64,000 bases of DNA from Lachnospiraceae bacterium (GTDB lineage: Bacteria > Bacillota > Clostridia > Lachnospirales > Lachnospiraceae): contig JAFVCL010000095.1 of NCBI GenBank assembly GCA_017479285.1, positions 8,860 to 72,859 of the forward strand. The letters are read 5' to 3'. The notes under the pieces were generated by a model that was not told the origin of the DNA, made no database searches, and saw nothing but the letters and a program-made list of their open reading frames with translations. Of this stretch, positions 1 to 64,000 are shown piece after piece. Within the stretch, counting starts at the first letter, position 1; each line of letters starts with the position of its first letter. A program made the position numbers and the translations under genes.

Positions 1-628
1 GCCGCCGGATATCTGCATGATAATTGTGGAATCAAGTATGGGTGAGAAAACCCAGGCTCTGGTTTATCTGCGCGATCTTGCCATTGAAAAGGACATTCCG
101 ATCTTCCTTTTGGGCTATCCCATAGATATCGAAGGCATAAGGGCTACGGTTACCGCGTCCGCCATCGAGGAAGAGATATTCCGACCCTTTGATGTAAAGG
201 AAATAGCCGCTCATATAGATGAATTTCTCGCAGAGCAGAAAAATACGATCAAGAAGAAGATACTTGTAGTGGATGACTCGGGAGTAATGCTTAGAAATGT
301 CAAGAATCTCCTCGGAGATAAGTATCAGGTTATTCTTGCCAATTCCGGCGCGATGGCGGTTAAATATTTAAGTCTCGATAAGCCGGATCTTGTTCTTCTG
401 GATTATGAGATGCCGGTTATAAACGGCAAGCAGGTCCTTGAAATCGTCAGGACAGAGCAGGATTTTTCGGGTGTTCCGGTAATCTTCCTCACGGGAAAGA
501 ACGACAGGAATACAATTATGGATGTTATGGGACTTAAACCCGATGGATATCTCTTGAAATCAATGTCATCGGACTCTTTTGTACAGGCGATCGATGATTT
601 CTTTGAAAAAAAGAGAATACTCGGATAA
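1..628 (+). CDS. Response regulator receiver protein (5'-truncated by the window edge); degenerate N-terminal receiver plus intact C-terminal receiver
   Basis: The frame of ORF 17..628 is open back to the window start. The C-terminal half has ILVVDD, PDLVLLDYEMP (phospho-Asp), IFLTG and YLLK receiver motifs. Confidence 0.85.
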   Translation, partial: PPDICMIIVESSMGEKTQALVYLRDLAIEKDIPIFLLGYPIDIEGIRATVTASAIEEEIFRPFDVKEIAAHIDEFLAEQKNTIKKKILVVDDSGVMLRNVKNLLGDKYQVILANSGAMAVKYLSLDKPDLVLLDYEMPVINGKQVLEIVRTEQDFSGVPVIFLTGKNDRNTIMDVMGLKPDGYLLKSMSSDSFVQAIDDFFEKKRILG

Positions 629-640
629 AAATGTGATCGA

Positions 641-693
641 AGGCAGTTACTTTTCGGTACTAAAATGTGGCGAACAGTAACTGTTTTATTTTT
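641..693 (+). terminator. Rho-independent terminator
   Basis: AGGCAGTTACT (641-651) pairs with AGTAACTGTTT (676-686), followed by a T-rich tail. Confidence 0.65.
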
Positions 694-728
694 CAAAAAG
701 ACCGCATTGCGCGGCAAGGGTGCTTAAA

Positions 729-2249
729 ATGATACTTAAAAAGCTTATGGAAAAAACCGGGGCGAAGCTGGTATGCGGAAACGGGGATATTGAGATTAAG
801 GATCTCGTATACGATTCGAGAAAGGTTTCCGAAGGGTGCGTATTTGTCTGCATCAGGGGAACCAACTTCGACGGGCATGACGCCGCGATGGAGGCGGTAA
901 AAAACGGAGCATCCGCCATCGTGTCCGAAAAGGATATGGAAGAGATAAAAGAGACTGGGGCATCGCTTTATGTCTGCGATGATACAAGATACGCCCTCGC
1001 ATTTATGTCTGCGGCGTGGTTCGGAAATCCGGCGGAAAAGCTTACTACGATAGGCATAACCGGAACCAAGGGAAAGACCACGACGACCTATCTTCTTAAG
1101 GCTATCCTTGAGCACGCGGGAATCAGATGCGGGCTTATCGGCACCATCGAAACGATAATCGGAGATGAGCATATCCCTTCAAAAAACACGACCCCCGAAT
1201 CCTATATACTTCAGGAGAGCTTCGCAAAAATGGTCAAGGCCGGGCTTTCGGTGGTCGTAATGGAGGTATCGAGCCAGGCGCTTATGCAGCACAGGACACA
1301 GGGCTTTATTTACGACTACGGAATTTTCACCAATCTGTCCCCGGATCATATCGGAGTAGGGGAACACTCGAGCTTTGAGGATTATCTTGAGTGCAAATCG
1401 AGACTTTTCAAGCAGTGCCGTATCGGGATAGCCAATGGCGATGACGAGCATTTTAAGGCGGTCACGGAGGGGCATACCTGCGAGCTTGAGACCTACGGAC
1501 TGGGAGCGGGATGTGACATCAGGGCTACAGATCTTAAGCTCGATAAAACCGCGGGAAATCTCGGAGTGGATTTTATAGTAAATATACTAAATAGAGGCGC
1601 TCATGATAATAATACCGACAGTGCCGGCAGATCGGACAGTCTGGATATCAGAATTCCCACACCCGGAAGATTCAGTGTCTACAACGCTCTTTGCGCCATC
1701 GCGGTATGCAGGCATTTTGATATAACAGATGGTGATATAAAGGAAGCGCTGGCGGTGTCACATGTAAAGGGAAGGATCGAGAAGGTAAAGGTATCGGAGG
1801 ATTTTACCCTGCTCATAGACTACGCGCATAATGCGATGGCACTGGAGAGCATTCTTACAACCTTAAGAGAGTATGACCCGGCAAGGCTGATATGCCTTTT
1901 CGGATGCGGGGGAAACAGGGCAAGATCGAGAAGGTATGAGATGGGAGAGGTCAGCGGGCGTCTTTCGGATCTTACGATAATCACATCGGATAATCCGAGG
2001 TTTGAGGAGCCTCTTGATATTATAGCGGATATTAAGACCGGTATATCGAAGACGGAGGGAAAGTATGTGGAGATACCGGACAGAAAAGAGGCTATCCGCT
2101 ACGCGATAAAGAACGGGAAAAAGGGAGATATCATAGTCCTTGCGGGAAAGGGTCACGAGGATTATCAGGAGATAAAGGGTGTCAAATATCCGATGGATGA
2201 GAGGGTGCTCATAAAAGAGATTTTAGAGGAAGAGGGAATCAGGGTTTGA
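729..2249 (+). CDS. murE: UDP-N-acetylmuramoyl-L-alanyl-D-glutamate--2,6-diaminopimelate ligase
   Basis: Motifs YDSRKV, GITGTKGKTTT, TTPES, MEVSS, DYAHN, DNPR (meso-DAP specificity motif) and AGKGHE. ATG 729 chosen over GTG 720 on RBS spacing. Confidence 0.95.
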   Translation: MILKKLMEKTGAKLVCGNGDIEIKDLVYDSRKVSEGCVFVCIRGTNFDGHDAAMEAVKNGASAIVSEKDMEEIKETGASLYVCDDTRYALAFMSAAWFGNPAEKLTTIGITGTKGKTTTTYLLKAILEHAGIRCGLIGTIETIIGDEHIPSKNTTPESYILQESFAKMVKAGLSVVVMEVSSQALMQHRTQGFIYDYGIFTNLSPDHIGVGEHSSFEDYLECKSRLFKQCRIGIANGDDEHFKAVTEGHTCELETYGLGAGCDIRATDLKLDKTAGNLGVDFIVNILNRGAHDNNTDSAGRSDSLDIRIPTPGRFSVYNALCAIAVCRHFDITDGDIKEALAVSHVKGRIEKVKVSEDFTLLIDYAHNAMALESILTTLREYDPARLICLFGCGGNRARSRRYEMGEVSGRLSDLTIITSDNPRFEEPLDIIADIKTGISKTEGKYVEIPDRKEAIRYAIKNGKKGDIIVLAGKGHEDYQEIKGVKYPMDERVLIKEILEEEGIRV

Positions 2250-4495
2250 TATATGCTGATGTCATAATCGATATATCGCTGGATAAGCTGGACAGACCAT
2301 TCAGTTACCGTATTCCGGAGAACCTTCTTGAAAAGGTGGATGTCGGAACGAGGGTGCTTGTGCCCTTCGGGAAGGGAAACACCATTAAAAAGGCCTATAT
2401 CATCGCACTTTCGGAGAATACCGCCTATGATCCGGAAAAGGTAAAGGATATCGCGGGTATCGCAAAGGATGCGGTTACGATAGAGGAAAAACAGGTTGAA
2501 CTTGCAGCCTTTATAAGAAAATCCTTCGGCGGGACAATGAATCAGGCGCTCAAGGTTGTCCTCCCCGCGAAAGCGAGTGTAAAGAAGCTCGAGTTCCGGG
2601 AGGTGGTAAGACTGATGGGCAGGGAGGAGCTTCTTGCGCTTAAGGGAGAGGCACTCAGAAAGCACCAGAATGCCAAGGTTAAGCTCCTTGAGGAGCTGCT
2701 TTTGCAGGAGACCATTCCCTACGAGTGGATAACGGGAAAGCTCGGAGTAAGCTCATCCTCCATAGCCTCGCTTGCAAAAGCCGGAGCGCTTAAGGTGGAA
2801 AGCGTTACCCGGTACAGAAACCCTGTACACATGGATTCGCGGGAGGAGGAGAGAAAAAGCCTCAGCCCGGACCAGCAGGCCATCGTAGACGCGGTGAGGG
2901 AGGATGAAAAAAACGGAATAAAGGGAAGATATCTTATACACGGGATCACCGGAAGCGGCAAGACGGAAGTGTATATGGCGCTTATTGAGGATGTTGTAAA
3001 GAAGGGAAAACAGGCCATTTTCCTTATCCCGGAGATAGCGCTGACATACCAGACACTGGTCAGATTTTTCCGGCGCTTTGGAAACCGGGTAAGCGTTATG
3101 AATTCCACGCTCTCTCCCGGAGAGAAATACGATCAGTGTATGCGTGCAAAAAACGGAGAGATAGACATAGTCATCGGCCCGAGGTCAGCTCTGTTTGTTC
3201 CTTTTCCGGATCTCGGAATGATAATAATGGACGAGGAGCATGAGACAAGCTATAAATCCGAGAGTACTCCGAAGTATCACGCACGGATAGTGGCGGAAAA
3301 GCTTGCGGATATGTCGGATTGCGCGTTTGTAATGGGATCGGCTACGCCTTCCGTCGATGCGTATTATAATGCGCAGCAGGGGCATTACAGGATGTTTAAG
3401 CTGAAGGAGAGACTTACAGGGGGAGCGCTTCCCATGGTTTCTGTGGTAGATCTGCGCCGGGAACTTAAGGAGGGAAACAGGTCGATCTTTTCGGGAAAGC
3501 TTAAGGAACTTTTGCGGGACCGCATTGACAGGGGCGAACAGAGTATACTTTTTTTGAACCGCAGAGGTTACTCGGGCTTTATCTCCTGCAGGGAGTGCGG
3601 GAAGGTCATGAAGTGTCCCCACTGCGATGTATCGCTTTCCGAGCATTACGGCGGGAAGCTGGTATGCCATTACTGCGGATATGAAACGACGCGTCCGGAA
3701 GTCTGTCCGGAGTGCGGTTCAAAATATATCGCCGGATTTAAGGCGGGAACGGAGCAGATAGAAGAAAGCTTAAACAGGCTTTTCCCCGGTGTTAAGGTGC
3801 TCCGTATGGATGCGGATACGACGAAGACAAAGGATTCCTACGAAAAGATACTCTCAACCTTTTCAAACGGGGAAGCGCAGATTCTTGTGGGAACCCAGAT
3901 GATAGTTAAGGGACACGATTTTCCGAAGGTAACTCTGGTTGGGGTTCTTGCGGCGGATCTCTCCCTCGGGAGCACGGATTTCCATGCTGCGGAGAGAACC
4001 TTCCAGCTGCTTGTGCAGGCGGTGGGAAGAGCGGGCAGAGGGGAGCTGCCAGGGGAAGCGGTAATACAGACATACCAGCCGGAGCATTACGCTATCGGGT
4101 TTGCCGCTGCTCAGGACTATGAAGGCTTTTTTGAGGAGGAAAAGGCGTACAGGTCTCTTTTGGGCTATCCTCCGCTTGCGCATATGCTCGCGGTGCAGAT
4201 ATTCGGACCTGACAGGGAACGCGCGGAAAAGCTTGCGGAAAATATCGGGGGAGGGATACGAAAGAACGCGCCGGATATAACGGAGGGCGCAGATGTATCC
4301 GGAATGGCTGTCATAGGCCCTGCTCCCGCCTCTATCGGCAGGATAAAGGATATGTACAGATTTGTTGTATATATAAAAGCGGAAAGATATGATATACTTG
4401 TCAAGGCAAAGGATCTTATCGAGGAGAGGTTAAAGAGCGCCCGGCTTAAAAACGAAATAGTCCAGTTCGATTTTGATCCGGTAAATATGCTTTGA
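2246..4495 (+). CDS. priA: Primosomal protein N' (replication restart helicase)
   Basis: GITGSGKTEVY, DEEHE, LNRRGY, two Zn-binding CxxC pairs, GTQMIVKGHDF and QAVGRAGR. Precedes def-fmt. Confidence 0.96.
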   Translation: MIYADVIIDISLDKLDRPFSYRIPENLLEKVDVGTRVLVPFGKGNTIKKAYIIALSENTAYDPEKVKDIAGIAKDAVTIEEKQVELAAFIRKSFGGTMNQALKVVLPAKASVKKLEFREVVRLMGREELLALKGEALRKHQNAKVKLLEELLLQETIPYEWITGKLGVSSSSIASLAKAGALKVESVTRYRNPVHMDSREEERKSLSPDQQAIVDAVREDEKNGIKGRYLIHGITGSGKTEVYMALIEDVVKKGKQAIFLIPEIALTYQTLVRFFRRFGNRVSVMNSTLSPGEKYDQCMRAKNGEIDIVIGPRSALFVPFPDLGMIIMDEEHETSYKSESTPKYHARIVAEKLADMSDCAFVMGSATPSVDAYYNAQQGHYRMFKLKERLTGGALPMVSVVDLRRELKEGNRSIFSGKLKELLRDRIDRGEQSILFLNRRGYSGFISCRECGKVMKCPHCDVSLSEHYGGKLVCHYCGYETTRPEVCPECGSKYIAGFKAGTEQIEESLNRLFPGVKVLRMDADTTKTKDSYEKILSTFSNGEAQILVGTQMIVKGHDFPKVTLVGVLAADLSLGSTDFHAAERTFQLLVQAVGRAGRGELPGEAVIQTYQPEHYAIGFAAAQDYEGFFEEEKAYRSLLGYPPLAHMLAVQIFGPDRERAEKLAENIGGGIRKNAPDITEGADVSGMAVIGPAPASIGRIKDMYRFVVYIKAERYDILVKAKDLIEERLKSARLKNEIVQFDFDPVNML

Positions 4496-4554
4496 TAAAA
4501 ATATCCGGACGGGGATGATGACAACCCGGAAAACTGTTTATAAGGAGTATAAAA

Positions 4555-5031
4555 ATGGCAATAAGAAATATTCGTGAATTTGGTGATCCCGTGCTTAATA
4601 AGCCCTGCAAGGAAGTTACAGAGGTGACTCCGAGGGTGAGGGAACTTATTGAGGATATGCTTGATACGATGTACGCGGCAGGGGGTGTCGGACTTGCCGC
4701 ACCCCAGGTCGGAATACTTAAGAGGATCGTCGTTATCGACACCACCGGGGAGGATCCCCATATACTTATTAACCCAAGGATCGTAGAGACAGAAGGGGAA
4801 CAGACGGGATCCGAAGGGTGCCTCAGCTTTCCCGGAAAAGCCGGAACCGTGACAAGACCCAAGAAGGTTAAATGTATAGCTTACGATGTTGAGATGAATG
4901 AGTACACTCTCGAGGGTGAGGATCTTCTTGCGAGGGCAATCTGCCATGAGTGCGACCACCTCGACGGACATCTCTACACCGAGAAGGTCGAGGGCGAGGT
5001 TTATGAGGTAAAGCCTGCGGAGGAAGACTGA
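4555..5031 (+). CDS. def: Peptide deformylase
   Basis: GVGLAAPQVG, EGCLS and HECDHLDG motifs, with an AAGGAG RBS. Confidence 0.97.
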   Translation: MAIRNIREFGDPVLNKPCKEVTEVTPRVRELIEDMLDTMYAAGGVGLAAPQVGILKRIVVIDTTGEDPHILINPRIVETEGEQTGSEGCLSFPGKAGTVTRPKKVKCIAYDVEMNEYTLEGEDLLARAICHECDHLDGHLYTEKVEGEVYEVKPAEED

Positions 5032-5984
5032 TGAAGATCGTATTTATGGGAACGCCGGATTTTGCGGCGGGAGCATTAAGGGCGATAATAAAGGCCGGAC
5101 ATGAGGTTTTGCTCGTTGTAACACAGCCGGACCGTGCAAAGGGAAGAAGCGACAGGCTTATTCCTTCTCCGGTAAAGGAGGTTGCTCTTGAAAACAATAT
5201 AGAGGTATTTCAGCCTTTAAAGATAAAGACTCCGGAGTCCGTGGATTTTTTAAGAAAGTATCCGGCCGATATATTCGTGGTAGCGGCCTTCGGACAGATA
5301 ATCTCAAAGGAGATACTGGATATGCCGAGGTACGGATGCGTAAATATCCATGCATCCCTCCTTCCAAAGTACCGTGGGGCATCCCCCATCCAGAGAGTTA
5401 TACTTGAGGGAGAGGAAAAGACCGGAGTTACCATTATGCAGATGGACGAGGGTATAGACACCGGCGATATGCTCCTTAAAAAAGAGACGGAGATAACAGG
5501 TGAGGATACCTTTGAAACTCTCCACGACAGGCTTACCGAAATAGGCGCGGAGGCGATCTGCGAGGCACTCCCCCTCATAGAAAAGGGAGAACTTGTCCCC
5601 GAAAAGCAGGATGACTCCCAAAGCTGCTATGCAAAGCTTATAAGCAAGGAGCTTGGAAAGATAGATTTTGAGAAGAGCGCCGCTGTTATCTCAAGACAGG
5701 TGCGTGGTCTGAATCCATGGCCCAGCGCGTATACAAGGCTTTCAGGAAAGCAGCTCAAGATATGGAAGGCATACCCCGCAAAGGATACGGACGGAAAGCC
5801 TATACCTTCGGATAAGTCATTAAAACCCGGAGAGATCGTAAGCGTGGGGAAAGAGAGCTTTTGTGTGAACACCGGAGACGGGATCCTGGAGGTTTTGCAG
5901 CTCCAGCTTGAGGGAAAAAAGGCTATGAGCGCAAGGGATTTTCTCCTCGGAGCAAAGCTTGAGAGGGGAAACAGGCTCGGTTAA
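5031..5984 (+). CDS. fmt: Methionyl-tRNA formyltransferase
   Basis: MKIVFMGTPDFA, NIHASLLPKYRGASPI and DTGD motifs. Overlaps the def stop (TGATG). Confidence 0.97.
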   Translation: MKIVFMGTPDFAAGALRAIIKAGHEVLLVVTQPDRAKGRSDRLIPSPVKEVALENNIEVFQPLKIKTPESVDFLRKYPADIFVVAAFGQIISKEILDMPRYGCVNIHASLLPKYRGASPIQRVILEGEEKTGVTIMQMDEGIDTGDMLLKKETEITGEDTFETLHDRLTEIGAEAICEALPLIEKGELVPEKQDDSQSCYAKLISKELGKIDFEKSAAVISRQVRGLNPWPSAYTRLSGKQLKIWKAYPAKDTDGKPIPSDKSLKPGEIVSVGKESFCVNTGDGILEVLQLQLEGKKAMSARDFLLGAKLERGNRLG

Positions 5985-6009
5985 CCGCGGGAAACGGTAT
6001 TGGTTTTAT

Positions 6010-7317
6010 ATGGAAAACATAAGAGAAATAGCTTTGGACGGGCTCCTTACCTTTGAGAAGGAGCTTTGTTTTTCGAATAAGTTAATAAAGGATATTCTTG
6101 ATAAATACGATTATTTAGAGGGCAGGGACAAGGCTTTTCTTAAACGGCTGTTTGAGGGGTGCGTAGAAAGAAGGATAGAGCTCGATTACAGGATCGACCT
6201 TGTCTCAAACACACCCGTAAAAAAACAAAAGCCCTTCATAAGAAATCTTCTGCGCCTTGCCACATACCAGATAATCTATATGGACAGCGTGCCGGACAGT
6301 GCCGCGATAAATGAGGCGGTAAAGCTTTCCAAAAAGAGAGGGTTTTCCAAACTTTCCGGCTTTGTAAACGGAGTTTTAAGGAATATCTCACGGGGGAAGG
6401 ACAGCTTTGAATACCCGGATAAGGACAGGGATTTTAATAAGTATTTAAGCGTGAAATACTCGGTCCCTGAGTGGCTTTCGGAATTCTGGAACGGAATATA
6501 CGGAAAAGAGGAGACGGAAAAGATACTGGATGCGCTTTTGGGAATCCATCCGCTCTCGCTTAGATTAAGGTGCGACATCCCGGATAGTGAGAGAGAGGAA
6601 ATTGTCCGTAAGCTTGAAAAATCCGGAGTGGTTTTAAAAAGGGATGAAAGAGTTCCCTTTGTTTATACTGCTGAAGAGACAGGGGATATAAGCAAACTCC
6701 CCGGGTTTTCGGAAGGGCTTTTTACCGTGCAGGATATAAGCTCGGTTCTTGCGATACTCTCGGCAGGCATAAAAAAGGGGGATGTTGTATATGATGCCTG
6801 CGCAGCGCCGGGGGGAAAGAGTCTTCTTGCGGCAGAGCTTGCGGGAGAGACCGGGAGAGTTGTCTCCTGCGACCTTTCAGGGGAGAAGGTAAGCCGGATA
6901 ACGGAAAATGCGGTGCGCATGAAGGCTGATAATCTGACGGCCGCGGTGTGGGATGCGTGTGTTACAAACGGGGAGTATATAGAAAAGGCAGATGTTCTGA
7001 TACTTGATGTCCCCTGCAGCGGACTGGGGGTTCTCGGAAAAAAGAGGGATATAAAGTATAATGTAACTCCGGAGGGAATAAGGGAGCTTGAAAGGATTCA
7101 GTGGGAGATTGTAAAAGCTTCGTATAAATATGTAAAGGTCGGGGGAGTGCTTCTTTACAGTACCTGTACCATTAATCCCGGAGAGAATGAGGAGCAGGCA
7201 AAGCGCATAACCGGAGAGCTTCCTTTTGAGATCCTGAAGGGACCGGTGCAGCTCCTCCCGGATAGAGACAAATGCGACGGCTTTTTCTATACGGTTTTCA
7301 GGCGGACGGGTAAATAA
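6010..7317 (+). CDS. rsmB: 16S rRNA m5C967 methyltransferase (Sun/RsmB)
   Basis: NusB-like N-terminus (AINEAV, GFVNGVLR), VQD, DACAAPGGKS, DVPCSGLG and YSTCT. Start is uncertain (ORF open from 5959). Confidence 0.93.
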   Translation: MENIREIALDGLLTFEKELCFSNKLIKDILDKYDYLEGRDKAFLKRLFEGCVERRIELDYRIDLVSNTPVKKQKPFIRNLLRLATYQIIYMDSVPDSAAINEAVKLSKKRGFSKLSGFVNGVLRNISRGKDSFEYPDKDRDFNKYLSVKYSVPEWLSEFWNGIYGKEETEKILDALLGIHPLSLRLRCDIPDSEREEIVRKLEKSGVVLKRDERVPFVYTAEETGDISKLPGFSEGLFTVQDISSVLAILSAGIKKGDVVYDACAAPGGKSLLAAELAGETGRVVSCDLSGEKVSRITENAVRMKADNLTAAVWDACVTNGEYIEKADVLILDVPCSGLGVLGKKRDIKYNVTPEGIRELERIQWEIVKASYKYVKVGGVLLYSTCTINPGENEEQAKRITGELPFEILKGPVQLLPDRDKCDGFFYTVFRRTGK

Positions 7318-7320
7318 AGG

Positions 7321-8352
7321 ATGGATCTTAGATCATTATCGTTTGATGAACTTAAAAATGAAATAGAGAGCCTTGGTGAGAAGTCTTTCAGAGCCGGACA
7401 GGTATACGAATGGCTCCACAAAAAATGCGTGCTTGAGCCGGGTGAGATGACTAATGTGGGAAAGCAGTTAAAGGAAAGGCTTCTTGCCGGGCATCCCCTT
7501 GATAAAATGGAGATCGCAAGGCTCCAGGAGTCGAAGCTTGACGGGACGAGGAAGTATCTCTTCCTTTTATCCGACGGGAATATGATAGAAAGCGTGCTGA
7601 TGCGCTATCACCACGGAAACTCGGTCTGTATTTCCTCACAGGTGGGATGCAGGATGGGCTGCGCCTTCTGCGCATCGACAATAGACGGACTTGTAAGGAA
7701 TCTTACCGTAGGGGAGATGCTGGGACAGATATATGCAATCTCGAGAGATATCGGCGAGAGGATTTCAAATGTCGTCGTTATGGGAAGCGGCGAGCCCATG
7801 GATAATTTTGATAACATAGTAAAATTTGTCGGTATGCTGACGGATGAGAGAGGATTAAACATAAGCCAGCGGAATCTCACGATATCCACCTGCGGTCTTG
7901 TCCCTAAAATAAGGGAACTTGCGGATATGAAGTTTCAGCTTACGCTTGCGATTTCCCTCCATGCCACGACGGACGAAAAGCGGAGAGAACTGATGCCCAT
8001 AGCAAACAGGTATTCCATCAGAGAGATAACCGATGCCTGTATATACTATTTTGAAAAGACCGGCAGACGCATCACCTTTGAATACAGCCTTGTGGGAGGG
8101 GTGAACGATTCCGAAGAGGAAGCGGAGAGGCTTTCCAAAATCGCAAAGCCCCTTCATGCACATATTAATCTTATCCCTGTAAATCCTATCAAGGAAAGGG
8201 ATTTTGTGCCCTCGAAAGACCGTAATATCAAGGCTTTCCAAAATAAACTTGAAAAAAATGGAATAAATGTTACTATAAGAAGGGAAATGGGGAGAGATAT
8301 AGACGGTGCCTGCGGGCAACTTCGAAGGAAAGTCATAAGCGGTACGGTCTAA
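7321..8352 (+). CDS. rlmN: 23S rRNA/tRNA m2A methyltransferase (radical SAM)
   Basis: CISSQVGCRMGCAFCAS, MGSGEP and DIDGACGQL motifs. Confidence 0.96.
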   Translation: MDLRSLSFDELKNEIESLGEKSFRAGQVYEWLHKKCVLEPGEMTNVGKQLKERLLAGHPLDKMEIARLQESKLDGTRKYLFLLSDGNMIESVLMRYHHGNSVCISSQVGCRMGCAFCASTIDGLVRNLTVGEMLGQIYAISRDIGERISNVVVMGSGEPMDNFDNIVKFVGMLTDERGLNISQRNLTISTCGLVPKIRELADMKFQLTLAISLHATTDEKRRELMPIANRYSIREITDACIYYFEKTGRRITFEYSLVGGVNDSEEEAERLSKIAKPLHAHINLIPVNPIKERDFVPSKDRNIKAFQNKLEKNGINVTIRREMGRDIDGACGQLRRKVISGTV

Positions 8353-8373
8353 TAATTTTTACGGAGAAAAAAG

Positions 8374-9105
8374 GTGCTTACTAGTTTTTCCAGAACAGAC
8401 ATAGGAAAAAAACGAAAGATCAATCAGGATTACATATATGCTTTCAGCGAGAAGATAGGAAACCTTTCGAATCTTTTCATAGTGGCCGACGGAATGGGCG
8501 GTCACGCTGCGGGTGATTACGCATCGAGAACCGCCGTTGATGTTATGGAGAGTTTTGTAGAGAACTCCTTTGAAAAGAATTCGCAGACGCTTCTTGTGAA
8601 AGCTGTGGAGGCAGCCAACAGCGAGGTATATGCCAGAGCCGGTGCAAACATACAGTATGAGGGCATGGGTACGACAGTTGTGGCTGCTACATTTGTGGGC
8701 AGATTTCTCCAGGCGGTAAATGTCGGAGACAGCCGCCTGTACATTATAAGAAACGGTAGCATAAGGCAGATCAGCGTCGACAACTCGCTTGTAGAGGACA
8801 TGATCAGAAGCGGCGGCATTACCCGGGAACAGGCCAGAAACCATCCTGATAAAAACATAATTACCCGGGCTGTTGGCGTTAAGGATTATGTTGAATGCGA
8901 TGTATATACCGAGGAATTAAAAAGCGGGGATATAGTTTTGCTCTGCTCCGACGGGCTTACCAACATGGTAGAGGATGGGGATATCTGCAGGATAGTCATG
9001 GAAGCCGCAGATCTTGAAGAGGCGGCGGATGCCCTCATTGACGAGGCGAATGCCCAGGGCGGTAAGGATAATATTTCGGTTGTTCTCATAAAGTATGAGG
9101 ACTGA
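8374..9105 (+). CDS. PP2C-family Ser/Thr phosphatase (Stp1/PrpC type)
   Basis: NQD, VADGMGGH, GMGTT, NVGDSR, LCSDGL and GGKDN motifs. GTG start with a GGAG RBS. Lies directly before the kinase. Confidence 0.93.
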   Translation: MLTSFSRTDIGKKRKINQDYIYAFSEKIGNLSNLFIVADGMGGHAAGDYASRTAVDVMESFVENSFEKNSQTLLVKAVEAANSEVYARAGANIQYEGMGTTVVAATFVGRFLQAVNVGDSRLYIIRNGSIRQISVDNSLVEDMIRSGGITREQARNHPDKNIITRAVGVKDYVECDVYTEELKSGDIVLLCSDGLTNMVEDGDICRIVMEAADLEEAADALIDEANAQGGKDNISVVLIKYED

Positions 9106-9118
9106 TAAGGATATAGTT

Positions 9119-11530
9119 ATGGTTAAGATTGGAATGGTAATAAACGACAGATATGAGATCATCGAGAAGATAGGCACGGGCGGAATGTCCGATGTCTATA
9201 AGGCTCTCGATACAAAGCTCAACAGAAATGTTGCCATTAAGGTTTTGAAGGCTGAATTCGGCGAGAACGAGAACTTTGTTTCCAAATTCAGGGTTGAGGC
9301 ACAGGCGGCAGCAGGCCTTATGCACTCAAATATTGTTAATGTCTATGATGTAGGAGAGGAGAATGATATCCATTACATCGTAATGGAGCTCGTTGAGGGT
9401 ATAACTCTTAAAAAGTACATAGAAAAGAAGGCGAGACTTACCTACAAAGAGGCGGTAAGCATTGCGATACAGGTCAGTCTCGGAATTGAGTCCGCCCATG
9501 CGAATCATATAATTCACAGGGATATAAAGCCGCAGAATATTATTATTTCAAGGGATGGCAAGGTAAAGGTTACCGATTTCGGTATCGCAAAGGCGGCCAC
9601 CAGCAACACCATAACCTCAAATGTTATGGGGTCGGTTCATTATACATCTCCGGAGCAGGCAAGGGGCGGATATTCGGATGAAAAGAGCGATATTTATTCT
9701 CTCGGTATCTCAATGTTTGAGATGCTCACAGGCCGTGTTCCCTTTAACGGTGAGACGACCGTTGCCATTGCGATAAAGCATATTCAGGAACCCATGCCCT
9801 CCCCGAGGGAGTATGTTCCGGAGATACCGCAGTGTGTGGAGTCTATTATCTTTAAATGCTGCGAGAAGTCACCGGACAGAAGATACCAGAACATGGCGGA
9901 GCTTATCGCCGACTTAAAGCAGGCTCTTCTTACTCCGGATGTCGATTTCGTTGTAAGGGACGAGCACGATATTGCCGGCGGGACAAGGATCGTTTCCGAT
10001 GCGGAAGTGGCAAAGATAAAGAATTCATCAACCGGGCGGGTTTCGGTAACAGACGATAACCTTATGAAGCTGGCACCGGGTTTTACAAGCGATAACCGGG
10101 ATCCCGTGGATAGCCGGGAGGAGATGCCTGAAGACGGGAACGCTTCCTATGATCAGTATTACGGGGATAATTCCGGCAATTACAATGATGGTTACGAAGG
10201 CGGATACGAGGGGGGCTACGACGGAGAGTACGCAGACGGAAATTACGAACAGTCAGAGGGCAGTTATGATTCTTCGGAGGAGAATTATGACCCTGCCTAT
10301 GATGGCGGTAATTACGAAGAGAATTATGGCAGCGATAATTACGACAATTACAGTAATTATGACAGGGGCAGCGGTCTCGAGAATGAGGATGATTACAGTC
10401 CGAGGATGGAGCGGGTTACTACCATTATCGCGATCGTGGCAGGTGTGATAATAGTCGGAATAATAGCTGTGCTTGCGATAACGATCATTTCCAAGATGAA
10501 CTCCGCAAGTCCGATTCCAGGGACGGGGGAGGAGACTGAGAGCCATGTGGTCGTGGGGGACGGGGAGACGGAGCAGACGCCCCTTGTAACTGAGATAGTT
10601 TCTCTGCCTGCCATGGCGGGAGTTGATGTCGATACGGTTAAAAATGAGCTTTTTGCCCTGGGTGTAAGCGCGAATTTTGAGTATGAGGAGTCGGATTCTG
10701 TAGAGGCGGGAACAGTCATCTCCGCTACGGATGCTGGCGGAAAGGCTTTAAGCGAAGGTTCGGAAGTTCCAAAGGGCAGCAGTATCAATATAAAGGTAAG
10801 CTCGGGACTTGCGGGGATCGAGGTTCCCGCGGTAAAGAACTCCACCTACGAGTCGGCAGCAAACGCACTTACCAGGGAGGGCTTTAAAGTCTCCAAGGTT
10901 GAAGAGTACAGCGATGAGGTTGCGGAAGGCTTTGTTATAAGCGTCAATCCCGAGTCCGGGCAGGTCGTTCCAAAGGGCAGCAGTATCCAGATCATAGTAA
11001 GCAGGGGACCGGAGGATACAACGGTCAAAGTTCCGGATCTTATCGGTCTTACCACCGACGAAGCGCTTGCAAGAATTGTTGAGAACGGACTTGTGGTGGG
11101 AGAGACCACATCGGTTAACAGCGACAGTATAGAGAGCGGCAAGATCTGCCAGCAGAGTGTTGAAGCGGGAGATTATGTTGAGAAGGGGACTACTGTAAAC
11201 ATAGCCATAAGTCTCGGCGTAAGCGCGGTGTCATACCGTTTTGAGGCGTATATTTCCGCTCCTTCCGTAGAGGAGGCTCCGGATTATACAACAGGTATGG
11301 AGGTTACAATCGTACTCAAGGATGCCAACGGAAAGGTTATCATTGAGACAAAGGAAACAAATTTCCCCTATTCGGGAGGGACTTATTTCGGGCTTGCAAC
11401 ATCCACCGGAACAATTACGATGTCTTATACGGTCAATAAGGAGGCAGTCGTAGAAAACGGTGTGGAGGTCTCACCTGCCGGCAGTGAAGGAAAGAGCTTT
11501 ACAAGAAACGTGGAATTTATTCAAGAGTGA
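9119..11530 (+). CDS. pknB: PASTA-domain Ser/Thr protein kinase (PknB/PrkC/Stk1 type)
   Basis: GTGGMSDVY, VAIK, HRDIKPQN, DFGIA and SPEQ motifs; acidic Tyr-rich linker; one TM helix; about three PASTA repeats. Confidence 0.93.
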   Translation: MVKIGMVINDRYEIIEKIGTGGMSDVYKALDTKLNRNVAIKVLKAEFGENENFVSKFRVEAQAAAGLMHSNIVNVYDVGEENDIHYIVMELVEGITLKKYIEKKARLTYKEAVSIAIQVSLGIESAHANHIIHRDIKPQNIIISRDGKVKVTDFGIAKAATSNTITSNVMGSVHYTSPEQARGGYSDEKSDIYSLGISMFEMLTGRVPFNGETTVAIAIKHIQEPMPSPREYVPEIPQCVESIIFKCCEKSPDRRYQNMAELIADLKQALLTPDVDFVVRDEHDIAGGTRIVSDAEVAKIKNSSTGRVSVTDDNLMKLAPGFTSDNRDPVDSREEMPEDGNASYDQYYGDNSGNYNDGYEGGYEGGYDGEYADGNYEQSEGSYDSSEENYDPAYDGGNYEENYGSDNYDNYSNYDRGSGLENEDDYSPRMERVTTIIAIVAGVIIVGIIAVLAITIISKMNSASPIPGTGEETESHVVVGDGETEQTPLVTEIVSLPAMAGVDVDTVKNELFALGVSANFEYEESDSVEAGTVISATDAGGKALSEGSEVPKGSSINIKVSSGLAGIEVPAVKNSTYESAANALTREGFKVSKVEEYSDEVAEGFVISVNPESGQVVPKGSSIQIIVSRGPEDTTVKVPDLIGLTTDEALARIVENGLVVGETTSVNSDSIESGKICQQSVEAGDYVEKGTTVNIAISLGVSAVSYRFEAYISAPSVEEAPDYTTGMEVTIVLKDANGKVIIETKETNFPYSGGTYFGLATSTGTITMSYTVNKEAVVENGVEVSPAGSEGKSFTRNVEFIQE
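10147..10400 (+). repeat. Low-complexity Tyr/Gly/Asp/Glu repeat region in the kinase juxtamembrane linker
   Basis: Translates YDQYYGDNSGNYNDGYEGGYEGGYDGEYADGNYEQSEGSYDSSEENYDPAYDGGNYEENYGSDNYDNYSNYD. Degenerate 12-nt units at about 10186-10231. Confidence 0.8.
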
Positions 11531-11537
11531 TCTGTAT

Positions 11538-12428
11538 ATGACTGAGAAGGGAAAGATCATAAAAGGTATCGGCGGTTTTTACTATGTAAAGACCGCCGAG
11601 CGTGTATATGAATGTAAGGCGAGAGGTGTCTTCAGAAAGGACAATAAAAAGCCTCTTGTGGGTGACGACTGCGCCGTTGAGGTGATAGACGGGGAGAACT
11701 GCGCGGGAAATGTGGTGGAGCTCTTTGAGCGGAAGAGCGAGCTTATAAGACCCGCTGTCGCCAATGTGGATCAGGCGCTTGTGATATTTGCCGTGGCAAG
11801 TCCACAGCCCCCTTTAAATCTTGTGGACAGGATGCTTATAATCCTTGAACAGCAGGGGCTTCCCTGTGCTCTGTGCTTTAACAAGTCCGATCTTGATGAG
11901 AGCGGAGTGGGTGAAAATTTCAGACGCATTTATGAATCTGCGGGTTACCCTGTTTTTGTGGTCAGCACGAAGGAAAAGACCGGGCTCGGAGAGCTGAGGA
12001 GATTTTTAGAGGGAAAAACCACAACTGTAGCCGGCCCCTCCGGTGTGGGAAAGAGCTCCCTCATAAACCTTCTTGCGGGGAGCGAGGTCATGGCGACCGG
12101 AGAGATATCCGAAAAGATAGAAAGAGGGAAACATACCACAAGGCATTCGGAGCTTTTTTCCCTTTGGGACGATGAGACCTTTATATGTGACACCCCCGGG
12201 TTCTCAAGCCTTGAACTGTATATGTGCGGGGTTACCAAGGAGCTTCTATGGAAATGCTATCCGGAGTTTGTTCCGGAGGAGCCGCTCTGCCGCTTTGCAG
12301 GCTGCGCCCATATCTCGGAACCTGACTGCGGCGTAAAAAAAGCGGTATCCGAGGGCAGGATCGCAGCCGCGAGATACGAGAACTACAAGCTTTTATATGA
12401 GGGACTTAAGTCAAGGAAAAAATACTGA
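11538..12428 (+). CDS. rsgA: Ribosome small subunit-dependent GTPase A
   Basis: Circularly permuted GTPase: NKSD, GPSGVGKSSLIN, GKHTT, DTPG, then C-terminal CRFAGCAHISEPDC. Confidence 0.96.
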   Translation: MTEKGKIIKGIGGFYYVKTAERVYECKARGVFRKDNKKPLVGDDCAVEVIDGENCAGNVVELFERKSELIRPAVANVDQALVIFAVASPQPPLNLVDRMLIILEQQGLPCALCFNKSDLDESGVGENFRRIYESAGYPVFVVSTKEKTGLGELRRFLEGKTTTVAGPSGVGKSSLINLLAGSEVMATGEISEKIERGKHTTRHSELFSLWDDETFICDTPGFSSLELYMCGVTKELLWKCYPEFVPEEPLCRFAGCAHISEPDCGVKKAVSEGRIAAARYENYKLLYEGLKSRKKY

Positions 12429-12510
12429 ATTGATACCGATGGTGAAAATTTTGTAATATCCTATAATTATTTTACAATTTCCCGTGCAAAGATTTAGCAA
12501 ATTAAGATAA

Positions 12511-12539
12511 TTTACAATATGTAAGGGCTATGCTATCAT
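12511..12539 (+). promoter_or_regulatory. Sigma-A-type promoter for the permease-carB unit
   Basis: TTTACA (12511-16), 17 bp spacer, TATCAT (12534-39) with extended TG, in an AT-rich intergenic region. Confidence 0.6.
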
Positions 12540-12647
12540 TTATTTCGGTAAATAGTGGTCATAATCGGATTTATGTCAACTTTTGCACAACATCTTGTGT
12601 CTTGACCCTGTTTTTGGGGAGTTATTTTCGATTGAAGGAGAAAGCAA

Positions 12648-14024
12648 ATGAAACTAATTTATCAGGTGGATGACAAGGTAAAATTCGGCCCTCTTGTAGT
12701 GTTCGCGCTTCAGCAGCTTCTGGCTATCATGACCGCGACGCTCGTTGTTCCGATCATCATCGGAAATGATATGAGTCCTGCGGCAGCTCTTTTCGGAGCC
12801 GGCGTCGGAACCCTTATCTATGTTCTTTTTACAATGAGAAAGAGTCCGGTATTCTTAGGCTCTTCCTTCGCGTTTATCGGATCCATGACTGCAGCTTTTG
12901 CGGGCGGTGTATCCATGTCGCTGGGTTATCTTGGCCTTATACTCGGAGCTGTATTTGCAGGCCTTGTATATGTGGTTATCGCGCTGATCGTTAAGTTTGT
13001 CGGAGTTGACTGGATAAACAAGCTTATGCCTGCGGTCGTTATCGGACCTACCGTTGCGATCATCGGACTTTCCCTTGCGGGAAATGCGGTTGGAGACATC
13101 CTTACCGGCGGCGTTAAGGTTGCGGATGAAGCAGGAAATCTCACTCCCGTAGCCAGCCCCGTGGCTGCTCTCTGCGGCGGTCTTGTTACGCTTTTCGTTA
13201 CCATGCTCTGCTCAACCTACGGAAAGAAGACCGCGAAGCTTATTCCCTTCATCTTCGGTATCCTTGCCGGATATGCTTTCTGTCTCGTGCTTACTCTTAT
13301 CGGAAACGCAGCAGATATCGACGCGATAAAGCTCCTTTCCTTTGATTCTTTTAAGAATCTTGTTTCCGGCGGAGTGAGCGTTAAGACCTTTTTCGCGGTT
13401 CCGAGCTTCACATTCCTCACTGCGGCAGGCGGATTCAAGGAATTAAACGCTTCCTACATCGGAACCATAGCGGCAGCATATATCCCCGTGGCATTCGTTG
13501 TATTTGCGGAGCATATCGCCGACCATAAAAATATTTCATCAATAATCGAGAAGGATCTTTTAAAGGAACCCGGACTTCACAGAACTCTCCTCGGAGACGG
13601 TGTGGGTTCAATGGTGGGTGCGTTCTTCGGCGGATGCCCCAATACCACCTACGGTGAGTCCATCGGGTGTGTTGCCATTACCAAGAATGCATCCGTTTAT
13701 ACGATAATCACCGCAGCATGCGGAGCGATAATCATTTCCTTCATTTCACCCTTTATCGCATTCGTCAATTCAATCCCCAGCTGTGTAATGGGCGGCGTAT
13801 GTATGGCTCTTTACGGCTTTATAGCCGTAAGCGGTCTTAAGATGATCCAGAATGTGGACCTTAACAGGAATAAAAATCTCTTCGTTGTGTCTGTTATTCT
13901 TATTGCAGGTATCGGAGGACTTACACTTAACTTCGGTTCCGTAACCATTACCGAGGTTGCATGCGCTCTTATCCTCGGTATCATTACAAACCTGATCCTT
14001 AAGAAGGCTCCCGAAGAGGAATAA
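12648..14024 (+). CDS. Uracil/xanthine permease (NCS2 family, UraA/PyrP-like)
   Basis: PVFLGSSFAF, EHIADH, GDG and PNTTYGESIG signature; many TM helices; AAGGAG RBS. Confidence 0.9.
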   Translation: MKLIYQVDDKVKFGPLVVFALQQLLAIMTATLVVPIIIGNDMSPAAALFGAGVGTLIYVLFTMRKSPVFLGSSFAFIGSMTAAFAGGVSMSLGYLGLILGAVFAGLVYVVIALIVKFVGVDWINKLMPAVVIGPTVAIIGLSLAGNAVGDILTGGVKVADEAGNLTPVASPVAALCGGLVTLFVTMLCSTYGKKTAKLIPFIFGILAGYAFCLVLTLIGNAADIDAIKLLSFDSFKNLVSGGVSVKTFFAVPSFTFLTAAGGFKELNASYIGTIAAAYIPVAFVVFAEHIADHKNISSIIEKDLLKEPGLHRTLLGDGVGSMVGAFFGGCPNTTYGESIGCVAITKNASVYTIITAACGAIIISFISPFIAFVNSIPSCVMGGVCMALYGFIAVSGLKMIQNVDLNRNKNLFVVSVILIAGIGGLTLNFGSVTITEVACALILGIITNLILKKAPEEE

Positions 14025-14038
14025 TAAAGATTCTTTTT

Positions 14039-14071
14039 AATATCTCAGCTGCATGGCGCGGCTGAGATATT
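14039..14071. other. Strong intergenic stem-loop between permease and carB (weak terminator or mRNA stabiliser)
   Basis: AATATCTCAGCTGC-atggc-GCGGCTGAGATATT, a 14-bp stem with one G-U pair and only a weak U tail. Confidence 0.6.
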
Positions 14072-14129
14072 GTTATAGCTAAACAGGAAAGTTCTATGAA
14101 CTTTCACAGGAAAGAGAGGAACCAAAAAA

Positions 14130-17100
14130 ATGCCCAAGCGTGAAGACATCAAAAAAGTACTTATCATCGGATCCGGACCGATAATCATCGGTCAGGCCTG
14201 CGAGTTTGACTACTCGGGAACACAGGCCTGCAAAGCACTTAAAAAGCTCGGATATGAGATAGTACTTGTCAATTCAAATCCCGCGACTATCATGACCGAC
14301 CCGGAGACCGCGGATGTTACCTATATCGAGCCCCTCAATGTTAAGAGACTCGAGCAGATAATAGCCAAGGAGAGACCGGATGCGCTGCTCCCCAACCTCG
14401 GAGGACAGTCGGGACTTAATCTTTGCGCTGAGCTAAACAAGGCCGGCGTCCTTGACAAATACGGCGTCAAGGTCATCGGTGTACAGGTTGACGCAATCGA
14501 GCGCGGAGAGGACCGTATCGAATTTAAAAAGACCATGGATGAGCTCGGAATCGAGATGGCAAGATCCGAGGTTGCTTATTCCGTGGAGGAAGCGCTGGGT
14601 ATCGCCGAGAAGCTCGGCTACCCCGTTGTTCTCCGTCCCGCGTATACCATGGGCGGAGCCGGCGGCGGACTCGTATACAACCGGGAGGAGCTTAAGACTG
14701 TATGCGCAAGAGGATTGCAGGCTTCCCTCGTGGGACAGGTCCTTGTGGAGGAGTCAATACTCGGATGGGAGGAGCTGGAGCTGGAGGTTGTAAGAGACTC
14801 CGATGGAAATATGATCACGGTATGCTTTATCGAGAACATCGACCCTCTCGGAGTACACACCGGAGATTCCTTCTGTGCGGCTCCCATGCTTACTATCTCC
14901 CAGGAGTGCCAGGCAAAGCTCCAGGAGCAGGCATACAAGATAGTCGATAAGGTTCAGGTCATCGGCGGAACAAATGTGCAGTTCGCCCACGATCCCGTTA
15001 CGGACCGCATTATCGTTATTGAGATAAACCCCAGAACCTCACGCTCCTCGGCCCTTGCATCGAAAGCAACCGGCTTTCCCATCGCGCTTGTTTCCGCGAT
15101 GCTCGCCTGCGGACTTACCCTTAAGGATATCCCCTGCGGAAAGTATGGCACTCTCGATAAATATGTTCCCGACGGAGATTATGTGGTTATTAAATTCGCC
15201 CGCTGGGCATTTGAAAAATTCAAGGGCGTTGAGGACAAGCTTGGAACCCAGATGCGTGCGGTAGGCGAGGTAATGAGCATCGGAAAGAACTTCAAGGAGG
15301 CATTCCAGAAGGCAATCCGTTCACTCGAGACAGGCCGTTACGGACTGGGACATGTAAAGAATTTCGGAGAGCTTTCAAGGGAACAGCTCCTTACAAAGCT
15401 TGCGGTGCCTTCAAGCGAGAGATATTTCCTTATCTATGAAGCACTGAGAAAGGGAGCGACTCCCCAGGAGATCTTTGACATAACCAAGGTTAAGCATTAC
15501 TTCCTTGAGCAGATGAAGGAGCTTGTGGAGGAAGAGGAAAAGCTTATTTCAATGAAGGGAGCCATCCCTGCGGATGATGTCCTTACACAGGCGAAGAAGG
15601 ACGGATTTTCCGATAAGTATTTAAGCCAGCTCCTTGAGGTCAAGGAGGAGGATATAAGAAACCGCCGCAAGGAAATCGGCGTTGTGGAGAGCTGGGAGGG
15701 CGTTCATGTAAGCGGTACAAAGGACAGTGCCTACTATTACTCCACATATAATTCGTCTGACAAGGACCCTGTTTCCGATAACAGGAAGATAATGATACTC
15801 GGCGGAGGACCGAACCGTATCGGACAGGGTATCGAGTTTGACTATTGCTGTGTACATGCCGCAATGGCGCTTAAAAAGCTGGGCTTTGAGACTATTATTG
15901 TCAACTGTAACCCGGAGACCGTATCCACGGACTACGACACCTCCGACAAGCTCTATTTTGAGCCCCTTACCCTTGAGGATGTTTTAAGCATTTACGAGAA
16001 GGAGAAGCCTCTCGGGGTTATAGCCCAGTTCGGAGGACAGACTCCTTTAAATCTCGCCGCAGACCTTAAAAAGAACGGTGTAAGGATCCTTGGAACAAGC
16101 CCCGAGGTAATCGATCTTGCCGAGGACAGAGACCAGTTCCGCGCTGTTATGGACAAGCTGGGAATACCCATGCCCGAATCAGGAATGGCTACCACCGTCG
16201 ATGAGGCGATTTCCATTGCCGGTAAGATCGGATATCCAGTTATGGTACGCCCCTCCTATGTCCTCGGTGGAAGAGGAATGGAGGTCGTATATGATGACGA
16301 GTCCATGGCGGATTATATGAGAGCCGCTGTCGGAGTTACCCCCGACAGACCGATCCTTATAGACAGATTCCTCAACCATGCGTTAGAGTGTGAGTCTGAT
16401 GCGATCTGTGACGGTACCCACGCATTCGTACCCGCGGTAATGGAGCATATCGAGCTCGCGGGAGTTCACTCGGGAGACTCTGCCTGCATAATCCCGTCGG
16501 CACATATTCCCGAGGAGAATGTACGGACGATAAAAGAATATACAAGAAAGATCGCCGAGGAGATGCATGTCCAGGGTCTTATGAATATGCAGTACGCTAT
16601 CGAGAACGGAAAGGTATTTGTTCTCGAGGCGAATCCCAGAGCATCAAGGACCGTCCCTCTTGTGTCAAAGGTATGCAACATAAGGATGGTTCCTCTTGCC
16701 ACGGAGATAATAACCTCCGAGCTTACGGGCAGACCTTCACCGGTTCCCGCACTTAAGGAGCAGAATATCCCTTATTACGGAGTAAAAGAGGCTGCGTTCC
16801 CCTTCAATATGTTCCAGGAGGTAGACCCGATCCTCGGACCCGAGATGCGTTCAACAGGAGAGGTTCTCGGACTTTCACCCTCCTACGGGGAAGCCTTTGT
16901 CAAGGCACAGGAGGCTGTCCAGTCGCCTCTTCCGATGTCCGGAACCGTGCTTCTTTCGGTAAACCGCAAGGATAAGGCGGAGATCGTTGAGGTCGCAAAG
17001 AGCTTTGAGAAGGACGGATTTAAGATCCTTGCCACCGGCGGAACCTATGATCTTATCACAGAAGCCGGAGTCAAGGCTGAAAAGATAAAGAAGCTTTACG

Positions 17101-17351
17101 AGGGGCGTCCGAATGTGCTCGATGCCATCGAGAACAAGGAGATTGACCTTATCATCAACTCACCTGTCGGCAAGGACAGCGTCAACGATGACAGCTACTT
17201 AAGAAAGGCGGCCGTAAGAAAGAAGATACCCTATATCACCACCATCGCAGCCGCAAAAGCAGCAGCGGACGGAATCGGATATATGGAATCCGGAAAGAAG
17301 AATGAGATCAAATCACTTCAGGCACTTCACTCAGAGATAAAAGATCTTTGA
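14130..17351 (+). CDS. carB: Carbamoyl-phosphate synthase large subunit
   Basis: GSGPIIIGQACEFDYSG, duplicated ATP-grasp halves (GGGPNRIGQGIEFDYC) and a C-terminal MGS domain. Confidence 0.97.
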   Translation: MPKREDIKKVLIIGSGPIIIGQACEFDYSGTQACKALKKLGYEIVLVNSNPATIMTDPETADVTYIEPLNVKRLEQIIAKERPDALLPNLGGQSGLNLCAELNKAGVLDKYGVKVIGVQVDAIERGEDRIEFKKTMDELGIEMARSEVAYSVEEALGIAEKLGYPVVLRPAYTMGGAGGGLVYNREELKTVCARGLQASLVGQVLVEESILGWEELELEVVRDSDGNMITVCFIENIDPLGVHTGDSFCAAPMLTISQECQAKLQEQAYKIVDKVQVIGGTNVQFAHDPVTDRIIVIEINPRTSRSSALASKATGFPIALVSAMLACGLTLKDIPCGKYGTLDKYVPDGDYVVIKFARWAFEKFKGVEDKLGTQMRAVGEVMSIGKNFKEAFQKAIRSLETGRYGLGHVKNFGELSREQLLTKLAVPSSERYFLIYEALRKGATPQEIFDITKVKHYFLEQMKELVEEEEKLISMKGAIPADDVLTQAKKDGFSDKYLSQLLEVKEEDIRNRRKEIGVVESWEGVHVSGTKDSAYYYSTYNSSDKDPVSDNRKIMILGGGPNRIGQGIEFDYCCVHAAMALKKLGFETIIVNCNPETVSTDYDTSDKLYFEPLTLEDVLSIYEKEKPLGVIAQFGGQTPLNLAADLKKNGVRILGTSPEVIDLAEDRDQFRAVMDKLGIPMPESGMATTVDEAISIAGKIGYPVMVRPSYVLGGRGMEVVYDDESMADYMRAAVGVTPDRPILIDRFLNHALECESDAICDGTHAFVPAVMEHIELAGVHSGDSACIIPSAHIPEENVRTIKEYTRKIAEEMHVQGLMNMQYAIENGKVFVLEANPRASRTVPLVSKVCNIRMVPLATEIITSELTGRPSPVPALKEQNIPYYGVKEAAFPFNMFQEVDPILGPEMRSTGEVLGLSPSYGEAFVKAQEAVQSPLPMSGTVLLSVNRKDKAEIVEVAKSFEKDGFKILATGGTYDLITEAGVKAEKIKKLYEGRPNVLDAIENKEIDLIINSPVGKDSVNDDSYLRKAAVRKKIPYITTIAAAKAAADGIGYMESGKKNEIKSLQALHSEIKDL

Positions 17352-17389
17352 ATTGAATAATGTATCGTTTATATGCAGGGAGGAATTAT

Positions 17390-20290
17390 ATGAGGCTTGA
17401 CAGAAAGGAATACGAGCAGACCGCAAGGCGCGCGGTAAGCGAAGGTGTTGTACTCCTTAAAAACAGGGGGAATGTACTTCCCATAAGCGGGGGGACGAAG
17501 GTTGCCCTCTTCGGAAGGATACAGAGTCATTATTACAAGAGCGGCACAGGCTCGGGCGGAATGGTTAATGCCGGAAAGGTATGGACCATCCCCGAGGCCT
17601 TGGAGGAGAACGGAATCGTCCTTAACGAGGCTCTTAAGGAAATATACAGGAAATTTGACGAGGAAAACCCCATCGACTGCGGAGCGGGGTTTGGAAGCGA
17701 GCCCTGGTCGCAGGCGGAGATGCCCTTGTCAAAGGAAACCGCAATTGAAATGGCGAAGCAGTCTGATATTGCCATAGTGCTCATCGGAAGGACCGCAGGC
17801 GAGGAACAGGATTATGCCGACGCAAAGGGGGCGTACAGACTCTCGGATATCGAGAGAGAGATGCTCTTTAATGTGAGAGGCGCTTTTGACAGAGTCATAG
17901 TTCTTATGAATGTCAGCGCCGTCCTTGATATGACGGATATCGAGGAGGCGGATCCCGACGCAATCCTCTATGCATGGCAGGGAGGAGAGGTCGGAGCTCT
18001 GGGAGCCGCTGATGTTATAACCGGAAAGGTAAGTCCCTCCGGCCATCTGACAGATACCATAGCAAGAAGGATAGGGGAAACTCCGGCATATCCAAATTTC
18101 GGAAGGACAGATTATAACTGCTACGCCGAAGATATCTATGTGGGCTACAGATATTATTCAACCTTTGACAGGAAGGCGGTTCTCTATCCCTTCGGCTTCG
18201 GTCTGTCTTACACGGAATTTGAGATAGAGCCCGGGGAGTTTGTTCTCAAGGACTCGCTCGGAAAGATCATAGCTCCCGAGGATGAGCTTTTTGTAAAGAA
18301 GGTCATTGACGATGAGGGAGCGAAGCTTTCCTTTACATTTAAGGTAAAAAACACCGGAAAAACCTCCGGAAAAGAGGTTGTACAGCTCTATCTTTGTGCG
18401 CCTCAGGGAGCACTGGGAAAGCCCGACCTATCCCTTGCGGGATTTGCAAAGACAGAGGAGATAGCTCCCGGCGAAAGCAGGCTTGTAACCATAGCCTTCG
18501 CACCCTACAGCATAGCTTCCTACGACGATTCGGGGGCTACGGGAAATCCGTTTTCGTATGTCCTTGAGGCAGGAGAGTACAGATTCCTCGCAGGCGACAG
18601 CTCCGACAGGCTGAAGGCCGCGGGCTCATTTATGCTCGGGGAAACCCTTGTTATGGACAGGCTGAGCTCTCAGATGGCACCGGTAAGGGCATTTAAGAGA
18701 CTACGCCCGGGGGGAGCCACCGCCGGCAGGGAAAGCAGGGAAATTCCGGGATGCGAAAACCTTCCGGAATACGGAAAAGAATATGAGGATGTTCCCCTTG
18801 CGAAAAAGAGAGATATCGAGACCGCAAAGGCGGATAAGCCGGACTTTCTGGCATATTCCGGGGATAAGGGAATAAAGCTTAAGGATGTCAGAGACGGAAA
18901 AGTCCCGATGGAAGAGTTTTTAGCGCAGATTCCCGACGAGGAGCTTGCGGCAATCGTAAGGGGCGAGGGAATGGGAAGCCCCAAGGTTACGGCGGGAACC
19001 GCCGCTGCCTTCGGCGGAGTAAGCCCTTTCCTTAAAGAACTCTGAATCCCCTGCGGATGCTGCTCCGACGGACCCTCCGGCATGAGGATGGACTGCGGGA
19101 CCAAGGCATTCTCACTTCCAAACGGAACTCTTCTTGCCTGCACATGGAACACGGAATTAAACGAAAAGCTTTTCGGGATGCTGGGTATCGAGATGACCAA
19201 GAATAAGATAGATGTGCTTCTCGGTCCGGGAATTAATATTCACAGACATCCCCTAAACGGACGGAATTTTGAATATTTCAGCGAGGATCCGCTTATCACG
19301 GGCAAGATGGCTGCCGCCCAGTTCAGGGGGCTAAAATCCGCGGGAGTAAGCGGATGCCTTAAGCATTTTTGCGCAAACAATCAGGAGACGCACAGACACG
19401 ATATCGACAGTGTTGTTTCCGAGAGGGCACTCCGGGAAATTTATCTGAAGGGCTTTGAAATCGCCGTAAAGGAAGGCGGTGCGGACTGCGTCATGACAAC
19501 ATACGGCGCGGTAAACGGGACATGGACAAACGGACGGCATGACCTCTGCACGGAAATTTTAAGAAACGAGTGGGGCTTTAACGGCGTTGTAATGACCGAC
19601 TGGTGGGCGAAGATCGGAGATGTGGACGGCAAGGTCAGCAGAAATGATTTTGCGAGATGCGTACTTGCCCAGAATGATTTTTATGCTGTCTGCCCGGATG
19701 CGGCTGTCAATTCCTCCGACGATAATATTTTATCCACCCTTAATGAGGGCGGTATTACAAGAGGGCATCTCGTAAGATGCGCCGCAAATATCTGCGGATA
19801 TTTAATGAAAACCCACGCTATGGAGAGAATGTGCGGTAAGGAGCCGGAGCTTGAGCTCACGGGCTTTGATGAGGGAGACGGAGGAGTGGATTCCGCCAAT
19901 GTCGAGTACTTCGATATTGAGGACGGCACTGTGATCGATCTCTCGAATGTTCTCTCGGTGCAGGGTTGTGTATATGCTTTCGGGATAAATGTAAAGAAGA
20001 TGGGCTGCTACCGGATGGAGATCACCGGAAAGAGCGACCTTTCCGAGCTTGCGCAGATCCCGATAGGTATCTATTTCCAGAGCATACCGAGCGGAACCTT
20101 CACCTTTAACGGAGCAGGCGGAGAGTGGAAGAGTCTTGAGAGAAAGATACTCCTAAGCTCGAAGTACGGGGTGATAAGGTTCTATTTCGGCGGAAACGGA
20201 TTAAAGCTGAAGGATCTCAGATTTGTATTTGAGAAGGATTATGATCCGGCGCTCGGATGGGACGGGTATCCCGAATATATAAAGGGATAA
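17390..20290 (+). pseudogene. GH3 beta-glucosidase/xylosidase with permuted domain order, interrupted by one in-frame TGA at 19043-19045 (real nonsense allele or sequence error)
   Basis: ORFs 17360..19045 and 19082..20290 are in the same frame and read FLKEL*IPCGCCSDGPSGMR. N-terminal part: EGVVLLKN, YVGYRY, YPFGFGLSYT, GKEVVQLY. C-terminal part: GRNFEYFSEDP, KHF, VMTDWW (nucleophile). Confidence 0.85.
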
Positions 20291-20329
20291 GTATTTTGCA
20301 TTGGGGTTAAGGCAGAAAGGCAGAGAAGC

Positions 20330-22108
20330 TTGAGAATCGACAGGGAAGACTTAAAGGCCGGCTATACAACGGTATATAATTTCAATATTGCTCTTGATGA
20401 GGATTACAACATGGTCCGGTACGATCAGGAGGGAAGAGAATTTTTCGGCTCCAACCTTAATTCGCTTTTCAGCGAGGTAGGGGAGGATGAGTCGTGCAAT
20501 GAAGAATTGAGATATCTTCTCGACACCGCAAAAAAGACCGGACAGGGGCGCGTTATCACATATATCCGTGACAGGAATGAAAGCATACATCTTTTTGATC
20601 TTATCGCGAAATACAATAAAAATGATGATAACTGCTACGATATAACCGGCTGGAACATACCTGCTCTTGAGAATGAATGCTTCACCTTCCGCAATAATAT
20701 GTGGAAGTACAAAACCATGCTCGGAATGTCGAGTCAGAGCTTTTTTGACTACGACATGAAGAAGGATGTCATGAGCATCTACCGTTATGTCGGGAAGAAA
20801 TCCGTAAGGCTCTTTTACGGGAACTTTGCGGAATTTATCGGAAAGCTCAGGGAGACGGCGGAGAAAGACGACAAGAACAAATATATGATCGATGCCCTTG
20901 AGGATCAGCTTTCCAAGGGAAAAAGCACTGTGGATATATCCGTCAAATCCGGAATGCTCCACAATGACGGCAAGCTCCAAAAGCTCATCTTCAGAGCGAG
21001 ATTTGATGATATGAGCGGGCACCGCATGATGTACGGCATAATCAATCATCTCTCGGAAGGGGAGGAGGATCTGCCCTATTACATGACGGCCGCGGGGCTT
21101 GATTCCGCCACGGGGCTTTTAAGCAAGCGGTCGATAATAGAATATTCGTATCATATTTTTACAAATCCTGCCACAAACAAAAGAAAGCATTATATGGTGC
21201 TTCTCGATATAGATGATTTCAAGAGTATCAACGACAATTACGGGCATCTTGCGGGCGACCAGGCAATCCAGCTCCTTGCGACAACTCTTATGGATGTGGT
21301 AAGGGACAACGGTATGGTCGGAAGGTTCGGAGGGGACGAGTTTTTCATCCTCACGGACAGAATCTCTGAGGAGGAGGAGATCCGGAGTATTTTGAGAAGG
21401 ATAAAGGGGAATGCGGAGGTCCTCGCCAAAGAGACCCTCGGTATGGAAAAGTTTACCCTCTCCATGGGTATATCTCTTTATCCGGATGACGGAGACAATT
21501 ATAAGGACCTTCTTGCGCTTGCGGATAAATGCCTTTATATCGCGAAGGAAAAGGGGAAAAACAGGTATATCATATACCGCACGGAGATGCACAGCGAGAT
21601 AGAGACCGGTGCAAGGAGAAAGGGCATTTCCTCCTATGATGACCAGTCCAAGTCCATAAACCGTGTCATAAAGACGATGTTTAAGGGGGATGCGGGGGTC
21701 ATACCCGAAACCCTTACGGATATTGTAAAGAGCTTTGACCTTGACAGTATAGATGTCTTTTACAAAGACCTTGAAAAGCCGATGTTTACCTGCGGTAAAT
21801 ACCCCTCCGGGTTTAAAGCGACGGATTTTACTAAGAACAAAAAACTGATGGATCTTTTTGATTCAAACGGTGTATATGTGCTGCACAATGTGGCGAATAT
21901 CAAGCATGCAAACGATGAGCTGTACGATATGCTCCTGGAAAAGAACTGTATGTCCTTTATCCAGGTGGCACTTCCCTCACCGGATGACCCGAAGTATCTG
22001 TTCAGCTGTAATATGCTGAACCGGAGCCATAAGTGGAGTGATGCCGAGATAAGTAACCTCGGGCTTTACGGCTCCCTCATATACGACCTTTTATCAAGGA
22101 ATGACTAA
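20330..22108 (+). CDS. Diguanylate cyclase (GGDEF) with N-terminal PAS-like and C-terminal GAF-like regions
   Basis: DSATGL, LDIDDFKSINDNYGHLAGD, GRFGGDEFF and ADKCLYIAKEKGKN motifs. TTG start. Confidence 0.88.
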   Translation: MRIDREDLKAGYTTVYNFNIALDEDYNMVRYDQEGREFFGSNLNSLFSEVGEDESCNEELRYLLDTAKKTGQGRVITYIRDRNESIHLFDLIAKYNKNDDNCYDITGWNIPALENECFTFRNNMWKYKTMLGMSSQSFFDYDMKKDVMSIYRYVGKKSVRLFYGNFAEFIGKLRETAEKDDKNKYMIDALEDQLSKGKSTVDISVKSGMLHNDGKLQKLIFRARFDDMSGHRMMYGIINHLSEGEEDLPYYMTAAGLDSATGLLSKRSIIEYSYHIFTNPATNKRKHYMVLLDIDDFKSINDNYGHLAGDQAIQLLATTLMDVVRDNGMVGRFGGDEFFILTDRISEEEEIRSILRRIKGNAEVLAKETLGMEKFTLSMGISLYPDDGDNYKDLLALADKCLYIAKEKGKNRYIIYRTEMHSEIETGARRKGISSYDDQSKSINRVIKTMFKGDAGVIPETLTDIVKSFDLDSIDVFYKDLEKPMFTCGKYPSGFKATDFTKNKKLMDLFDSNGVYVLHNVANIKHANDELYDMLLEKNCMSFIQVALPSPDDPKYLFSCNMLNRSHKWSDAEISNLGLYGSLIYDLLSRND

Positions 22109-22111
22109 TCT

Positions 22112-22148
22112 GACCTTCGCTGCGCCCACTGCGCGGCGGAGGTTTTTG
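22112..22148 (+). terminator. Rho-independent terminator
   Basis: GACCTTCGCTGCGC-ccact-GCGCGGCGGAGGTT followed by TTT. Confidence 0.75.
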
Positions 22149-22164
22149 TGCTTTAGAAAGATAT

Positions 22165-22233
22165 TAGCAATAAGTGAGACGAGAGAGGCTTTTTATGGTG
22201 AGAATTTAAAGGGTTTAAGGGATATGATATAAT
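22165..22233 (+). promoter_or_regulatory. Putative activator site plus -10 element upstream of uxuA
   Basis: TAGCAAtaagTGAGA at 22165 matches the site at 46852. TATGAT lies 58 bp downstream (22223) and TATAAT at 22228. No good -35. Confidence 0.55.
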
Positions 22234-22279
22234 AGTCATGGTATAATGATATAATCAGGACAAAAGAGAGGATAACAAA

Positions 22280-23356
22280 ATGGAGATGACCTTACGCTGG
22301 TACGGATCAAAATTTGATACCGTAACCTTAAAGCAGATCAGACAGATACCCGGAGTTACGGGTGTGATCACGACCCTGTACGATACAAAGCCCGGAGAGG
22401 TTTGGAGCCGGGAGAGGATAAGAGCTCTGAAGGAGGAGGTGGAGGCGTCGGGACTTCACATTTCCGGCATAGAGAGTGTTAATGTGAGCGATGCAATCAA
22501 GACCGGCGCACCCGAAAGAGAGCAGGATATAGCCAATTATATAGAGACCCTGGAGAACCTCGGAAAAGAGGATATCCACCTTGTATGCTACAACTTTATG
22601 CCGGTATTTGACTGGACGAGGACCGAGCTTGCGAGAGTGCGTCCCGACGGATCGACGGTGCTTGCGTATACCCAGGAGGCGGTGGATGCCATAGAACCGG
22701 AGAAGATGTTTGATATGATCGCGGGGGATGCAAACGGCGCGATACTTCCCGGCTGGGAGCCCGAGAGAATGGCGCATATCAAAGAGCTCTTCGAGATGTA
22801 CAAGGATATCGATGACGAAAAGCTTTTTGAGAATTTGAAGTATTTCCTTGAAAAGATAATGCCGGTCTGCAACAAGTACGATATCAAAATGGCAATACAC
22901 CCGGACGATCCCGCATGGAGCGTGTTCGGACTTCCGAGGATAATAATAAACAAAAAGAATATACTCCGCATGATGCAGATGGTTGATGATCCCCATAACG
23001 GAGTAACCTTCTGCTCCGGTTCCTACGGGACAAATCTTGAGAACGATCTTCCGGATATGATCCGTTCGCTTAAGGGCAGGATACATTTTGCGCATGTAAG
23101 AAATCTCAAATTCCATTCGCCCACAAATTTCGAGGAGAGCGCGCATCTTTCCTCCGACGGAACCTTCGACATGTACGAGATAATGAAAGCTCTTTACGAT
23201 ATCGGATTTGACGGACCCATCCGTCCCGACCACGGAAGGATGATCTGGGATGAGGTTGCGATGCCGGGCTACGGACTTTATGACAGAGCCCTCGGTGCGA
23301 CTTATCTGAACGGTCTTTGGGAAGCAATAGTTAAAAGCCATGAAAGGGGAGTCTGA
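22280..23356 (+). CDS. uxuA: Mannonate dehydratase
   Basis: MTLRWYG, CYNFMPVFDWTRT, AIHPDDP, HFAHVRN, RPDHGR and PGYGLYDRALG motifs. Confidence 0.96.
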   Translation: MEMTLRWYGSKFDTVTLKQIRQIPGVTGVITTLYDTKPGEVWSRERIRALKEEVEASGLHISGIESVNVSDAIKTGAPEREQDIANYIETLENLGKEDIHLVCYNFMPVFDWTRTELARVRPDGSTVLAYTQEAVDAIEPEKMFDMIAGDANGAILPGWEPERMAHIKELFEMYKDIDDEKLFENLKYFLEKIMPVCNKYDIKMAIHPDDPAWSVFGLPRIIINKKNILRMMQMVDDPHNGVTFCSGSYGTNLENDLPDMIRSLKGRIHFAHVRNLKFHSPTNFEESAHLSSDGTFDMYEIMKALYDIGFDGPIRPDHGRMIWDEVAMPGYGLYDRALGATYLNGLWEAIVKSHERGV

Positions 23357-23361
23357 AGAAG

Positions 23362-24969
23362 ATGAAACTTAATCTTGAAGGAATAAAAAACGGCAGTGAA
23401 TGGATAACCAAAGGTTATCAGCTTCCGGGATTTGATATCAGTTCCGCAGCCGGGAGAACGGCTGCAGAACCCGAGTGGGTGCACTTCGGAGGAGGAAATC
23501 TTTTCCGTGCGTTCCACGCAGCACTTTCGCAGGATATGATCGAGAAGGGATATTCCGATAAGGGCGTTATCGTTATAGAGGGCTTTGACTACGAGATAGT
23601 CGAAAAGTCATACCGCGGAAACGACAACCTCTCGGTGCTGGTCACTCTCAAGGCGGACGGATCCATCGGGAAGAGGGTGATAGGCTCGGTAAGCGAGTCA
23701 TGCATCCTTGATTCGGAGAATGAAAAGGAGTATTCGAGATTAAAAGAAATCTTCAGGCAGCCCTCCCTCAAGATGGCTACATTTACCATAACGGAGAAGG
23801 GCTACAGCCTTGTAAACGGAGCGGGGGAGACTGTTCCCGCGGTTCTCTCGGATTTTGCCGCCGGACCGGAAAAGCCTTCAACCTATATCGGAAAGGTAAG
23901 CTCGCTTCTGTACGAGAGATATTTAAGCGGCAGGCTTCCGATAGCGATGGTCTCCACCGACAACTGCTCACACAACGGAGACAAGCTCTACGGCGCGGTA
24001 AGCGCATTCGCAAAGGCATGGTGCGGGAATAAAAAAGCGGAGGAGGGATTCCTTGATTATATAAACGATCCGTCAAAGGTTTCCTTCCCCTGGTCGATGA
24101 TAGATAAGATCACCCCGAGACCCGATGCCTCCGTCGAGGATATCCTTAGAAAGGACGGGCTCGAGGGGCTTGACCCTATTGTTACCTCAAAGGGAACCTA
24201 TGTCGCTCCCTTTGTAAACGCGGAGGAGACCCAGTATCTTGTTATCGATGATGTGTTCCCGAACGGAAGACCTGCGCTTGAGAGGGTGGGCGTTATCTTT
24301 ACGGATAAGGAGACGGTTGACAAGGTGGAGAAGATGAAGGTCTGCACCTGCCTTAATCCCCTTCATACCGCGCTTGCGATATACGGATGTCTTCTCGGAT
24401 ACACAAGGATATCCGACGAGATGAAGGATGCCGATCTTAGGAAGCTGGTTGAAATCATCGGTTATAAGGAGGGGCTTCCGGTGGTTGTGGATCCGGGGGT
24501 TCTTGATCCTAAGGAGTTTATCGATACCGTGCTTAATGTGCGTGTGCCGAATCCTTTTATGCCCGACACTCCCCAGCGTATCGCCACCGATACCTCCCAG
24601 AAGCTTCCTATCCGTTTCGGAGAGACGATAAAGAATTATAAAAAGCAGGGGCTTGATATCGCTGAGTTAAAGTGCATTCCCTTTGTGTTCGCAGGATGGT
24701 TAAGGTATCTTATGGCAGTTGATGACGAGGGCAGGGAGTTTACAAGAAGCGACGACCCGAGGCTGGAAAGCGCCGGGGCATTTGTCTCCGGGATAAAGCT
24801 GGGGGACAGCGTTTCGGCTGAGCAGCTCAGAGGGATATTGTCGGATAAGACTGTCTGGGCGGTGGATCTTTTCGAGGCCGGTCTCGCAGACACGGTGGTT
24901 TCGTACTTTAACGAGCTTATTGCCGCTCCGGGGGCTGTACGTAAGACTCTGCATGCGTTAGTCGGGTAA
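23362..24969 (+). CDS. uxuB: Mannitol dehydrogenase family protein, probable D-mannonate oxidoreductase
   Basis: WVHFGGGNLFRAF, TITEKGY, STDNCSHNG, SMIDKITP and RIATDTSQK motifs. Adjacent to uxuA. Confidence 0.82.
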   Translation: MKLNLEGIKNGSEWITKGYQLPGFDISSAAGRTAAEPEWVHFGGGNLFRAFHAALSQDMIEKGYSDKGVIVIEGFDYEIVEKSYRGNDNLSVLVTLKADGSIGKRVIGSVSESCILDSENEKEYSRLKEIFRQPSLKMATFTITEKGYSLVNGAGETVPAVLSDFAAGPEKPSTYIGKVSSLLYERYLSGRLPIAMVSTDNCSHNGDKLYGAVSAFAKAWCGNKKAEEGFLDYINDPSKVSFPWSMIDKITPRPDASVEDILRKDGLEGLDPIVTSKGTYVAPFVNAEETQYLVIDDVFPNGRPALERVGVIFTDKETVDKVEKMKVCTCLNPLHTALAIYGCLLGYTRISDEMKDADLRKLVEIIGYKEGLPVVVDPGVLDPKEFIDTVLNVRVPNPFMPDTPQRIATDTSQKLPIRFGETIKNYKKQGLDIAELKCIPFVFAGWLRYLMAVDDEGREFTRSDDPRLESAGAFVSGIKLGDSVSAEQLRGILSDKTVWAVDLFEAGLADTVVSYFNELIAAPGAVRKTLHALVG

Positions 24970-25030
24970 ACTACAGTTTAAATTGGTCATTAAACTACAA
25001 GATGAATCAGCGACATTAAGGAGGGATAAC

Positions 25031-25576
25031 ATGAAAGTATTAGGATATGTTAAGGATGGAAATCTGCATCTTGCGCTTGAAAAGTGCGGAATGTGGGCTC
25101 CGGTCCGGGGAGGAAGATCCGTTATGGAGGGAGCCGGACTCGTAAAACCGTGGATCGGCAGAACAAAGCAGGGAACCTTCGCGGTGATCGCGGTCAGGGA
25201 CCAGGAGGAGGGAAAGCCCGGGCTTGGCAGGGCGGTCCTTTACCGCAGCGGCGACCTTATAGAATTTGAGGAGATAGGGAGTGTATGGCTTGCGGATGAG
25301 CCCATCGCGGCTGTGAGGATCACCTTCGGAAACGAGATCGGTGCGGACAGATATTTCATCCAGTGGCAGGGAATGGACGGAGGCTGGCATCAGGCTTCTG
25401 TTTCATCGATCGATAAGAGAGTCCTTTCAACATCGGAGATAGTTTCTACGACGATCACGGAGTACGGGCTGATACCGTCGGGGGATATAGAGAAAATCGG
25501 GGGAATAGACGGGGAGCCTGTAAATATTCTTGAATTGTCGGATACGGAGTATGAGAGATTAAGCAGGGAAGTGTAG
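25031..25576 (+). CDS. Hypothetical beta-rich protein resembling the N-terminal extension of some Firmicute GH43 proteins
   Basis: AAGGAGG RBS and a clean ORF. Pattern LHLA...KPWI...GTFAVIAVR...GRAVLYRSGDLIEFEEIG...YFIQW. The family link is from recall only. Confidence 0.6.
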   Translation: MKVLGYVKDGNLHLALEKCGMWAPVRGGRSVMEGAGLVKPWIGRTKQGTFAVIAVRDQEEGKPGLGRAVLYRSGDLIEFEEIGSVWLADEPIAAVRITFGNEIGADRYFIQWQGMDGGWHQASVSSIDKRVLSTSEIVSTTITEYGLIPSGDIEKIGGIDGEPVNILELSDTEYERLSREV

Positions 25577-25637
25577 GCAGCTGCTTGATGCATTGCTGCG
25601 GGGTGCGCAGTGAAAACTGTTATAGGAGGTATAGCTT

Positions 25638-27716
25638 ATGAATGTTTTTACGACAGACAAGATCAGAAATGTGGTTCTTCTCGGGCATGGGGGAAGCGGG
25701 AAGACATCCCTTGTGGAAGCGATCAGTTATCTCGCCGGAATGACAACGCGGATGGGAACCGTTGAAGGCGGAAATACGATAAGCGACTGCGACAGGGAAG
25801 AGGTCAAAAGAGGCTTTTCAATAAAGACAAGCGTTGTACCGGTGGTATGGGAGGATCATAAGATCAACCTCCTCGATACTCCCGGTTCACCGGATTTTAT
25901 AGGCGAGACAGAGGAAGCGCTTTCCGTGGCGGACGCGGCAATAATCGTCGTTTCCGGCAAGGCCGGAATAGAGGCGGGGACAAAGAGAGCATGGGAGCTC
26001 TGCGAAAAGAGAAAGCTTCCGAGAATGGTCTTTGTGACGGATATGGATATCGACAAAGCAAGCTTTCGGGAGGTTGTCAAGGAACTTCAGGAGCTGTACG
26101 GAAAGCACATTGCACCGTTTCATTTGCCAATCCGGGAAAATGAGCAGTTCGTGGGCTATGTAAATGTTATCCAGCAGAAGGCAAAACGCTGGAACGATCA
26201 TGGGGGCGTGGACAAATCCGATGTTCCGGATTACTCCCGTGAGAACCTTAAGATATGCAGGGATGTACTTTTGGAGGCAGTTGCGGAGACAAGCGAGGAG
26301 TTCATGGACCGCTACTTTAACGGGGATGAATTCTCCGAGGACGAGATAAGATCCGCAATGCGCGTGGGTGTGTATGACGGCTCGATAGTCCCCGTACTTA
26401 TGGGCTCCAACACTCTTGCACGGGGAATGTATACCCTTATGGCGGATATCGTAAAATACTTCCCGAGTCCCGACAGATGCAAATGCGCGGGAATAAACAC
26501 CACGAGCAATGAGGTATTTGAGGCGGATTACGACTTCGCCAAGTCTAAATCCGCGTATGTATTCAAGACAATAGCGGATCCCTATATCGGAAAGTATTCG
26601 CTTATAAAGGTTAATTCCGGAGTGCTTAAGCCGGATGATGTAATGTATAATTACCACCGTGATACCGATGAAAAAATCGGAAAGCTTTTTGTGCTCTGCG
26701 GCGGAAAGACAGAGGATGTAACCGAGCTTCACGCCGGAGATATCGGTGCGCTGGCAAAGCTTGCGGTAACACAGACAACGGACTCGCTCTCCACAAGAAA
26801 GAATCCCGTCACTTACCTCAGGGCATCGATTTCAAAGCCCTATGTATACAGACAGTACAAGGCAAAGAAAAAGGGAGACGAGGACAAAATATCCCAGGCT
26901 CTTTCAAAGATGACCGCGGAGGATCTTACTCTTAAGAGCGTTAACGATTCGGAGAACGGACAGACTCTTCTCTACGGAATAAGCGGACAGCACCTTGAGG
27001 TCGCTCAGAGCATTCTCGCCGAGAAGTACAAGGTGGAAATCGAGCTCTCAAAGCCTCGAATAGCCTTTAAGGAGACCATAAAGAAAAAGGTCGATACCGA
27101 ATATAAATACAAGAAACAGTCCGGCGGACATGGTCAGTACGGACATGTAAAGATAACGATAGAGCCCTCATACGACACGGATACGCCCTATATTTTTGAA
27201 CAGAGCGTTGTCGGAGGCGCGGTTCCGAAGAACTACTTCCCGGCAGTCGAAAAGGGTGTTGCGGAATCTGTTAAGAGCGGACCCCTTGCCGGATATCCGG
27301 TTACCGGAGTAAAGGTTAATCTATACGACGGAAGCTACCACACCGTTGATTCCTCCGAGCTTGCCTTCAAGGTTGCAACCGAGCAGGCATTTAAGCAGGG
27401 CTTTATGGAGGCATCGCCCGTTCTTCTTGAGCCAATCGCGTCGTTGAAGGTCGTTGTGCCGGATGCGTATACCGGTGATGTAATGGGAGATCTCAACAAG
27501 CGCCGGGGCAAGATACTCGGTATGAATCCGACAGGTTCGGGAAATCAGGAGATCGTTGCGGATATACCTTATATCGAGCTGTATGAGTATGATACAAGGC
27601 TCTATTCCATGACGAGAGGAAGCGGAGTATTTTCATACGAGTTTGCAAGGTATGAGCAGGCTCCCGATGATATAGCAAAACGGGAGATAGAGGCCGCAAA
27701 ATCCGAACAGGCATGA
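25638..27716 (+). CDS. Elongation factor G paralog (EF-G2-like) with non-canonical GTPase motifs
   Basis: Full five-domain EF-G layout (KQSGGHGQYG, GPLAGYPV, DGSYHTVDSSELAFK, LLEPI, GDLNKRRG), but G1 is GHGGSGKTS, switch II is DTPGSPDF and G4 is TDMD. Not in an rpsL-rpsG-fusA-tuf operon. Confidence 0.9.
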   Translation: MNVFTTDKIRNVVLLGHGGSGKTSLVEAISYLAGMTTRMGTVEGGNTISDCDREEVKRGFSIKTSVVPVVWEDHKINLLDTPGSPDFIGETEEALSVADAAIIVVSGKAGIEAGTKRAWELCEKRKLPRMVFVTDMDIDKASFREVVKELQELYGKHIAPFHLPIRENEQFVGYVNVIQQKAKRWNDHGGVDKSDVPDYSRENLKICRDVLLEAVAETSEEFMDRYFNGDEFSEDEIRSAMRVGVYDGSIVPVLMGSNTLARGMYTLMADIVKYFPSPDRCKCAGINTTSNEVFEADYDFAKSKSAYVFKTIADPYIGKYSLIKVNSGVLKPDDVMYNYHRDTDEKIGKLFVLCGGKTEDVTELHAGDIGALAKLAVTQTTDSLSTRKNPVTYLRASISKPYVYRQYKAKKKGDEDKISQALSKMTAEDLTLKSVNDSENGQTLLYGISGQHLEVAQSILAEKYKVEIELSKPRIAFKETIKKKVDTEYKYKKQSGGHGQYGHVKITIEPSYDTDTPYIFEQSVVGGAVPKNYFPAVEKGVAESVKSGPLAGYPVTGVKVNLYDGSYHTVDSSELAFKVATEQAFKQGFMEASPVLLEPIASLKVVVPDAYTGDVMGDLNKRRGKILGMNPTGSGNQEIVADIPYIELYEYDTRLYSMTRGSGVFSYEFARYEQAPDDIAKREIEAAKSEQA

Positions 27717-27779
27717 GTGGTCCGGATTAATAGTTTAAAAATAATAATAAAATAATATCCGTAAGGAGCATTTGGGAAG

Positions 27780-30700
27780 ATGTTTTCAAAAAGACTTTTT
27801 AACGATGGCTGGGAGTTTTCAAAAGAGCGACCCGAAACAGATACAGACAGGATAGCCGACTTTTCCTTTGAGAGGGTTAATCTGCCCCACGACTGGCTTA
27901 TCTACCAGACAGGGGATCTCTACGAGGACGCGACCGGATTTTACAGAAAGGTTTTTAACCTTGAAAAAAAGGCGGGAATAAGATACGAGATCTATTTCGA
28001 GGGTGTATATATGGACACCACCGTCTATGTAAACGGGAAGACCGTGGGTGAGTGGAAATACGGTTACTCAAGCTTTTTCTTCGATATCACGGATGAGCTG
28101 GAAAACGGGGAGAACACCATCCTTGTCAAGGTCTGCTTCCTTGCTCCGAACAGCCGCTGGTACAGCGGTGCGGGTATTTACCGCGATGTGTATTTTATAG
28201 AACACCATGAGACCCATATAGTTACAGACAGTCTTTATGTATCTGCAAAGCCTGTAACCGATGGTTACAAAATAACGCAGGATATCGATCTGTCCGGGAC
28301 ATGGGAGATCAAGGTAAGCGCGGAGATCGCAAAGGGAAAGGCCGACAGCCTCTGGAATAAAGGGTATGACCCAGCCGGGCTTTCGGAAATCTCAAACCGT
28401 GTAAAGCTTACGCTCTGGTTTCCCATGCTCGGAAAGACCCACAGCGCTCTTATAGGCGCAGTAAGCACCGGGAAATCCGACGGGGGCATCGTGAGAGTAG
28501 AGTTTACCGAAAGGGTGGAGGGACCGAAGCTTTGGGAGCTTGAGGATCCGAAGCTCTATGACTGCGTGCTCGCTGTCTTTGATCCGGAGGCGGATTACGG
28601 GGAGAAGGATAAAAAGCCGTATGAAGTCTCCGGGGATGAGAAGGGAAAAAGGGTTGTGAACCTTAAGCCCGGGGAGCCTGTGGGAGATAAGGAAAAGACA
28701 TTTTTTGGATTCAGGAGCTTTGTGCTGGACAATGAAAAGGGCTTTTTTATAAACGGCAGGCACATTAAGCTGAACGGAACCTGTGAGCACCATGATCTCG
28801 GACTTCTCGGGGCTGCATTTAACAAAGCGGCAGCAAAAAGAGAGCTTGAGATACTCCGCGGAATGGGAGTTAATGCCATAAGAACCGCCCATAATATGCC
28901 CGCAGTAGGCCTGCTTGAGCTTACGGATGAGATGGGCTTTATCGTTATGGATGAGTCCTTTGATATGTGGGAGGGGGGAAAGACAGAGTTTGATTACGGA
29001 AGATTTTTCAAGGAGTGGCAGGAAAGGGATGTCAGAAGCTGGATAAGGCGCGACCGCAACCACCCCTGTATCTTCCTGTGGAGTATCGGAAACGAGATAT
29101 ATGATACCCACAAGGACGCCCACGGTGAGGATATAACAAGATACCTCCAGAAGGAAGTGCGGGAAAATGATATATACGAGAATGCCGTGATAGGAATCGG
29201 CTCAAATTATATGCCCTGGCAGGGAGCACAGAACTGCGCGGATATTCTTAAGTACGCAGGGTATAATTACGGCGAGAAATTCTATGACGAGCATCACAAA
29301 AAACACCCGGACTGGTTTATTTTCGGAAGCGAGACGAGCTCGACGGTCCAGAGCCGGGGGATATACAAGTTCCCGCTCGGCCAGAGCCTTCTTGCGGATG
29401 ACGATCTTCAGTGTTCGACTCTGGGAAACTGCACTACCAGCTGGGGAGCTCCGAATGCGGAATACTGTATTATCGCGGAGCGGGACCATGAATTCTCCAT
29501 GGGACAGTTCCTCTGGTCGGGCTTTGACTATATCGGGGAACCCACGCCCTATCACACAAGAAATTCATACTTCGGGCAGATAGACACGGCGGGCTTCCCG
29601 AAGGATACTTATTATGTATATAGGTCCGCATGGACAGACTATAAAAAGGAGCCCTTTGTCCACATCTTCCCCTATTGGGACTGGAACGAGGGACAGAGCG
29701 TTGATGTAAGAGTAGCAAGCAACGCGCCGGCGGTGGAGCTTTTTGTAAACGGAAGGTCCATGGGGATACAGAACATAGACCACGCCCACGGAAAAGTTCT
29801 TACAGGCAATTACAGGGTTGTTTTTGAAAAGGGTGAGATAACCGCAAAGGCCTATGACGAGAACGGTAAGGAGATAGCTTTCGAAAGCAGGCATTCCTTC
29901 GGCGACCCCGTGAGCATAAAGCTTGACTATTACGAGACCGATAAGATTTATACCGCGGGATGCGGCGATATGGCATTTATAGAGGTGAGTGTCCTTGACG
30001 GGGACGGATACCCTGTGGAAAATGCAAATAATCTTATAAATGTAAATGTTTCCGGCGCCGGGTATCTCGCCGGTCTTGATAACGGAGACTCCACTGATAC
30101 GGACGAGTACAAGGGTCATGTAAAAAGACTTTTTGGCGGAAGGATGCTGGTCGGGATATCCATTGGTGATAAGCCCGGAAACATAGATATAGAGTTAAGC
30201 AGCGAGGGACTTAAAGGAGCCTGCGGGCAGATATGTGTTACGAAAAAGAAGGAGACCGAAGGGATATCGCTTATTCCCGAGGACTTTGACAGTATCGGAT
30301 ATAAGGCTCTTTTTTCCGGCAAAAAGGCTTCTGACTCCTCCGGTGAAGCTGAAGGTGTCAGCGACAGAGAGCATGAATTAAGAGTCAGAAGGATATCGCT
30401 TTTTGCCGATACCGGAAGGGTTCTTACAAAGGATAAGAATACCGTAAGGGTAAGCGCGAAGGTATATCCCGAGAGCGCGTTAAAGAATTTAAAGCCCGGA
30501 GACCTTATCTGGAAGGTGGTAACAAACGCCGGAATCGACAGCAATATCGCAAAGCTTAAGGTTATAGATGAATATACCGCGGAGATAACCGCAGTGGGCG
30601 ATGGGGATTTGAGAGTGCGTTGCATGACAAAATGCGGCTGCGGAAGCGTAAAGGTTATCTCGGAGCTTGACTTTACGGCCGAGGGAATCGGAAAGGCCAC

Positions 30701-31457
30701 GCTTAATCCTTATGATTATATCGCAGGCGGTCTGTGGAGCGTATGTGAGGGGCAGATGGGCAACGGAAACGAGCACGGCGTATCGACGATGAGAAACGAG
30801 CGCTCGGTGGTTGGCTTTGAAAATATAGATTTCGGTTCCTTCGGAAGCGATGAAATTACGCTTGACCTTTTCGTTCTTTCGGACAATCCTTTTCCGATGC
30901 AGATATGGGAGGGAATGCCGGGAGAGGAGGGAAGCGAGCTCCTTGCGGATGTGGTATACCATAAAAAGATGATATGGAATGTATACCAGCCCGATACCTA
31001 TAAGCTCTCAAGAAGAATAAAGGGGCTTGCGCTGCTGAGCTTTGTGACCTATGATAAGGGCATGATAAAAGGCTTTTCCTTCAGGAAACCCATAAAGGCG
31101 TATGAGCTTTTAAAGGCCGGAGAATGTGACAGCGTATATGGTGATACATTTGAGAAAAAGGCGGACAGGATCGAGGGTATCGGTAATAATGTGACAGTGG
31201 AATTTACCGATATGGATTTCGGAGAGGACACCGCCGCGTCTGTAGTTATAAACGGAAGTACCGATAAGCCCGTAAACACCATTCACCTTATATTTGATAA
31301 GGATGGCGCAGAGACAAGGGATATACTCGAATTCAGATCCGGTTCGGACTCACGGGAGTTTAAGATAAGCGGATACACGGGCTGCGGAGTGGTCAGATTT
31401 GTATTTCTTCCGGGCAGCAGCTTCGACTTTGCGTCGTTCAGATTCATAAAACAATAA
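27780..31457 (+). CDS. GH2 glycoside hydrolase (beta-galactosidase-like) with C-terminal beta-sandwich/CBM6-like modules
   Basis: LPHDW, FEGVY, SRWYSGAGIYR, HHDLG, NAIRTAHN, RDRNHPCIFLWSIGNE (acid/base), GSET (nucleophile) and FDYIGEPTP. No signal peptide. Confidence 0.9.
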   Translation: MFSKRLFNDGWEFSKERPETDTDRIADFSFERVNLPHDWLIYQTGDLYEDATGFYRKVFNLEKKAGIRYEIYFEGVYMDTTVYVNGKTVGEWKYGYSSFFFDITDELENGENTILVKVCFLAPNSRWYSGAGIYRDVYFIEHHETHIVTDSLYVSAKPVTDGYKITQDIDLSGTWEIKVSAEIAKGKADSLWNKGYDPAGLSEISNRVKLTLWFPMLGKTHSALIGAVSTGKSDGGIVRVEFTERVEGPKLWELEDPKLYDCVLAVFDPEADYGEKDKKPYEVSGDEKGKRVVNLKPGEPVGDKEKTFFGFRSFVLDNEKGFFINGRHIKLNGTCEHHDLGLLGAAFNKAAAKRELEILRGMGVNAIRTAHNMPAVGLLELTDEMGFIVMDESFDMWEGGKTEFDYGRFFKEWQERDVRSWIRRDRNHPCIFLWSIGNEIYDTHKDAHGEDITRYLQKEVRENDIYENAVIGIGSNYMPWQGAQNCADILKYAGYNYGEKFYDEHHKKHPDWFIFGSETSSTVQSRGIYKFPLGQSLLADDDLQCSTLGNCTTSWGAPNAEYCIIAERDHEFSMGQFLWSGFDYIGEPTPYHTRNSYFGQIDTAGFPKDTYYVYRSAWTDYKKEPFVHIFPYWDWNEGQSVDVRVASNAPAVELFVNGRSMGIQNIDHAHGKVLTGNYRVVFEKGEITAKAYDENGKEIAFESRHSFGDPVSIKLDYYETDKIYTAGCGDMAFIEVSVLDGDGYPVENANNLINVNVSGAGYLAGLDNGDSTDTDEYKGHVKRLFGGRMLVGISIGDKPGNIDIELSSEGLKGACGQICVTKKKETEGISLIPEDFDSIGYKALFSGKKASDSSGEAEGVSDREHELRVRRISLFADTGRVLTKDKNTVRVSAKVYPESALKNLKPGDLIWKVVTNAGIDSNIAKLKVIDEYTAEITAVGDGDLRVRCMTKCGCGSVKVISELDFTAEGIGKATLNPYDYIAGGLWSVCEGQMGNGNEHGVSTMRNERSVVGFENIDFGSFGSDEITLDLFVLSDNPFPMQIWEGMPGEEGSELLADVVYHKKMIWNVYQPDTYKLSRRIKGLALLSFVTYDKGMIKGFSFRKPIKAYELLKAGECDSVYGDTFEKKADRIEGIGNNVTVEFTDMDFGEDTAASVVINGSTDKPVNTIHLIFDKDGAETRDILEFRSGSDSREFKISGYTGCGVVRFVFLPGSSFDFASFRFIKQ

Positions 31458-31494
31458 TGGACGGAGTACGGCTTCGGATATCCGGTCGGAAGGG

Positions 31495-33438
31495 ATGAAT
31501 ATGGATGTTTTCGGCTCGTTGTTAAATGAATATTTTACATATTTCTTTGTCATATCGATAATAATTTTTATCGTGTTCACAAACAGGAATATGTATCATA
31601 AGATAAGATACAAGTTTATCGCTCTCATAGTCATTGAGGTGGTGGAGACGATAGCCGCGCGGGCCGAGGTATATTACTACGGTCTCGACCATCCGACCCT
31701 TATGAGAGTACTGCTCTCGACGCTTTGTTATATTTTAAGACCCTCAATTGTATACATAATGGTGCTCATACTGACAAGGGACAGGGACAGGAAGTTCCAT
31801 TTGCTTCTGGGAATACCTCTTTTTGTGGCTTCGGTCATAATCATAGCGGATATACCCTTCAAAAATGTCTTCTGGTTTACGGAGAAAAACACCTTCGAAA
31901 CAGGAAATCTTTTCCCCGTTACATATATGTCCATCGTCGTGTATCTTGTGATGATCCTTTTGCTGAACATCGCAAGATACGGAAAAAGCCTTGATCTTAA
32001 TGAGCTGCTTACTGTCTTTATAGGTGTGGGCTTTGTTATCCTGAATATAATCGGAGAAAGAAAAATCCCCCATTTCGGAGGGCAGAGTGAGATAACCACC
32101 GGTCTTGCGGTACTTCTTTATGCGATATTTTTTAAGAACATCGAGGATAAAAAGGAAAAACAGAATCTTGAGACAAGAGAGCAGAAGACAGGCCTTTTAA
32201 ACGAGAATGCCTGTGTAAAAAAGCTCAATGATATGCGGAGCACCGGGGATATAACCGAATTTGCCGCTGTATACTTCGACCTTGCGAGGTTCGGATTTAT
32301 CAACGACAGATATGGTATGGAGATCGGCAACATCGTCCTTGTGCAATATGCAAAGCAGCTGTCGGAGATGCTCCGCAGCGACGAGCTTCTCGCAAGGCAG
32401 GGGAGCGACAGGTTCATAGCGGTGGTCCTTAAGAGAAATATGGATCTTTTTCTGGATGTCCTCGCATCCTCAAGGGTTAAGTTTAATGAAAACGGAAAGG
32501 ATTACGATATCGAGGTAAAAGCCAGAGCCGGTGTATATATGATAGACGACAGGGATATCCTCGGCGTGGAGATAATCTCGGGAGCCTACGCAGCCCTTAC
32601 CTACGGCAAAAGCGCGGGAAACCAGGTTACCTATCTTACACCCGGGCTCCGGGCAAGATTAAGGGATGACAAGCAGTTTGAGATGGATATTCCCGTAGGT
32701 ATGGCTAACGAGGAATTCGTCCCATACTACCAGCCGAAGGTAAACAGCAGAACAGGTATGCTCTGCGGGGCGGAGGCTCTTGTAAGATGGGTAAAGAACG
32801 GACAGCTTATACCTCCGGGAAAATTTATTCCCGTCATGGAGACAAAGGACATGATGTGTGATATGGACTTTTATATGCTCCGTCATGTCTGTGCCGATAT
32901 CTCGAAATGGATAGAGGAGGGGCTTGTGCCGCCTACGATATCGGTGAATTTCTCAAGGCGCAATCTTTCAAATAAAAACCTTGCCTCCGATATAGACAGA
33001 GTGGTTACGGGATACCATGTTCCGAAGAAGCTTATCGAGATCGAGATAACAGAAACGATAGATGAGTTTCCTATCAGCGTGCTTAACGGCTTTGTCGAGG
33101 ATCTTCACAAACTCGGCTATAAGGTGGCTGTAGACGATTTCGGGAGCGGAAGCTCCTCCCTCAGCCTTCTTCGCGAGGTTAGTTTTGATACACTGAAGAT
33201 AGATAAGGGATTTGTGGACAGGGCGTTTTCAAAGGATCTTACGATCCTCGGATACATGATAAAGCTTTCTCTGGCTCTCGGCATAGAGATACTTGCGGAG
33301 GGCGTGGAGCAGAGAGAGCAGGTCGATACTCTTTTAACCATGGGCTGTGAGGTCATTCAGGGATACTATTTTGACAGACCTCTTCCCGGGGAGGATTTTG
33401 AACAGAGGATAATAAACAGGAGATATACCAATGTTTAG
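31495..33438 (+). CDS. Membrane-bound GGDEF(degenerate)-EAL protein, probable c-di-GMP phosphodiesterase
   Basis: About 7 N-terminal TM helices. GGDEF site reads QGSDRF. EAL motifs intact: YQPK, EALVRW, EITE, DDFGSG, KIDK, AEGVE, QGYYF. Confidence 0.88.
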   Translation: MNMDVFGSLLNEYFTYFFVISIIIFIVFTNRNMYHKIRYKFIALIVIEVVETIAARAEVYYYGLDHPTLMRVLLSTLCYILRPSIVYIMVLILTRDRDRKFHLLLGIPLFVASVIIIADIPFKNVFWFTEKNTFETGNLFPVTYMSIVVYLVMILLLNIARYGKSLDLNELLTVFIGVGFVILNIIGERKIPHFGGQSEITTGLAVLLYAIFFKNIEDKKEKQNLETREQKTGLLNENACVKKLNDMRSTGDITEFAAVYFDLARFGFINDRYGMEIGNIVLVQYAKQLSEMLRSDELLARQGSDRFIAVVLKRNMDLFLDVLASSRVKFNENGKDYDIEVKARAGVYMIDDRDILGVEIISGAYAALTYGKSAGNQVTYLTPGLRARLRDDKQFEMDIPVGMANEEFVPYYQPKVNSRTGMLCGAEALVRWVKNGQLIPPGKFIPVMETKDMMCDMDFYMLRHVCADISKWIEEGLVPPTISVNFSRRNLSNKNLASDIDRVVTGYHVPKKLIEIEITETIDEFPISVLNGFVEDLHKLGYKVAVDDFGSGSSSLSLLREVSFDTLKIDKGFVDRAFSKDLTILGYMIKLSLALGIEILAEGVEQREQVDTLLTMGCEVIQGYYFDRPLPGEDFEQRIINRRYTNV

Positions 33439-34774
33439 AATTAATTCCATTAAGAAAACCATAAAGGTCAGTGCGATAATCCTCACCGGTATTTTTGTGG
33501 TGCTTCTGGGCGTGTTTATCGGACATATCGTAAGCGTGAACCGCTTTAACAGCCAGACCAGGCAGATTACTCCGGAATCCATAACAACCGAGGCAATAGT
33601 GGATATACATCCGAGAGGTCAGGCCACGGACTCATGGATGAAGGAGAATACCGGACTCGGATATAAGCTTAACGCAAAGATATATGAACTTGTCCTTACG
33701 AACAACTCCCTTAGCCTTATGAGCGACTGGAGTCTTCGCATAAATATCCACGAGGAGTGTTTTCTCAACAACGGCTGGTGCGGTAAATTTGAGGTACATC
33801 AGTTCGGAGAAAACGGAGAAGAAAAGCAGCAGACAGTGGATCTTCGCGACTACAATGTAAATGATCTGGAGATAGATTATACCCTCGGCGGTCAGGATCT
33901 TCTCATACCGTTAAAAAGCGGAGATTATGTGATCTATCATCCGGACGATTCCGGAGTATCGGGGGAGGTCCCGCTTAAGTCGACAGGGGATTTTTCGGGT
34001 ATGGCTGTCTGTGGTTTTATTTTCTACAGCAGAAGCGGAAATGTGGACTTTATGGATTATGTTCTCGACTATAAGCTGTATCAGTCGTATTTCAGCGGCC
34101 GTCTCGGAAGACTCTTTATCGTGATGTTTCCTCTCTGGGGCATCGCCATGCTGTTCCTTGGGATGGTGTTCATGCTCTCGGTCCGTTACGAGGAAAGATT
34201 CCTTGCCCAGGAGAGACTGCTCGGCGATACATTCAAGCTTTGCGGGGACCTGGCGGATTCAAAGGATTACTACTCAAAGGGGCATTCGGGACGGGTTGCC
34301 AAATATTCGAGAATGATCGCGGAAAGGCTGGGAATGGACAAGAGCGACTGCGATCAGGTATATAATGCCGCGTACCTTCACAATATCGGGAACAGCTTTG
34401 TACCCGCACAGATACTCAGAAAGGGCGGAAAGCTGACGAGCGAGGAGTATGAGATAGTTAAAAAACACACCACAAAGGGAGCCGAGATCGCCAAAGAGCT
34501 GAAGGGAATCCCTTATATTGTGGCGGCGGTAAACTGTCATCACGAGAGGTACGACGGAACCGGATATCCGGAGGGGAGAAAGGAGGACATTCCTCTTATC
34601 GCAAGAATAATCGCGGTTGCCGATGCGTATGATGCAATGAGCAATGACAGACCTTACAGACAGAAATTCATCAAGGAACAGATCAGGGAGGAATTCATAA
34701 AAAACAGAGGGACCCAGTTCGATCCGAAGATAGTCGGAGTGTTTCTTGATATTATGGGGGAGAGGGAGCTTTAA
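33431..34774 (+). CDS. Membrane-anchored HD-GYP family protein with extracellular CBM2-like domain; HD motif reads HN
   Basis: Layout is TM, extracellular domain, TM, then GHSGRV, AYLHNIG, HHERYDGTGYP, ARIIAVADAYDAM, RPYR and GTQFDP. Confidence 0.85.
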   Translation: MFRINSIKKTIKVSAIILTGIFVVLLGVFIGHIVSVNRFNSQTRQITPESITTEAIVDIHPRGQATDSWMKENTGLGYKLNAKIYELVLTNNSLSLMSDWSLRINIHEECFLNNGWCGKFEVHQFGENGEEKQQTVDLRDYNVNDLEIDYTLGGQDLLIPLKSGDYVIYHPDDSGVSGEVPLKSTGDFSGMAVCGFIFYSRSGNVDFMDYVLDYKLYQSYFSGRLGRLFIVMFPLWGIAMLFLGMVFMLSVRYEERFLAQERLLGDTFKLCGDLADSKDYYSKGHSGRVAKYSRMIAERLGMDKSDCDQVYNAAYLHNIGNSFVPAQILRKGGKLTSEEYEIVKKHTTKGAEIAKELKGIPYIVAAVNCHHERYDGTGYPEGRKEDIPLIARIIAVADAYDAMSNDRPYRQKFIKEQIREEFIKNRGTQFDPKIVGVFLDIMGEREL

Positions 34775-34804
34775 GGACAGTCTTCGTCGGGAGAAGAGCT
34801 TGTA

Positions 34805-37800
34805 ATGAAAAAGTGGAAGAAAAGTTTGATAATAACCCTTATAGCCATAGTCCTTAATGTGGGAGGAAGACTGCTGGCCGGATTGCTGGATGCCCCGGGA
34901 TATGTAAATCTTCTGGGGACAGTTATCGCCGCCTATTTCGGTGGACCGCTGCAGGCAGTGGTCTCTGCAGTTATCAGCTCCGGGATCAGCACGATATTTC
35001 ACAGAGGTGACATATTAATACTGGCTGCGGATATTGCCTTTGCAGTGCCCGCGGGGCTTATTGTAAGAAAAAACAAATATTTCACCAGATTTTTTAATGC
35101 TGTCAGCGCGACGGCTTTTTTTGCTGTTACAAGAGCTGTTTTCATGTTTGCATCAAATATGATCTTTTATGGCGGAAGGACTGAGCTTGCCTATCCTGAC
35201 GCCGTAATAGACTTTCTTACATCCGTAGGCTTTGCAAGAGTGATCTGTTATGTCATAGCGGCAATATACATAAGCTTTTTTGACTCCTTTGTGGTAATGC
35301 TGATCGTCTTTGTTTTTGTATCGGTTTACAGGTATGTACGGAGAAGAAGGCTTGCAAGGGAATTAAAGAACGAGTTAAAAAGGGGACTGGCCATAGGCCT
35401 TTTCCTGGCTGTGCTGTGCGGAACAGCAGGCTTTTCTGCCGACAGCTATGCGGAGAGCAAAATGAATTTCGTGGACAGGCTTTACAACGCCGGTTCCGGA
35501 CTGACCGGCGGGTGCCTTAACGATCTTTGCATGACCGCGGACGGAACCATGTGGATAGGAACATACGGAGGTCTGTACCGCTTTAACGGCACGAAGTTCG
35601 TGCTCATAGATGAGATAAAAAGCGTCCGCGCGATACAGAAGCTTTATGTTGATTCCGAGGACAGATTGTGGGTCGGAAGCCAGGACGCGGGAGTTACCGT
35701 GCTTAATATCGATAAGAGTTTTTATAATATCGATATGGAGAGCGGGCTCCCTTCCAATGCCGTAAAATCCATTATTCAGGACAGCAACGGGCTTTATTAT
35801 ATCGCTACAACAGGCGGGCTTGTTACCGCGGAATATACGGACGGAGAGATAAGGATAGACAAGCTTTTTAAGGATATAGGTAATGTAAAGGCGCTTACCG
35901 CCGACAAAGCGGGGCATGTTGCGGCACTTAATTCCGTCGGGGATGTATATCTGTTTGACAGCGGGGAGCAGGTAGGCGGTCTTTCGTACAACAGCCTTAA
36001 GGCCACCGGGGTTAATTTTGACCCGGAGGGCAATCTTTATATCGGAACGGACACGGAGGTGCTTTTCAAGTACCAGATAGATGACAATAAGTTTAACAGG
36101 CTCTCGTCCATAAGGACGGACGGAATTACCGATATAAGGGATCTTTTGTTTGAGGACAACGGCATAATCTATATAGCCTCCGATTCGGGGACGGGATATC
36201 TGGATTCTATGAACAGGGTAAACAGAATCTATATAGAGGGGTTCGACCAGTCCATAGAGCATGTGTACAAGGATTATCAGGGCAATATCTGGTTTGCATC
36301 GTCTAAGTACGGACTGCTCTGCATGAACCGTTCCAATTTCACGGATCTTTTCAAGATGTGTTCCACAAAGAGCACGGCCTGCAATGCGGTGCTTGAATGG
36401 GACAGATATATGTATGTCGCTACGGATGACGGACTGAGAGTACTAAAGCTCGACAGCTCGAGAACCGTGAACAACAAGGTGACCAGAGCTCTTGAGGGAA
36501 TCCGAGTGCGCGCTATGTGCATAGACAAAACAAACGGAGACCTTCTTCTTGCAACCTACGGAAAGGGACTTGTAAAGGCGGATACGGACGGTAATGTGGA
36601 GGAATACAGCGGTGAGAGTGAAAACGACAGGAAGATAAGGATCGTCTGTCAGCTCACTGACGGAACTATCGTAACCTCCGGCGATATCGGATTGTTTTTC
36701 TACAGGAGCGGGAAACTCTCGGATAAGCTTTTGCTGGGAGAGGAACTTGGGGGAGGAACGGTCCTAAACATCCTCGAGACCGGGGACGGAACCCTGTTCG
36801 GAGGAACGGACGGCGACGGAATCGCTGTTATAAAGGATGGGGAGGTATTAAGGTATATTACCAAAAACGACGGTCTGAGCTCCGGAGTCATACTGAGGAT
36901 CGTTAAGGATGTCAATTCCTCCGGGTATTTTGTCCTTACCGGAAGCGGGGTTGATTACATGACCGCGGATTATGAGATAAGGGAGATAAGGCTGCCCTAT
37001 TACAATAATTTCGATATAGTCCAGAACGACCGCAATGAGGTGTTCGTAATCGGCGGCGCGGGAATATTTGTAATAAATTATGAGCAGTTCATGGATGAGG
37101 GTAATTCGGAAGGATATGTTCTTCTCGATACAAAGGCGGGGCTTCCGGGAAGCCTTACCAGCAACGCATGGAAATATGTAAGCGGGGACGGGATACTCTA
37201 TGTCTGCGGGAACACGGGAGTTTATTCACTGGATCTGTATAATTACGAGATGAAGAGTGATAAATACCTTACAAAGATAACCTCGGTAAAGCTCGACGGG
37301 CTGCAGCAGGATGTTACGGAGATCGGGGAGATATATATACCGAGGGGAGTCGATAAGATAGACCTTGATATAGAGCTTAATAATTATACTACATCAGACC
37401 CTTACATAAGATATTATATGGCGGGGGTTGACAGGGAGAAGACCACAAGACTCTCAAGCACTATGGAGAATGTGACCTACTACAGTATTCCATACGGAGA
37501 CCACAAGTTCTACATTGATGTTCTTGACGAGACGGGAAAGGTTCTTTCGGAACAGGTATATGTGTTCAGAAAGGATCAGGAGCTCTACGAGACCACCGGA
37601 TTTAGGATATATTTTTATCTCATGCTTACCGGATTTGTCGCCTTTATCGTAAGCTCCATCGTGCAGGGAGCCCTCTATACGCAAAACAGGAAAGCCAATG
37701 ATATCCATGAAAGGATAGTAAGTCAGCTTGAGCGGGAGAAGGCGGAGGCTCTCGGAAGAGCGATGCACATGGAGGAGGACCAGAAGCGGAAAGAAGCCCG

Positions 37801-38944
37801 GTTTCTTGAAAATATGTCCCGGGAGATAAGAAACCCGGTGAATGCCATAATAGGAATGGACACTCTTATCCAGAGGGAGTCAGACCAGAGCGTTATAAGG
37901 GAATACGCAAAGGAGATAGACAGCGCGGGAAGGCGGCTTCTTAAGGTTGCGGAAAAAGCGCTGATTCCAATGGATAATAATGCGGAAGCAGACGGGGAGG
38001 GCACCGGCACAGTGGGGGATGGGACCTCCGGCAGAACCGGGTCCGATGAAGACGCAAGGTTTTATGCGCCGGAGGCAAGGGTTCTTCTTGTGGATGACGA
38101 TGAGATGAATCTTAGCGTTTTAAGGAGATTCCTTGAGAGGATTAAGACCGAAACGGATACCGCGGCAAGCGCGAAGGAGGCCGTGGACAGGGCAAAGAAG
38201 CGGTATTATGATATTATGATAATTGGCTCGGATATGAGAGAGACCGGCTGTGAGGAGATCATGAGGCTTATCAGGAAGGAATGTCCCTTTAATTCGGAGA
38301 TTCCGGTGCTGGTCCTTGCTCCTTTTGATAAACCGGGAGCCCGGGAGGAGTTTATGAGACTCGGGTTTACCAATTATCTCTCAAATCCCATAAGCGCTTT
38401 AAAGCTTGAGGCAATGCTGGAAAACTATCTTCCCGATGAAAAGATAGTTCCTGTGTGCGGATCTGCGGAGGGTGAGGAGACAAAAAACACAGATTTAAAA
38501 AGGGCAGGCATCAAGAAGACTGTTGCGGAGGCGGCAGCTTCCGGTGTCATTCCCGGTTTTGAAGAGGAGCATCCCAGCGAGCTTGCGCTTAAAATCGGAG
38601 AGATAGACGGCATCGATGCGGAAAGAGGCATCGGTATCTGTGGAGGTGAGGACCTCTATGGGGTTCTGTGCAGGAATTTCTGCAAGAATGCGCCCGAGAG
38701 AACAAAACTCGTGGAGGACAGCGTCGAAAATGGGGATATGGAATGCTTTACGGTACAGATGCGTGACCTTAAGGGAACCGCAAGGCTTATAGGCGCATTT
38801 GAGCTGTCGGAAAGGGCTGGGGAGCTCGAACAGGCAGGGTATGAGGAAAATTTCGAGATGATAAAAACCGCTGCAGCTCCGGTGGTTTCGGAAGCCAGAA
38901 GGCTTTATGAGGAATTAGGAAAGGTTTTGGATAATAATATATGA
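34805..38944 (+). CDS. Hybrid sensor pseudo-kinase: ECF-S-like TM module, beta-propeller/Y_Y_Y-like sensor, TM, degenerate HisKA, degenerate receiver, degenerate Hpt; no HATPase domain
   Basis: Propeller repeats (MWIGTYGGLYRFNG, LWVGSQDAG, GLPSNAV, DYQGNIWF). FLENMSREIRNP, DIMIIGSDM, NYLSNP and MRDLKGTARLIGA. Confidence 0.85.
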   Translation: MKKWKKSLIITLIAIVLNVGGRLLAGLLDAPGYVNLLGTVIAAYFGGPLQAVVSAVISSGISTIFHRGDILILAADIAFAVPAGLIVRKNKYFTRFFNAVSATAFFAVTRAVFMFASNMIFYGGRTELAYPDAVIDFLTSVGFARVICYVIAAIYISFFDSFVVMLIVFVFVSVYRYVRRRRLARELKNELKRGLAIGLFLAVLCGTAGFSADSYAESKMNFVDRLYNAGSGLTGGCLNDLCMTADGTMWIGTYGGLYRFNGTKFVLIDEIKSVRAIQKLYVDSEDRLWVGSQDAGVTVLNIDKSFYNIDMESGLPSNAVKSIIQDSNGLYYIATTGGLVTAEYTDGEIRIDKLFKDIGNVKALTADKAGHVAALNSVGDVYLFDSGEQVGGLSYNSLKATGVNFDPEGNLYIGTDTEVLFKYQIDDNKFNRLSSIRTDGITDIRDLLFEDNGIIYIASDSGTGYLDSMNRVNRIYIEGFDQSIEHVYKDYQGNIWFASSKYGLLCMNRSNFTDLFKMCSTKSTACNAVLEWDRYMYVATDDGLRVLKLDSSRTVNNKVTRALEGIRVRAMCIDKTNGDLLLATYGKGLVKADTDGNVEEYSGESENDRKIRIVCQLTDGTIVTSGDIGLFFYRSGKLSDKLLLGEELGGGTVLNILETGDGTLFGGTDGDGIAVIKDGEVLRYITKNDGLSSGVILRIVKDVNSSGYFVLTGSGVDYMTADYEIREIRLPYYNNFDIVQNDRNEVFVIGGAGIFVINYEQFMDEGNSEGYVLLDTKAGLPGSLTSNAWKYVSGDGILYVCGNTGVYSLDLYNYEMKSDKYLTKITSVKLDGLQQDVTEIGEIYIPRGVDKIDLDIELNNYTTSDPYIRYYMAGVDREKTTRLSSTMENVTYYSIPYGDHKFYIDVLDETGKVLSEQVYVFRKDQELYETTGFRIYFYLMLTGFVAFIVSSIVQGALYTQNRKANDIHERIVSQLEREKAEALGRAMHMEEDQKRKEARFLENMSREIRNPVNAIIGMDTLIQRESDQSVIREYAKEIDSAGRRLLKVAEKALIPMDNNAEADGEGTGTVGDGTSGRTGSDEDARFYAPEARVLLVDDDEMNLSVLRRFLERIKTETDTAASAKEAVDRAKKRYYDIMIIGSDMRETGCEEIMRLIRKECPFNSEIPVLVLAPFDKPGAREEFMRLGFTNYLSNPISALKLEAMLENYLPDEKIVPVCGSAEGEETKNTDLKRAGIKKTVAEAAASGVIPGFEEEHPSELALKIGEIDGIDAERGIGICGGEDLYGVLCRNFCKNAPERTKLVEDSVENGDMECFTVQMRDLKGTARLIGAFELSERAGELEQAGYEENFEMIKTAAAPVVSEARRLYEELGKVLDNNI

Positions 38945-39729
38945 CTCCTTTATCCTTAAAATGTAAAATATGCGGGGGGAAGCTTGTAAACGATTACTCC
39001 GATTTTTTGTGTACCTGCGAGAACTGCGGAAACAAATGGGCGATGTCAGATCTTATACCAAATATCGGTGAGTATTCGCATATAACCGATAAACTCAGAA
39101 GAGCTGCGGAGATGACAGCAGGAAGCGACGCCTCGGTACATTTAGGGGAGGCACAGATGCTCCTCGGAAGCGCAAAGTCGGACTGCCTTAAGATGCAGGA
39201 TACCACATCAGCGGAGCTTCTAAAGTTTATAAATGAGGAGATCGAAGAAATATCAAACCTTAAGCAGTATAATTCCGCAAAGGCGCTCTACGAAAAAAAG
39301 GATTTCAGAAGAGCCCTGTCCGGGTTTGAAAAGATAAAGGATTACAGGGATTCGGAGGATTATATCGATAAATGCGGTGAGATGATAAAGGCATCGAGAA
39401 AAAGCAGGATACCCTTTGCGGTAATGGTTGGGATGATAATTCCCGCCATACTGGCTCTATTTCTTTTTGAGAAGGCGGGACTTCATATCGCATTTTGCAT
39501 CCCGGTCTTTGTGCTGCTCTCCGGGGGACTTGGATTTTTGATCTACCGTGGAGGGACTCCGGCGGTCATCATAGAGATACTGTCTTTTGTACTCCTGGTG
39601 CCGCTCCTTATTTTTGCGCTCCTTGCTTATGTATTTCATCTTGGGAAAAAGCTTTCACTGATAATATCCATCGCCGCACCCATCCTGCTGATAGTGGTAT
39701 TTATCATTATGTCGGAGAGAAAAAACTGA
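38941..39729 (+). CDS. Zn-ribbon + TPR-like + 4-TM membrane protein
   Basis: CKICGG...CENCG, helical A-Y/DYRDS segment and four hydrophobic C-terminal helices. ATGA overlap with the upstream gene. Confidence 0.7.
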   Translation: MTPLSLKCKICGGKLVNDYSDFLCTCENCGNKWAMSDLIPNIGEYSHITDKLRRAAEMTAGSDASVHLGEAQMLLGSAKSDCLKMQDTTSAELLKFINEEIEEISNLKQYNSAKALYEKKDFRRALSGFEKIKDYRDSEDYIDKCGEMIKASRKSRIPFAVMVGMIIPAILALFLFEKAGLHIAFCIPVFVLLSGGLGFLIYRGGTPAVIIEILSFVLLVPLLIFALLAYVFHLGKKLSLIISIAAPILLIVVFIIMSERKN

Positions 39730-39797
39730 CAGAGCTTTGGAAAAATGTGTTGGAAATTTTGTAAAAATATAAAAACCTTTTACTGGGAGGAAGAAAA

Positions 39798-41078
39798 ATG
39801 GCATTATCGGAATTAGTTAAATATGAGGGAGACAATTCGACCTTTATCTGGAAGTATCCAAGTGAGGATTTCAACTGTATGACCGAGCTGGTGGTACATG
39901 AGAGCCAGGAGGCTATCCTTTTTGCAAACGGAAGAGCTGCCGACACTTTCGGACCGGGAAGGTACAAGCTGGATGTAAAAAATATTCCGATACTGACCGA
40001 TATGATCAATATCGTAACCGGAGTGGCCGTATTTCACTGTGAGATATACTTTATAAACAAGACCGTACAGATGGCGGTCAAGTGGGGAACGGATTCAAAG
40101 GTCAGATTCGTAGAGCCCAGGCTGGGAGTGCCCATCGAGATCGGGGCATCCGGAGACCTGAATCTTGCTGTATCCGACGGAAGAAAGCTTCTTATAAAGC
40201 TTGTCGGCACGATGAAGGGAATCGCATGGGAGGATGGAGGAGCCGATTTTACAAAGTCACTTCAGGATTCCTTCAGACCGATGATCTCCACATCGGTTAA
40301 ATCAAATCTTTCCACAGCGATAAAGAGCAGGAATATAGATATCGTGGAGGTTGAAGAGCATCTCGGCGAGCTTTCCAAGGCGCTTCAGGACGTGATCTCA
40401 CCCGAATTTGAGGAGTACGGACTTACCGCCGTGCAGTTTTATCTTACCACGGTGGTTGTTCCCGAGGAGGATCCGAATTACAGAAAGCTTGTGGAACTCC
40501 ACATCATCGGTCTTCAGAAGACCATGGCGCAGGCCTAGGCGGAGCTTCGCGCCACAAAGGCCCAGAGCAGGGCGGAGTATATGACGGCGGAGGCAGAGTC
40601 CGAGGCAAGGATAAAAGCTGCGCAGAGAGAGGCTGTGCTTGAGGCGCAAACCACCGAGACCGAGATCGCAAGGCGGGAGGCGGAGAGGACCATTATCCAG
40701 GCCCAGGCCCAGGCTCAGGCTGCCCAGATGGCGGGCATGGCGGAGGCTGCCGTAATGCAGGCGAAGGGCTACAGCCAGAAGGATGTTCTCCAGGCAGAGG
40801 TTCAGAAGGCTTACGCGGAAGGAATCGGAAATATGGGACCGGATGTCACTTCCGGAGGCGGAAGCGGCATCGTCGGCGATATGATGGGACTCGGCGTCGG
40901 TATGGCGGCCGCAAACGCGGCAATGAACACTGTGGCACCCCAGATAGGCGCGATGGTACAGGGTATGAATCCTGCCGGGCAGATGCAAAGCGCTGCGGGA
41001 GATACATGGAAATGCAGCTGCGGCAACATGGCAACCGGGAATTTCTGCAATATCTGCGGAAAGAAAAAGGGAGAATAA
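39798..41078 (+). pseudogene. SPFH/band-7 domain protein (YdjI-like) with coiled coil and C-terminal Zn ribbon, interrupted by an in-frame TAG at 40536-40538
   Basis: ORFs 39798..40538 and 40581..41078 share a frame and read KTMAQA*AELRATKAQ. Motifs LVVHESQEAI, FGPGRYKL, EIYFINK, KWGT and WKCSCG...NFCNICG. GGAGG RBS. Confidence 0.8.
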
Positions 41079-41096
41079 TCCCACCGGAGGAGCAAT

Positions 41097-41168
41097 TCGC
41101 AAAATCTGACTACAAGGAGGCAAGACTTAGGAAGTATTGCCTTCTTTTTTTGTGTTATCATCTATAAT
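41097..41168 (+). promoter_or_regulatory. Putative AraC-type direct-repeat site and extended -10 for the GH8-esterase-GH43 operon
   Basis: TCGCAAaatcTGACTAC (41097) and AGGCAAgactTAGGAAG (41118) are 21 bp apart. TGn-TATCAT at 41156 and TATAAT at 41163. Confidence 0.55.
41114..41151 (+). terminator. Rho-independent terminator after the SPFH gene
   Basis: AAGGAGGCAA pairs with TTGCCTTCTT, followed by a T run. Confidence 0.7.
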
Positions 41169-41206
41169 GTTTAGATATAAATTGCAGTTAATGGGATTAT
41201 AAGAAT

Positions 41207-42337
41207 ATGATAACACCTGAATACAGAAATGTTTTTGCCGAGACAGGGATTCCGGAGGCAGATGTAAAAAAAAGACTTGAGGAGATAAAGGATCGGTTCT
41301 TTCACGGGGATGATTCCTTTTACCACGAGACAGCGGATGGAATGGCTTATCTTGAGGATACGGGCAACTTTGATGCCAGAACCGAGGGAATGAGCTACGG
41401 AATGATGATCTGCGTACAGCTCGGGATGAAGGAGGAGTTTGACCGGATCTGGAAATGGGCGAAGACATATATGTATATGGAGACAGGACATTCCGAGGGG
41501 TATTTTGCCTGGTCCTGCCGGACAGACGGAAAGCCCAATGCTGACGGAGCTGCGCCTGACGGGGAGGAATTCTTCGTAATGGCACTTCTCTTTGCGAGCC
41601 ACCGGTTCGGTGACGGTGAGGGGATATTCAATTATTCCGCACAGGCAAAGGAAATCCTTAAGGCGATGGTACATAAGGGAGAGGCCGGAAGAGCGGGAAG
41701 CCCCATGTTTAACCGCGAAAACCACCAGATACTTTTCGTACCCGGAATAGATTACACGGATCCCTCATACCATCTGCCCCATTTTTACGAGCTTTGGGCC
41801 GAATGGGGAAACCCGGAGGACAGGGAGTTTTTTGAGAAGGCCGCAGAGGTGAGCAGAAAGTACCTTGCAACAGCCTGCCATCCCGATACCGGATTTTCCG
41901 CGGAATATGCAGAGTTTGACGGAAAGCCCATGTCAAGACCGATTCCCTGGGCAAAGGACAGGCATGACTGGTTTTTCAGCGATGCTTACAGAACCGCGGC
42001 AAATATCGGACTTGACTATCTGTGGTTTAAAAAGGATGAGGGACAGACGAGGGCCGCATACAATATACAGAGGGCTCTTCTCGGGGATATGAGAAAGGAC
42101 AGCTACCATATATACGAGGTGGACGGTCGCATAGCGGGAGAGAAGGCACTTCACCCGGTTGCCATAACTGCTACGGTCGCGCAGTCCGTGCTTGCCACGG
42201 AACTTGACGATGTGGCAAGGGAGTGGGTAAGAAAGTTTTACGATACTCCGCTTAGAACCGGTGACAGAAGATATTACGACAATTGCCTTTATATGTTTGC
42301 GTTTCTTGCCCTGAGCGGAAACTACAGGATATATTAA
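41207..42337 (+). CDS. GH8 reducing-end xylose-releasing exo-oligoxylanase (Rex-type)
   Basis: RTEGMSYGM, GYFAWS, APDGEE, YTDPSYHLPHFY, SDAYR and RYYDNCLY motifs. No signal peptide. Confidence 0.88.
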   Translation: MITPEYRNVFAETGIPEADVKKRLEEIKDRFFHGDDSFYHETADGMAYLEDTGNFDARTEGMSYGMMICVQLGMKEEFDRIWKWAKTYMYMETGHSEGYFAWSCRTDGKPNADGAAPDGEEFFVMALLFASHRFGDGEGIFNYSAQAKEILKAMVHKGEAGRAGSPMFNRENHQILFVPGIDYTDPSYHLPHFYELWAEWGNPEDREFFEKAAEVSRKYLATACHPDTGFSAEYAEFDGKPMSRPIPWAKDRHDWFFSDAYRTAANIGLDYLWFKKDEGQTRAAYNIQRALLGDMRKDSYHIYEVDGRIAGEKALHPVAITATVAQSVLATELDDVAREWVRKFYDTPLRTGDRRYYDNCLYMFAFLALSGNYRIY

Positions 42338-42401
42338 GGACAGAGCCGGCCGGGTAAATAAGGGCAGGTTTTATACGGATATTTAGTTTGAGGATATAAA
42401 G

Positions 42402-44156
42402 ATGTCAGAGGAGACAAGAGGACCGGTAGCGCCCAAGGACCCTACCGCAAAGCGTCCGTTTTATTACATAATGCGCAACAAGGAGGTCTGCGGATCTCCC
42501 CAGAAGGACGGACGGGGAATACAGTTTATATACGAGAGCGACGGAAGACTTGGGGCCAGCGCAAAGCTTGTGGGAAACCTTGAGGATGAGTCCATGATAG
42601 CGGACCTTGACACGGTAAGCGGACTTAGGAAGCAGGTCCACAGCATCGGAGTTTCGGTTCAGAAAGCCGGAGAACCGGTAAATGTAAAATTCGCTTTCCA
42701 GATGTACGGTAAGACGGATCCCTATGTTACCGGTACAACGCTGGAGATGGAGCTTCCCTCCGACGGAATGGAAATGGTCATGGAGCTTTCAAGGTTTGAC
42801 TGGTCGGAGGATGATAATGTCCCCGGACAGATCCGTTTCGAATTTCCGCAGGCAGGAATGCAGGCAAAGGTTACGGTTGCCTTTTACCTTAACGACGGCT
42901 TTACCGCTCCCGAACAGACCGAGGACAGATCCATCGATTTCGAGGGAGAAAAGTATAAAGAGATGATCGCCGATTCCCTTGTGCAGACAGGTAATGTACA
43001 CCGTTTAAAGTCTGCCATAGAGAGAGCGAGAAGGGGCGAGGAAGTAACCGTTGGTTACATCGGCGGCTCAATCACACAGGGCGCCGGTGCAATACCGATC
43101 AACACGGAATGCTATGCGTATAAGTCCTTTAAGGGCTTTTGCGATCTCGCGGGCTGCGGATATGACAGCAATGTGAGATATATAAAGGCGGGAGTTGGGG
43201 GAACGCCTTCAGAGTTAGGAATGCTTCGTTATGAGAGGGATGTTACTGATTTCGGTAAATACGATCCGGATGTCATGATCGTGGAATTCGCGGTCAATGA
43301 CGAGGGGGATGAGACCAAAGGCGAGTGTTACGATTCTCTTGTAAGAAAATTGTACAACAGCCCCCAAAAGCCAGCGGTCATCCTCCTGTTCTCCGTGTTC
43401 GTGGACGGGTACAATCTCGAAGAGAGACTGTCCCGTGTCGGAGAAAGTTACCACTTGCCGATGGTCAGTACGAAAAGATCTGTGTATGACCGCTTTTATC
43501 TCAGTGAGGAAGAGGGGGGAGTGGTCTCCAAAAATCAGTTCTTTTACGATATGTACCACCCGACAAACACGGGACATACAATTATGGCGGACGGACTTAT
43601 ACATCTGTTTAAGACCGCCGATCTGATGCCGGATGAGCCCGAATTTGATATAACGGGAATAAATCCTCCCAAGGGCGGTGAATTCGAGAAGGTTTATTTT
43701 GTCGACAGAGCAAATATTGATAAGACGCCTGCCGTAATAAGCTACTCCGTGGGGGATTTTACCGGACACAGCAATGAGCTTCAGTTTGTGGAGAGGAATC
43801 TTGACCTTCAGGGGACGGGCGAATTTCCGGAGAACTGGCTCTATAACGGGGAAAATAAAGAAACGGACAAACCGCAGGGCGCGTCCGGGGAGAGCTCCTT
43901 TAAAGCGAGGATAAAATGCAGCGCTCTGCTTATCGCTTACATGGATTCCGCTTCGATAGAGGTGGGAAGCGCGGAGGTCTTCATAGACGGGGAGAAGAAG
44001 CTGGATATAGATCCGCATATTGTGGGCTGGCAGCACTGCAATGCTCTCATTGCCTTCAGGGGCGGACCTTCAAAGGAAAGAGAGATTGAGATAAGGATTC
44101 CGGATAAGGACAGGGGCAAGAGATTTACTCTCCTCGGATTCGGAATTGTGGACTGA
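42402..44156 (+). CDS. SGNH/GDSL hydrolase with N- and C-terminal beta-sandwich regions; candidate acetylxylan esterase
   Basis: SGNH blocks GGSITQG, AGVGGT, EFAVND and DMYHP. Lies between GH8 and GH43. Confidence 0.78.
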   Translation: MSEETRGPVAPKDPTAKRPFYYIMRNKEVCGSPQKDGRGIQFIYESDGRLGASAKLVGNLEDESMIADLDTVSGLRKQVHSIGVSVQKAGEPVNVKFAFQMYGKTDPYVTGTTLEMELPSDGMEMVMELSRFDWSEDDNVPGQIRFEFPQAGMQAKVTVAFYLNDGFTAPEQTEDRSIDFEGEKYKEMIADSLVQTGNVHRLKSAIERARRGEEVTVGYIGGSITQGAGAIPINTECYAYKSFKGFCDLAGCGYDSNVRYIKAGVGGTPSELGMLRYERDVTDFGKYDPDVMIVEFAVNDEGDETKGECYDSLVRKLYNSPQKPAVILLFSVFVDGYNLEERLSRVGESYHLPMVSTKRSVYDRFYLSEEEGGVVSKNQFFYDMYHPTNTGHTIMADGLIHLFKTADLMPDEPEFDITGINPPKGGEFEKVYFVDRANIDKTPAVISYSVGDFTGHSNELQFVERNLDLQGTGEFPENWLYNGENKETDKPQGASGESSFKARIKCSALLIAYMDSASIEVGSAEVFIDGEKKLDIDPHIVGWQHCNALIAFRGGPSKEREIEIRIPDKDRGKRFTLLGFGIVD

Positions 44157-44175
44157 AATCGTATCAAGGTGAGTT

Positions 44176-45711
44176 ATGAAAAAGCAGGTTAACCCGATTA
44201 TCAAGATGGATTATCCCGACCCGGATGTAATAAGGGTCGGCGATACATATTATATGGTGAGCACGACAATGTATTTCATGCCGGGCTGTGTTATCCTGCG
44301 CTCTTATGACCTTGCCGAATGGGAAATCGCCGGGTATGTATATGACAAGCTCGATGATACCCTCGCGGAGAGGATGGAACTTGAAAAGACGGAGTATGCC
44401 GGAGGCATGTGGGCTCCCTCCATAAGGTATCATGAGGGTGAGTTTTATATTTTCTTTTTGAGCAACAGCGGCAATAAAAACTATCTTTTCAGATCCGAAA
44501 AGATCGAGGGGCCCTGGAAAAAATCGGTTGTGGAGGGAAGGTACCATGACGCGGCGCTTTTCTTCGATGATGACGGAAGAAAATACCTTGTCCACGGAAA
44601 CACGGAGATTCACCTTACGGAGCTGAACGACGAGCTGACCGGACCTAAAAAAGGCGGTCTTGAGAGGGTGATCGTAAGGGATGAGCGAAATATCGGACTC
44701 GGGTACGAGGGCTCTCATTTCTACAAGATAGGAAAGTATTATTATCTGTTTGTGATAGACTGGCCGGTAGGGGGAGTGAGGACCCAGAGCTGCTTCCGCT
44801 CCGATAGCCTTGAGGGAGAATTTACCGGAGGAGTAGTCCTTGAGGACTGCAGAAATTATTTCCGCCAGGGCGTTGCCCAGGGAGGAATAGTGGAAACCTT
44901 AAACGGAAAGTGGTTTGCGGTGCTCTTTCAGGATATGGGAGCTGTCGGAAGGATACCGGTTCTTGTTCCGGTTACATGGAAGGACGATTTCCCGGTATTC
45001 GGTGAGAACGGGAAGGTTCCGGACAAGCTGGAGATAGTGAGCAGCAGACCCAATTACCCTTATGAACCCCTCTACACATCGGATAAGTTTTTACTGAAAG
45101 AGGGACTTCCGAAGAACAGACAGCTTGCTCTGCAGTGGGAGTGGAACCACCAGCCGGACAACAGGCTCTGGAGACTTCTTCCGGAAGGCGGGCTTGAGAT
45201 AACGACCGATAAGATATGCATCAATCTCACCCATGCAAAAAACACCCTTACCCAGAGGATGCTTTGGCCGGGCTGCGGGGCGGAGGTTACGATAGACGCG
45301 TCGGGACTTGGGGACGGAGATGCGGCAGGGCTCTGCGCACTCCAAAGCTGTTACGGGATGATAGGTATTGTCAAGGAGCTTGGAAGCTATTATCTTGTGA
45401 GAGTTGTAAGGAGCAGCGAGAATGTTAAAGACCAGATGTTCAAGGCGGATCTTATGCCGGGTGAAATGACGGATAAGATAAAGCTTGACGGCCCGGAAAT
45501 CACGGTTTATCTCAAAGCAAATTTTGAGGATATGAAGGACAGACTTGATTTCTATTATTTCAAGAAGGATAAGTTTGTCAAGGTCGGACCTTCGCACAAG
45601 ATGGAATTCAGGTTGTCGCACTTTACCGGAAACCGCTTCGGACTGTGCTGTTATTCCACCAAGAGAAGCGGCGGAAAAGCGGTATTTAAGAATTTTATAT
45701 ACAATGTATAA
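44176..45711 (+). CDS. GH43 arabinofuranosidase/beta-xylosidase (GH43_10-like) with C-terminal beta-sandwich
   Basis: NPII..DYPDPDVIRVGDTYYMVSTTM, MWAPSIRYH, HDAALFFDDDG, YEGSH, AQGG and WEWNHQP motifs. Confidence 0.9.
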   Translation: MKKQVNPIIKMDYPDPDVIRVGDTYYMVSTTMYFMPGCVILRSYDLAEWEIAGYVYDKLDDTLAERMELEKTEYAGGMWAPSIRYHEGEFYIFFLSNSGNKNYLFRSEKIEGPWKKSVVEGRYHDAALFFDDDGRKYLVHGNTEIHLTELNDELTGPKKGGLERVIVRDERNIGLGYEGSHFYKIGKYYYLFVIDWPVGGVRTQSCFRSDSLEGEFTGGVVLEDCRNYFRQGVAQGGIVETLNGKWFAVLFQDMGAVGRIPVLVPVTWKDDFPVFGENGKVPDKLEIVSSRPNYPYEPLYTSDKFLLKEGLPKNRQLALQWEWNHQPDNRLWRLLPEGGLEITTDKICINLTHAKNTLTQRMLWPGCGAEVTIDASGLGDGDAAGLCALQSCYGMIGIVKELGSYYLVRVVRSSENVKDQMFKADLMPGEMTDKIKLDGPEITVYLKANFEDMKDRLDFYYFKKDKFVKVGPSHKMEFRLSHFTGNRFGLCCYSTKRSGGKAVFKNFIYNV

Positions 45712-45713
45712 AT

Positions 45714-45749
45714 AAAGCCGGGCTGACAAATCTGTCGCCCGGCTGTTTT
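45714..45749. terminator. Bidirectional terminator between convergent GH43 and AraC genes
   Basis: AGCCGGGC(T)GACA-aatc-TGTCGCCCGGCT flanked by an A-rich left side and a T-rich right side. Confidence 0.75.
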
Positions 45750-46716
45750 ATCCGGATTTTGCTTTGCCTGTTCTCGATGCGGGAGTTCTGTTCTGCTTTC
45801 GGTACTCGCTGGGAGAACAGCCCTTTTGCTGCTTGAAGAGGCGGTTGAAGGTTGAGATACTCGAAAAACCGGAGGAGATCGCCACATCGGTTATTGAGAC
45901 CTCAGGTCTGGCAAGGAGGGTTTCGGCCTCCTTTATCCTCCTGAAGCACAGGTAATCGCTGAAGTTATAATTTGTATACTGCTTAAAGAGCCTCGAGAAA
46001 TGGAATTTTGAAAAGCCGGTCTTTGCGGCGATATCTCCGAGACTTATCTCCTCCGTAAAATGGTTATCGATATATTCAAGAGTCTCGTTGAAAAGATCCA
46101 CATATTCCTTGCGCTTCGTGGGCGTGGCTCCGGAGAAGACATTTTCCTGCTGGGTGTATTTTTCTCCGAGGGTAATAAAAAGTCTTAGGAGAAGCGCCTG
46201 GATCGCAAGCTCCGAGAACTCGCCGCTTCCGAAGTACTCGTTACGGATCTGGAGAAGGATGGTATAAACATCCGAGTATATATCCGCGTGGGTTTCCTCC
46301 GTGATAAGAAGGGGCTGGGACATAATGGACATTATTCTCGCAAAGCCTTTGAGCTTGGCGATGGAGCTTATGTTCATTATGAAGACAAAGCGTCTTCCCG
46401 AGGAGGGGGCAATGAGCTCGTGGATGGTTCCCGGGGGAATGATAAATATTTCCGAGGGACCGATCACGGTGGTCTCACCGTTACAGATGGCGGTGTAGAT
46501 ATTTTCCGCAGGAACAATGATCTCCATTGCCGAGTGCCAATGGGGAGCAAAGTGGTCGGTCTGCTCATTTAACCATATTCTGTGCAGGCTCTTTGCCTGA
46601 AATTCAACTATTTCATGTCCATCACTGACTGTCCTCTGGCCGGTATAGTCGTCATTTGTCGAATAATACTTCTCAAGAGGAATGCCTGATGAGTTAAGCT
46701 CAGATATATATGACAT
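45748..46716 (-). CDS. AraC-family transcriptional regulator with cupin sensor domain
   Basis: PHWHSAMEII and IIPPGTIH cupin motifs; YIDNHF, GFSKFHFSRLFK, ITDVAISSGFSSISTFNRLFK and SPSEYR HTH motifs. Divergent from GH10. Confidence 0.93.
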   Translation of the reverse strand: MSYISELNSSGIPLEKYYSTNDDYTGQRTVSDGHEIVEFQAKSLHRIWLNEQTDHFAPHWHSAMEIIVPAENIYTAICNGETTVIGPSEIFIIPPGTIHELIAPSSGRRFVFIMNISSIAKLKGFARIMSIMSQPLLITEETHADIYSDVYTILLQIRNEYFGSGEFSELAIQALLLRLFITLGEKYTQQENVFSGATPTKRKEYVDLFNETLEYIDNHFTEEISLGDIAAKTGFSKFHFSRLFKQYTNYNFSDYLCFRRIKEAETLLARPEVSITDVAISSGFSSISTFNRLFKQQKGCSPSEYRKQNRTPASRTGKAKSG

Positions 46717-46851
46717 TCAGGTGCCTTTCTTAATGCCAAGTATTCATATGTAGAAAGTATAACACATTTAACGAAAAATAAAAAGAATATGTGTCGAAAA
46801 TGTACTAAAAGTGTACACACATACGCGCTTTGTATGTACAAAAAAGAGAAA

Positions 46852-46915
46852 TAGCAAAAATTGAGAAGTTTTACGCACTATTTAATAAGCACAAAAAATG
46901 GTCAAATTTTATAAT
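46852..46915 (+). promoter_or_regulatory. Putative AraC-type direct-repeat site and -10 for the GH10-transporter operon
   Basis: TAGCAAaaatTGAGAAG (46852) and ACGCACtattTAATAAG (46873) are 21 bp apart. TATAAT at 46910. Confidence 0.6.
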
Positions 46916-46945
46916 TAGTTTAGAATTTTGGACGGAGTATGCATT

Positions 46946-48388
46946 ATGCACAGGTCTTTTACTTTAGCAAAAATAATGATCACAGGGCTCGCTGTTGCGA
47001 CTTGCGCAGGCTTTACGGGATGCTCGCGGAACGCGGCGGAAAGCAATACCGGTGAAGATACAAACAATACTAATATAGAAGAAGTCTTACCGGTCTCCGG
47101 GGATGACACCGGAGCGGATACCGGATCAGGCGAAGCGGAAGGCTCTCAGGATGATGCTGCCGGGGAAAAGATTCAGGATGCTGCCGAAGAGATACCGATC
47201 CTCAGGGACGCGGTCAGGGAAAAGCTTGGGGGATTCGTAGGCTGCGCGGTTACGGGCTCCGAGGTTGACGACGAAAAGGTATGGGATATAGTAACGACGC
47301 ATTTTGAAGCGGTAACCATGGGCAACGAGCTCAAGCCGGACGCTCTCGTGGGATACAGCGTAGGCAAATGTCCGGGAACGGAGGTCGCCGAGCTTAACGG
47401 AGAACAGATAGAGGTTCCCAAGCTTGATTATTCCAGAGCCGAAAAGATACTGGACAAGATCCTTAAATGGAACGAGGAGAATCCGGACAGAAAGATAAAG
47501 GTCAGAGGACATGTGCTTGTCTGGCACTCCCAGACCCCGGAATGGTTCTTCCATGTGGATTACGACAAGAACAAGGATTATGTCAGCGCCGCCGAGATGG
47601 ACAAGAGACTTGAGTGGTACATAAGAACGGTACTTACCCACTTTACCGGAGAGGACAGCAAATACAAAAACCTTTTTTACGGATGGGATGTGGTTAACGA
47701 AGCAATAAGCGACGGGACCGGAACGTACCGGAGTGACAATGAGAACCCGAACGAATCCTTAAGCGAGGACAGACATGGAAGCAATTCGAGCTGGTGGCAT
47801 GTTTATCAAAGCAACGAATACATTATAAACGCTTTTAAATATGCAAACAAATACGCTCCCGGGGATCTGGAACTATACTACAACGACTACAATGAATGTT
47901 CCGCAAATAAACGGAACGGGATAATGGAACTCCTCAAGGCTGTAAAAAATATGGAGGGCGTTCCGGGAGAAGGGACCAGGATAACTGCGATGGGTATGCA
48001 GGGACATTACGGGATGGATAATCCTTCCTACGGGGATGTTCAGGCAAGCATACAGCTTTACGCAAGTGTTACCGGCAAGGTTCAGATCACGGAACTCGAT
48101 ATAAGCGCAAGCGATGACTATGACGGAAGCACGGAATCAAAGGAAGAAGAAAACGAAAAACTCAGAAAAAGATACAACATGATCTACTTCTCAATCTGCG
48201 GAGCTGATTCACAGGATGGAGTTGAAGTTGACGGTATCACATTCTGGGGAACCGCAGACCATTATTCATGGCTTCAGTCAAGGTCTGATGTCGGAGGGGG
48301 AAACACTACGGGGCTTCCGCAGATGCCACTTTTATTCGACGAGAATTACGAGCCTAAGCCGTGCTTTTATGTATTCGCCGGTCAGTAA
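46946..48388 (+). CDS. GH10 endo-1,4-beta-xylanase, lipoprotein
   Basis: Lipobox FTGC and acidic linker; NELKPD, RGHVLVWHSQTP, WDVVNEA, YYNDYN, GMQGH and ITELDI motifs. GGAG RBS before ATG 46946. Confidence 0.92.
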   Translation: MHRSFTLAKIMITGLAVATCAGFTGCSRNAAESNTGEDTNNTNIEEVLPVSGDDTGADTGSGEAEGSQDDAAGEKIQDAAEEIPILRDAVREKLGGFVGCAVTGSEVDDEKVWDIVTTHFEAVTMGNELKPDALVGYSVGKCPGTEVAELNGEQIEVPKLDYSRAEKILDKILKWNEENPDRKIKVRGHVLVWHSQTPEWFFHVDYDKNKDYVSAAEMDKRLEWYIRTVLTHFTGEDSKYKNLFYGWDVVNEAISDGTGTYRSDNENPNESLSEDRHGSNSSWWHVYQSNEYIINAFKYANKYAPGDLELYYNDYNECSANKRNGIMELLKAVKNMEGVPGEGTRITAMGMQGHYGMDNPSYGDVQASIQLYASVTGKVQITELDISASDDYDGSTESKEEENEKLRKRYNMIYFSICGADSQDGVEVDGITFWGTADHYSWLQSRSDVGGGNTTGLPQMPLLFDENYEPKPCFYVFAGQ

Positions 48389-48420
48389 CAGACAATCGGC
48401 AGAAAAAGGAAACAGATAAG

Positions 48421-51381
48421 ATGAACAAGACTCTGAAGAAAGTATTAATCACATTGGCGGTGATCGCTGCATTCGTGGTAGTGAGCGTTTTGCTCGCCCA
48501 GAGAAAAGTCAAGGATTTTCACGATAAGTATGCCGGAGCGGATCTTACCATGGAGATCGAGGGAGCAGAGAGAAAAGGAACATATGAGAAGTACCTTTTG
48601 AGCCATGAAGGTGCAAATAAGCCTTCCGGGGATATTATTGTCGATATATACGACTACAGCTCGGAGGGAAACGTAACGGTTGAGAGCGATTATGAGGGCG
48701 AGGACAAAGCTTTATTTACCGATACAGGGTCAAGCGTTACATGGACAGTAAACATACCTGAAGAAGGTTTCTATAATCTTTACATCGAATACCTTGCCGC
48801 AGAGTCCAGAGGAGTTGCTGCAGAGAGAAAGGTACTTATCAATGATGAGCTCCCCTTCGAGGATGCGACCAGTGTTGAATTTTCCAGAATCTGGACGGAC
48901 GGAGGTCCGGTTAAAGTTGATAACCAGGGCAATGAGATCAGACCCACACAGGTTGAGGTTTTTGACTGGCAGGATTCATACTTTGTAGATGATATGGGAT
49001 ATGTTGACGAACCTTACCTGTTCTATCTGGAAAAGGGCAGCAACACCATTACCCTCGTGGCCGAGAATGAGCCTATGGCTATTAAGGCTTTTGAAGTAAG
49101 AGGGGTAAGTAAGAGAGATTCCTATACGGAGTATCTTGCAAAGCAGCCCTCGGTTTCACAGAGCGATGCCGCAAAGAATTATTACGAAGTAATAGAAGGA
49201 GAGGATTCCACAAGAAGATCCGAGTCCTCACTTTACGCAAAATACGACAGATCCTCACCCACTACTTCTCCGAACAGCGTAACTACCACGGTTTTAAACT
49301 ATGTTGGCGGCGAAGCGTGGAGAAGCAACGGTATGTGGATCGAGTGGGAATTCGAGGTTCCAGAAGACGGCTTCTATAATATAATGGTCAAGGGACGTCA
49401 GAACTACGCCAGAGGCAGTGTCTCGAACCGCTCCATCCTCATAGACGGCGAGATACCATTCGCGGAGCTGGAAGAGGTCTCATTCCCCTACCTGAATGAT
49501 TGGGAGTGCAAAGAGCTTGCAGATGAGAACGGAGATCCGTACAACTTTTATCTGGCTAAAGGAAAGCACACGATTCGACTTGAGGCTACTCTCGGGGAAC
49601 TCGGAGGAATTCTCTCGGATCTCGAGGATTCGACCTACAGACTTAACCAGATCTACAGAAGGATCCTTGTATACACCGGTGCCACCCCTGACCAATATAG
49701 AGATTACCGTATTGACTCTACTTATCCCGAAATAATAGAAGCTATGGATATTGAGTCAAAGAGATTATACAAGCTGGTAGATGATATGGTCGCCTACAGC
49801 GGACAGAAAGCCGACAATATCGCCACTGCCCAGACCATAGCACAGCAGCTTGAGCGTTTTGTAAAGAAACCTCAGAAGATCACTCTTGAGTTTACAACCT
49901 TCAAGGACAATATAACCGCTCTGGGAACTGCTTCGCTCAATATGAGCCAGACAATGCTGGATGTGGACTATATTACGATCACAGGAACAGATGTTAAGCC
50001 GAAGAACGAGAAGAGCAACTTCTTTATGGCAGCATGGCATGAAGTTAAATCCTTTGTTGCTTCCTTCTTTGTGGATTACAACTCAGTCGGAGATGTATAT
50101 GAGGGAGGAGAGGCCCGGGATGCCATTACCGTATGGGTGCTTACAGGACGCGATCAGGGAACGATACTCAAATCCATGATAGACGACGGATTTACACCGA
50201 ATACCGGAGTTAAGGTCAATGTTGAGATAGTTGCGGCGGATGCTCTGCTTAATGCTGTGCTTGCCGGAAGAGGACCCGATGTTGTTCTCTCGGTTGGCGC
50301 GGATCAGCCTGTAAACTATGCTTTAAGACATGCCGCCGAAGATATAACCCAGTTTGACGACTACAAGGAGGTATTGTCACATTATTCTCCAAGCTCTTAC
50401 GAGCAGTACAGTCTCGACGGACATATCTACGCGATCCCTGAGCAGCAGACCTTCAATGTTATGTTCTACAGAGAGGATGTACTTGAAGAGTTAGAGTTGG
50501 AGGTTCCAAATACCTGGCAGGAGCTTATAGAGATGCTCCCGACGATACAGGGCAACAACCTCTCCATCGGAATACCGAGCGCGGGAGGAAGTTCCTCAAG
50601 CGCAGGCGCGACCACTGCAGTAGCCTCCAATGCACCCGATCTTTCGCTTTACTTTACACTTCTCTTCCAGTACGGCGGAGACATGTACAACGACGAAGGA
50701 ACAAAGACGAGTGTGGATACCGAGGCAGGCATTGAGGCCTTCGATGATTACGTAAGATACTTTAACGACTATGGAATACCTGTTTACTTTGATTTTGTAA
50801 GCCGTTTCCGTTCCGGTGAGATGCCGGTGGGAATAGCATCCTACTCTACCTATAACACGCTTATGGTTTCCGCACCCGAGATAAGAGGTCTTTGGGATTT
50901 CACACTGATACCGGGAACAGAGAAGGTTGACGAAAACGGAAACACCTACATCGACAGAAGCGACTTCATAACAGGAAACGCCACTATGATGCTCGCAAAT
51001 GATGATGAGGTAAAAAAACAGAATTCCTGGGAGTTCATGAAGTGGTGGGCGGATGTAGATACCCAGGTTCGCTTCGGACGCGAGATAGAAGCACTTCTCG
51101 GTGCATCCGCAAGATACAATACAGCTAACAGAGATGCGTTCTCCAAGCTTTCGTGGAGTATGGATGATATAGAAGTACTTGCTGCTCAGTGGGATCAGAC
51201 GAGAGGCATAAGAGAGGTTCCCGGCGGTTACTACACAGGAAGGCATATCGCAAATGCTGTACGTAAGTGTATTAACGACAAGGACGATACCCGTGAGACC
51301 ATCATCGATTACTCAATAAAGATAGATGAGGAGATCACTAAGAAGCGCAGGGAATTTGGCATGCCGGTCTATGAAAAGTAA
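48421..51381 (+). CDS. Giant extracellular solute-binding protein (about 986 aa): N-terminal anchor, two CBM-like beta-sandwiches, helical region, C-terminal sugar SBP domain
   Basis: Duplicated WxxxxPEdGFYN and FYLxKGxxTI modules. SBP motifs GPDV, IYAIP, MFYREDVL, VPNTW, FRSGEMP and WEFMKWW. Confidence 0.88.
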   Translation: MNKTLKKVLITLAVIAAFVVVSVLLAQRKVKDFHDKYAGADLTMEIEGAERKGTYEKYLLSHEGANKPSGDIIVDIYDYSSEGNVTVESDYEGEDKALFTDTGSSVTWTVNIPEEGFYNLYIEYLAAESRGVAAERKVLINDELPFEDATSVEFSRIWTDGGPVKVDNQGNEIRPTQVEVFDWQDSYFVDDMGYVDEPYLFYLEKGSNTITLVAENEPMAIKAFEVRGVSKRDSYTEYLAKQPSVSQSDAAKNYYEVIEGEDSTRRSESSLYAKYDRSSPTTSPNSVTTTVLNYVGGEAWRSNGMWIEWEFEVPEDGFYNIMVKGRQNYARGSVSNRSILIDGEIPFAELEEVSFPYLNDWECKELADENGDPYNFYLAKGKHTIRLEATLGELGGILSDLEDSTYRLNQIYRRILVYTGATPDQYRDYRIDSTYPEIIEAMDIESKRLYKLVDDMVAYSGQKADNIATAQTIAQQLERFVKKPQKITLEFTTFKDNITALGTASLNMSQTMLDVDYITITGTDVKPKNEKSNFFMAAWHEVKSFVASFFVDYNSVGDVYEGGEARDAITVWVLTGRDQGTILKSMIDDGFTPNTGVKVNVEIVAADALLNAVLAGRGPDVVLSVGADQPVNYALRHAAEDITQFDDYKEVLSHYSPSSYEQYSLDGHIYAIPEQQTFNVMFYREDVLEELELEVPNTWQELIEMLPTIQGNNLSIGIPSAGGSSSSAGATTAVASNAPDLSLYFTLLFQYGGDMYNDEGTKTSVDTEAGIEAFDDYVRYFNDYGIPVYFDFVSRFRSGEMPVGIASYSTYNTLMVSAPEIRGLWDFTLIPGTEKVDENGNTYIDRSDFITGNATMMLANDDEVKKQNSWEFMKWWADVDTQVRFGREIEALLGASARYNTANRDAFSKLSWSMDDIEVLAAQWDQTRGIREVPGGYYTGRHIANAVRKCINDKDDTRETIIDYSIKIDEEITKKRREFGMPVYEK

Positions 51382-51406
51382 TACAGCTCTCTGAAAGAGG
51401 AACAAG

Positions 51407-52357
51407 ATGAAAGAAAAACAAGACGGATACTTAAAAAAATACTTTCAGCTGCGAAGGCATAACGCAAAGGTAGCCTGGAAGAAAATGAAGATGAGCAAGA
51501 ATTGCTATATATTTCTTGCTCCATATGCCATACTGTTTACCATGTTTTTTATTTTTCCGGTTGTGGCATCGATATATTTCAGCTTTACTTATTACAACAT
51601 ACTGGAGCCGCCAAAGTTTCTTGGGCTTAACAATTATATAAGCCTGTTGCTTGAGGATGATATATTCCTGATAGGTATTAAGAATACGCTGATAATAGCG
51701 GTGGTCACCGGACCGTTGGGATATATAATGTCGTTTCTCTTCGCCTGGCTGATAAACGAGCTCCCGAGATGGGTTCGAAGCGTAGCAGTCGTAGTCTTCT
51801 ATGCACCCTCGATTGCCGGAAACTGTTATGTTATTTTTTCAGTATTCTTCAGAGGCGACGCTTACGGATATGTCAATGCCGCACTAATGAATCTGGGGAT
51901 CATAGACAACCCAATATACTGGTTTACGGATCCCAAGTGGATGCTTCCGGTATGTATGCTGGTCATCTTGTGGATGAGCCTCGGCCAGGGCTTCCTTTCC
52001 TTCGTCGCAGGTCTTCAGGGCGTTGACCGTTCGATGTATGAAGCGGGATATATGGACGGTATTAAGAACCGCTGGCAGGAGCTGTGGTTCATAACCCTTC
52101 CGAGTATGAAGCCAATGCTTATGTTCGGTGCGGTTATGTCGATCACACAGGCATTCGGTGTATGCGATGTCACAATGCAGCTCTGCGGATATCCCAGTAC
52201 GGATTACGCAGCAAGAACAATTGTAACTCACCTTTTTGACTACGGATTTTCAAGATTTGAGATGGGTTACGCCTGCGCCATAGCTACGATACTGTTTTTG
52301 ATGATGATACTTACAAACAAAGTAATTCAGAGTTTGCTTAGAAGAGTAGGAACCTGA
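51407..52357 (+). CDS. Carbohydrate ABC transporter permease (MalF-like)
   Basis: YIFLAPY, SFTYYN, EAA-like GLQGVDRSMYEAGYMDG and MGYACA; six TM helices. Confidence 0.92.
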   Translation: MKEKQDGYLKKYFQLRRHNAKVAWKKMKMSKNCYIFLAPYAILFTMFFIFPVVASIYFSFTYYNILEPPKFLGLNNYISLLLEDDIFLIGIKNTLIIAVVTGPLGYIMSFLFAWLINELPRWVRSVAVVVFYAPSIAGNCYVIFSVFFRGDAYGYVNAALMNLGIIDNPIYWFTDPKWMLPVCMLVILWMSLGQGFLSFVAGLQGVDRSMYEAGYMDGIKNRWQELWFITLPSMKPMLMFGAVMSITQAFGVCDVTMQLCGYPSTDYAARTIVTHLFDYGFSRFEMGYACAIATILFLMMILTNKVIQSLLRRVGT

Positions 52358-52359
52358 CA

Positions 52360-53262
52360 ATGAGTAAAAAGAGAAAGAAAGAAATTGAAGAAAAGCCTTA
52401 TCACAAGCCGCTTGTGAAGAAGAGAAAGCCAAACAGATCCATAGCGGGAGACGTAGCTCTTTATCTCTTCCTTGCGCTGGTCGCGGTGATAATGGTATTC
52501 CCTATAGTTTATGCGGTGAGTTCGGCGTTAAAACCGCTTGATGAGCTGTTTATGTTCCCCCCGAGGATATTTCCCAGGAACCCAACCATCAACAACTTTG
52601 CCGATCTTTTTGTTACACTCGGAAAGTCATGGGTAACCTTCTCGAGATATCTGTTCAACACCGTGTTCATTACGGCGGTGGGAACCGCGGGACACCTTAT
52701 ACTGGCTTCAATGGCGGCTTTCGTCCTTGCAAAGTATGATTTCCCCGGAGGAAAGGTGTTCTTTAAGCTTGTTACTATAGCCATGATGTTTTCGTACTAT
52801 GTAACAGGTATTCCGAACTACATCCTCATAAACAAACTCGGATGGGTAGATACGTACTGGGCGATAATCATACCGGCATTCGCTTCCCCCATGGGACTTT
52901 TCCTTATGAAACAGTTTATGGAGGGACTTCCCACAGCACTGATCGAGGCTGCAAAGATTGACGGTGCGAATGAGTGGAAGGTATTTTTCCAGATAGTAAT
53001 GCCGAATGTTAAGCCCGCATGGATGACACTTATAATCTTTTCGGTTCAGGGACTCTGGAACAACAGGGCCTCCACATATATTTACTCCGAGGAGAAAAAG
53101 ACGCTGGTATTTGCGCTGGGGCAGATACAGGCAGGCGGAATAGCAAGAACCGGACAGGGCGCGGCGGTTCTTGTTGTGGTAATGATAGTGCCCATTATAA
53201 TCTTTATATTCTCAGAGAGCCAGATACTTGAGACTATGGCCAGCTCGGGTCTTAAAGATTGA
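52360..53262 (+). CDS. Carbohydrate ABC transporter permease (MalG-like)
   Basis: ALKP, FLMKQF and LIEAAKIDGA EAA loop; six TM helices. Confidence 0.92.
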   Translation: MSKKRKKEIEEKPYHKPLVKKRKPNRSIAGDVALYLFLALVAVIMVFPIVYAVSSALKPLDELFMFPPRIFPRNPTINNFADLFVTLGKSWVTFSRYLFNTVFITAVGTAGHLILASMAAFVLAKYDFPGGKVFFKLVTIAMMFSYYVTGIPNYILINKLGWVDTYWAIIIPAFASPMGLFLMKQFMEGLPTALIEAAKIDGANEWKVFFQIVMPNVKPAWMTLIIFSVQGLWNNRASTYIYSEEKKTLVFALGQIQAGGIARTGQGAAVLVVVMIVPIIIFIFSESQILETMASSGLKD

Positions 53263-53287
53263 TATGATAAAGATAGCGAGGAATGCT

Positions 53288-54790
53288 ATGAAGAACAAAT
53301 TTGTACGCTTCGGACTTGCGGCGCTCGGAGCCGCCGCGATGCTCCTTACAACTCCTCTTACCGCTTTTGCGGGAGAGAGTGCATATTCCTACAATTACGA
53401 TTATTGGGGCGATGTTCTCGAAAGCCCGGATTCCTATTCTGTGGTTAAGGTTTTTACTTACAGGGACTTCGGATTGGAGACAAATCTCAAGAATCCCGAG
53501 TCGATGTTTGTGTATGAAGACAGTGTTTATATCTGCGATACGGGAAACAATCGTATCGTTGAGCTTAAAAGAACCGGAACCGACGGATTTGAGTTTGTCA
53601 GGGAAATAAAGAGCATAAAGGGAACGGAGATAACGGATCTCAATGCGCCTGCGGACATAGCGGTCAGCGATGACGGATATATGTACATAGCGGACAGGGG
53701 AAACAACCGAATCATAAAGGTTGATATGGATTGCAATTATATAATGCAATTTGACAGACCTGTAGACCTTGCGCTTTCAAGCGATCTTGTTTTCAACCCC
53801 AACAGACTGGTCATCGATACTGCCGGACGTGTGTATTGTGCTGCATCGGGAATAAATAAAGGTCTCGTCAAGTACGAAGCGGACGGAACGTTTTCGGGTT
53901 TTGTGGGAGCTACGCCTGTTGCTTATAACATAACGGATTATCTGTGGAAGAAATTTGCATCTCAGGAGCAGCGCGCCAGGATGGTGGATTTCGTACCCAC
54001 CGAATATGACAATATCTACATGGACAAAGAAGGCTTTATATATGCCTGTGCCGGTGGCCAGAAGGAAGAAGACCTCGACGCTGAGACTGTACAGGCAGTT
54101 AGAAAGCTTAACATGCTCGGAAGCGACATTCTTGTAAGAAACGGAGATTATCCCGTATATGGAGACCTCTATTGGGGCGGAGGAGGCGGAATCACCGGAC
54201 CTTCGTATTTTAAAGATGTAACCGTACTGGACAACGATGTTTTTGTCTGTCTTGATATGAACAGAGGAAGATGCTTCGGATACGACGATCAGGGAAGGCT
54301 GGTCTTTGTATTCGGAGGAAACGGAAACATGGACGGATACTTCAGACGCCCTGTTTCTATAGAGCACATGGGCAATGACCTTATCGTGCTCGACCAGCTT
54401 GATAATGCCATCACTCTTTTCATCCCGACAGAATTTGGAAGCCTTATTTTCCAGGCAATGGATCAGTTTGATCACGGTCTTTACGATGAGGCGCAGGAAA
54501 GCTGGGAGCTTGTAAAGACCCTTGACGGTAATTACACTCTTGCGTATATCGGAATCGGGCGTTCACTTCTCCGCAAAGGTCAGTACAAAGAGGCTATGGA
54601 TTATTTCGAGCTCAAATATGATGATGAGAACTACTCAAGAGCCTATGCCCAATACCGTAAGGAGTGGATAAAGAACTATATCGGATGGATAATAGCGATA
54701 CTTCTTGTCATCATTCTTGTTCCCTTGGGAATAGGAAAGATAAGATCCATCAGGCGTGAGATTGATACCGCCGATATATTCAGACTTTAA
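53288..54790 (+). CDS. Secreted NHL-repeat beta-propeller protein with TPR-like helices and C-terminal TM anchor
   Basis: Signal peptide ending AFA; NHL repeats YICDTGNNRIV and LNAPADIAV...YIADRGNNRII; LAYIGIGRSLLRKGQYKEAMDYF (TPR-like); terminal TM helix. Confidence 0.85.
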   Translation: MKNKFVRFGLAALGAAAMLLTTPLTAFAGESAYSYNYDYWGDVLESPDSYSVVKVFTYRDFGLETNLKNPESMFVYEDSVYICDTGNNRIVELKRTGTDGFEFVREIKSIKGTEITDLNAPADIAVSDDGYMYIADRGNNRIIKVDMDCNYIMQFDRPVDLALSSDLVFNPNRLVIDTAGRVYCAASGINKGLVKYEADGTFSGFVGATPVAYNITDYLWKKFASQEQRARMVDFVPTEYDNIYMDKEGFIYACAGGQKEEDLDAETVQAVRKLNMLGSDILVRNGDYPVYGDLYWGGGGGITGPSYFKDVTVLDNDVFVCLDMNRGRCFGYDDQGRLVFVFGGNGNMDGYFRRPVSIEHMGNDLIVLDQLDNAITLFIPTEFGSLIFQAMDQFDHGLYDEAQESWELVKTLDGNYTLAYIGIGRSLLRKGQYKEAMDYFELKYDDENYSRAYAQYRKEWIKNYIGWIIAILLVIILVPLGIGKIRSIRREIDTADIFRL

Positions 54791-54807
54791 AAGGATGGGA
54801 GCAGGGT

Positions 54808-55464
54808 ATGTTTAAAGCCTTAACAAAAAAAGAAACTTATATTAAGTATTTGAGGTCGCTGAAGTTCGGACTTTACTGTATGAGCCATCCCCTTGACGGA
54901 TTCTGGGATCTCACACATGAAAAACGCGGGACTTATGCCGCGGCAAATACGATTTTGATCATCACGATATTGGTGAGGATATTGAAGCTTCGATATACCA
55001 GCTTTCTTTTCCTTCAGGTGTATTGGGAAGACATAAATATTTTTCTGTACATAGCGAGTATAATTTTTCCCCTTGCTCTTTGGGTTGTGGGTAACTGGGG
55101 ACTTACGACACTCTTCGACGGAAAAGGACGGCTCGGGGATGTGTATATGGCCACCTGCTATGGCATGCTTCCCTATCCGGTCATACAGCTGCCGCTTATG
55201 ATAGCAAGTAATTTTGTCACCATAGAAGAAGGTCAGTTTTACTCTGTGCTAAGCGTTATATCCCTTGTTTACTGCGCATTGCTGATAATCTTCGGTATGG
55301 GACAGATACATGCTTTTTCCTTCGGAAAAAACATTTTGTTCACCATAGCATCATTATTTGCTATGCTTGTGCTGGTATTCATACTGATGATCTTCTTCAG
55401 CATGATATCTCAGGGTGTATCGTACTTTATATCGATTGGCAGAGAATTGATGTTCCGAATGTAA
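54808..55464 (+). CDS. Yip1-family membrane protein
   Basis: HPLDGFWDL, about 5 TM helices, NWGLTTLFDGKG and YGMLP motifs; position in the cassette is consistent. Confidence 0.8.
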   Translation: MFKALTKKETYIKYLRSLKFGLYCMSHPLDGFWDLTHEKRGTYAAANTILIITILVRILKLRYTSFLFLQVYWEDINIFLYIASIIFPLALWVVGNWGLTTLFDGKGRLGDVYMATCYGMLPYPVIQLPLMIASNFVTIEEGQFYSVLSVISLVYCALLIIFGMGQIHAFSFGKNILFTIASLFAMLVLVFILMIFFSMISQGVSYFISIGRELMFRM

Positions 55465-55507
55465 ACGCGGGGAATATACAGAAAGCCTTTCACGGAATGG
55501 AGCAGTT

Positions 55508-58117
55508 ATGAGTAAAGAGAAAAAGAAGAAGAGTGAAGCTCAGGTCGAAAGAATAAAAGCCTTTCAGGACACTCTTAAGAGTTTAATATTTCCGGTTGTA
55601 CTGGTTGCAGTTATCGGAATCGGTGTATATCTTATCATACATTTTGTCAATGTGCCTTTGGAAACCGAACCCGTGCAGCCCTACGGATATGCCGGGGGAG
55701 AGGATCCTATCGTAAAGGAAACCGATGAGCTTATCTTTACGATGGATCCCCTTACCACATATTTTACGGTTAAACAAAAGTCGACCGGAAAGGAATGGGC
55801 GTCATACATTAAAGATGCGGCAAGCGATTCTATAGCTTTTTCAAACGAAAAGGGTCGTATGCAGTCCAATGTAATTCTTTCATACGGCATCACGACTGGA
55901 CTTGAGACTGTATATGACAGCAAATCCTTCAGCATTGACAAAGGGATTTATGAAATAGAGGAGCTTGATGATGGTGTAATACTTCATTACTCATTGGGTA
56001 ATGTGGAGAGAGAATACATTATACCGAAGGTCATAAGGGCTACGGATTTCGATGATTACAGGTCGAAGATGAGCGACAGTGATGCTTCAACGATCAAGGA
56101 TTTCTATAAACTTTACAATATAAACAAGCTTTCCAAAAAAGATAATAAGGAAGAGCTGCTTGCTGCGTATCCTATACTTGCCGAGGAACCCATCTATGTC
56201 CTCAGAGATAACGCAAACGAAAGCCGTAAGCAGCGTTTCGAAGAAGCCTTTGAAGGAGCGGGATACACCTATGATGATTATCTCGCCGACAAGGAGCTTG
56301 ACATGTCCGAAAGCACGAGCGACAATCCGGTATTCAATCTGGATATGATCATAAGGCTTTCCGGAAATGAGATGGTTGTTGAAATCCCGTTTAATTCAAT
56401 AGAATACGATCCCGACACACCCGTTTACACCGTAACACCTCTTCCCTACTTCGGAGCGGGCGGAAAAGAGGATGAAGGCTTCATGCTTGTGCCGGAAGGC
56501 GGCGGAGCTGTGATCAACTACAATAACGGAAAGGTTTCCCAGGCAGATTATTACGCAAATCTTTACGGCTGGGATATGGACCTTAGAAGAGAATATGTGA
56601 TCCATAACACAAGAGCTTACTTTAATGCCTTTGGTCAGTCCTGTGACGATAGCTCATATATCTGTATCATGGAGGACGGTTCCTCGTATGGCGCGGTTAT
56701 GGCAACGGTAGGCGGGAAAGTGAACGAATACAACTTTACTTCCGCTAAGTACAGCTTGTGCCAGAGAGAGCAGTTTGATATAAGTGAGATCGCGGGCTCG
56801 GATGTTTATGCTTACCTCGAGGGGCTTCCTCAAGACGAGAGTATAGTTCAAAGATACCGCTTTATAGCTAAAGGTGATTATGTCGATATGGCTTATGCCT
56901 ACAGAGATTACCTTGAGACGGAATACGGTCAGTACATGAGCCTTAATGATTATGATCAGGCTCCCGTTACCGTGGAGATCGTCGGAGCTATAGATAAAAA
57001 GCAGCAGGTTCTCGGTGTTCCTGTTACAAGACCTCTAAAACTCACCAGCTACCGCGAAGCGGCAGAAATGATAAGAGATCTTGATAACGAAGGACTCGGC
57101 AATCTTTCCGTTAAGTTCACGGGCTGGTGCAATGGAGGAGTAAGCCAGAAGCTGTTAAAGAAGATCAACCTCATCGGAGCGCTTGGATCAAAAAAAGATT
57201 TTGTATATCTTAACGATACCGCGAAGGAGGTCGGAGTAGATCTTTACCTTGACGGTATAACCCAATATGAGCACAGAAGTAACATATTCAACGGTTTTTT
57301 CTCTTACAGAGATGCTGCCAGACTTTTAACCAAGGAGAGAGCTGAACTGTTTGAATTCAGCCATGTTACCTATAAGGCAAGGGAAGGATTTAAGAGTTAT
57401 TATCTCCTTCATACACCTCTTGCTATGAAGATGGCCAACAATCTTGTCGATTATTCTGTGAAATACGGTGCCGGAGTTTCCTTTCAGGATATCGGTATGG
57501 ATATATCATCGGATTTCTACAAGAAAGCTACCTACAGCAGAGAAGCGGTTAAGACTCTTAACACTGATCTTCTAAAGAGCCTTGATGACAGAGGTGCAAA
57601 GCTGATGATCAATATGGGTAATGATTATGCGGTTCCCTATGCAGATGTTGTTACCAATATGGATCTTAAGGGAAGCGGGTACACCATTATCGACGAGGAA
57701 GTACCTTTTTATCAGATAGCTGTTCACGGTTATATCAATTATACGGGTGAACCTGTGAATATCTGCGGAAATGATGAGGAGGAGCTTTTAAAGAGCGCAG
57801 AGTACGGTGCGGGTCTTAACTTCACACTTATGAGCGAGAGCTCCTTTGCTCTCCAGAAGACGCTATATCCCGAGTATTACGGCGCTGAATACGCTTCATG
57901 GAAGAGCCGGATGGTTGATATGTGTACCAGATACAATGAAGAGCTGGGACATACATTCAATCAGGAAATGACGGATCATGAGGTTCTTTCGGATTATGTA
58001 AGATGTACTACTTACGCCGACGGCACCAAGGTTTATGTTAATTACAGTTATGCAGAGGATTTCACAGCTCCCGACGGAACGGTTGTACCCACAAGAGATT
58101 ATATCGTAGTACGATAA
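55508..58117 (+). CDS. Large membrane-anchored extracellular protein, DUF5696-like
   Basis: N-terminal TM; LPYFGA, GFMLVPEGGGAVI, YGWD, LTSY, GWCNGG, NDYAVPYAD, VPFYQIAVHGYINY and TTYADGTKVYVNY. Family assigned from recall of this motif series. Confidence 0.72.
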   Translation: MSKEKKKKSEAQVERIKAFQDTLKSLIFPVVLVAVIGIGVYLIIHFVNVPLETEPVQPYGYAGGEDPIVKETDELIFTMDPLTTYFTVKQKSTGKEWASYIKDAASDSIAFSNEKGRMQSNVILSYGITTGLETVYDSKSFSIDKGIYEIEELDDGVILHYSLGNVEREYIIPKVIRATDFDDYRSKMSDSDASTIKDFYKLYNINKLSKKDNKEELLAAYPILAEEPIYVLRDNANESRKQRFEEAFEGAGYTYDDYLADKELDMSESTSDNPVFNLDMIIRLSGNEMVVEIPFNSIEYDPDTPVYTVTPLPYFGAGGKEDEGFMLVPEGGGAVINYNNGKVSQADYYANLYGWDMDLRREYVIHNTRAYFNAFGQSCDDSSYICIMEDGSSYGAVMATVGGKVNEYNFTSAKYSLCQREQFDISEIAGSDVYAYLEGLPQDESIVQRYRFIAKGDYVDMAYAYRDYLETEYGQYMSLNDYDQAPVTVEIVGAIDKKQQVLGVPVTRPLKLTSYREAAEMIRDLDNEGLGNLSVKFTGWCNGGVSQKLLKKINLIGALGSKKDFVYLNDTAKEVGVDLYLDGITQYEHRSNIFNGFFSYRDAARLLTKERAELFEFSHVTYKAREGFKSYYLLHTPLAMKMANNLVDYSVKYGAGVSFQDIGMDISSDFYKKATYSREAVKTLNTDLLKSLDDRGAKLMINMGNDYAVPYADVVTNMDLKGSGYTIIDEEVPFYQIAVHGYINYTGEPVNICGNDEEELLKSAEYGAGLNFTLMSESSFALQKTLYPEYYGAEYASWKSRMVDMCTRYNEELGHTFNQEMTDHEVLSDYVRCTTYADGTKVYVNYSYAEDFTAPDGTVVPTRDYIVVR

Positions 58118-58139
58118 ATATTCTAAAGAGGCAGATCAA

Positions 58140-59051
58140 ATGAAAACAAAAGCAAAAAAGAAAGTTGCCGGACTTGAAAAGAGAAAAGCGATATCGGGAT
58201 ATATTTTTATATCACCGTTTATCATAGGTTTTCTCGTATTCATGGTTAAACCTTTTTTCCAGTCTCTCTATATGAGTTTCTGTAATGTGGAGCTGGGGGC
58301 CGGACAGTTTAACATGGTATGGAACGGTATCGAACAGTATAAATATGCGTTCAGAGTCGATCCGGAGTATGTCAGACTTCTTACGGAGGAACTCCTCAGG
58401 ATGGTGATATATTCGCTTGCCATCATAGTTTTCAGTTTCTTCATATCGCTTATACTGAATCAGAAGTTCCACGGAAGAGCGCTTGTAAGAGCAATATTCT
58501 TCCTTCCGGTTATTCTTTCATCCGGTGTTATGCTTGGCCTTGAATCGAATAACCAGCTTATCGCAATGTTGCAGCAGCAGGTTGAGGATGTCACTACCAC
58601 GGTAAGTATTACGGACGGACTTGAGACTATACTCAGAACTGCCGGGGTCGGTGTCAGGGCGTTTGAGAAGGTATTCGAGGTCATAGACAATATATATGAT
58701 GTTGCACTTGCCTCAGGTATTCAGATAGTCATTTTCCTCTCCGGACTTCAGACGATTCCGAAGAGTATGTACGAGGCGGCTGACATAGAGGGCTGTACTG
58801 CGTGGGAGAGTCTGTGGAAGATCACATTCCCGTCCATCAGTTCGCTTTTCCTTGTAAACTGGGTATACACTGTTGTTGATTTCTGTATGAGATCCGACAA
58901 TGAGGTAATCGAGAAAATACAGAATATGATGATCGCTCAGCAGAATTATGGTGCGGCTTCGGCGATGACATGGACTTATTTTGTAATAGTAATAGCCTTT
59001 GTAGGTATTACATCACTGTTGATTTCAAAGGGGGTATACTACAATGACTAA
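58140..59051 (+). CDS. Carbohydrate ABC transporter permease (MalF-like)
   Basis: GYIFISPFIIGF, RAIFFLPVI and GLQTIPKSMYEAADIEG motifs. Confidence 0.92.
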   Translation: MKTKAKKKVAGLEKRKAISGYIFISPFIIGFLVFMVKPFFQSLYMSFCNVELGAGQFNMVWNGIEQYKYAFRVDPEYVRLLTEELLRMVIYSLAIIVFSFFISLILNQKFHGRALVRAIFFLPVILSSGVMLGLESNNQLIAMLQQQVEDVTTTVSITDGLETILRTAGVGVRAFEKVFEVIDNIYDVALASGIQIVIFLSGLQTIPKSMYEAADIEGCTAWESLWKITFPSISSLFLVNWVYTVVDFCMRSDNEVIEKIQNMMIAQQNYGAASAMTWTYFVIVIAFVGITSLLISKGVYYND

Positions 59052-60045
59052 AAACAAGGTACAGAAGGAGAGCTTCTGGGAAAGAAACAGGAAGTCTGAA
59101 GGATACCTTCTTAAAAAGAAGGCTTCGTCAGTGTTTGTCAGCATTGCAAGATTTATTCTTCTCTTCGGACTTTGCTTTTTGATACTTCAGCCTCTTCTCA
59201 ACAAGATATCTGTCAGCTTTATGACAGAGGAGGATCTGTACAACCCTATAGTTGTTTCGATACCGTTGCATTTTACGACGGAGAATTACGAGATCGCGGC
59301 AGAGATAATGAATTATGGAAAAGGACTGATAAACTCCTTTGTGATCTCCGTTACGATATCGATCCTGCAGATAGCTGTATGTACCCTTGTAGGCTACGGA
59401 TTTGCAAGATTTAAGTTTCAGCTTAAGAAATTCTGGTTTGCGATGGTAATGCTGGTTATCATTATTCCTCCCCAGGTTATATCGAATGCCCTTTATCTGC
59501 ATTTCAGATTCTTTGATATTTTTGGAATTATAAAGCTGATTAACGGCGGAAACACCATAAACCTGAGAGGCTCAGCCATTCCGTATTATCTTATGAGTGC
59601 CGGTTGTATGGGACTTAAGAATGGTCTGTATATTTACATGATAAGACAGTTCTTTAGAAATATCCCGGTGGATATGGAAGAGGCTGCTTATGTTGACGGC
59701 TGCGGAGTTGTAAGGACATTCTTTAGGATCATGCTTCCCGAGGCTAAGCCTATAATAACATCCTGCTTCCTGTTTGCATTTGTATGGCAGTGGACCGATG
59801 GTTTTTATTCAAAGCTTTTCCTCTCCGGCGTTACTCTGGTAAGCAGGAGCATTGCAAATATCGTTGATGGTCTGGCTGCGTACATGATGAGGATTCTCGG
59901 TACAATGGCGACGGTATCCATAGCGAGGTCCAATTGTATCCTTTCAACAGGTACTCTTATGGTCGTCGGTCCCGTAATACTGCTTTATCTCTTTGCACAA
60001 AGACAGTTTGTTGAGAGCATCAGTTCATCCGGAATCAAAATGTAA
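59044..60045 (+). CDS. Carbohydrate ABC transporter permease (MalG-like)
   Basis: GYGFARF, RQFFRNIPVDMEEAAYVDG, FVWQW and QRQFVESI motifs. Confidence 0.92.
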   Translation: MTKNKVQKESFWERNRKSEGYLLKKKASSVFVSIARFILLFGLCFLILQPLLNKISVSFMTEEDLYNPIVVSIPLHFTTENYEIAAEIMNYGKGLINSFVISVTISILQIAVCTLVGYGFARFKFQLKKFWFAMVMLVIIIPPQVISNALYLHFRFFDIFGIIKLINGGNTINLRGSAIPYYLMSAGCMGLKNGLYIYMIRQFFRNIPVDMEEAAYVDGCGVVRTFFRIMLPEAKPIITSCFLFAFVWQWTDGFYSKLFLSGVTLVSRSIANIVDGLAAYMMRILGTMATVSIARSNCILSTGTLMVVGPVILLYLFAQRQFVESISSSGIKM

Positions 60046-60049
60046 ATCA

Positions 60050-60093
60050 GAACAGATTTTGAACAAATTTTGAACAAATTTTGAACAAAAACT
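60050..60093 (+). repeat. Four tandem 11-bp direct repeats (GAACAAATTTT) immediately upstream of a promoter
   Basis: GAACAGATTTT GAACAAATTTT GAACAAATTTT GAACAAAAACT. Confidence 0.9.
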
Positions 60094-60094
60094 A

Positions 60095-60123
60095 TTGTGC
60101 TTTCAATTTAAGTGTGTTATATT
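60095..60123 (+). promoter_or_regulatory. Internal sigma-A-type promoter for the SBP lipoprotein gene
   Basis: TTGTGC (60095), 17 bp spacer, TATATT (60118) with extended TG at 60115-16. Confidence 0.6.
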
Positions 60124-60205
60124 AATCATGGTATCTTGCTTCATGGGACTCCCGGAAAAGTCCCAGGAAGTAGAATATATATTCTATATGGAGGGTAAAT
60201 ATAGT

Positions 60206-61723
60206 ATGAGAAAGAAAATGACCTCAAAGGTTATGTCCATTGCTCTTACTGCAGCGATGGCATTGAGTCTTGCAGCATGTTCAAGCGGAAATGATACTTC
60301 AAATACTCCCGCACCTGCTGACACCACCGGTTCTTCGGATACCGCAACCGAGACTGCTCCGGCAGATACAACAACCGAGCCTGTAGCAGACGCTACCGAG
60401 CCTGTGGAAGAAGTAGAGCCTTACACCGTTTACACTGATGCCGATGGTAACCCCATTGATCTTGGGGGAATGGAGATCGTAGTTCGTGACTGGTGGACTG
60501 ATCCTGAAGGAGACAGTTACTTCAGAAACAATCCTCAGAACGAATATGAGGAGGCTCGTGCAGAGTATGTTGACTGGGTTGAGGAGAAGTACAACTTCAA
60601 GCTTGTTCAGAAAGCAATTTCTGACTGGGGCAGCACTCCTGCAGATTTCGTTGATGATGTAACCTCAGGAGGAGACGGAACAAACTATGTTTGGATCGTT
60701 CGTGACTCACAGGAGATCGCTCAGGCTATGGCAACAGGTCTTATGTATGACCTTTCAAAGCTTGACTGCCTTGATTTCTCCGAGGAGTTCTTCACTGCAA
60801 ACAAGGTTCATGAGCAGTATACCTACAAGGGAGGTATTTATGCTATGTACGGCGGTCTTTCCGAGCCCCGTGGAGGATTTTATATCAACAAGCAGATCCT
60901 TGCTGATGCCAATGTAGATATCAATGACATCTATGATGCTCAGAAGAATGGAACCTGGACATGGGATATGTTCCTTGACATTCTTTCACAGGTACAGAAG
61001 GACACCGACAACGACGGTACAAATGATATCTGGGGCGTTACCGGTAACACCGGTGGATGGGGCCAGATGTTCGCTGTATCAAACGGCGGTGAGTGGGTAG
61101 GAAACAGCGCAGATGGCTACACCTACAGACTTGAGGATCCTGAGACTATCGAAGGTATGGACTTTGCTTTAAAGCTCCTTAACGAGTATTATATGCCCAG
61201 ACCTGAGGGAGCAAACTGGGATTACTACAAGGAGGAGTTCCTCAATGGTACAGTTGCTTTCTGTGAGGATGGCGGTATGTACGCAGGACGTTCTGACGGA
61301 GAGCTTGCTTCCGCTCAGTTCCCTGTTGGGTATGTTATGATACCTGCCGGACCTTCCGGAAGCCTTGTAAATATTGCATCCAACAACCCTGTTGTTCTTC
61401 CTTCTTATTATGATGATGAAACAGCATGGAAGGTTGCTTTTGCATGGTATGTATGGAACCAGGCTCCTGCAGGATATGAGGATTACAATCCTTTCGTAGG
61501 ACAGGCTCGTACCGGTATCTTTGATGAGAGAGCATGTGACGAGACTATTCCTATGATGTCTGAGCCTGAGCATGTTGTTATCACCTACTCCGGAATGATC
61601 CCCGGAATCTCGGGTGCTGCGGACATGGGATGGTTCCCTTATCCCGGCGGAGATACTTCTGCTGCAATCGAGATGTGTGCTGAGTCCTGGAAGACCTTCA
61701 TCGACACAGCTAACGGCAAGTAA
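60206..61723 (+). CDS. Sugar ABC transporter substrate-binding lipoprotein
   Basis: Lipobox LAAC, Thr/Pro/Ala/Glu linker, DLGGMEI and GTWTWDMF motifs. GGAGGG RBS. Confidence 0.88.
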   Translation: MRKKMTSKVMSIALTAAMALSLAACSSGNDTSNTPAPADTTGSSDTATETAPADTTTEPVADATEPVEEVEPYTVYTDADGNPIDLGGMEIVVRDWWTDPEGDSYFRNNPQNEYEEARAEYVDWVEEKYNFKLVQKAISDWGSTPADFVDDVTSGGDGTNYVWIVRDSQEIAQAMATGLMYDLSKLDCLDFSEEFFTANKVHEQYTYKGGIYAMYGGLSEPRGGFYINKQILADANVDINDIYDAQKNGTWTWDMFLDILSQVQKDTDNDGTNDIWGVTGNTGGWGQMFAVSNGGEWVGNSADGYTYRLEDPETIEGMDFALKLLNEYYMPRPEGANWDYYKEEFLNGTVAFCEDGGMYAGRSDGELASAQFPVGYVMIPAGPSGSLVNIASNNPVVLPSYYDDETAWKVAFAWYVWNQAPAGYEDYNPFVGQARTGIFDERACDETIPMMSEPEHVVITYSGMIPGISGAADMGWFPYPGGDTSAAIEMCAESWKTFIDTANGK

Positions 61724-61758
61724 TTAGAAGCAGAAGACTGTAGATAGTATTAAATAAT

Positions 61759-61796
61759 AAAAAGAGGCTGTATTTTCCGGTGCAGTCTCTTTTTTT
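61759..61796 (+). terminator. Rho-independent terminator (possibly bidirectional)
   Basis: AAAAAGAGGCTGTA-ttttccgg-TGCAGTCTCTTTTTTT. Confidence 0.85.
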
Positions 61797-61867
61797 GCGC
61801 AAAATTTGGGCAGATTTTAGCTAAATAGATATCTAATTGATAGTAAACATGGGGATTTACAATTAAA

Positions 61868-62995
61868 ATGTTGACTATGATGAAGAATATACAAAACAGA
61901 AATCGAATATTTTTTGCAGGTATTTTATTTGCCAATGCTGTTCTTCTTGGCTCGACCGGATGTACCTATAACAGGGATGAGGAACCAATGGTTATCCTTG
62001 ACAGCGGAGACGACTCCTACACGGAGTACAGCTTTGTCCAGGTTGACAGAGGGGATGTCAGAGTGACGGATTCTGTGAAATGCGTATACCGGAAAAATGA
62101 CGAGCAGGAGGTTTTCTTCCCTGTCAGCGGAAAGGTTATTACCAAGGTGTATGTTGAACAGGGGGATGCTGTAAAGAAGGGCGATGTTTTAGCTGAAATA
62201 TCGGTGGGAACATTGCAGGCTGAAATCAAGGCGCTGGAGTACCGCATCGCCAGAAACGAGCTGCTCCTCGGATATTTGGACGAAGAGGAACAACTGGATA
62301 TGCAGGGGTTTTATCTTAATTATCTGTATGGTTCCGGACAGTCGGACAAGGATAAGGAGAACCTTGAAAAAAATCTCGACAATTTATATGACGGGAATGA
62401 CTCAAGGCGCCGTGGTTACGACGATGATCTTGAGTTTGACAGACGAAAGCTGTCTGCACTGAGAAAAGAATACGCCAGTAGCCGGGTTTATGCCCAATTT
62501 GACGGAAAGGTCAGCTCTGTGGAAGAAGGTCTTGAGGGATCGACATCCAATGTTGAAAAGTCAATAATGACGATCGTTGATAACTCGGAGGGCTATTTCG
62601 AAACAGAGGATGCTGATCATATAAAATACTTTAACGAGGGAGAAATCGTCCAGATGAAGGTATCGGTAGGGAACGGAAAGGGAAACTACGAACTTTTGCC
62701 CCTTGATATGGAGGAATGGGGTGAGACCCAGAAATTCTCTATCTTTTCGGGTGATGACACCGAAAACCTTGAGGTCGGGACCCAGGGAAGCGTTACAGTA
62801 GTGCTGGAAAAGCATACCGGTGTTCTACGACTCCCCTCATCCTGTGTTCATTCCGCAGGGGATGCAAGTTATGTATATGTCGAGAATGCAGAGGGACTAA
62901 GGGAGGTTGTCTGGATAGAGACCGGGATTTCCGGGGAAGGTATGACGGAGATACTTAGCGGACTTAATGAAGGGGATAGTGTGATAAAACGCTGA
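61868..62995 (+). CDS. Membrane fusion protein (efflux/ABC adaptor, HlyD/MacA-like), probable lipoprotein
   Basis: Lipobox-like STGC, lipoyl half-motifs SGKVITKVYVEQGDAVKKGDVLA and VYAQFDGKV, coiled coil, and C-terminal TEILSGLNEGDSV. Confidence 0.85.
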   Translation: MLTMMKNIQNRNRIFFAGILFANAVLLGSTGCTYNRDEEPMVILDSGDDSYTEYSFVQVDRGDVRVTDSVKCVYRKNDEQEVFFPVSGKVITKVYVEQGDAVKKGDVLAEISVGTLQAEIKALEYRIARNELLLGYLDEEEQLDMQGFYLNYLYGSGQSDKDKENLEKNLDNLYDGNDSRRRGYDDDLEFDRRKLSALRKEYASSRVYAQFDGKVSSVEEGLEGSTSNVEKSIMTIVDNSEGYFETEDADHIKYFNEGEIVQMKVSVGNGKGNYELLPLDMEEWGETQKFSIFSGDDTENLEVGTQGSVTVVLEKHTGVLRLPSSCVHSAGDASYVYVENAEGLREVVWIETGISGEGMTEILSGLNEGDSVIKR

Positions 62996-64000
62996 TGAAA
63001 AAACGATCGATTATTAAAAATCTTATATCAGGATTTCTTATGGTGGCAATGCTTCTTGGAGGGGTGCTTGTTACAGGTTGCACGACGGCTTATGATGACG
63101 GGAGGGGGGATGATATTTCCCTCCTTGATCCGGTAAGTGTGGCGGCTCCGTACGCGACTGTTGCCAGAAGGGATATTTATGTTTCGGAGGTCATCTCGGC
63201 TATCTGTTGTCCGGAAGTAACCGAGATACCCTTTGAGAGTGATATACACTTCAGGTCATACTTAAAAATGCCCGGGGAAAAAGTCTCTGTCGGAGATGCG
63301 CTGATAAGCGGTGATACATCATACTTTGACAACCAGATAGAAAACCTTGTGGAATCCATCGCCGATATGGAAGAGCAGTATTCCGACAGTGTTGAACAAT
63401 TAAGTGATGCTCTTTCAAAAGCAAAGAGGGATTACGAGGACAAGGCTGCTATTGTAGAGAGACTTGAGGAGAGCAGACCGGAAGAAGACTCCGAGGACTA
63501 TGAAGGCTGGCAAAAGGAATACAATAACTGGGACGGTCAGAGCAGATATGCATATATTGCATATCAGCGTGCGGAACTTGCCCTGAAGGAGAGACAGGAG
63601 CTCTATAAGCTGGATCATGATTATCAGCTGTTTAAGCTTTCGGATGTACGCAGACAAAAGGGAGAAATGCAGCTGCTTGCTCCGGAAGACGGAACGGTTG
63701 TGTCATTTAAATATTACAACTATGATGATTACATTGGTAAGAATAGTCTCGGAATGGCTGTCTCCGCTATGGATACCAAGGTTTTAAAGTGTGCCTATGT
63801 TAACGCGGGAGTTATTAACAAGGCCGAGGATGTTTACGCGATCGTAAACGGTGTGAGATACGAGGTCTCCTACAGACCGATGGATTCAGATGAGTATAAA
63901 AGACTTTCCGAAAAAAACGGCACTGTTTACAGCACATTTGATATAGCGGATCCCGATGGAAAGATCGGATTCGGCGATTACGCGGTCATAGTCATAATCA
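62995..64000 (+). CDS. Second membrane fusion protein-like lipoprotein, 3'-truncated by the window edge (absent from the ORF track)
   Basis: ATG 62995 overlaps the previous TGA. Reads MKKRSIIKNLISGFLMVAMLLGGVLVTGC..., then PGEKVSVGDALI, a long coiled coil and LLAPEDGTVV. The frame stays open to 64000. Confidence 0.8.
   Translation, partial: MKKRSIIKNLISGFLMVAMLLGGVLVTGCTTAYDDGRGDDISLLDPVSVAAPYATVARRDIYVSEVISAICCPEVTEIPFESDIHFRSYLKMPGEKVSVGDALISGDTSYFDNQIENLVESIADMEEQYSDSVEQLSDALSKAKRDYEDKAAIVERLEESRPEEDSEDYEGWQKEYNNWDGQSRYAYIAYQRAELALKERQELYKLDHDYQLFKLSDVRRQKGEMQLLAPEDGTVVSFKYYNYDDYIGKNSLGMAVSAMDTKVLKCAYVNAGVINKAEDVYAIVNGVRYEVSYRPMDSDEYKRLSEKNGTVYSTFDIADPDGKIGFGDYAVIVII

Follow-up and report, generated by a model that had tools for sequence, protein, structure and literature searches.

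How bacteria without SusC/D couple the cutting of fibre at their surface to its uptake is, to our knowledge, poorly understood. The window analysed here, a stretch of 64,000 nt from a Lachnospiraceae bacterium (all coordinates are positions within it), raises this question with nine genes that follow a xylanase gene. We give roughly even chances to an answer in which these genes encode two CUT1 importers and three envelope proteins, likely forming one complex for the capture and import of oligosaccharides, which probably draws its energy from a MalK/MsmX-type ATPase encoded elsewhere. In the window copy, the adjacent GH10 lipoprotein likely supplies such a complex with xylan fragments.

Layout of the locus

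The following features were found in and around the cassette:

45748..46716, minus strand: AraC-family regulator (Pfam HTH_18, AraC_binding)
46946..48388, plus strand: GH10 xylanase-family lipoprotein (Pfam GH10, E 3e-68)
48421..51381, plus strand: giant SBP, 986 aa (Pfam; model; fold match)
51407..52357, plus strand: permease F1, MalF/UgpA type (Pfam; intact EAA loop)
52360..53262, plus strand: permease G1, MalG/UgpE type (Pfam; intact EAA loop)
53288..54790, plus strand: NHL beta-propeller/TPR-like protein (Pfam NHL; hydropathy)
54808..55464, plus strand: Yip1-domain membrane protein (Pfam Yip1, E 3e-11)
55508..58117, plus strand: DUF5696 protein, 869 aa, GH129 fold (Pfam; fold comparison)
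58140..59051, plus strand: permease F2 (Pfam; intact EAA loop)
59044..60045, plus strand: permease G2 (Pfam; intact EAA loop)
60057..60123, plus strand: predicted internal promoter of the last gene (sequence)
60206..61723, plus strand: small SBP lipoprotein, SBP2 (lipobox-like LAAC; match to 6RJY)
61759..61798, plus strand: terminator-like hairpin with A and T runs at the end of the cassette (sequence; fold z)

The initial annotation had described a nine-gene cassette without an ATPase of its own, and all nine open reading frames were found in place on the plus strand, with no ATPase gene among them. The close packing proposed for the first eight genes is borne out by intergenic gaps of 25, 2, 25, 17, 43, 22 and -8 bp, and the cassette does lie directly behind the GH10 gene, with 32 bp between the GH10 stop and the giant SBP. 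The gap ahead of the final gene, the small SBP, measures 160 bp. Pfam assigns SBP_bac_1, four BPD_transp_1, NHL, Yip1 and DUF5696 (E 6e-181) to the cassette; the matches for TPR and CBM35 are weak and lie under the Pfam cut-offs. No Rfam family was found within 44000-64000, and the Atlas search matched NHL clusters only. The nine genes behind the xylanase gene are a genuine operon, and their arrangement is well beyond chance.

The GH10 of the locus has both catalytic-motif glutamates intact. The AraC regulator is divergent from the operon, an arrangement kept in close relatives, and is likely its local regulator. A Gram-positive PUL combines a glycoside-degrading enzyme, a transporter and a regulator in a single locus (PMC13543919), and GH10, GH8, GH43, ABC genes and AraC are all present here.

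Permeases and ATPase

Both importers show the composition of the CUT1 family, as MalF- and MalG-type permeases with an EAA loop are present in both pairs and each importer has a MalE-type SBP. The motif Gly of the EAA loop is invariant in all four permease sets (61, 61, 46 and 45 sequences). F1 is the most conserved part of the cassette. F1 and G1 form separate clades of their own (support 0.999), each apart from four ordinary permeases of the same genome; the clades of F2 and G2 have low support (0.16 and 0.68). The F2 gene stands immediately after DUF5696 in 59 of 60 loci.

The ATPase had been expected elsewhere in the genome, and MalK-type ATPases were indeed found outside the cassette. Contig C82 encodes two that carry an OB_MalK domain, C30 encodes a third one of similar size, and each of these three MalK/MsmX-type candidates adjoins other transporter genes. 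In one of the 60 loci (L035) a MalK-type gene immediately precedes the giant SBP. Two further ABC ATPase genes are located some 6.2 kb beyond the cassette end, outside the window; they belong to an adaptor-adaptor-FtsX-like module that follows a terminator-like hairpin.

Conservation of the gene order

The initial annotation had pointed to similar orders in other fibre-degrading Firmicutes, and a fixed order was found across many fibre-degrading bacteria. The core of NHL(+Yip1), DUF5696, F2 and G2 is unbroken in 59 of the 60 fetched DUF5696 loci. The giant SBP module is located immediately upstream of this core in 44 of them and slightly downstream in 5, and it is absent from the fetched stretch in 11. 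Among 68 loci anchored on F1 with enough flank, 64 have the strict full order; the remaining 4 keep NHL, Yip1 and DUF5696 in this order further downstream, but one gene is split or additional genes are inserted. The window copy is an ordinary representative of the cassette.

As proposed, the three accessory genes occur together with both permease pairs in these surveys. In a sample of 400 genomes of the phylum, DUF5696 is present in 33, the N-region of the giant SBP in 34 and both in 32. In the two genomes with the giant SBP only, it lies on contigs of 3.8 and 4.3 kb that end in F1. In genome G365, the N-region query found no giant SBP. Divergence is correlated among all cassette parts (Spearman 0.65-0.92), for which block inheritance alone would suffice, and Fisher tests on the locus counts were set aside because kin are not independent. 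The flanking CAZymes change with the glycan, a point raised in the initial annotation, which means that the cassette is not restricted to xylan; substrates were here assigned from neighbouring genes only. At 33 of 400 genomes the cassette is common, and it is reused for many glycans.

The DUF5696 protein

The DUF5696 protein has the beta-sandwich, TIM barrel and Ig-like fold of GH129. It aligns with NagBb (5WZN) at Z 30.5 and rmsd 3.9 over 558 residues and with ZgDagB (5OPQ) at Z 29.7; a Foldseek search for this fold gave E 2e-33, and the profile of the protein matches the GH129/GH101 group (E 9e-14). This three-domain likeness to GH129 and GH101 enzymes (Z 28-30 across about 560-585 residues) comes with only 14-18% identity and, unlike these enzymes, the DUF5696 protein has an N-terminal membrane anchor helix and a helical insert and does not have a conserved acid pair. 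Neither this protein nor any other of the genome matched PF11308 (GH129) at E 0.01, and the same search scored at E <1e-117 in 4 of 400 other genomes. A search of 41 relatives found no GH129 gene; the controls of that search also gave no signal. DUF5696 itself is abundant, with 4,288 clusters (50% identity) matching at E 1e-30.

The post-strand Glu of ZgDagB, Glu517, aligns with Asn702 in two independent alignments, and at this position 150 homologs show Glu in 32 cases and at least 14 different residues overall. The catalytic Asp (NagBb Asp435, ZgDagB Asp486) would map to 660 or 661, where the alignment has a gap. The window protein carries Gln660 and Asp661; among its 150 homologs, Asp occupies 660 in 4 and 661 in 57. 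Thirteen of the 150 have both catalytic acids; in a control count, the Glu was retained in 17 of 17 cassette-linked GH10s. Other conserved acids are D356, E389, D669, D729 and E765. Asp669 is present in 140 of the 150 homologs, and Asn705 is kept in 135 of them. Judged from its residues, the DUF5696 protein is probably a non-catalytic GH129-fold pseudo-enzyme. The idea that it cuts xylan was not supported: the catalytic positions are unconserved, and the fold relatives are exo-acting alpha-galactosaminidase/anhydrogalactosidase enzymes, the known members of GH129/GH101 being exo-alpha-glycosidases and not xylanases. Xylan is more likely cut by GH10.

The propeller and Yip1 proteins

The NHL protein has TPR-like helices and, by hydropathy, an N-terminal signal-like helix and a C-terminal membrane helix. 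Of 60 homologous loci, 31 have NHL and Yip1 fused into a single gene, as does a second cassette of the same genome. Complex modelling, which had been proposed for the accessory proteins and permeases together, covered one of several possible interfaces and gave a weak positive for it. Yip1 with F2 and G2 scored 0.59 (best control 0.01), with at least 89% contact agreement between runs and a partner pLDDT of at least 71. In the calibration, 18 of 157 solved complexes passed at 0.60 or less, and 2 of 215 mismatches passed, both of them at 0.60 or less. As this range includes few solved complexes and both passing mismatches, and is more often wrong than right, docking of Yip1 on the F2-G2 pair is weakly predicted.

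The two solute-binding proteins

The giant SBP (model pLDDT 86) consists of an N-terminal membrane helix, two beta-sandwich regions, a helical insert and a MalE-type domain (about residues 564-980), which matches 5YSB at Z 35.8 and rmsd 2.9 over 372 aligned residues. The beta-sandwich regions have a weak, below cut-off likeness to CBM35 (E 0.0015-0.01), and a fold search, dominated by the SBP domain, gave no fold for the N-terminal half. In all 136 pairs compared, giant-SBP domains score above 191 bits; small SBPs score below 50 bits in 71% of 136 pairs. By sequence comparison, the giant SBP domain is a single conserved family and the small SBP an exchangeable part.

The small SBP has no Pfam match, and it matches 6RJY, a solved arabino-oligosaccharide-binding protein (E 1.5e-10). 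It is likely the substrate-selecting component. It tracks substrate imperfectly, as its xylan-linked copies belong to three groups with no relation to each other, and in one genus a mannanase-linked copy is 60% identical to one linked to GH43.

Its gene is predicted to have its own promoter, with three perfect 11-bp direct repeats (60057-60089), a weak -35 (60095-60100) and a TG-extended -10 (60115-60123); by eye, -35/-10-like elements are seen at the same place in relatives. The hairpin that closes the cassette (61759-61798) has a fold z of -2.2, with 3 of 200 shuffles equally stable. A consensus scan included neither this promoter nor this hairpin among its calls, and its promoters and terminators were about as many as expected by chance (35 vs 32.4; 14 vs 13.3). 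Contigs of four gut metatranscriptomes overlap parts of the cassette. The small SBP is covered by deeper contigs in three of the four runs, and its contigs start at 60208 in all four. These contigs were not counted as evidence, since contig depth cannot rank genes and DNA may have been included.

Proposed mechanism and alternatives

In the reading as one complex, GH10 would cleave xylan at the cell surface, and the fragments would be retained near the membrane by DUF5696, as a probable pseudo-enzyme, together with the giant SBP's CBM-like domains. The small SBP, which its own promoter would supply in excess, would pick an oligosaccharide and hand it to F2-G2, on which the propeller/TPR-Yip1 unit would sit and position the accessory proteins. 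Giant SBP-F1-G1 would form another importer module, better conserved than the first and serving the core regardless of the glycan, and the upstream GH8, GH43 and esterase would complete the breakdown in the cytoplasm. That the cassette is one physical machine is plausible.

It is less probable, though a serious competitor, that the operon holds a pair of independent CUT1 importers plus three surface proteins, kept together for co-regulation and passed on as a block, by inheritance and by transfer, without any stable complex. Both F/G pairs have intact EAA loops and an SBP of their own, the giant SBP module is mobile and can be isolated (as in L080 and L087), binding was predicted only weakly, and the annotators of Caldicellulosiruptor bescii listed two distinct transporters (PMC8579813). 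However, the modules co-occur nearly one to one across families even where they are unlinked, NHL and Yip1 are often fused, and the order is retained despite swapped flanking enzymes and small SBPs. We regard it as unlikely that DUF5696 is an active surface glycosidase with a rewired active site, which would trim fragments before import by an otherwise identical complex. The label 'putative GH129' in C. bescii and the initial annotation point to this reading. The GH129 fold of DUF5696 with Z about 30, Asp661 in the window protein and the high conservation of Asp669 and Asn705 would suit this, as would the acids of ZgDagB, which differ from those of NagBb, one coming from a partner subunit (PMC5698469). 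Such activity is at odds with the Asn at the variable Glu position, the rarity of both acids together and the absence of a PF11308 match from the genome, and the family adjoins enzymes for unrelated glycans.

Least probable is a role of the accessory proteins in the adaptor-adaptor-FtsX-ATPase module next to the cassette, like that of the Yip1-like YknW for YknXYZ (PMC4338810), or a sensing or assembly function of one of the permease pairs in place of a sugar pore. This module flanks the cassette, on either side, in 14 of 17 long-type loci of the same genus and in 10 of 80 permease-anchored loci, and in L040 HlyD- and MacB-like genes are inserted between DUF5696 and the permeases. Yet the FtsX-like protein was matched in only 5 of 33 DUF5696 genomes (5 of 367 others), for which reason the module was rejected as a general cassette part. 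Most FtsX-like copies are unlinked to the cassette, several adjoining outer-membrane-efflux-type genes, and here the terminator-like hairpin separates the module from the cassette.

If the single complex is real, it would be a new ABC-importer architecture, give Yip1 proteins a bacterial role and reveal a large pseudo-glycosidase family that is currently misread as GH129 enzymes. A bolder version, which we hold only tentatively, is a widespread, substrate-reprogrammable ABC 'utilisome', in which both permease pairs share one membrane supercomplex. A Yip1/propeller adaptor would be docked on one of the pairs, a dead GH129-fold glycosidase would serve as glycan platform, and the giant SBP module would stay fixed while a swappable small SBP determines the diet; if true, fibre degraders without SusC/D would take up polysaccharide fragments selfishly.

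Comparison with known systems

MalEFG-type CUT1 importers share MalE-fold SBPs, EAA-loop permeases and a distant MsmK/MsmX ATPase with the cassette. The cassette departs from ordinary ones in the fixed pairing of two importers, in the size of its membrane-anchored SBP (986 aa) and in having three additional conserved proteins.

The initial annotation had left room for a complex already characterised in the literature, and the layout is in print for C. bescii (also Anaerocellum bescii). According to that report, the xylan degradation locus is headed by xloEFG, Athe_0177 (NHL-repeat), the putative GH129 Athe_0178 and axoFGE, xylan induces the operon, and growth on xylan suffered when the shared msmK was deleted; the importers are handled there as separate and the accessory genes are unstudied (PMC8579813). 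By order and annotation alone, both cassettes have SBP-permease-permease-NHL-GH129-type-permease-permease-SBP, and both lie beside xylanase genes without an ATPase. One gene separates permease and GH129 in C. bescii, but two in the window (NHL and Yip1 being separate), and the regulator is the LacI-type XynR instead of AraC. The published C. bescii operator gave no sequence match, and no Caldicellulosiruptor record is among the 80 named loci retained. As this same-order operon belongs to a genetically tractable thermophile, the question is open to direct testing.

Outside subscription papers, no study of the accessory proteins was found. Literature searches for 'DUF5696' and for NHL repeat with SBP, xylan and ABC transporter returned nothing, those for GH129/ABC/NHL and the Xlo/Axo names PMC8579813 only, and those for NHL repeat/Yip1/ABC unrelated items only. 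A 2026 review of glycoside transporters contains none of GH129, Yip1, NHL and 'accessory', and a review of thermophile transport does not name the C. bescii locus. A Blautia glucan locus is an ordinary importer.

The likeness to the Bacteroidota Sus/utilisome lies in the working idea only, with surface cutter, non-catalytic binders and transporter together. Pfam found no SusC/SusD or TonB-dependent transporter family among 16 proteins of the region, and the cassette would use ABC import across the cytoplasmic membrane. In Bacillus YknWXYZ, a Yip1-like membrane protein is an accessory subunit of an ABC transporter, as is proposed here; that system is a MacAB-type peptide exporter without a propeller or glycosidase-fold partner, whereas the cassette is a sugar importer (PMC4338810).

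Cassette architecture and conservation

The nine forward-strand genes proposed in the initial annotation as a glycan-uptake cassette (giant substrate-binding protein (SBP), permeases F1 and G1, NHL/TPR protein, Yip1, DUF5696, permeases F2 and G2, small SBP lipoprotein) were found at their described positions (window 48421–61723), and none of them encodes an ATPase, as had likewise been stated. The giant SBP gene starts 32 bp behind the end of a GH10 gene, successive gaps among the first eight genes measure 25, 2, 25, 17, 43, 22 and −8 bp, and a 160-bp spacer precedes the last gene, encoding the small SBP. Pfam matches comprise SBP_bac_1, BPD_transp_1 (all four permeases), NHL, Yip1 and DUF5696, with TPR and CBM35 matches staying below the cut-off. 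The small SBP has no Pfam match and resembles a solved arabino-oligosaccharide-binding protein. Elsewhere in the genome three MalK-sized ATPases are encoded, two of them with an OB_MalK domain, all adjoining other transporter genes.

The initial annotation had asked whether the gene order is conserved, which is the case. Sixty DUF5696 loci were compared (38 of 50 matches from a draw across the phylum and 22 of 35 from a draw of relatives, favouring those far from contig ends), and in 59 of them the core NHL(+Yip1)-DUF5696-F2-G2 is uninterrupted; in the sole exception, locus L040, a propeller-Yip1 gene still precedes DUF5696. NHL and Yip1 are fused in 31 of the 60 loci and separate in 28, and the giant SBP module lies directly upstream in 44, downstream in five and is absent from the stretch in 11. 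With permease F1 as independent anchor, 68 of the best 80 of 594 named loci had sufficient flank. The strict full order was present in 64 of these and the same order with a split gene or insertions in the remaining four, and no MalK gene was found at any of the 68. Records among these best 80 include Butyrivibrio, Acetatifactor, Oscillospiraceae, Herbinix, Treponema and Acholeplasmataceae; a cultured Butyrivibrio is among the carriers (loci L109, L110). As the full cassette occurs in records titled Treponema/Spirochaetaceae and Acholeplasmataceae (loci L148, L149, L151, L155, L171), its range extends beyond Gram-positive bacteria with a wall. DUF5696 was above the cut-off in 23 of 25 genomes of the window's genus (own genome included) and in two of 16 genomes from other families, and across the phylum 33 of 400 genomes gave a match. 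Strong matches to the N-region of the giant SBP were present in 34 of these 400, of which 32 are DUF5696-positive, a count that leaves out four genomes with weak matches on short ORFs alone; in the two giant-SBP-only genomes the module lies on contigs ending in F1. All these conservation counts include kin and are not independent, and no P value is attached to them.

Some genomes contain at least five cassettes (L012–L015, L043, L044, L078–L083; search-derived copy numbers are lower bounds), including cores with no giant SBP module beside them and instances of that module with no core. The divergent L040 (9635–19763) encodes propeller-Yip1, DUF5696, an unknown gene, HlyD-like and MacB-like proteins, two permeases and GH16; a giant SBP was not found in its genome with the query used. 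In a mannanase-linked cassette, a 428-aa opposite-strand ORF interrupts permease G1 (L026:7587–8870). In one branch of the genus (L056–L064, e.g., L064:3370–4341) two paralogous genes of ~320 aa, without Pfam match, lie between small SBP and GH10.

Substrates

The initial annotation had also asked whether flanking CAZymes vary with substrate, and scans of 78 and 82 proteins, chosen from 153 cluster representatives and own-genome genes, show that they do: GH10/GH43/GH67, GH26, arabinofuranosidase, Glycoamylase-domain plus GH35, pectate lyases/GH28/GH106, GH31/GH42/fucosidase, GH38 and GH16 were all encountered. As these enzymes range over many glycans, the cassette appears to be a general chassis. 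The same genome holds a further copy:

L003:5283–19454 (contig C10 of G000, the window's own genome), second cassette, adjoining arabinan enzymes

An arabinofuranosidase-family gene precedes it, and GH43 and arabinose-catabolism-like genes follow. Its NHL and Yip1 parts are fused (685 aa), its DUF5696 protein is shorter (735 aa), and its parts share only 15–41% identity with the window copy.

For the window copy, the neighbouring genes make xylan the likely substrate. Genes for GH8, an esterase and GH43 are found upstream, and an AraC gene is transcribed divergently from GH10. The GH8, GDSL esterase and GH43 genes (window 41207–45711) show no obvious signal peptides and likely form that half of the xylan pathway which operates in the cytoplasm. 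Elsewhere in the window, a GH3 glycosidase appears as two adjoining genes, the one for the C-terminal domain preceding the other (17360–20290), and an SPFH/band-7 gene (39798–41078) is possibly split, its ORF stopping at 40538 and a second ORF (40581–41078) resembling the continuation.

Two importers and a possible joint complex

In a comparison of 16 diverse complete cassettes, F1 averaged 51% identity, G1 48% and the giant SBP domain 41%, whereas the averages were 37% for F2, 38% for G2, 28–33% for the accessory proteins and 20% for the small SBP. Each of the 136 giant-SBP pairs reached >191 bits, and 71% of small-SBP pairs scored <50 bits. F1 and G1 each form well-supported clades, and monophyly of F2 and of G2 is recovered but weakly supported, the outgroup being only four permeases in each case; the EAA loop is kept in all four permeases. 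The small SBP, with a predicted internal promoter present also in relatives, is thus probably the exchangeable, substrate-selecting part. A clean version of this idea is countered by xylan-linked small SBPs falling into three unrelated groups and by 60% identity between a mannanase-linked and a GH43-linked small SBP of one genus. The stretch 60057–60200 of the window contains three perfect 11-bp repeats, which immediately precede the predicted promoter, and a 5′ hairpin (z −2.45); both recur in loci L052, L053 and L058. Our guess is that the divergently encoded AraC protein might bind there as an activator.

Yip1 had been suggested to scaffold both permease pairs. Modelled with F2 and G2, it is predicted to bind this pair (score 0.59, best control 0.01; contact agreement ≥89%, partner pLDDT ≥71). 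In the benchmark, 116 of 157 solved complexes and two of 215 mismatches reached the mark, and as scores of at most 0.60 comprise only 18 solved complexes and both mismatches, 0.59 is rated weak. Although no proof of binding, the prediction is consistent with the gene linkage and the precedent of YknW, described in excerpts of one study as a Yip1-like accessory subunit of an ABC transporter (PMC4338810). We consider the chances evenly balanced that importers and accessory proteins form a joint capture-and-import complex. That the parts are independent and co-regulated appears rather unlikely. A tie of the accessory proteins to a neighbouring module is more improbable still:

Window 61868–64000 and L007:728–8411, adaptor/FtsX module: two membrane-fusion adaptors, 945-aa FtsX-like permease, two ABC ATPases

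The two ATPases lie 6.2 kb past the cassette within this adaptor-adaptor-FtsX module, which a terminator-like hairpin separates from the cassette, and we regard such a tie as highly improbable. The module occurs on either cassette side in the window's genus and also in some other Lachnospiraceae.

DUF5696

DUF5696 had been named as a possible xylan cutter. Its model (pLDDT 89) matches the GH129 glycosidases NagBb (5WZN) and ZgDagB (5OPQ) at Z ~30, far ahead of the next rows at 18, and thereafter GH101 and GH36. The relatives of the family are exo-alpha enzymes rather than xylanases. According to excerpts of PMC5698469, ZgDagB requires Asp202, Asp486, Glu517 and Glu531, with the Asp486 position being the sole one in common with NagBb. 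Glu517 pairs, in a low-scoring alignment stretch, with Asn702 of the window protein, as does the invariant Glu of four uncharacterised proteins of the GH129 family PF11308 (hhalign probability 93%). Among the window protein and 149 representatives of <50% identity, this position holds Glu in 32 of 150, and the candidate Asp position, placed indirectly, holds Asp in four (660) or 57 (661), the window protein having Asp661. Both acids occur together in 13 of 150, compared to 17 of 17 in the GH10 control. As the catalytic acids are not conserved, the family is, judged by its residues, probably no conserved glycosidase; it should not be classed as a GH129 enzyme, and the proposed xylan cutting finds no favour here. 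Other acids are conserved in the family. We consider an active enzyme improbable.

Relation to known systems

Excerpts of PMC8579813 describe an arrangement in Caldicellulosiruptor bescii, xloEFG-X-GH129-axoFGE, with an NHL-repeat protein (Athe_0177) and a putative GH129 (Athe_0178), all genes being xylan-induced and growth on xylan being impaired by deletion of the shared msmK. Further excerpts report XynR binding at this locus (PMC12285236) and cite Athe_0181 as aiding hydrolysis without being catalytic itself (PMC10492685). To the extent these excerpts describe it, the C. bescii locus is like the window cassette in order and annotation, a match not made by sequence. A literature search outside subscription papers found no study of the NHL, Yip1 and DUF5696 accessory proteins. 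The window cassette is not a Sus system; its locus works like, and is a member of, the Gram-positive polysaccharide utilization loci with CUT1 import. What is unusual about the cassette is that two importers are paired in fixed fashion with three accessory proteins.
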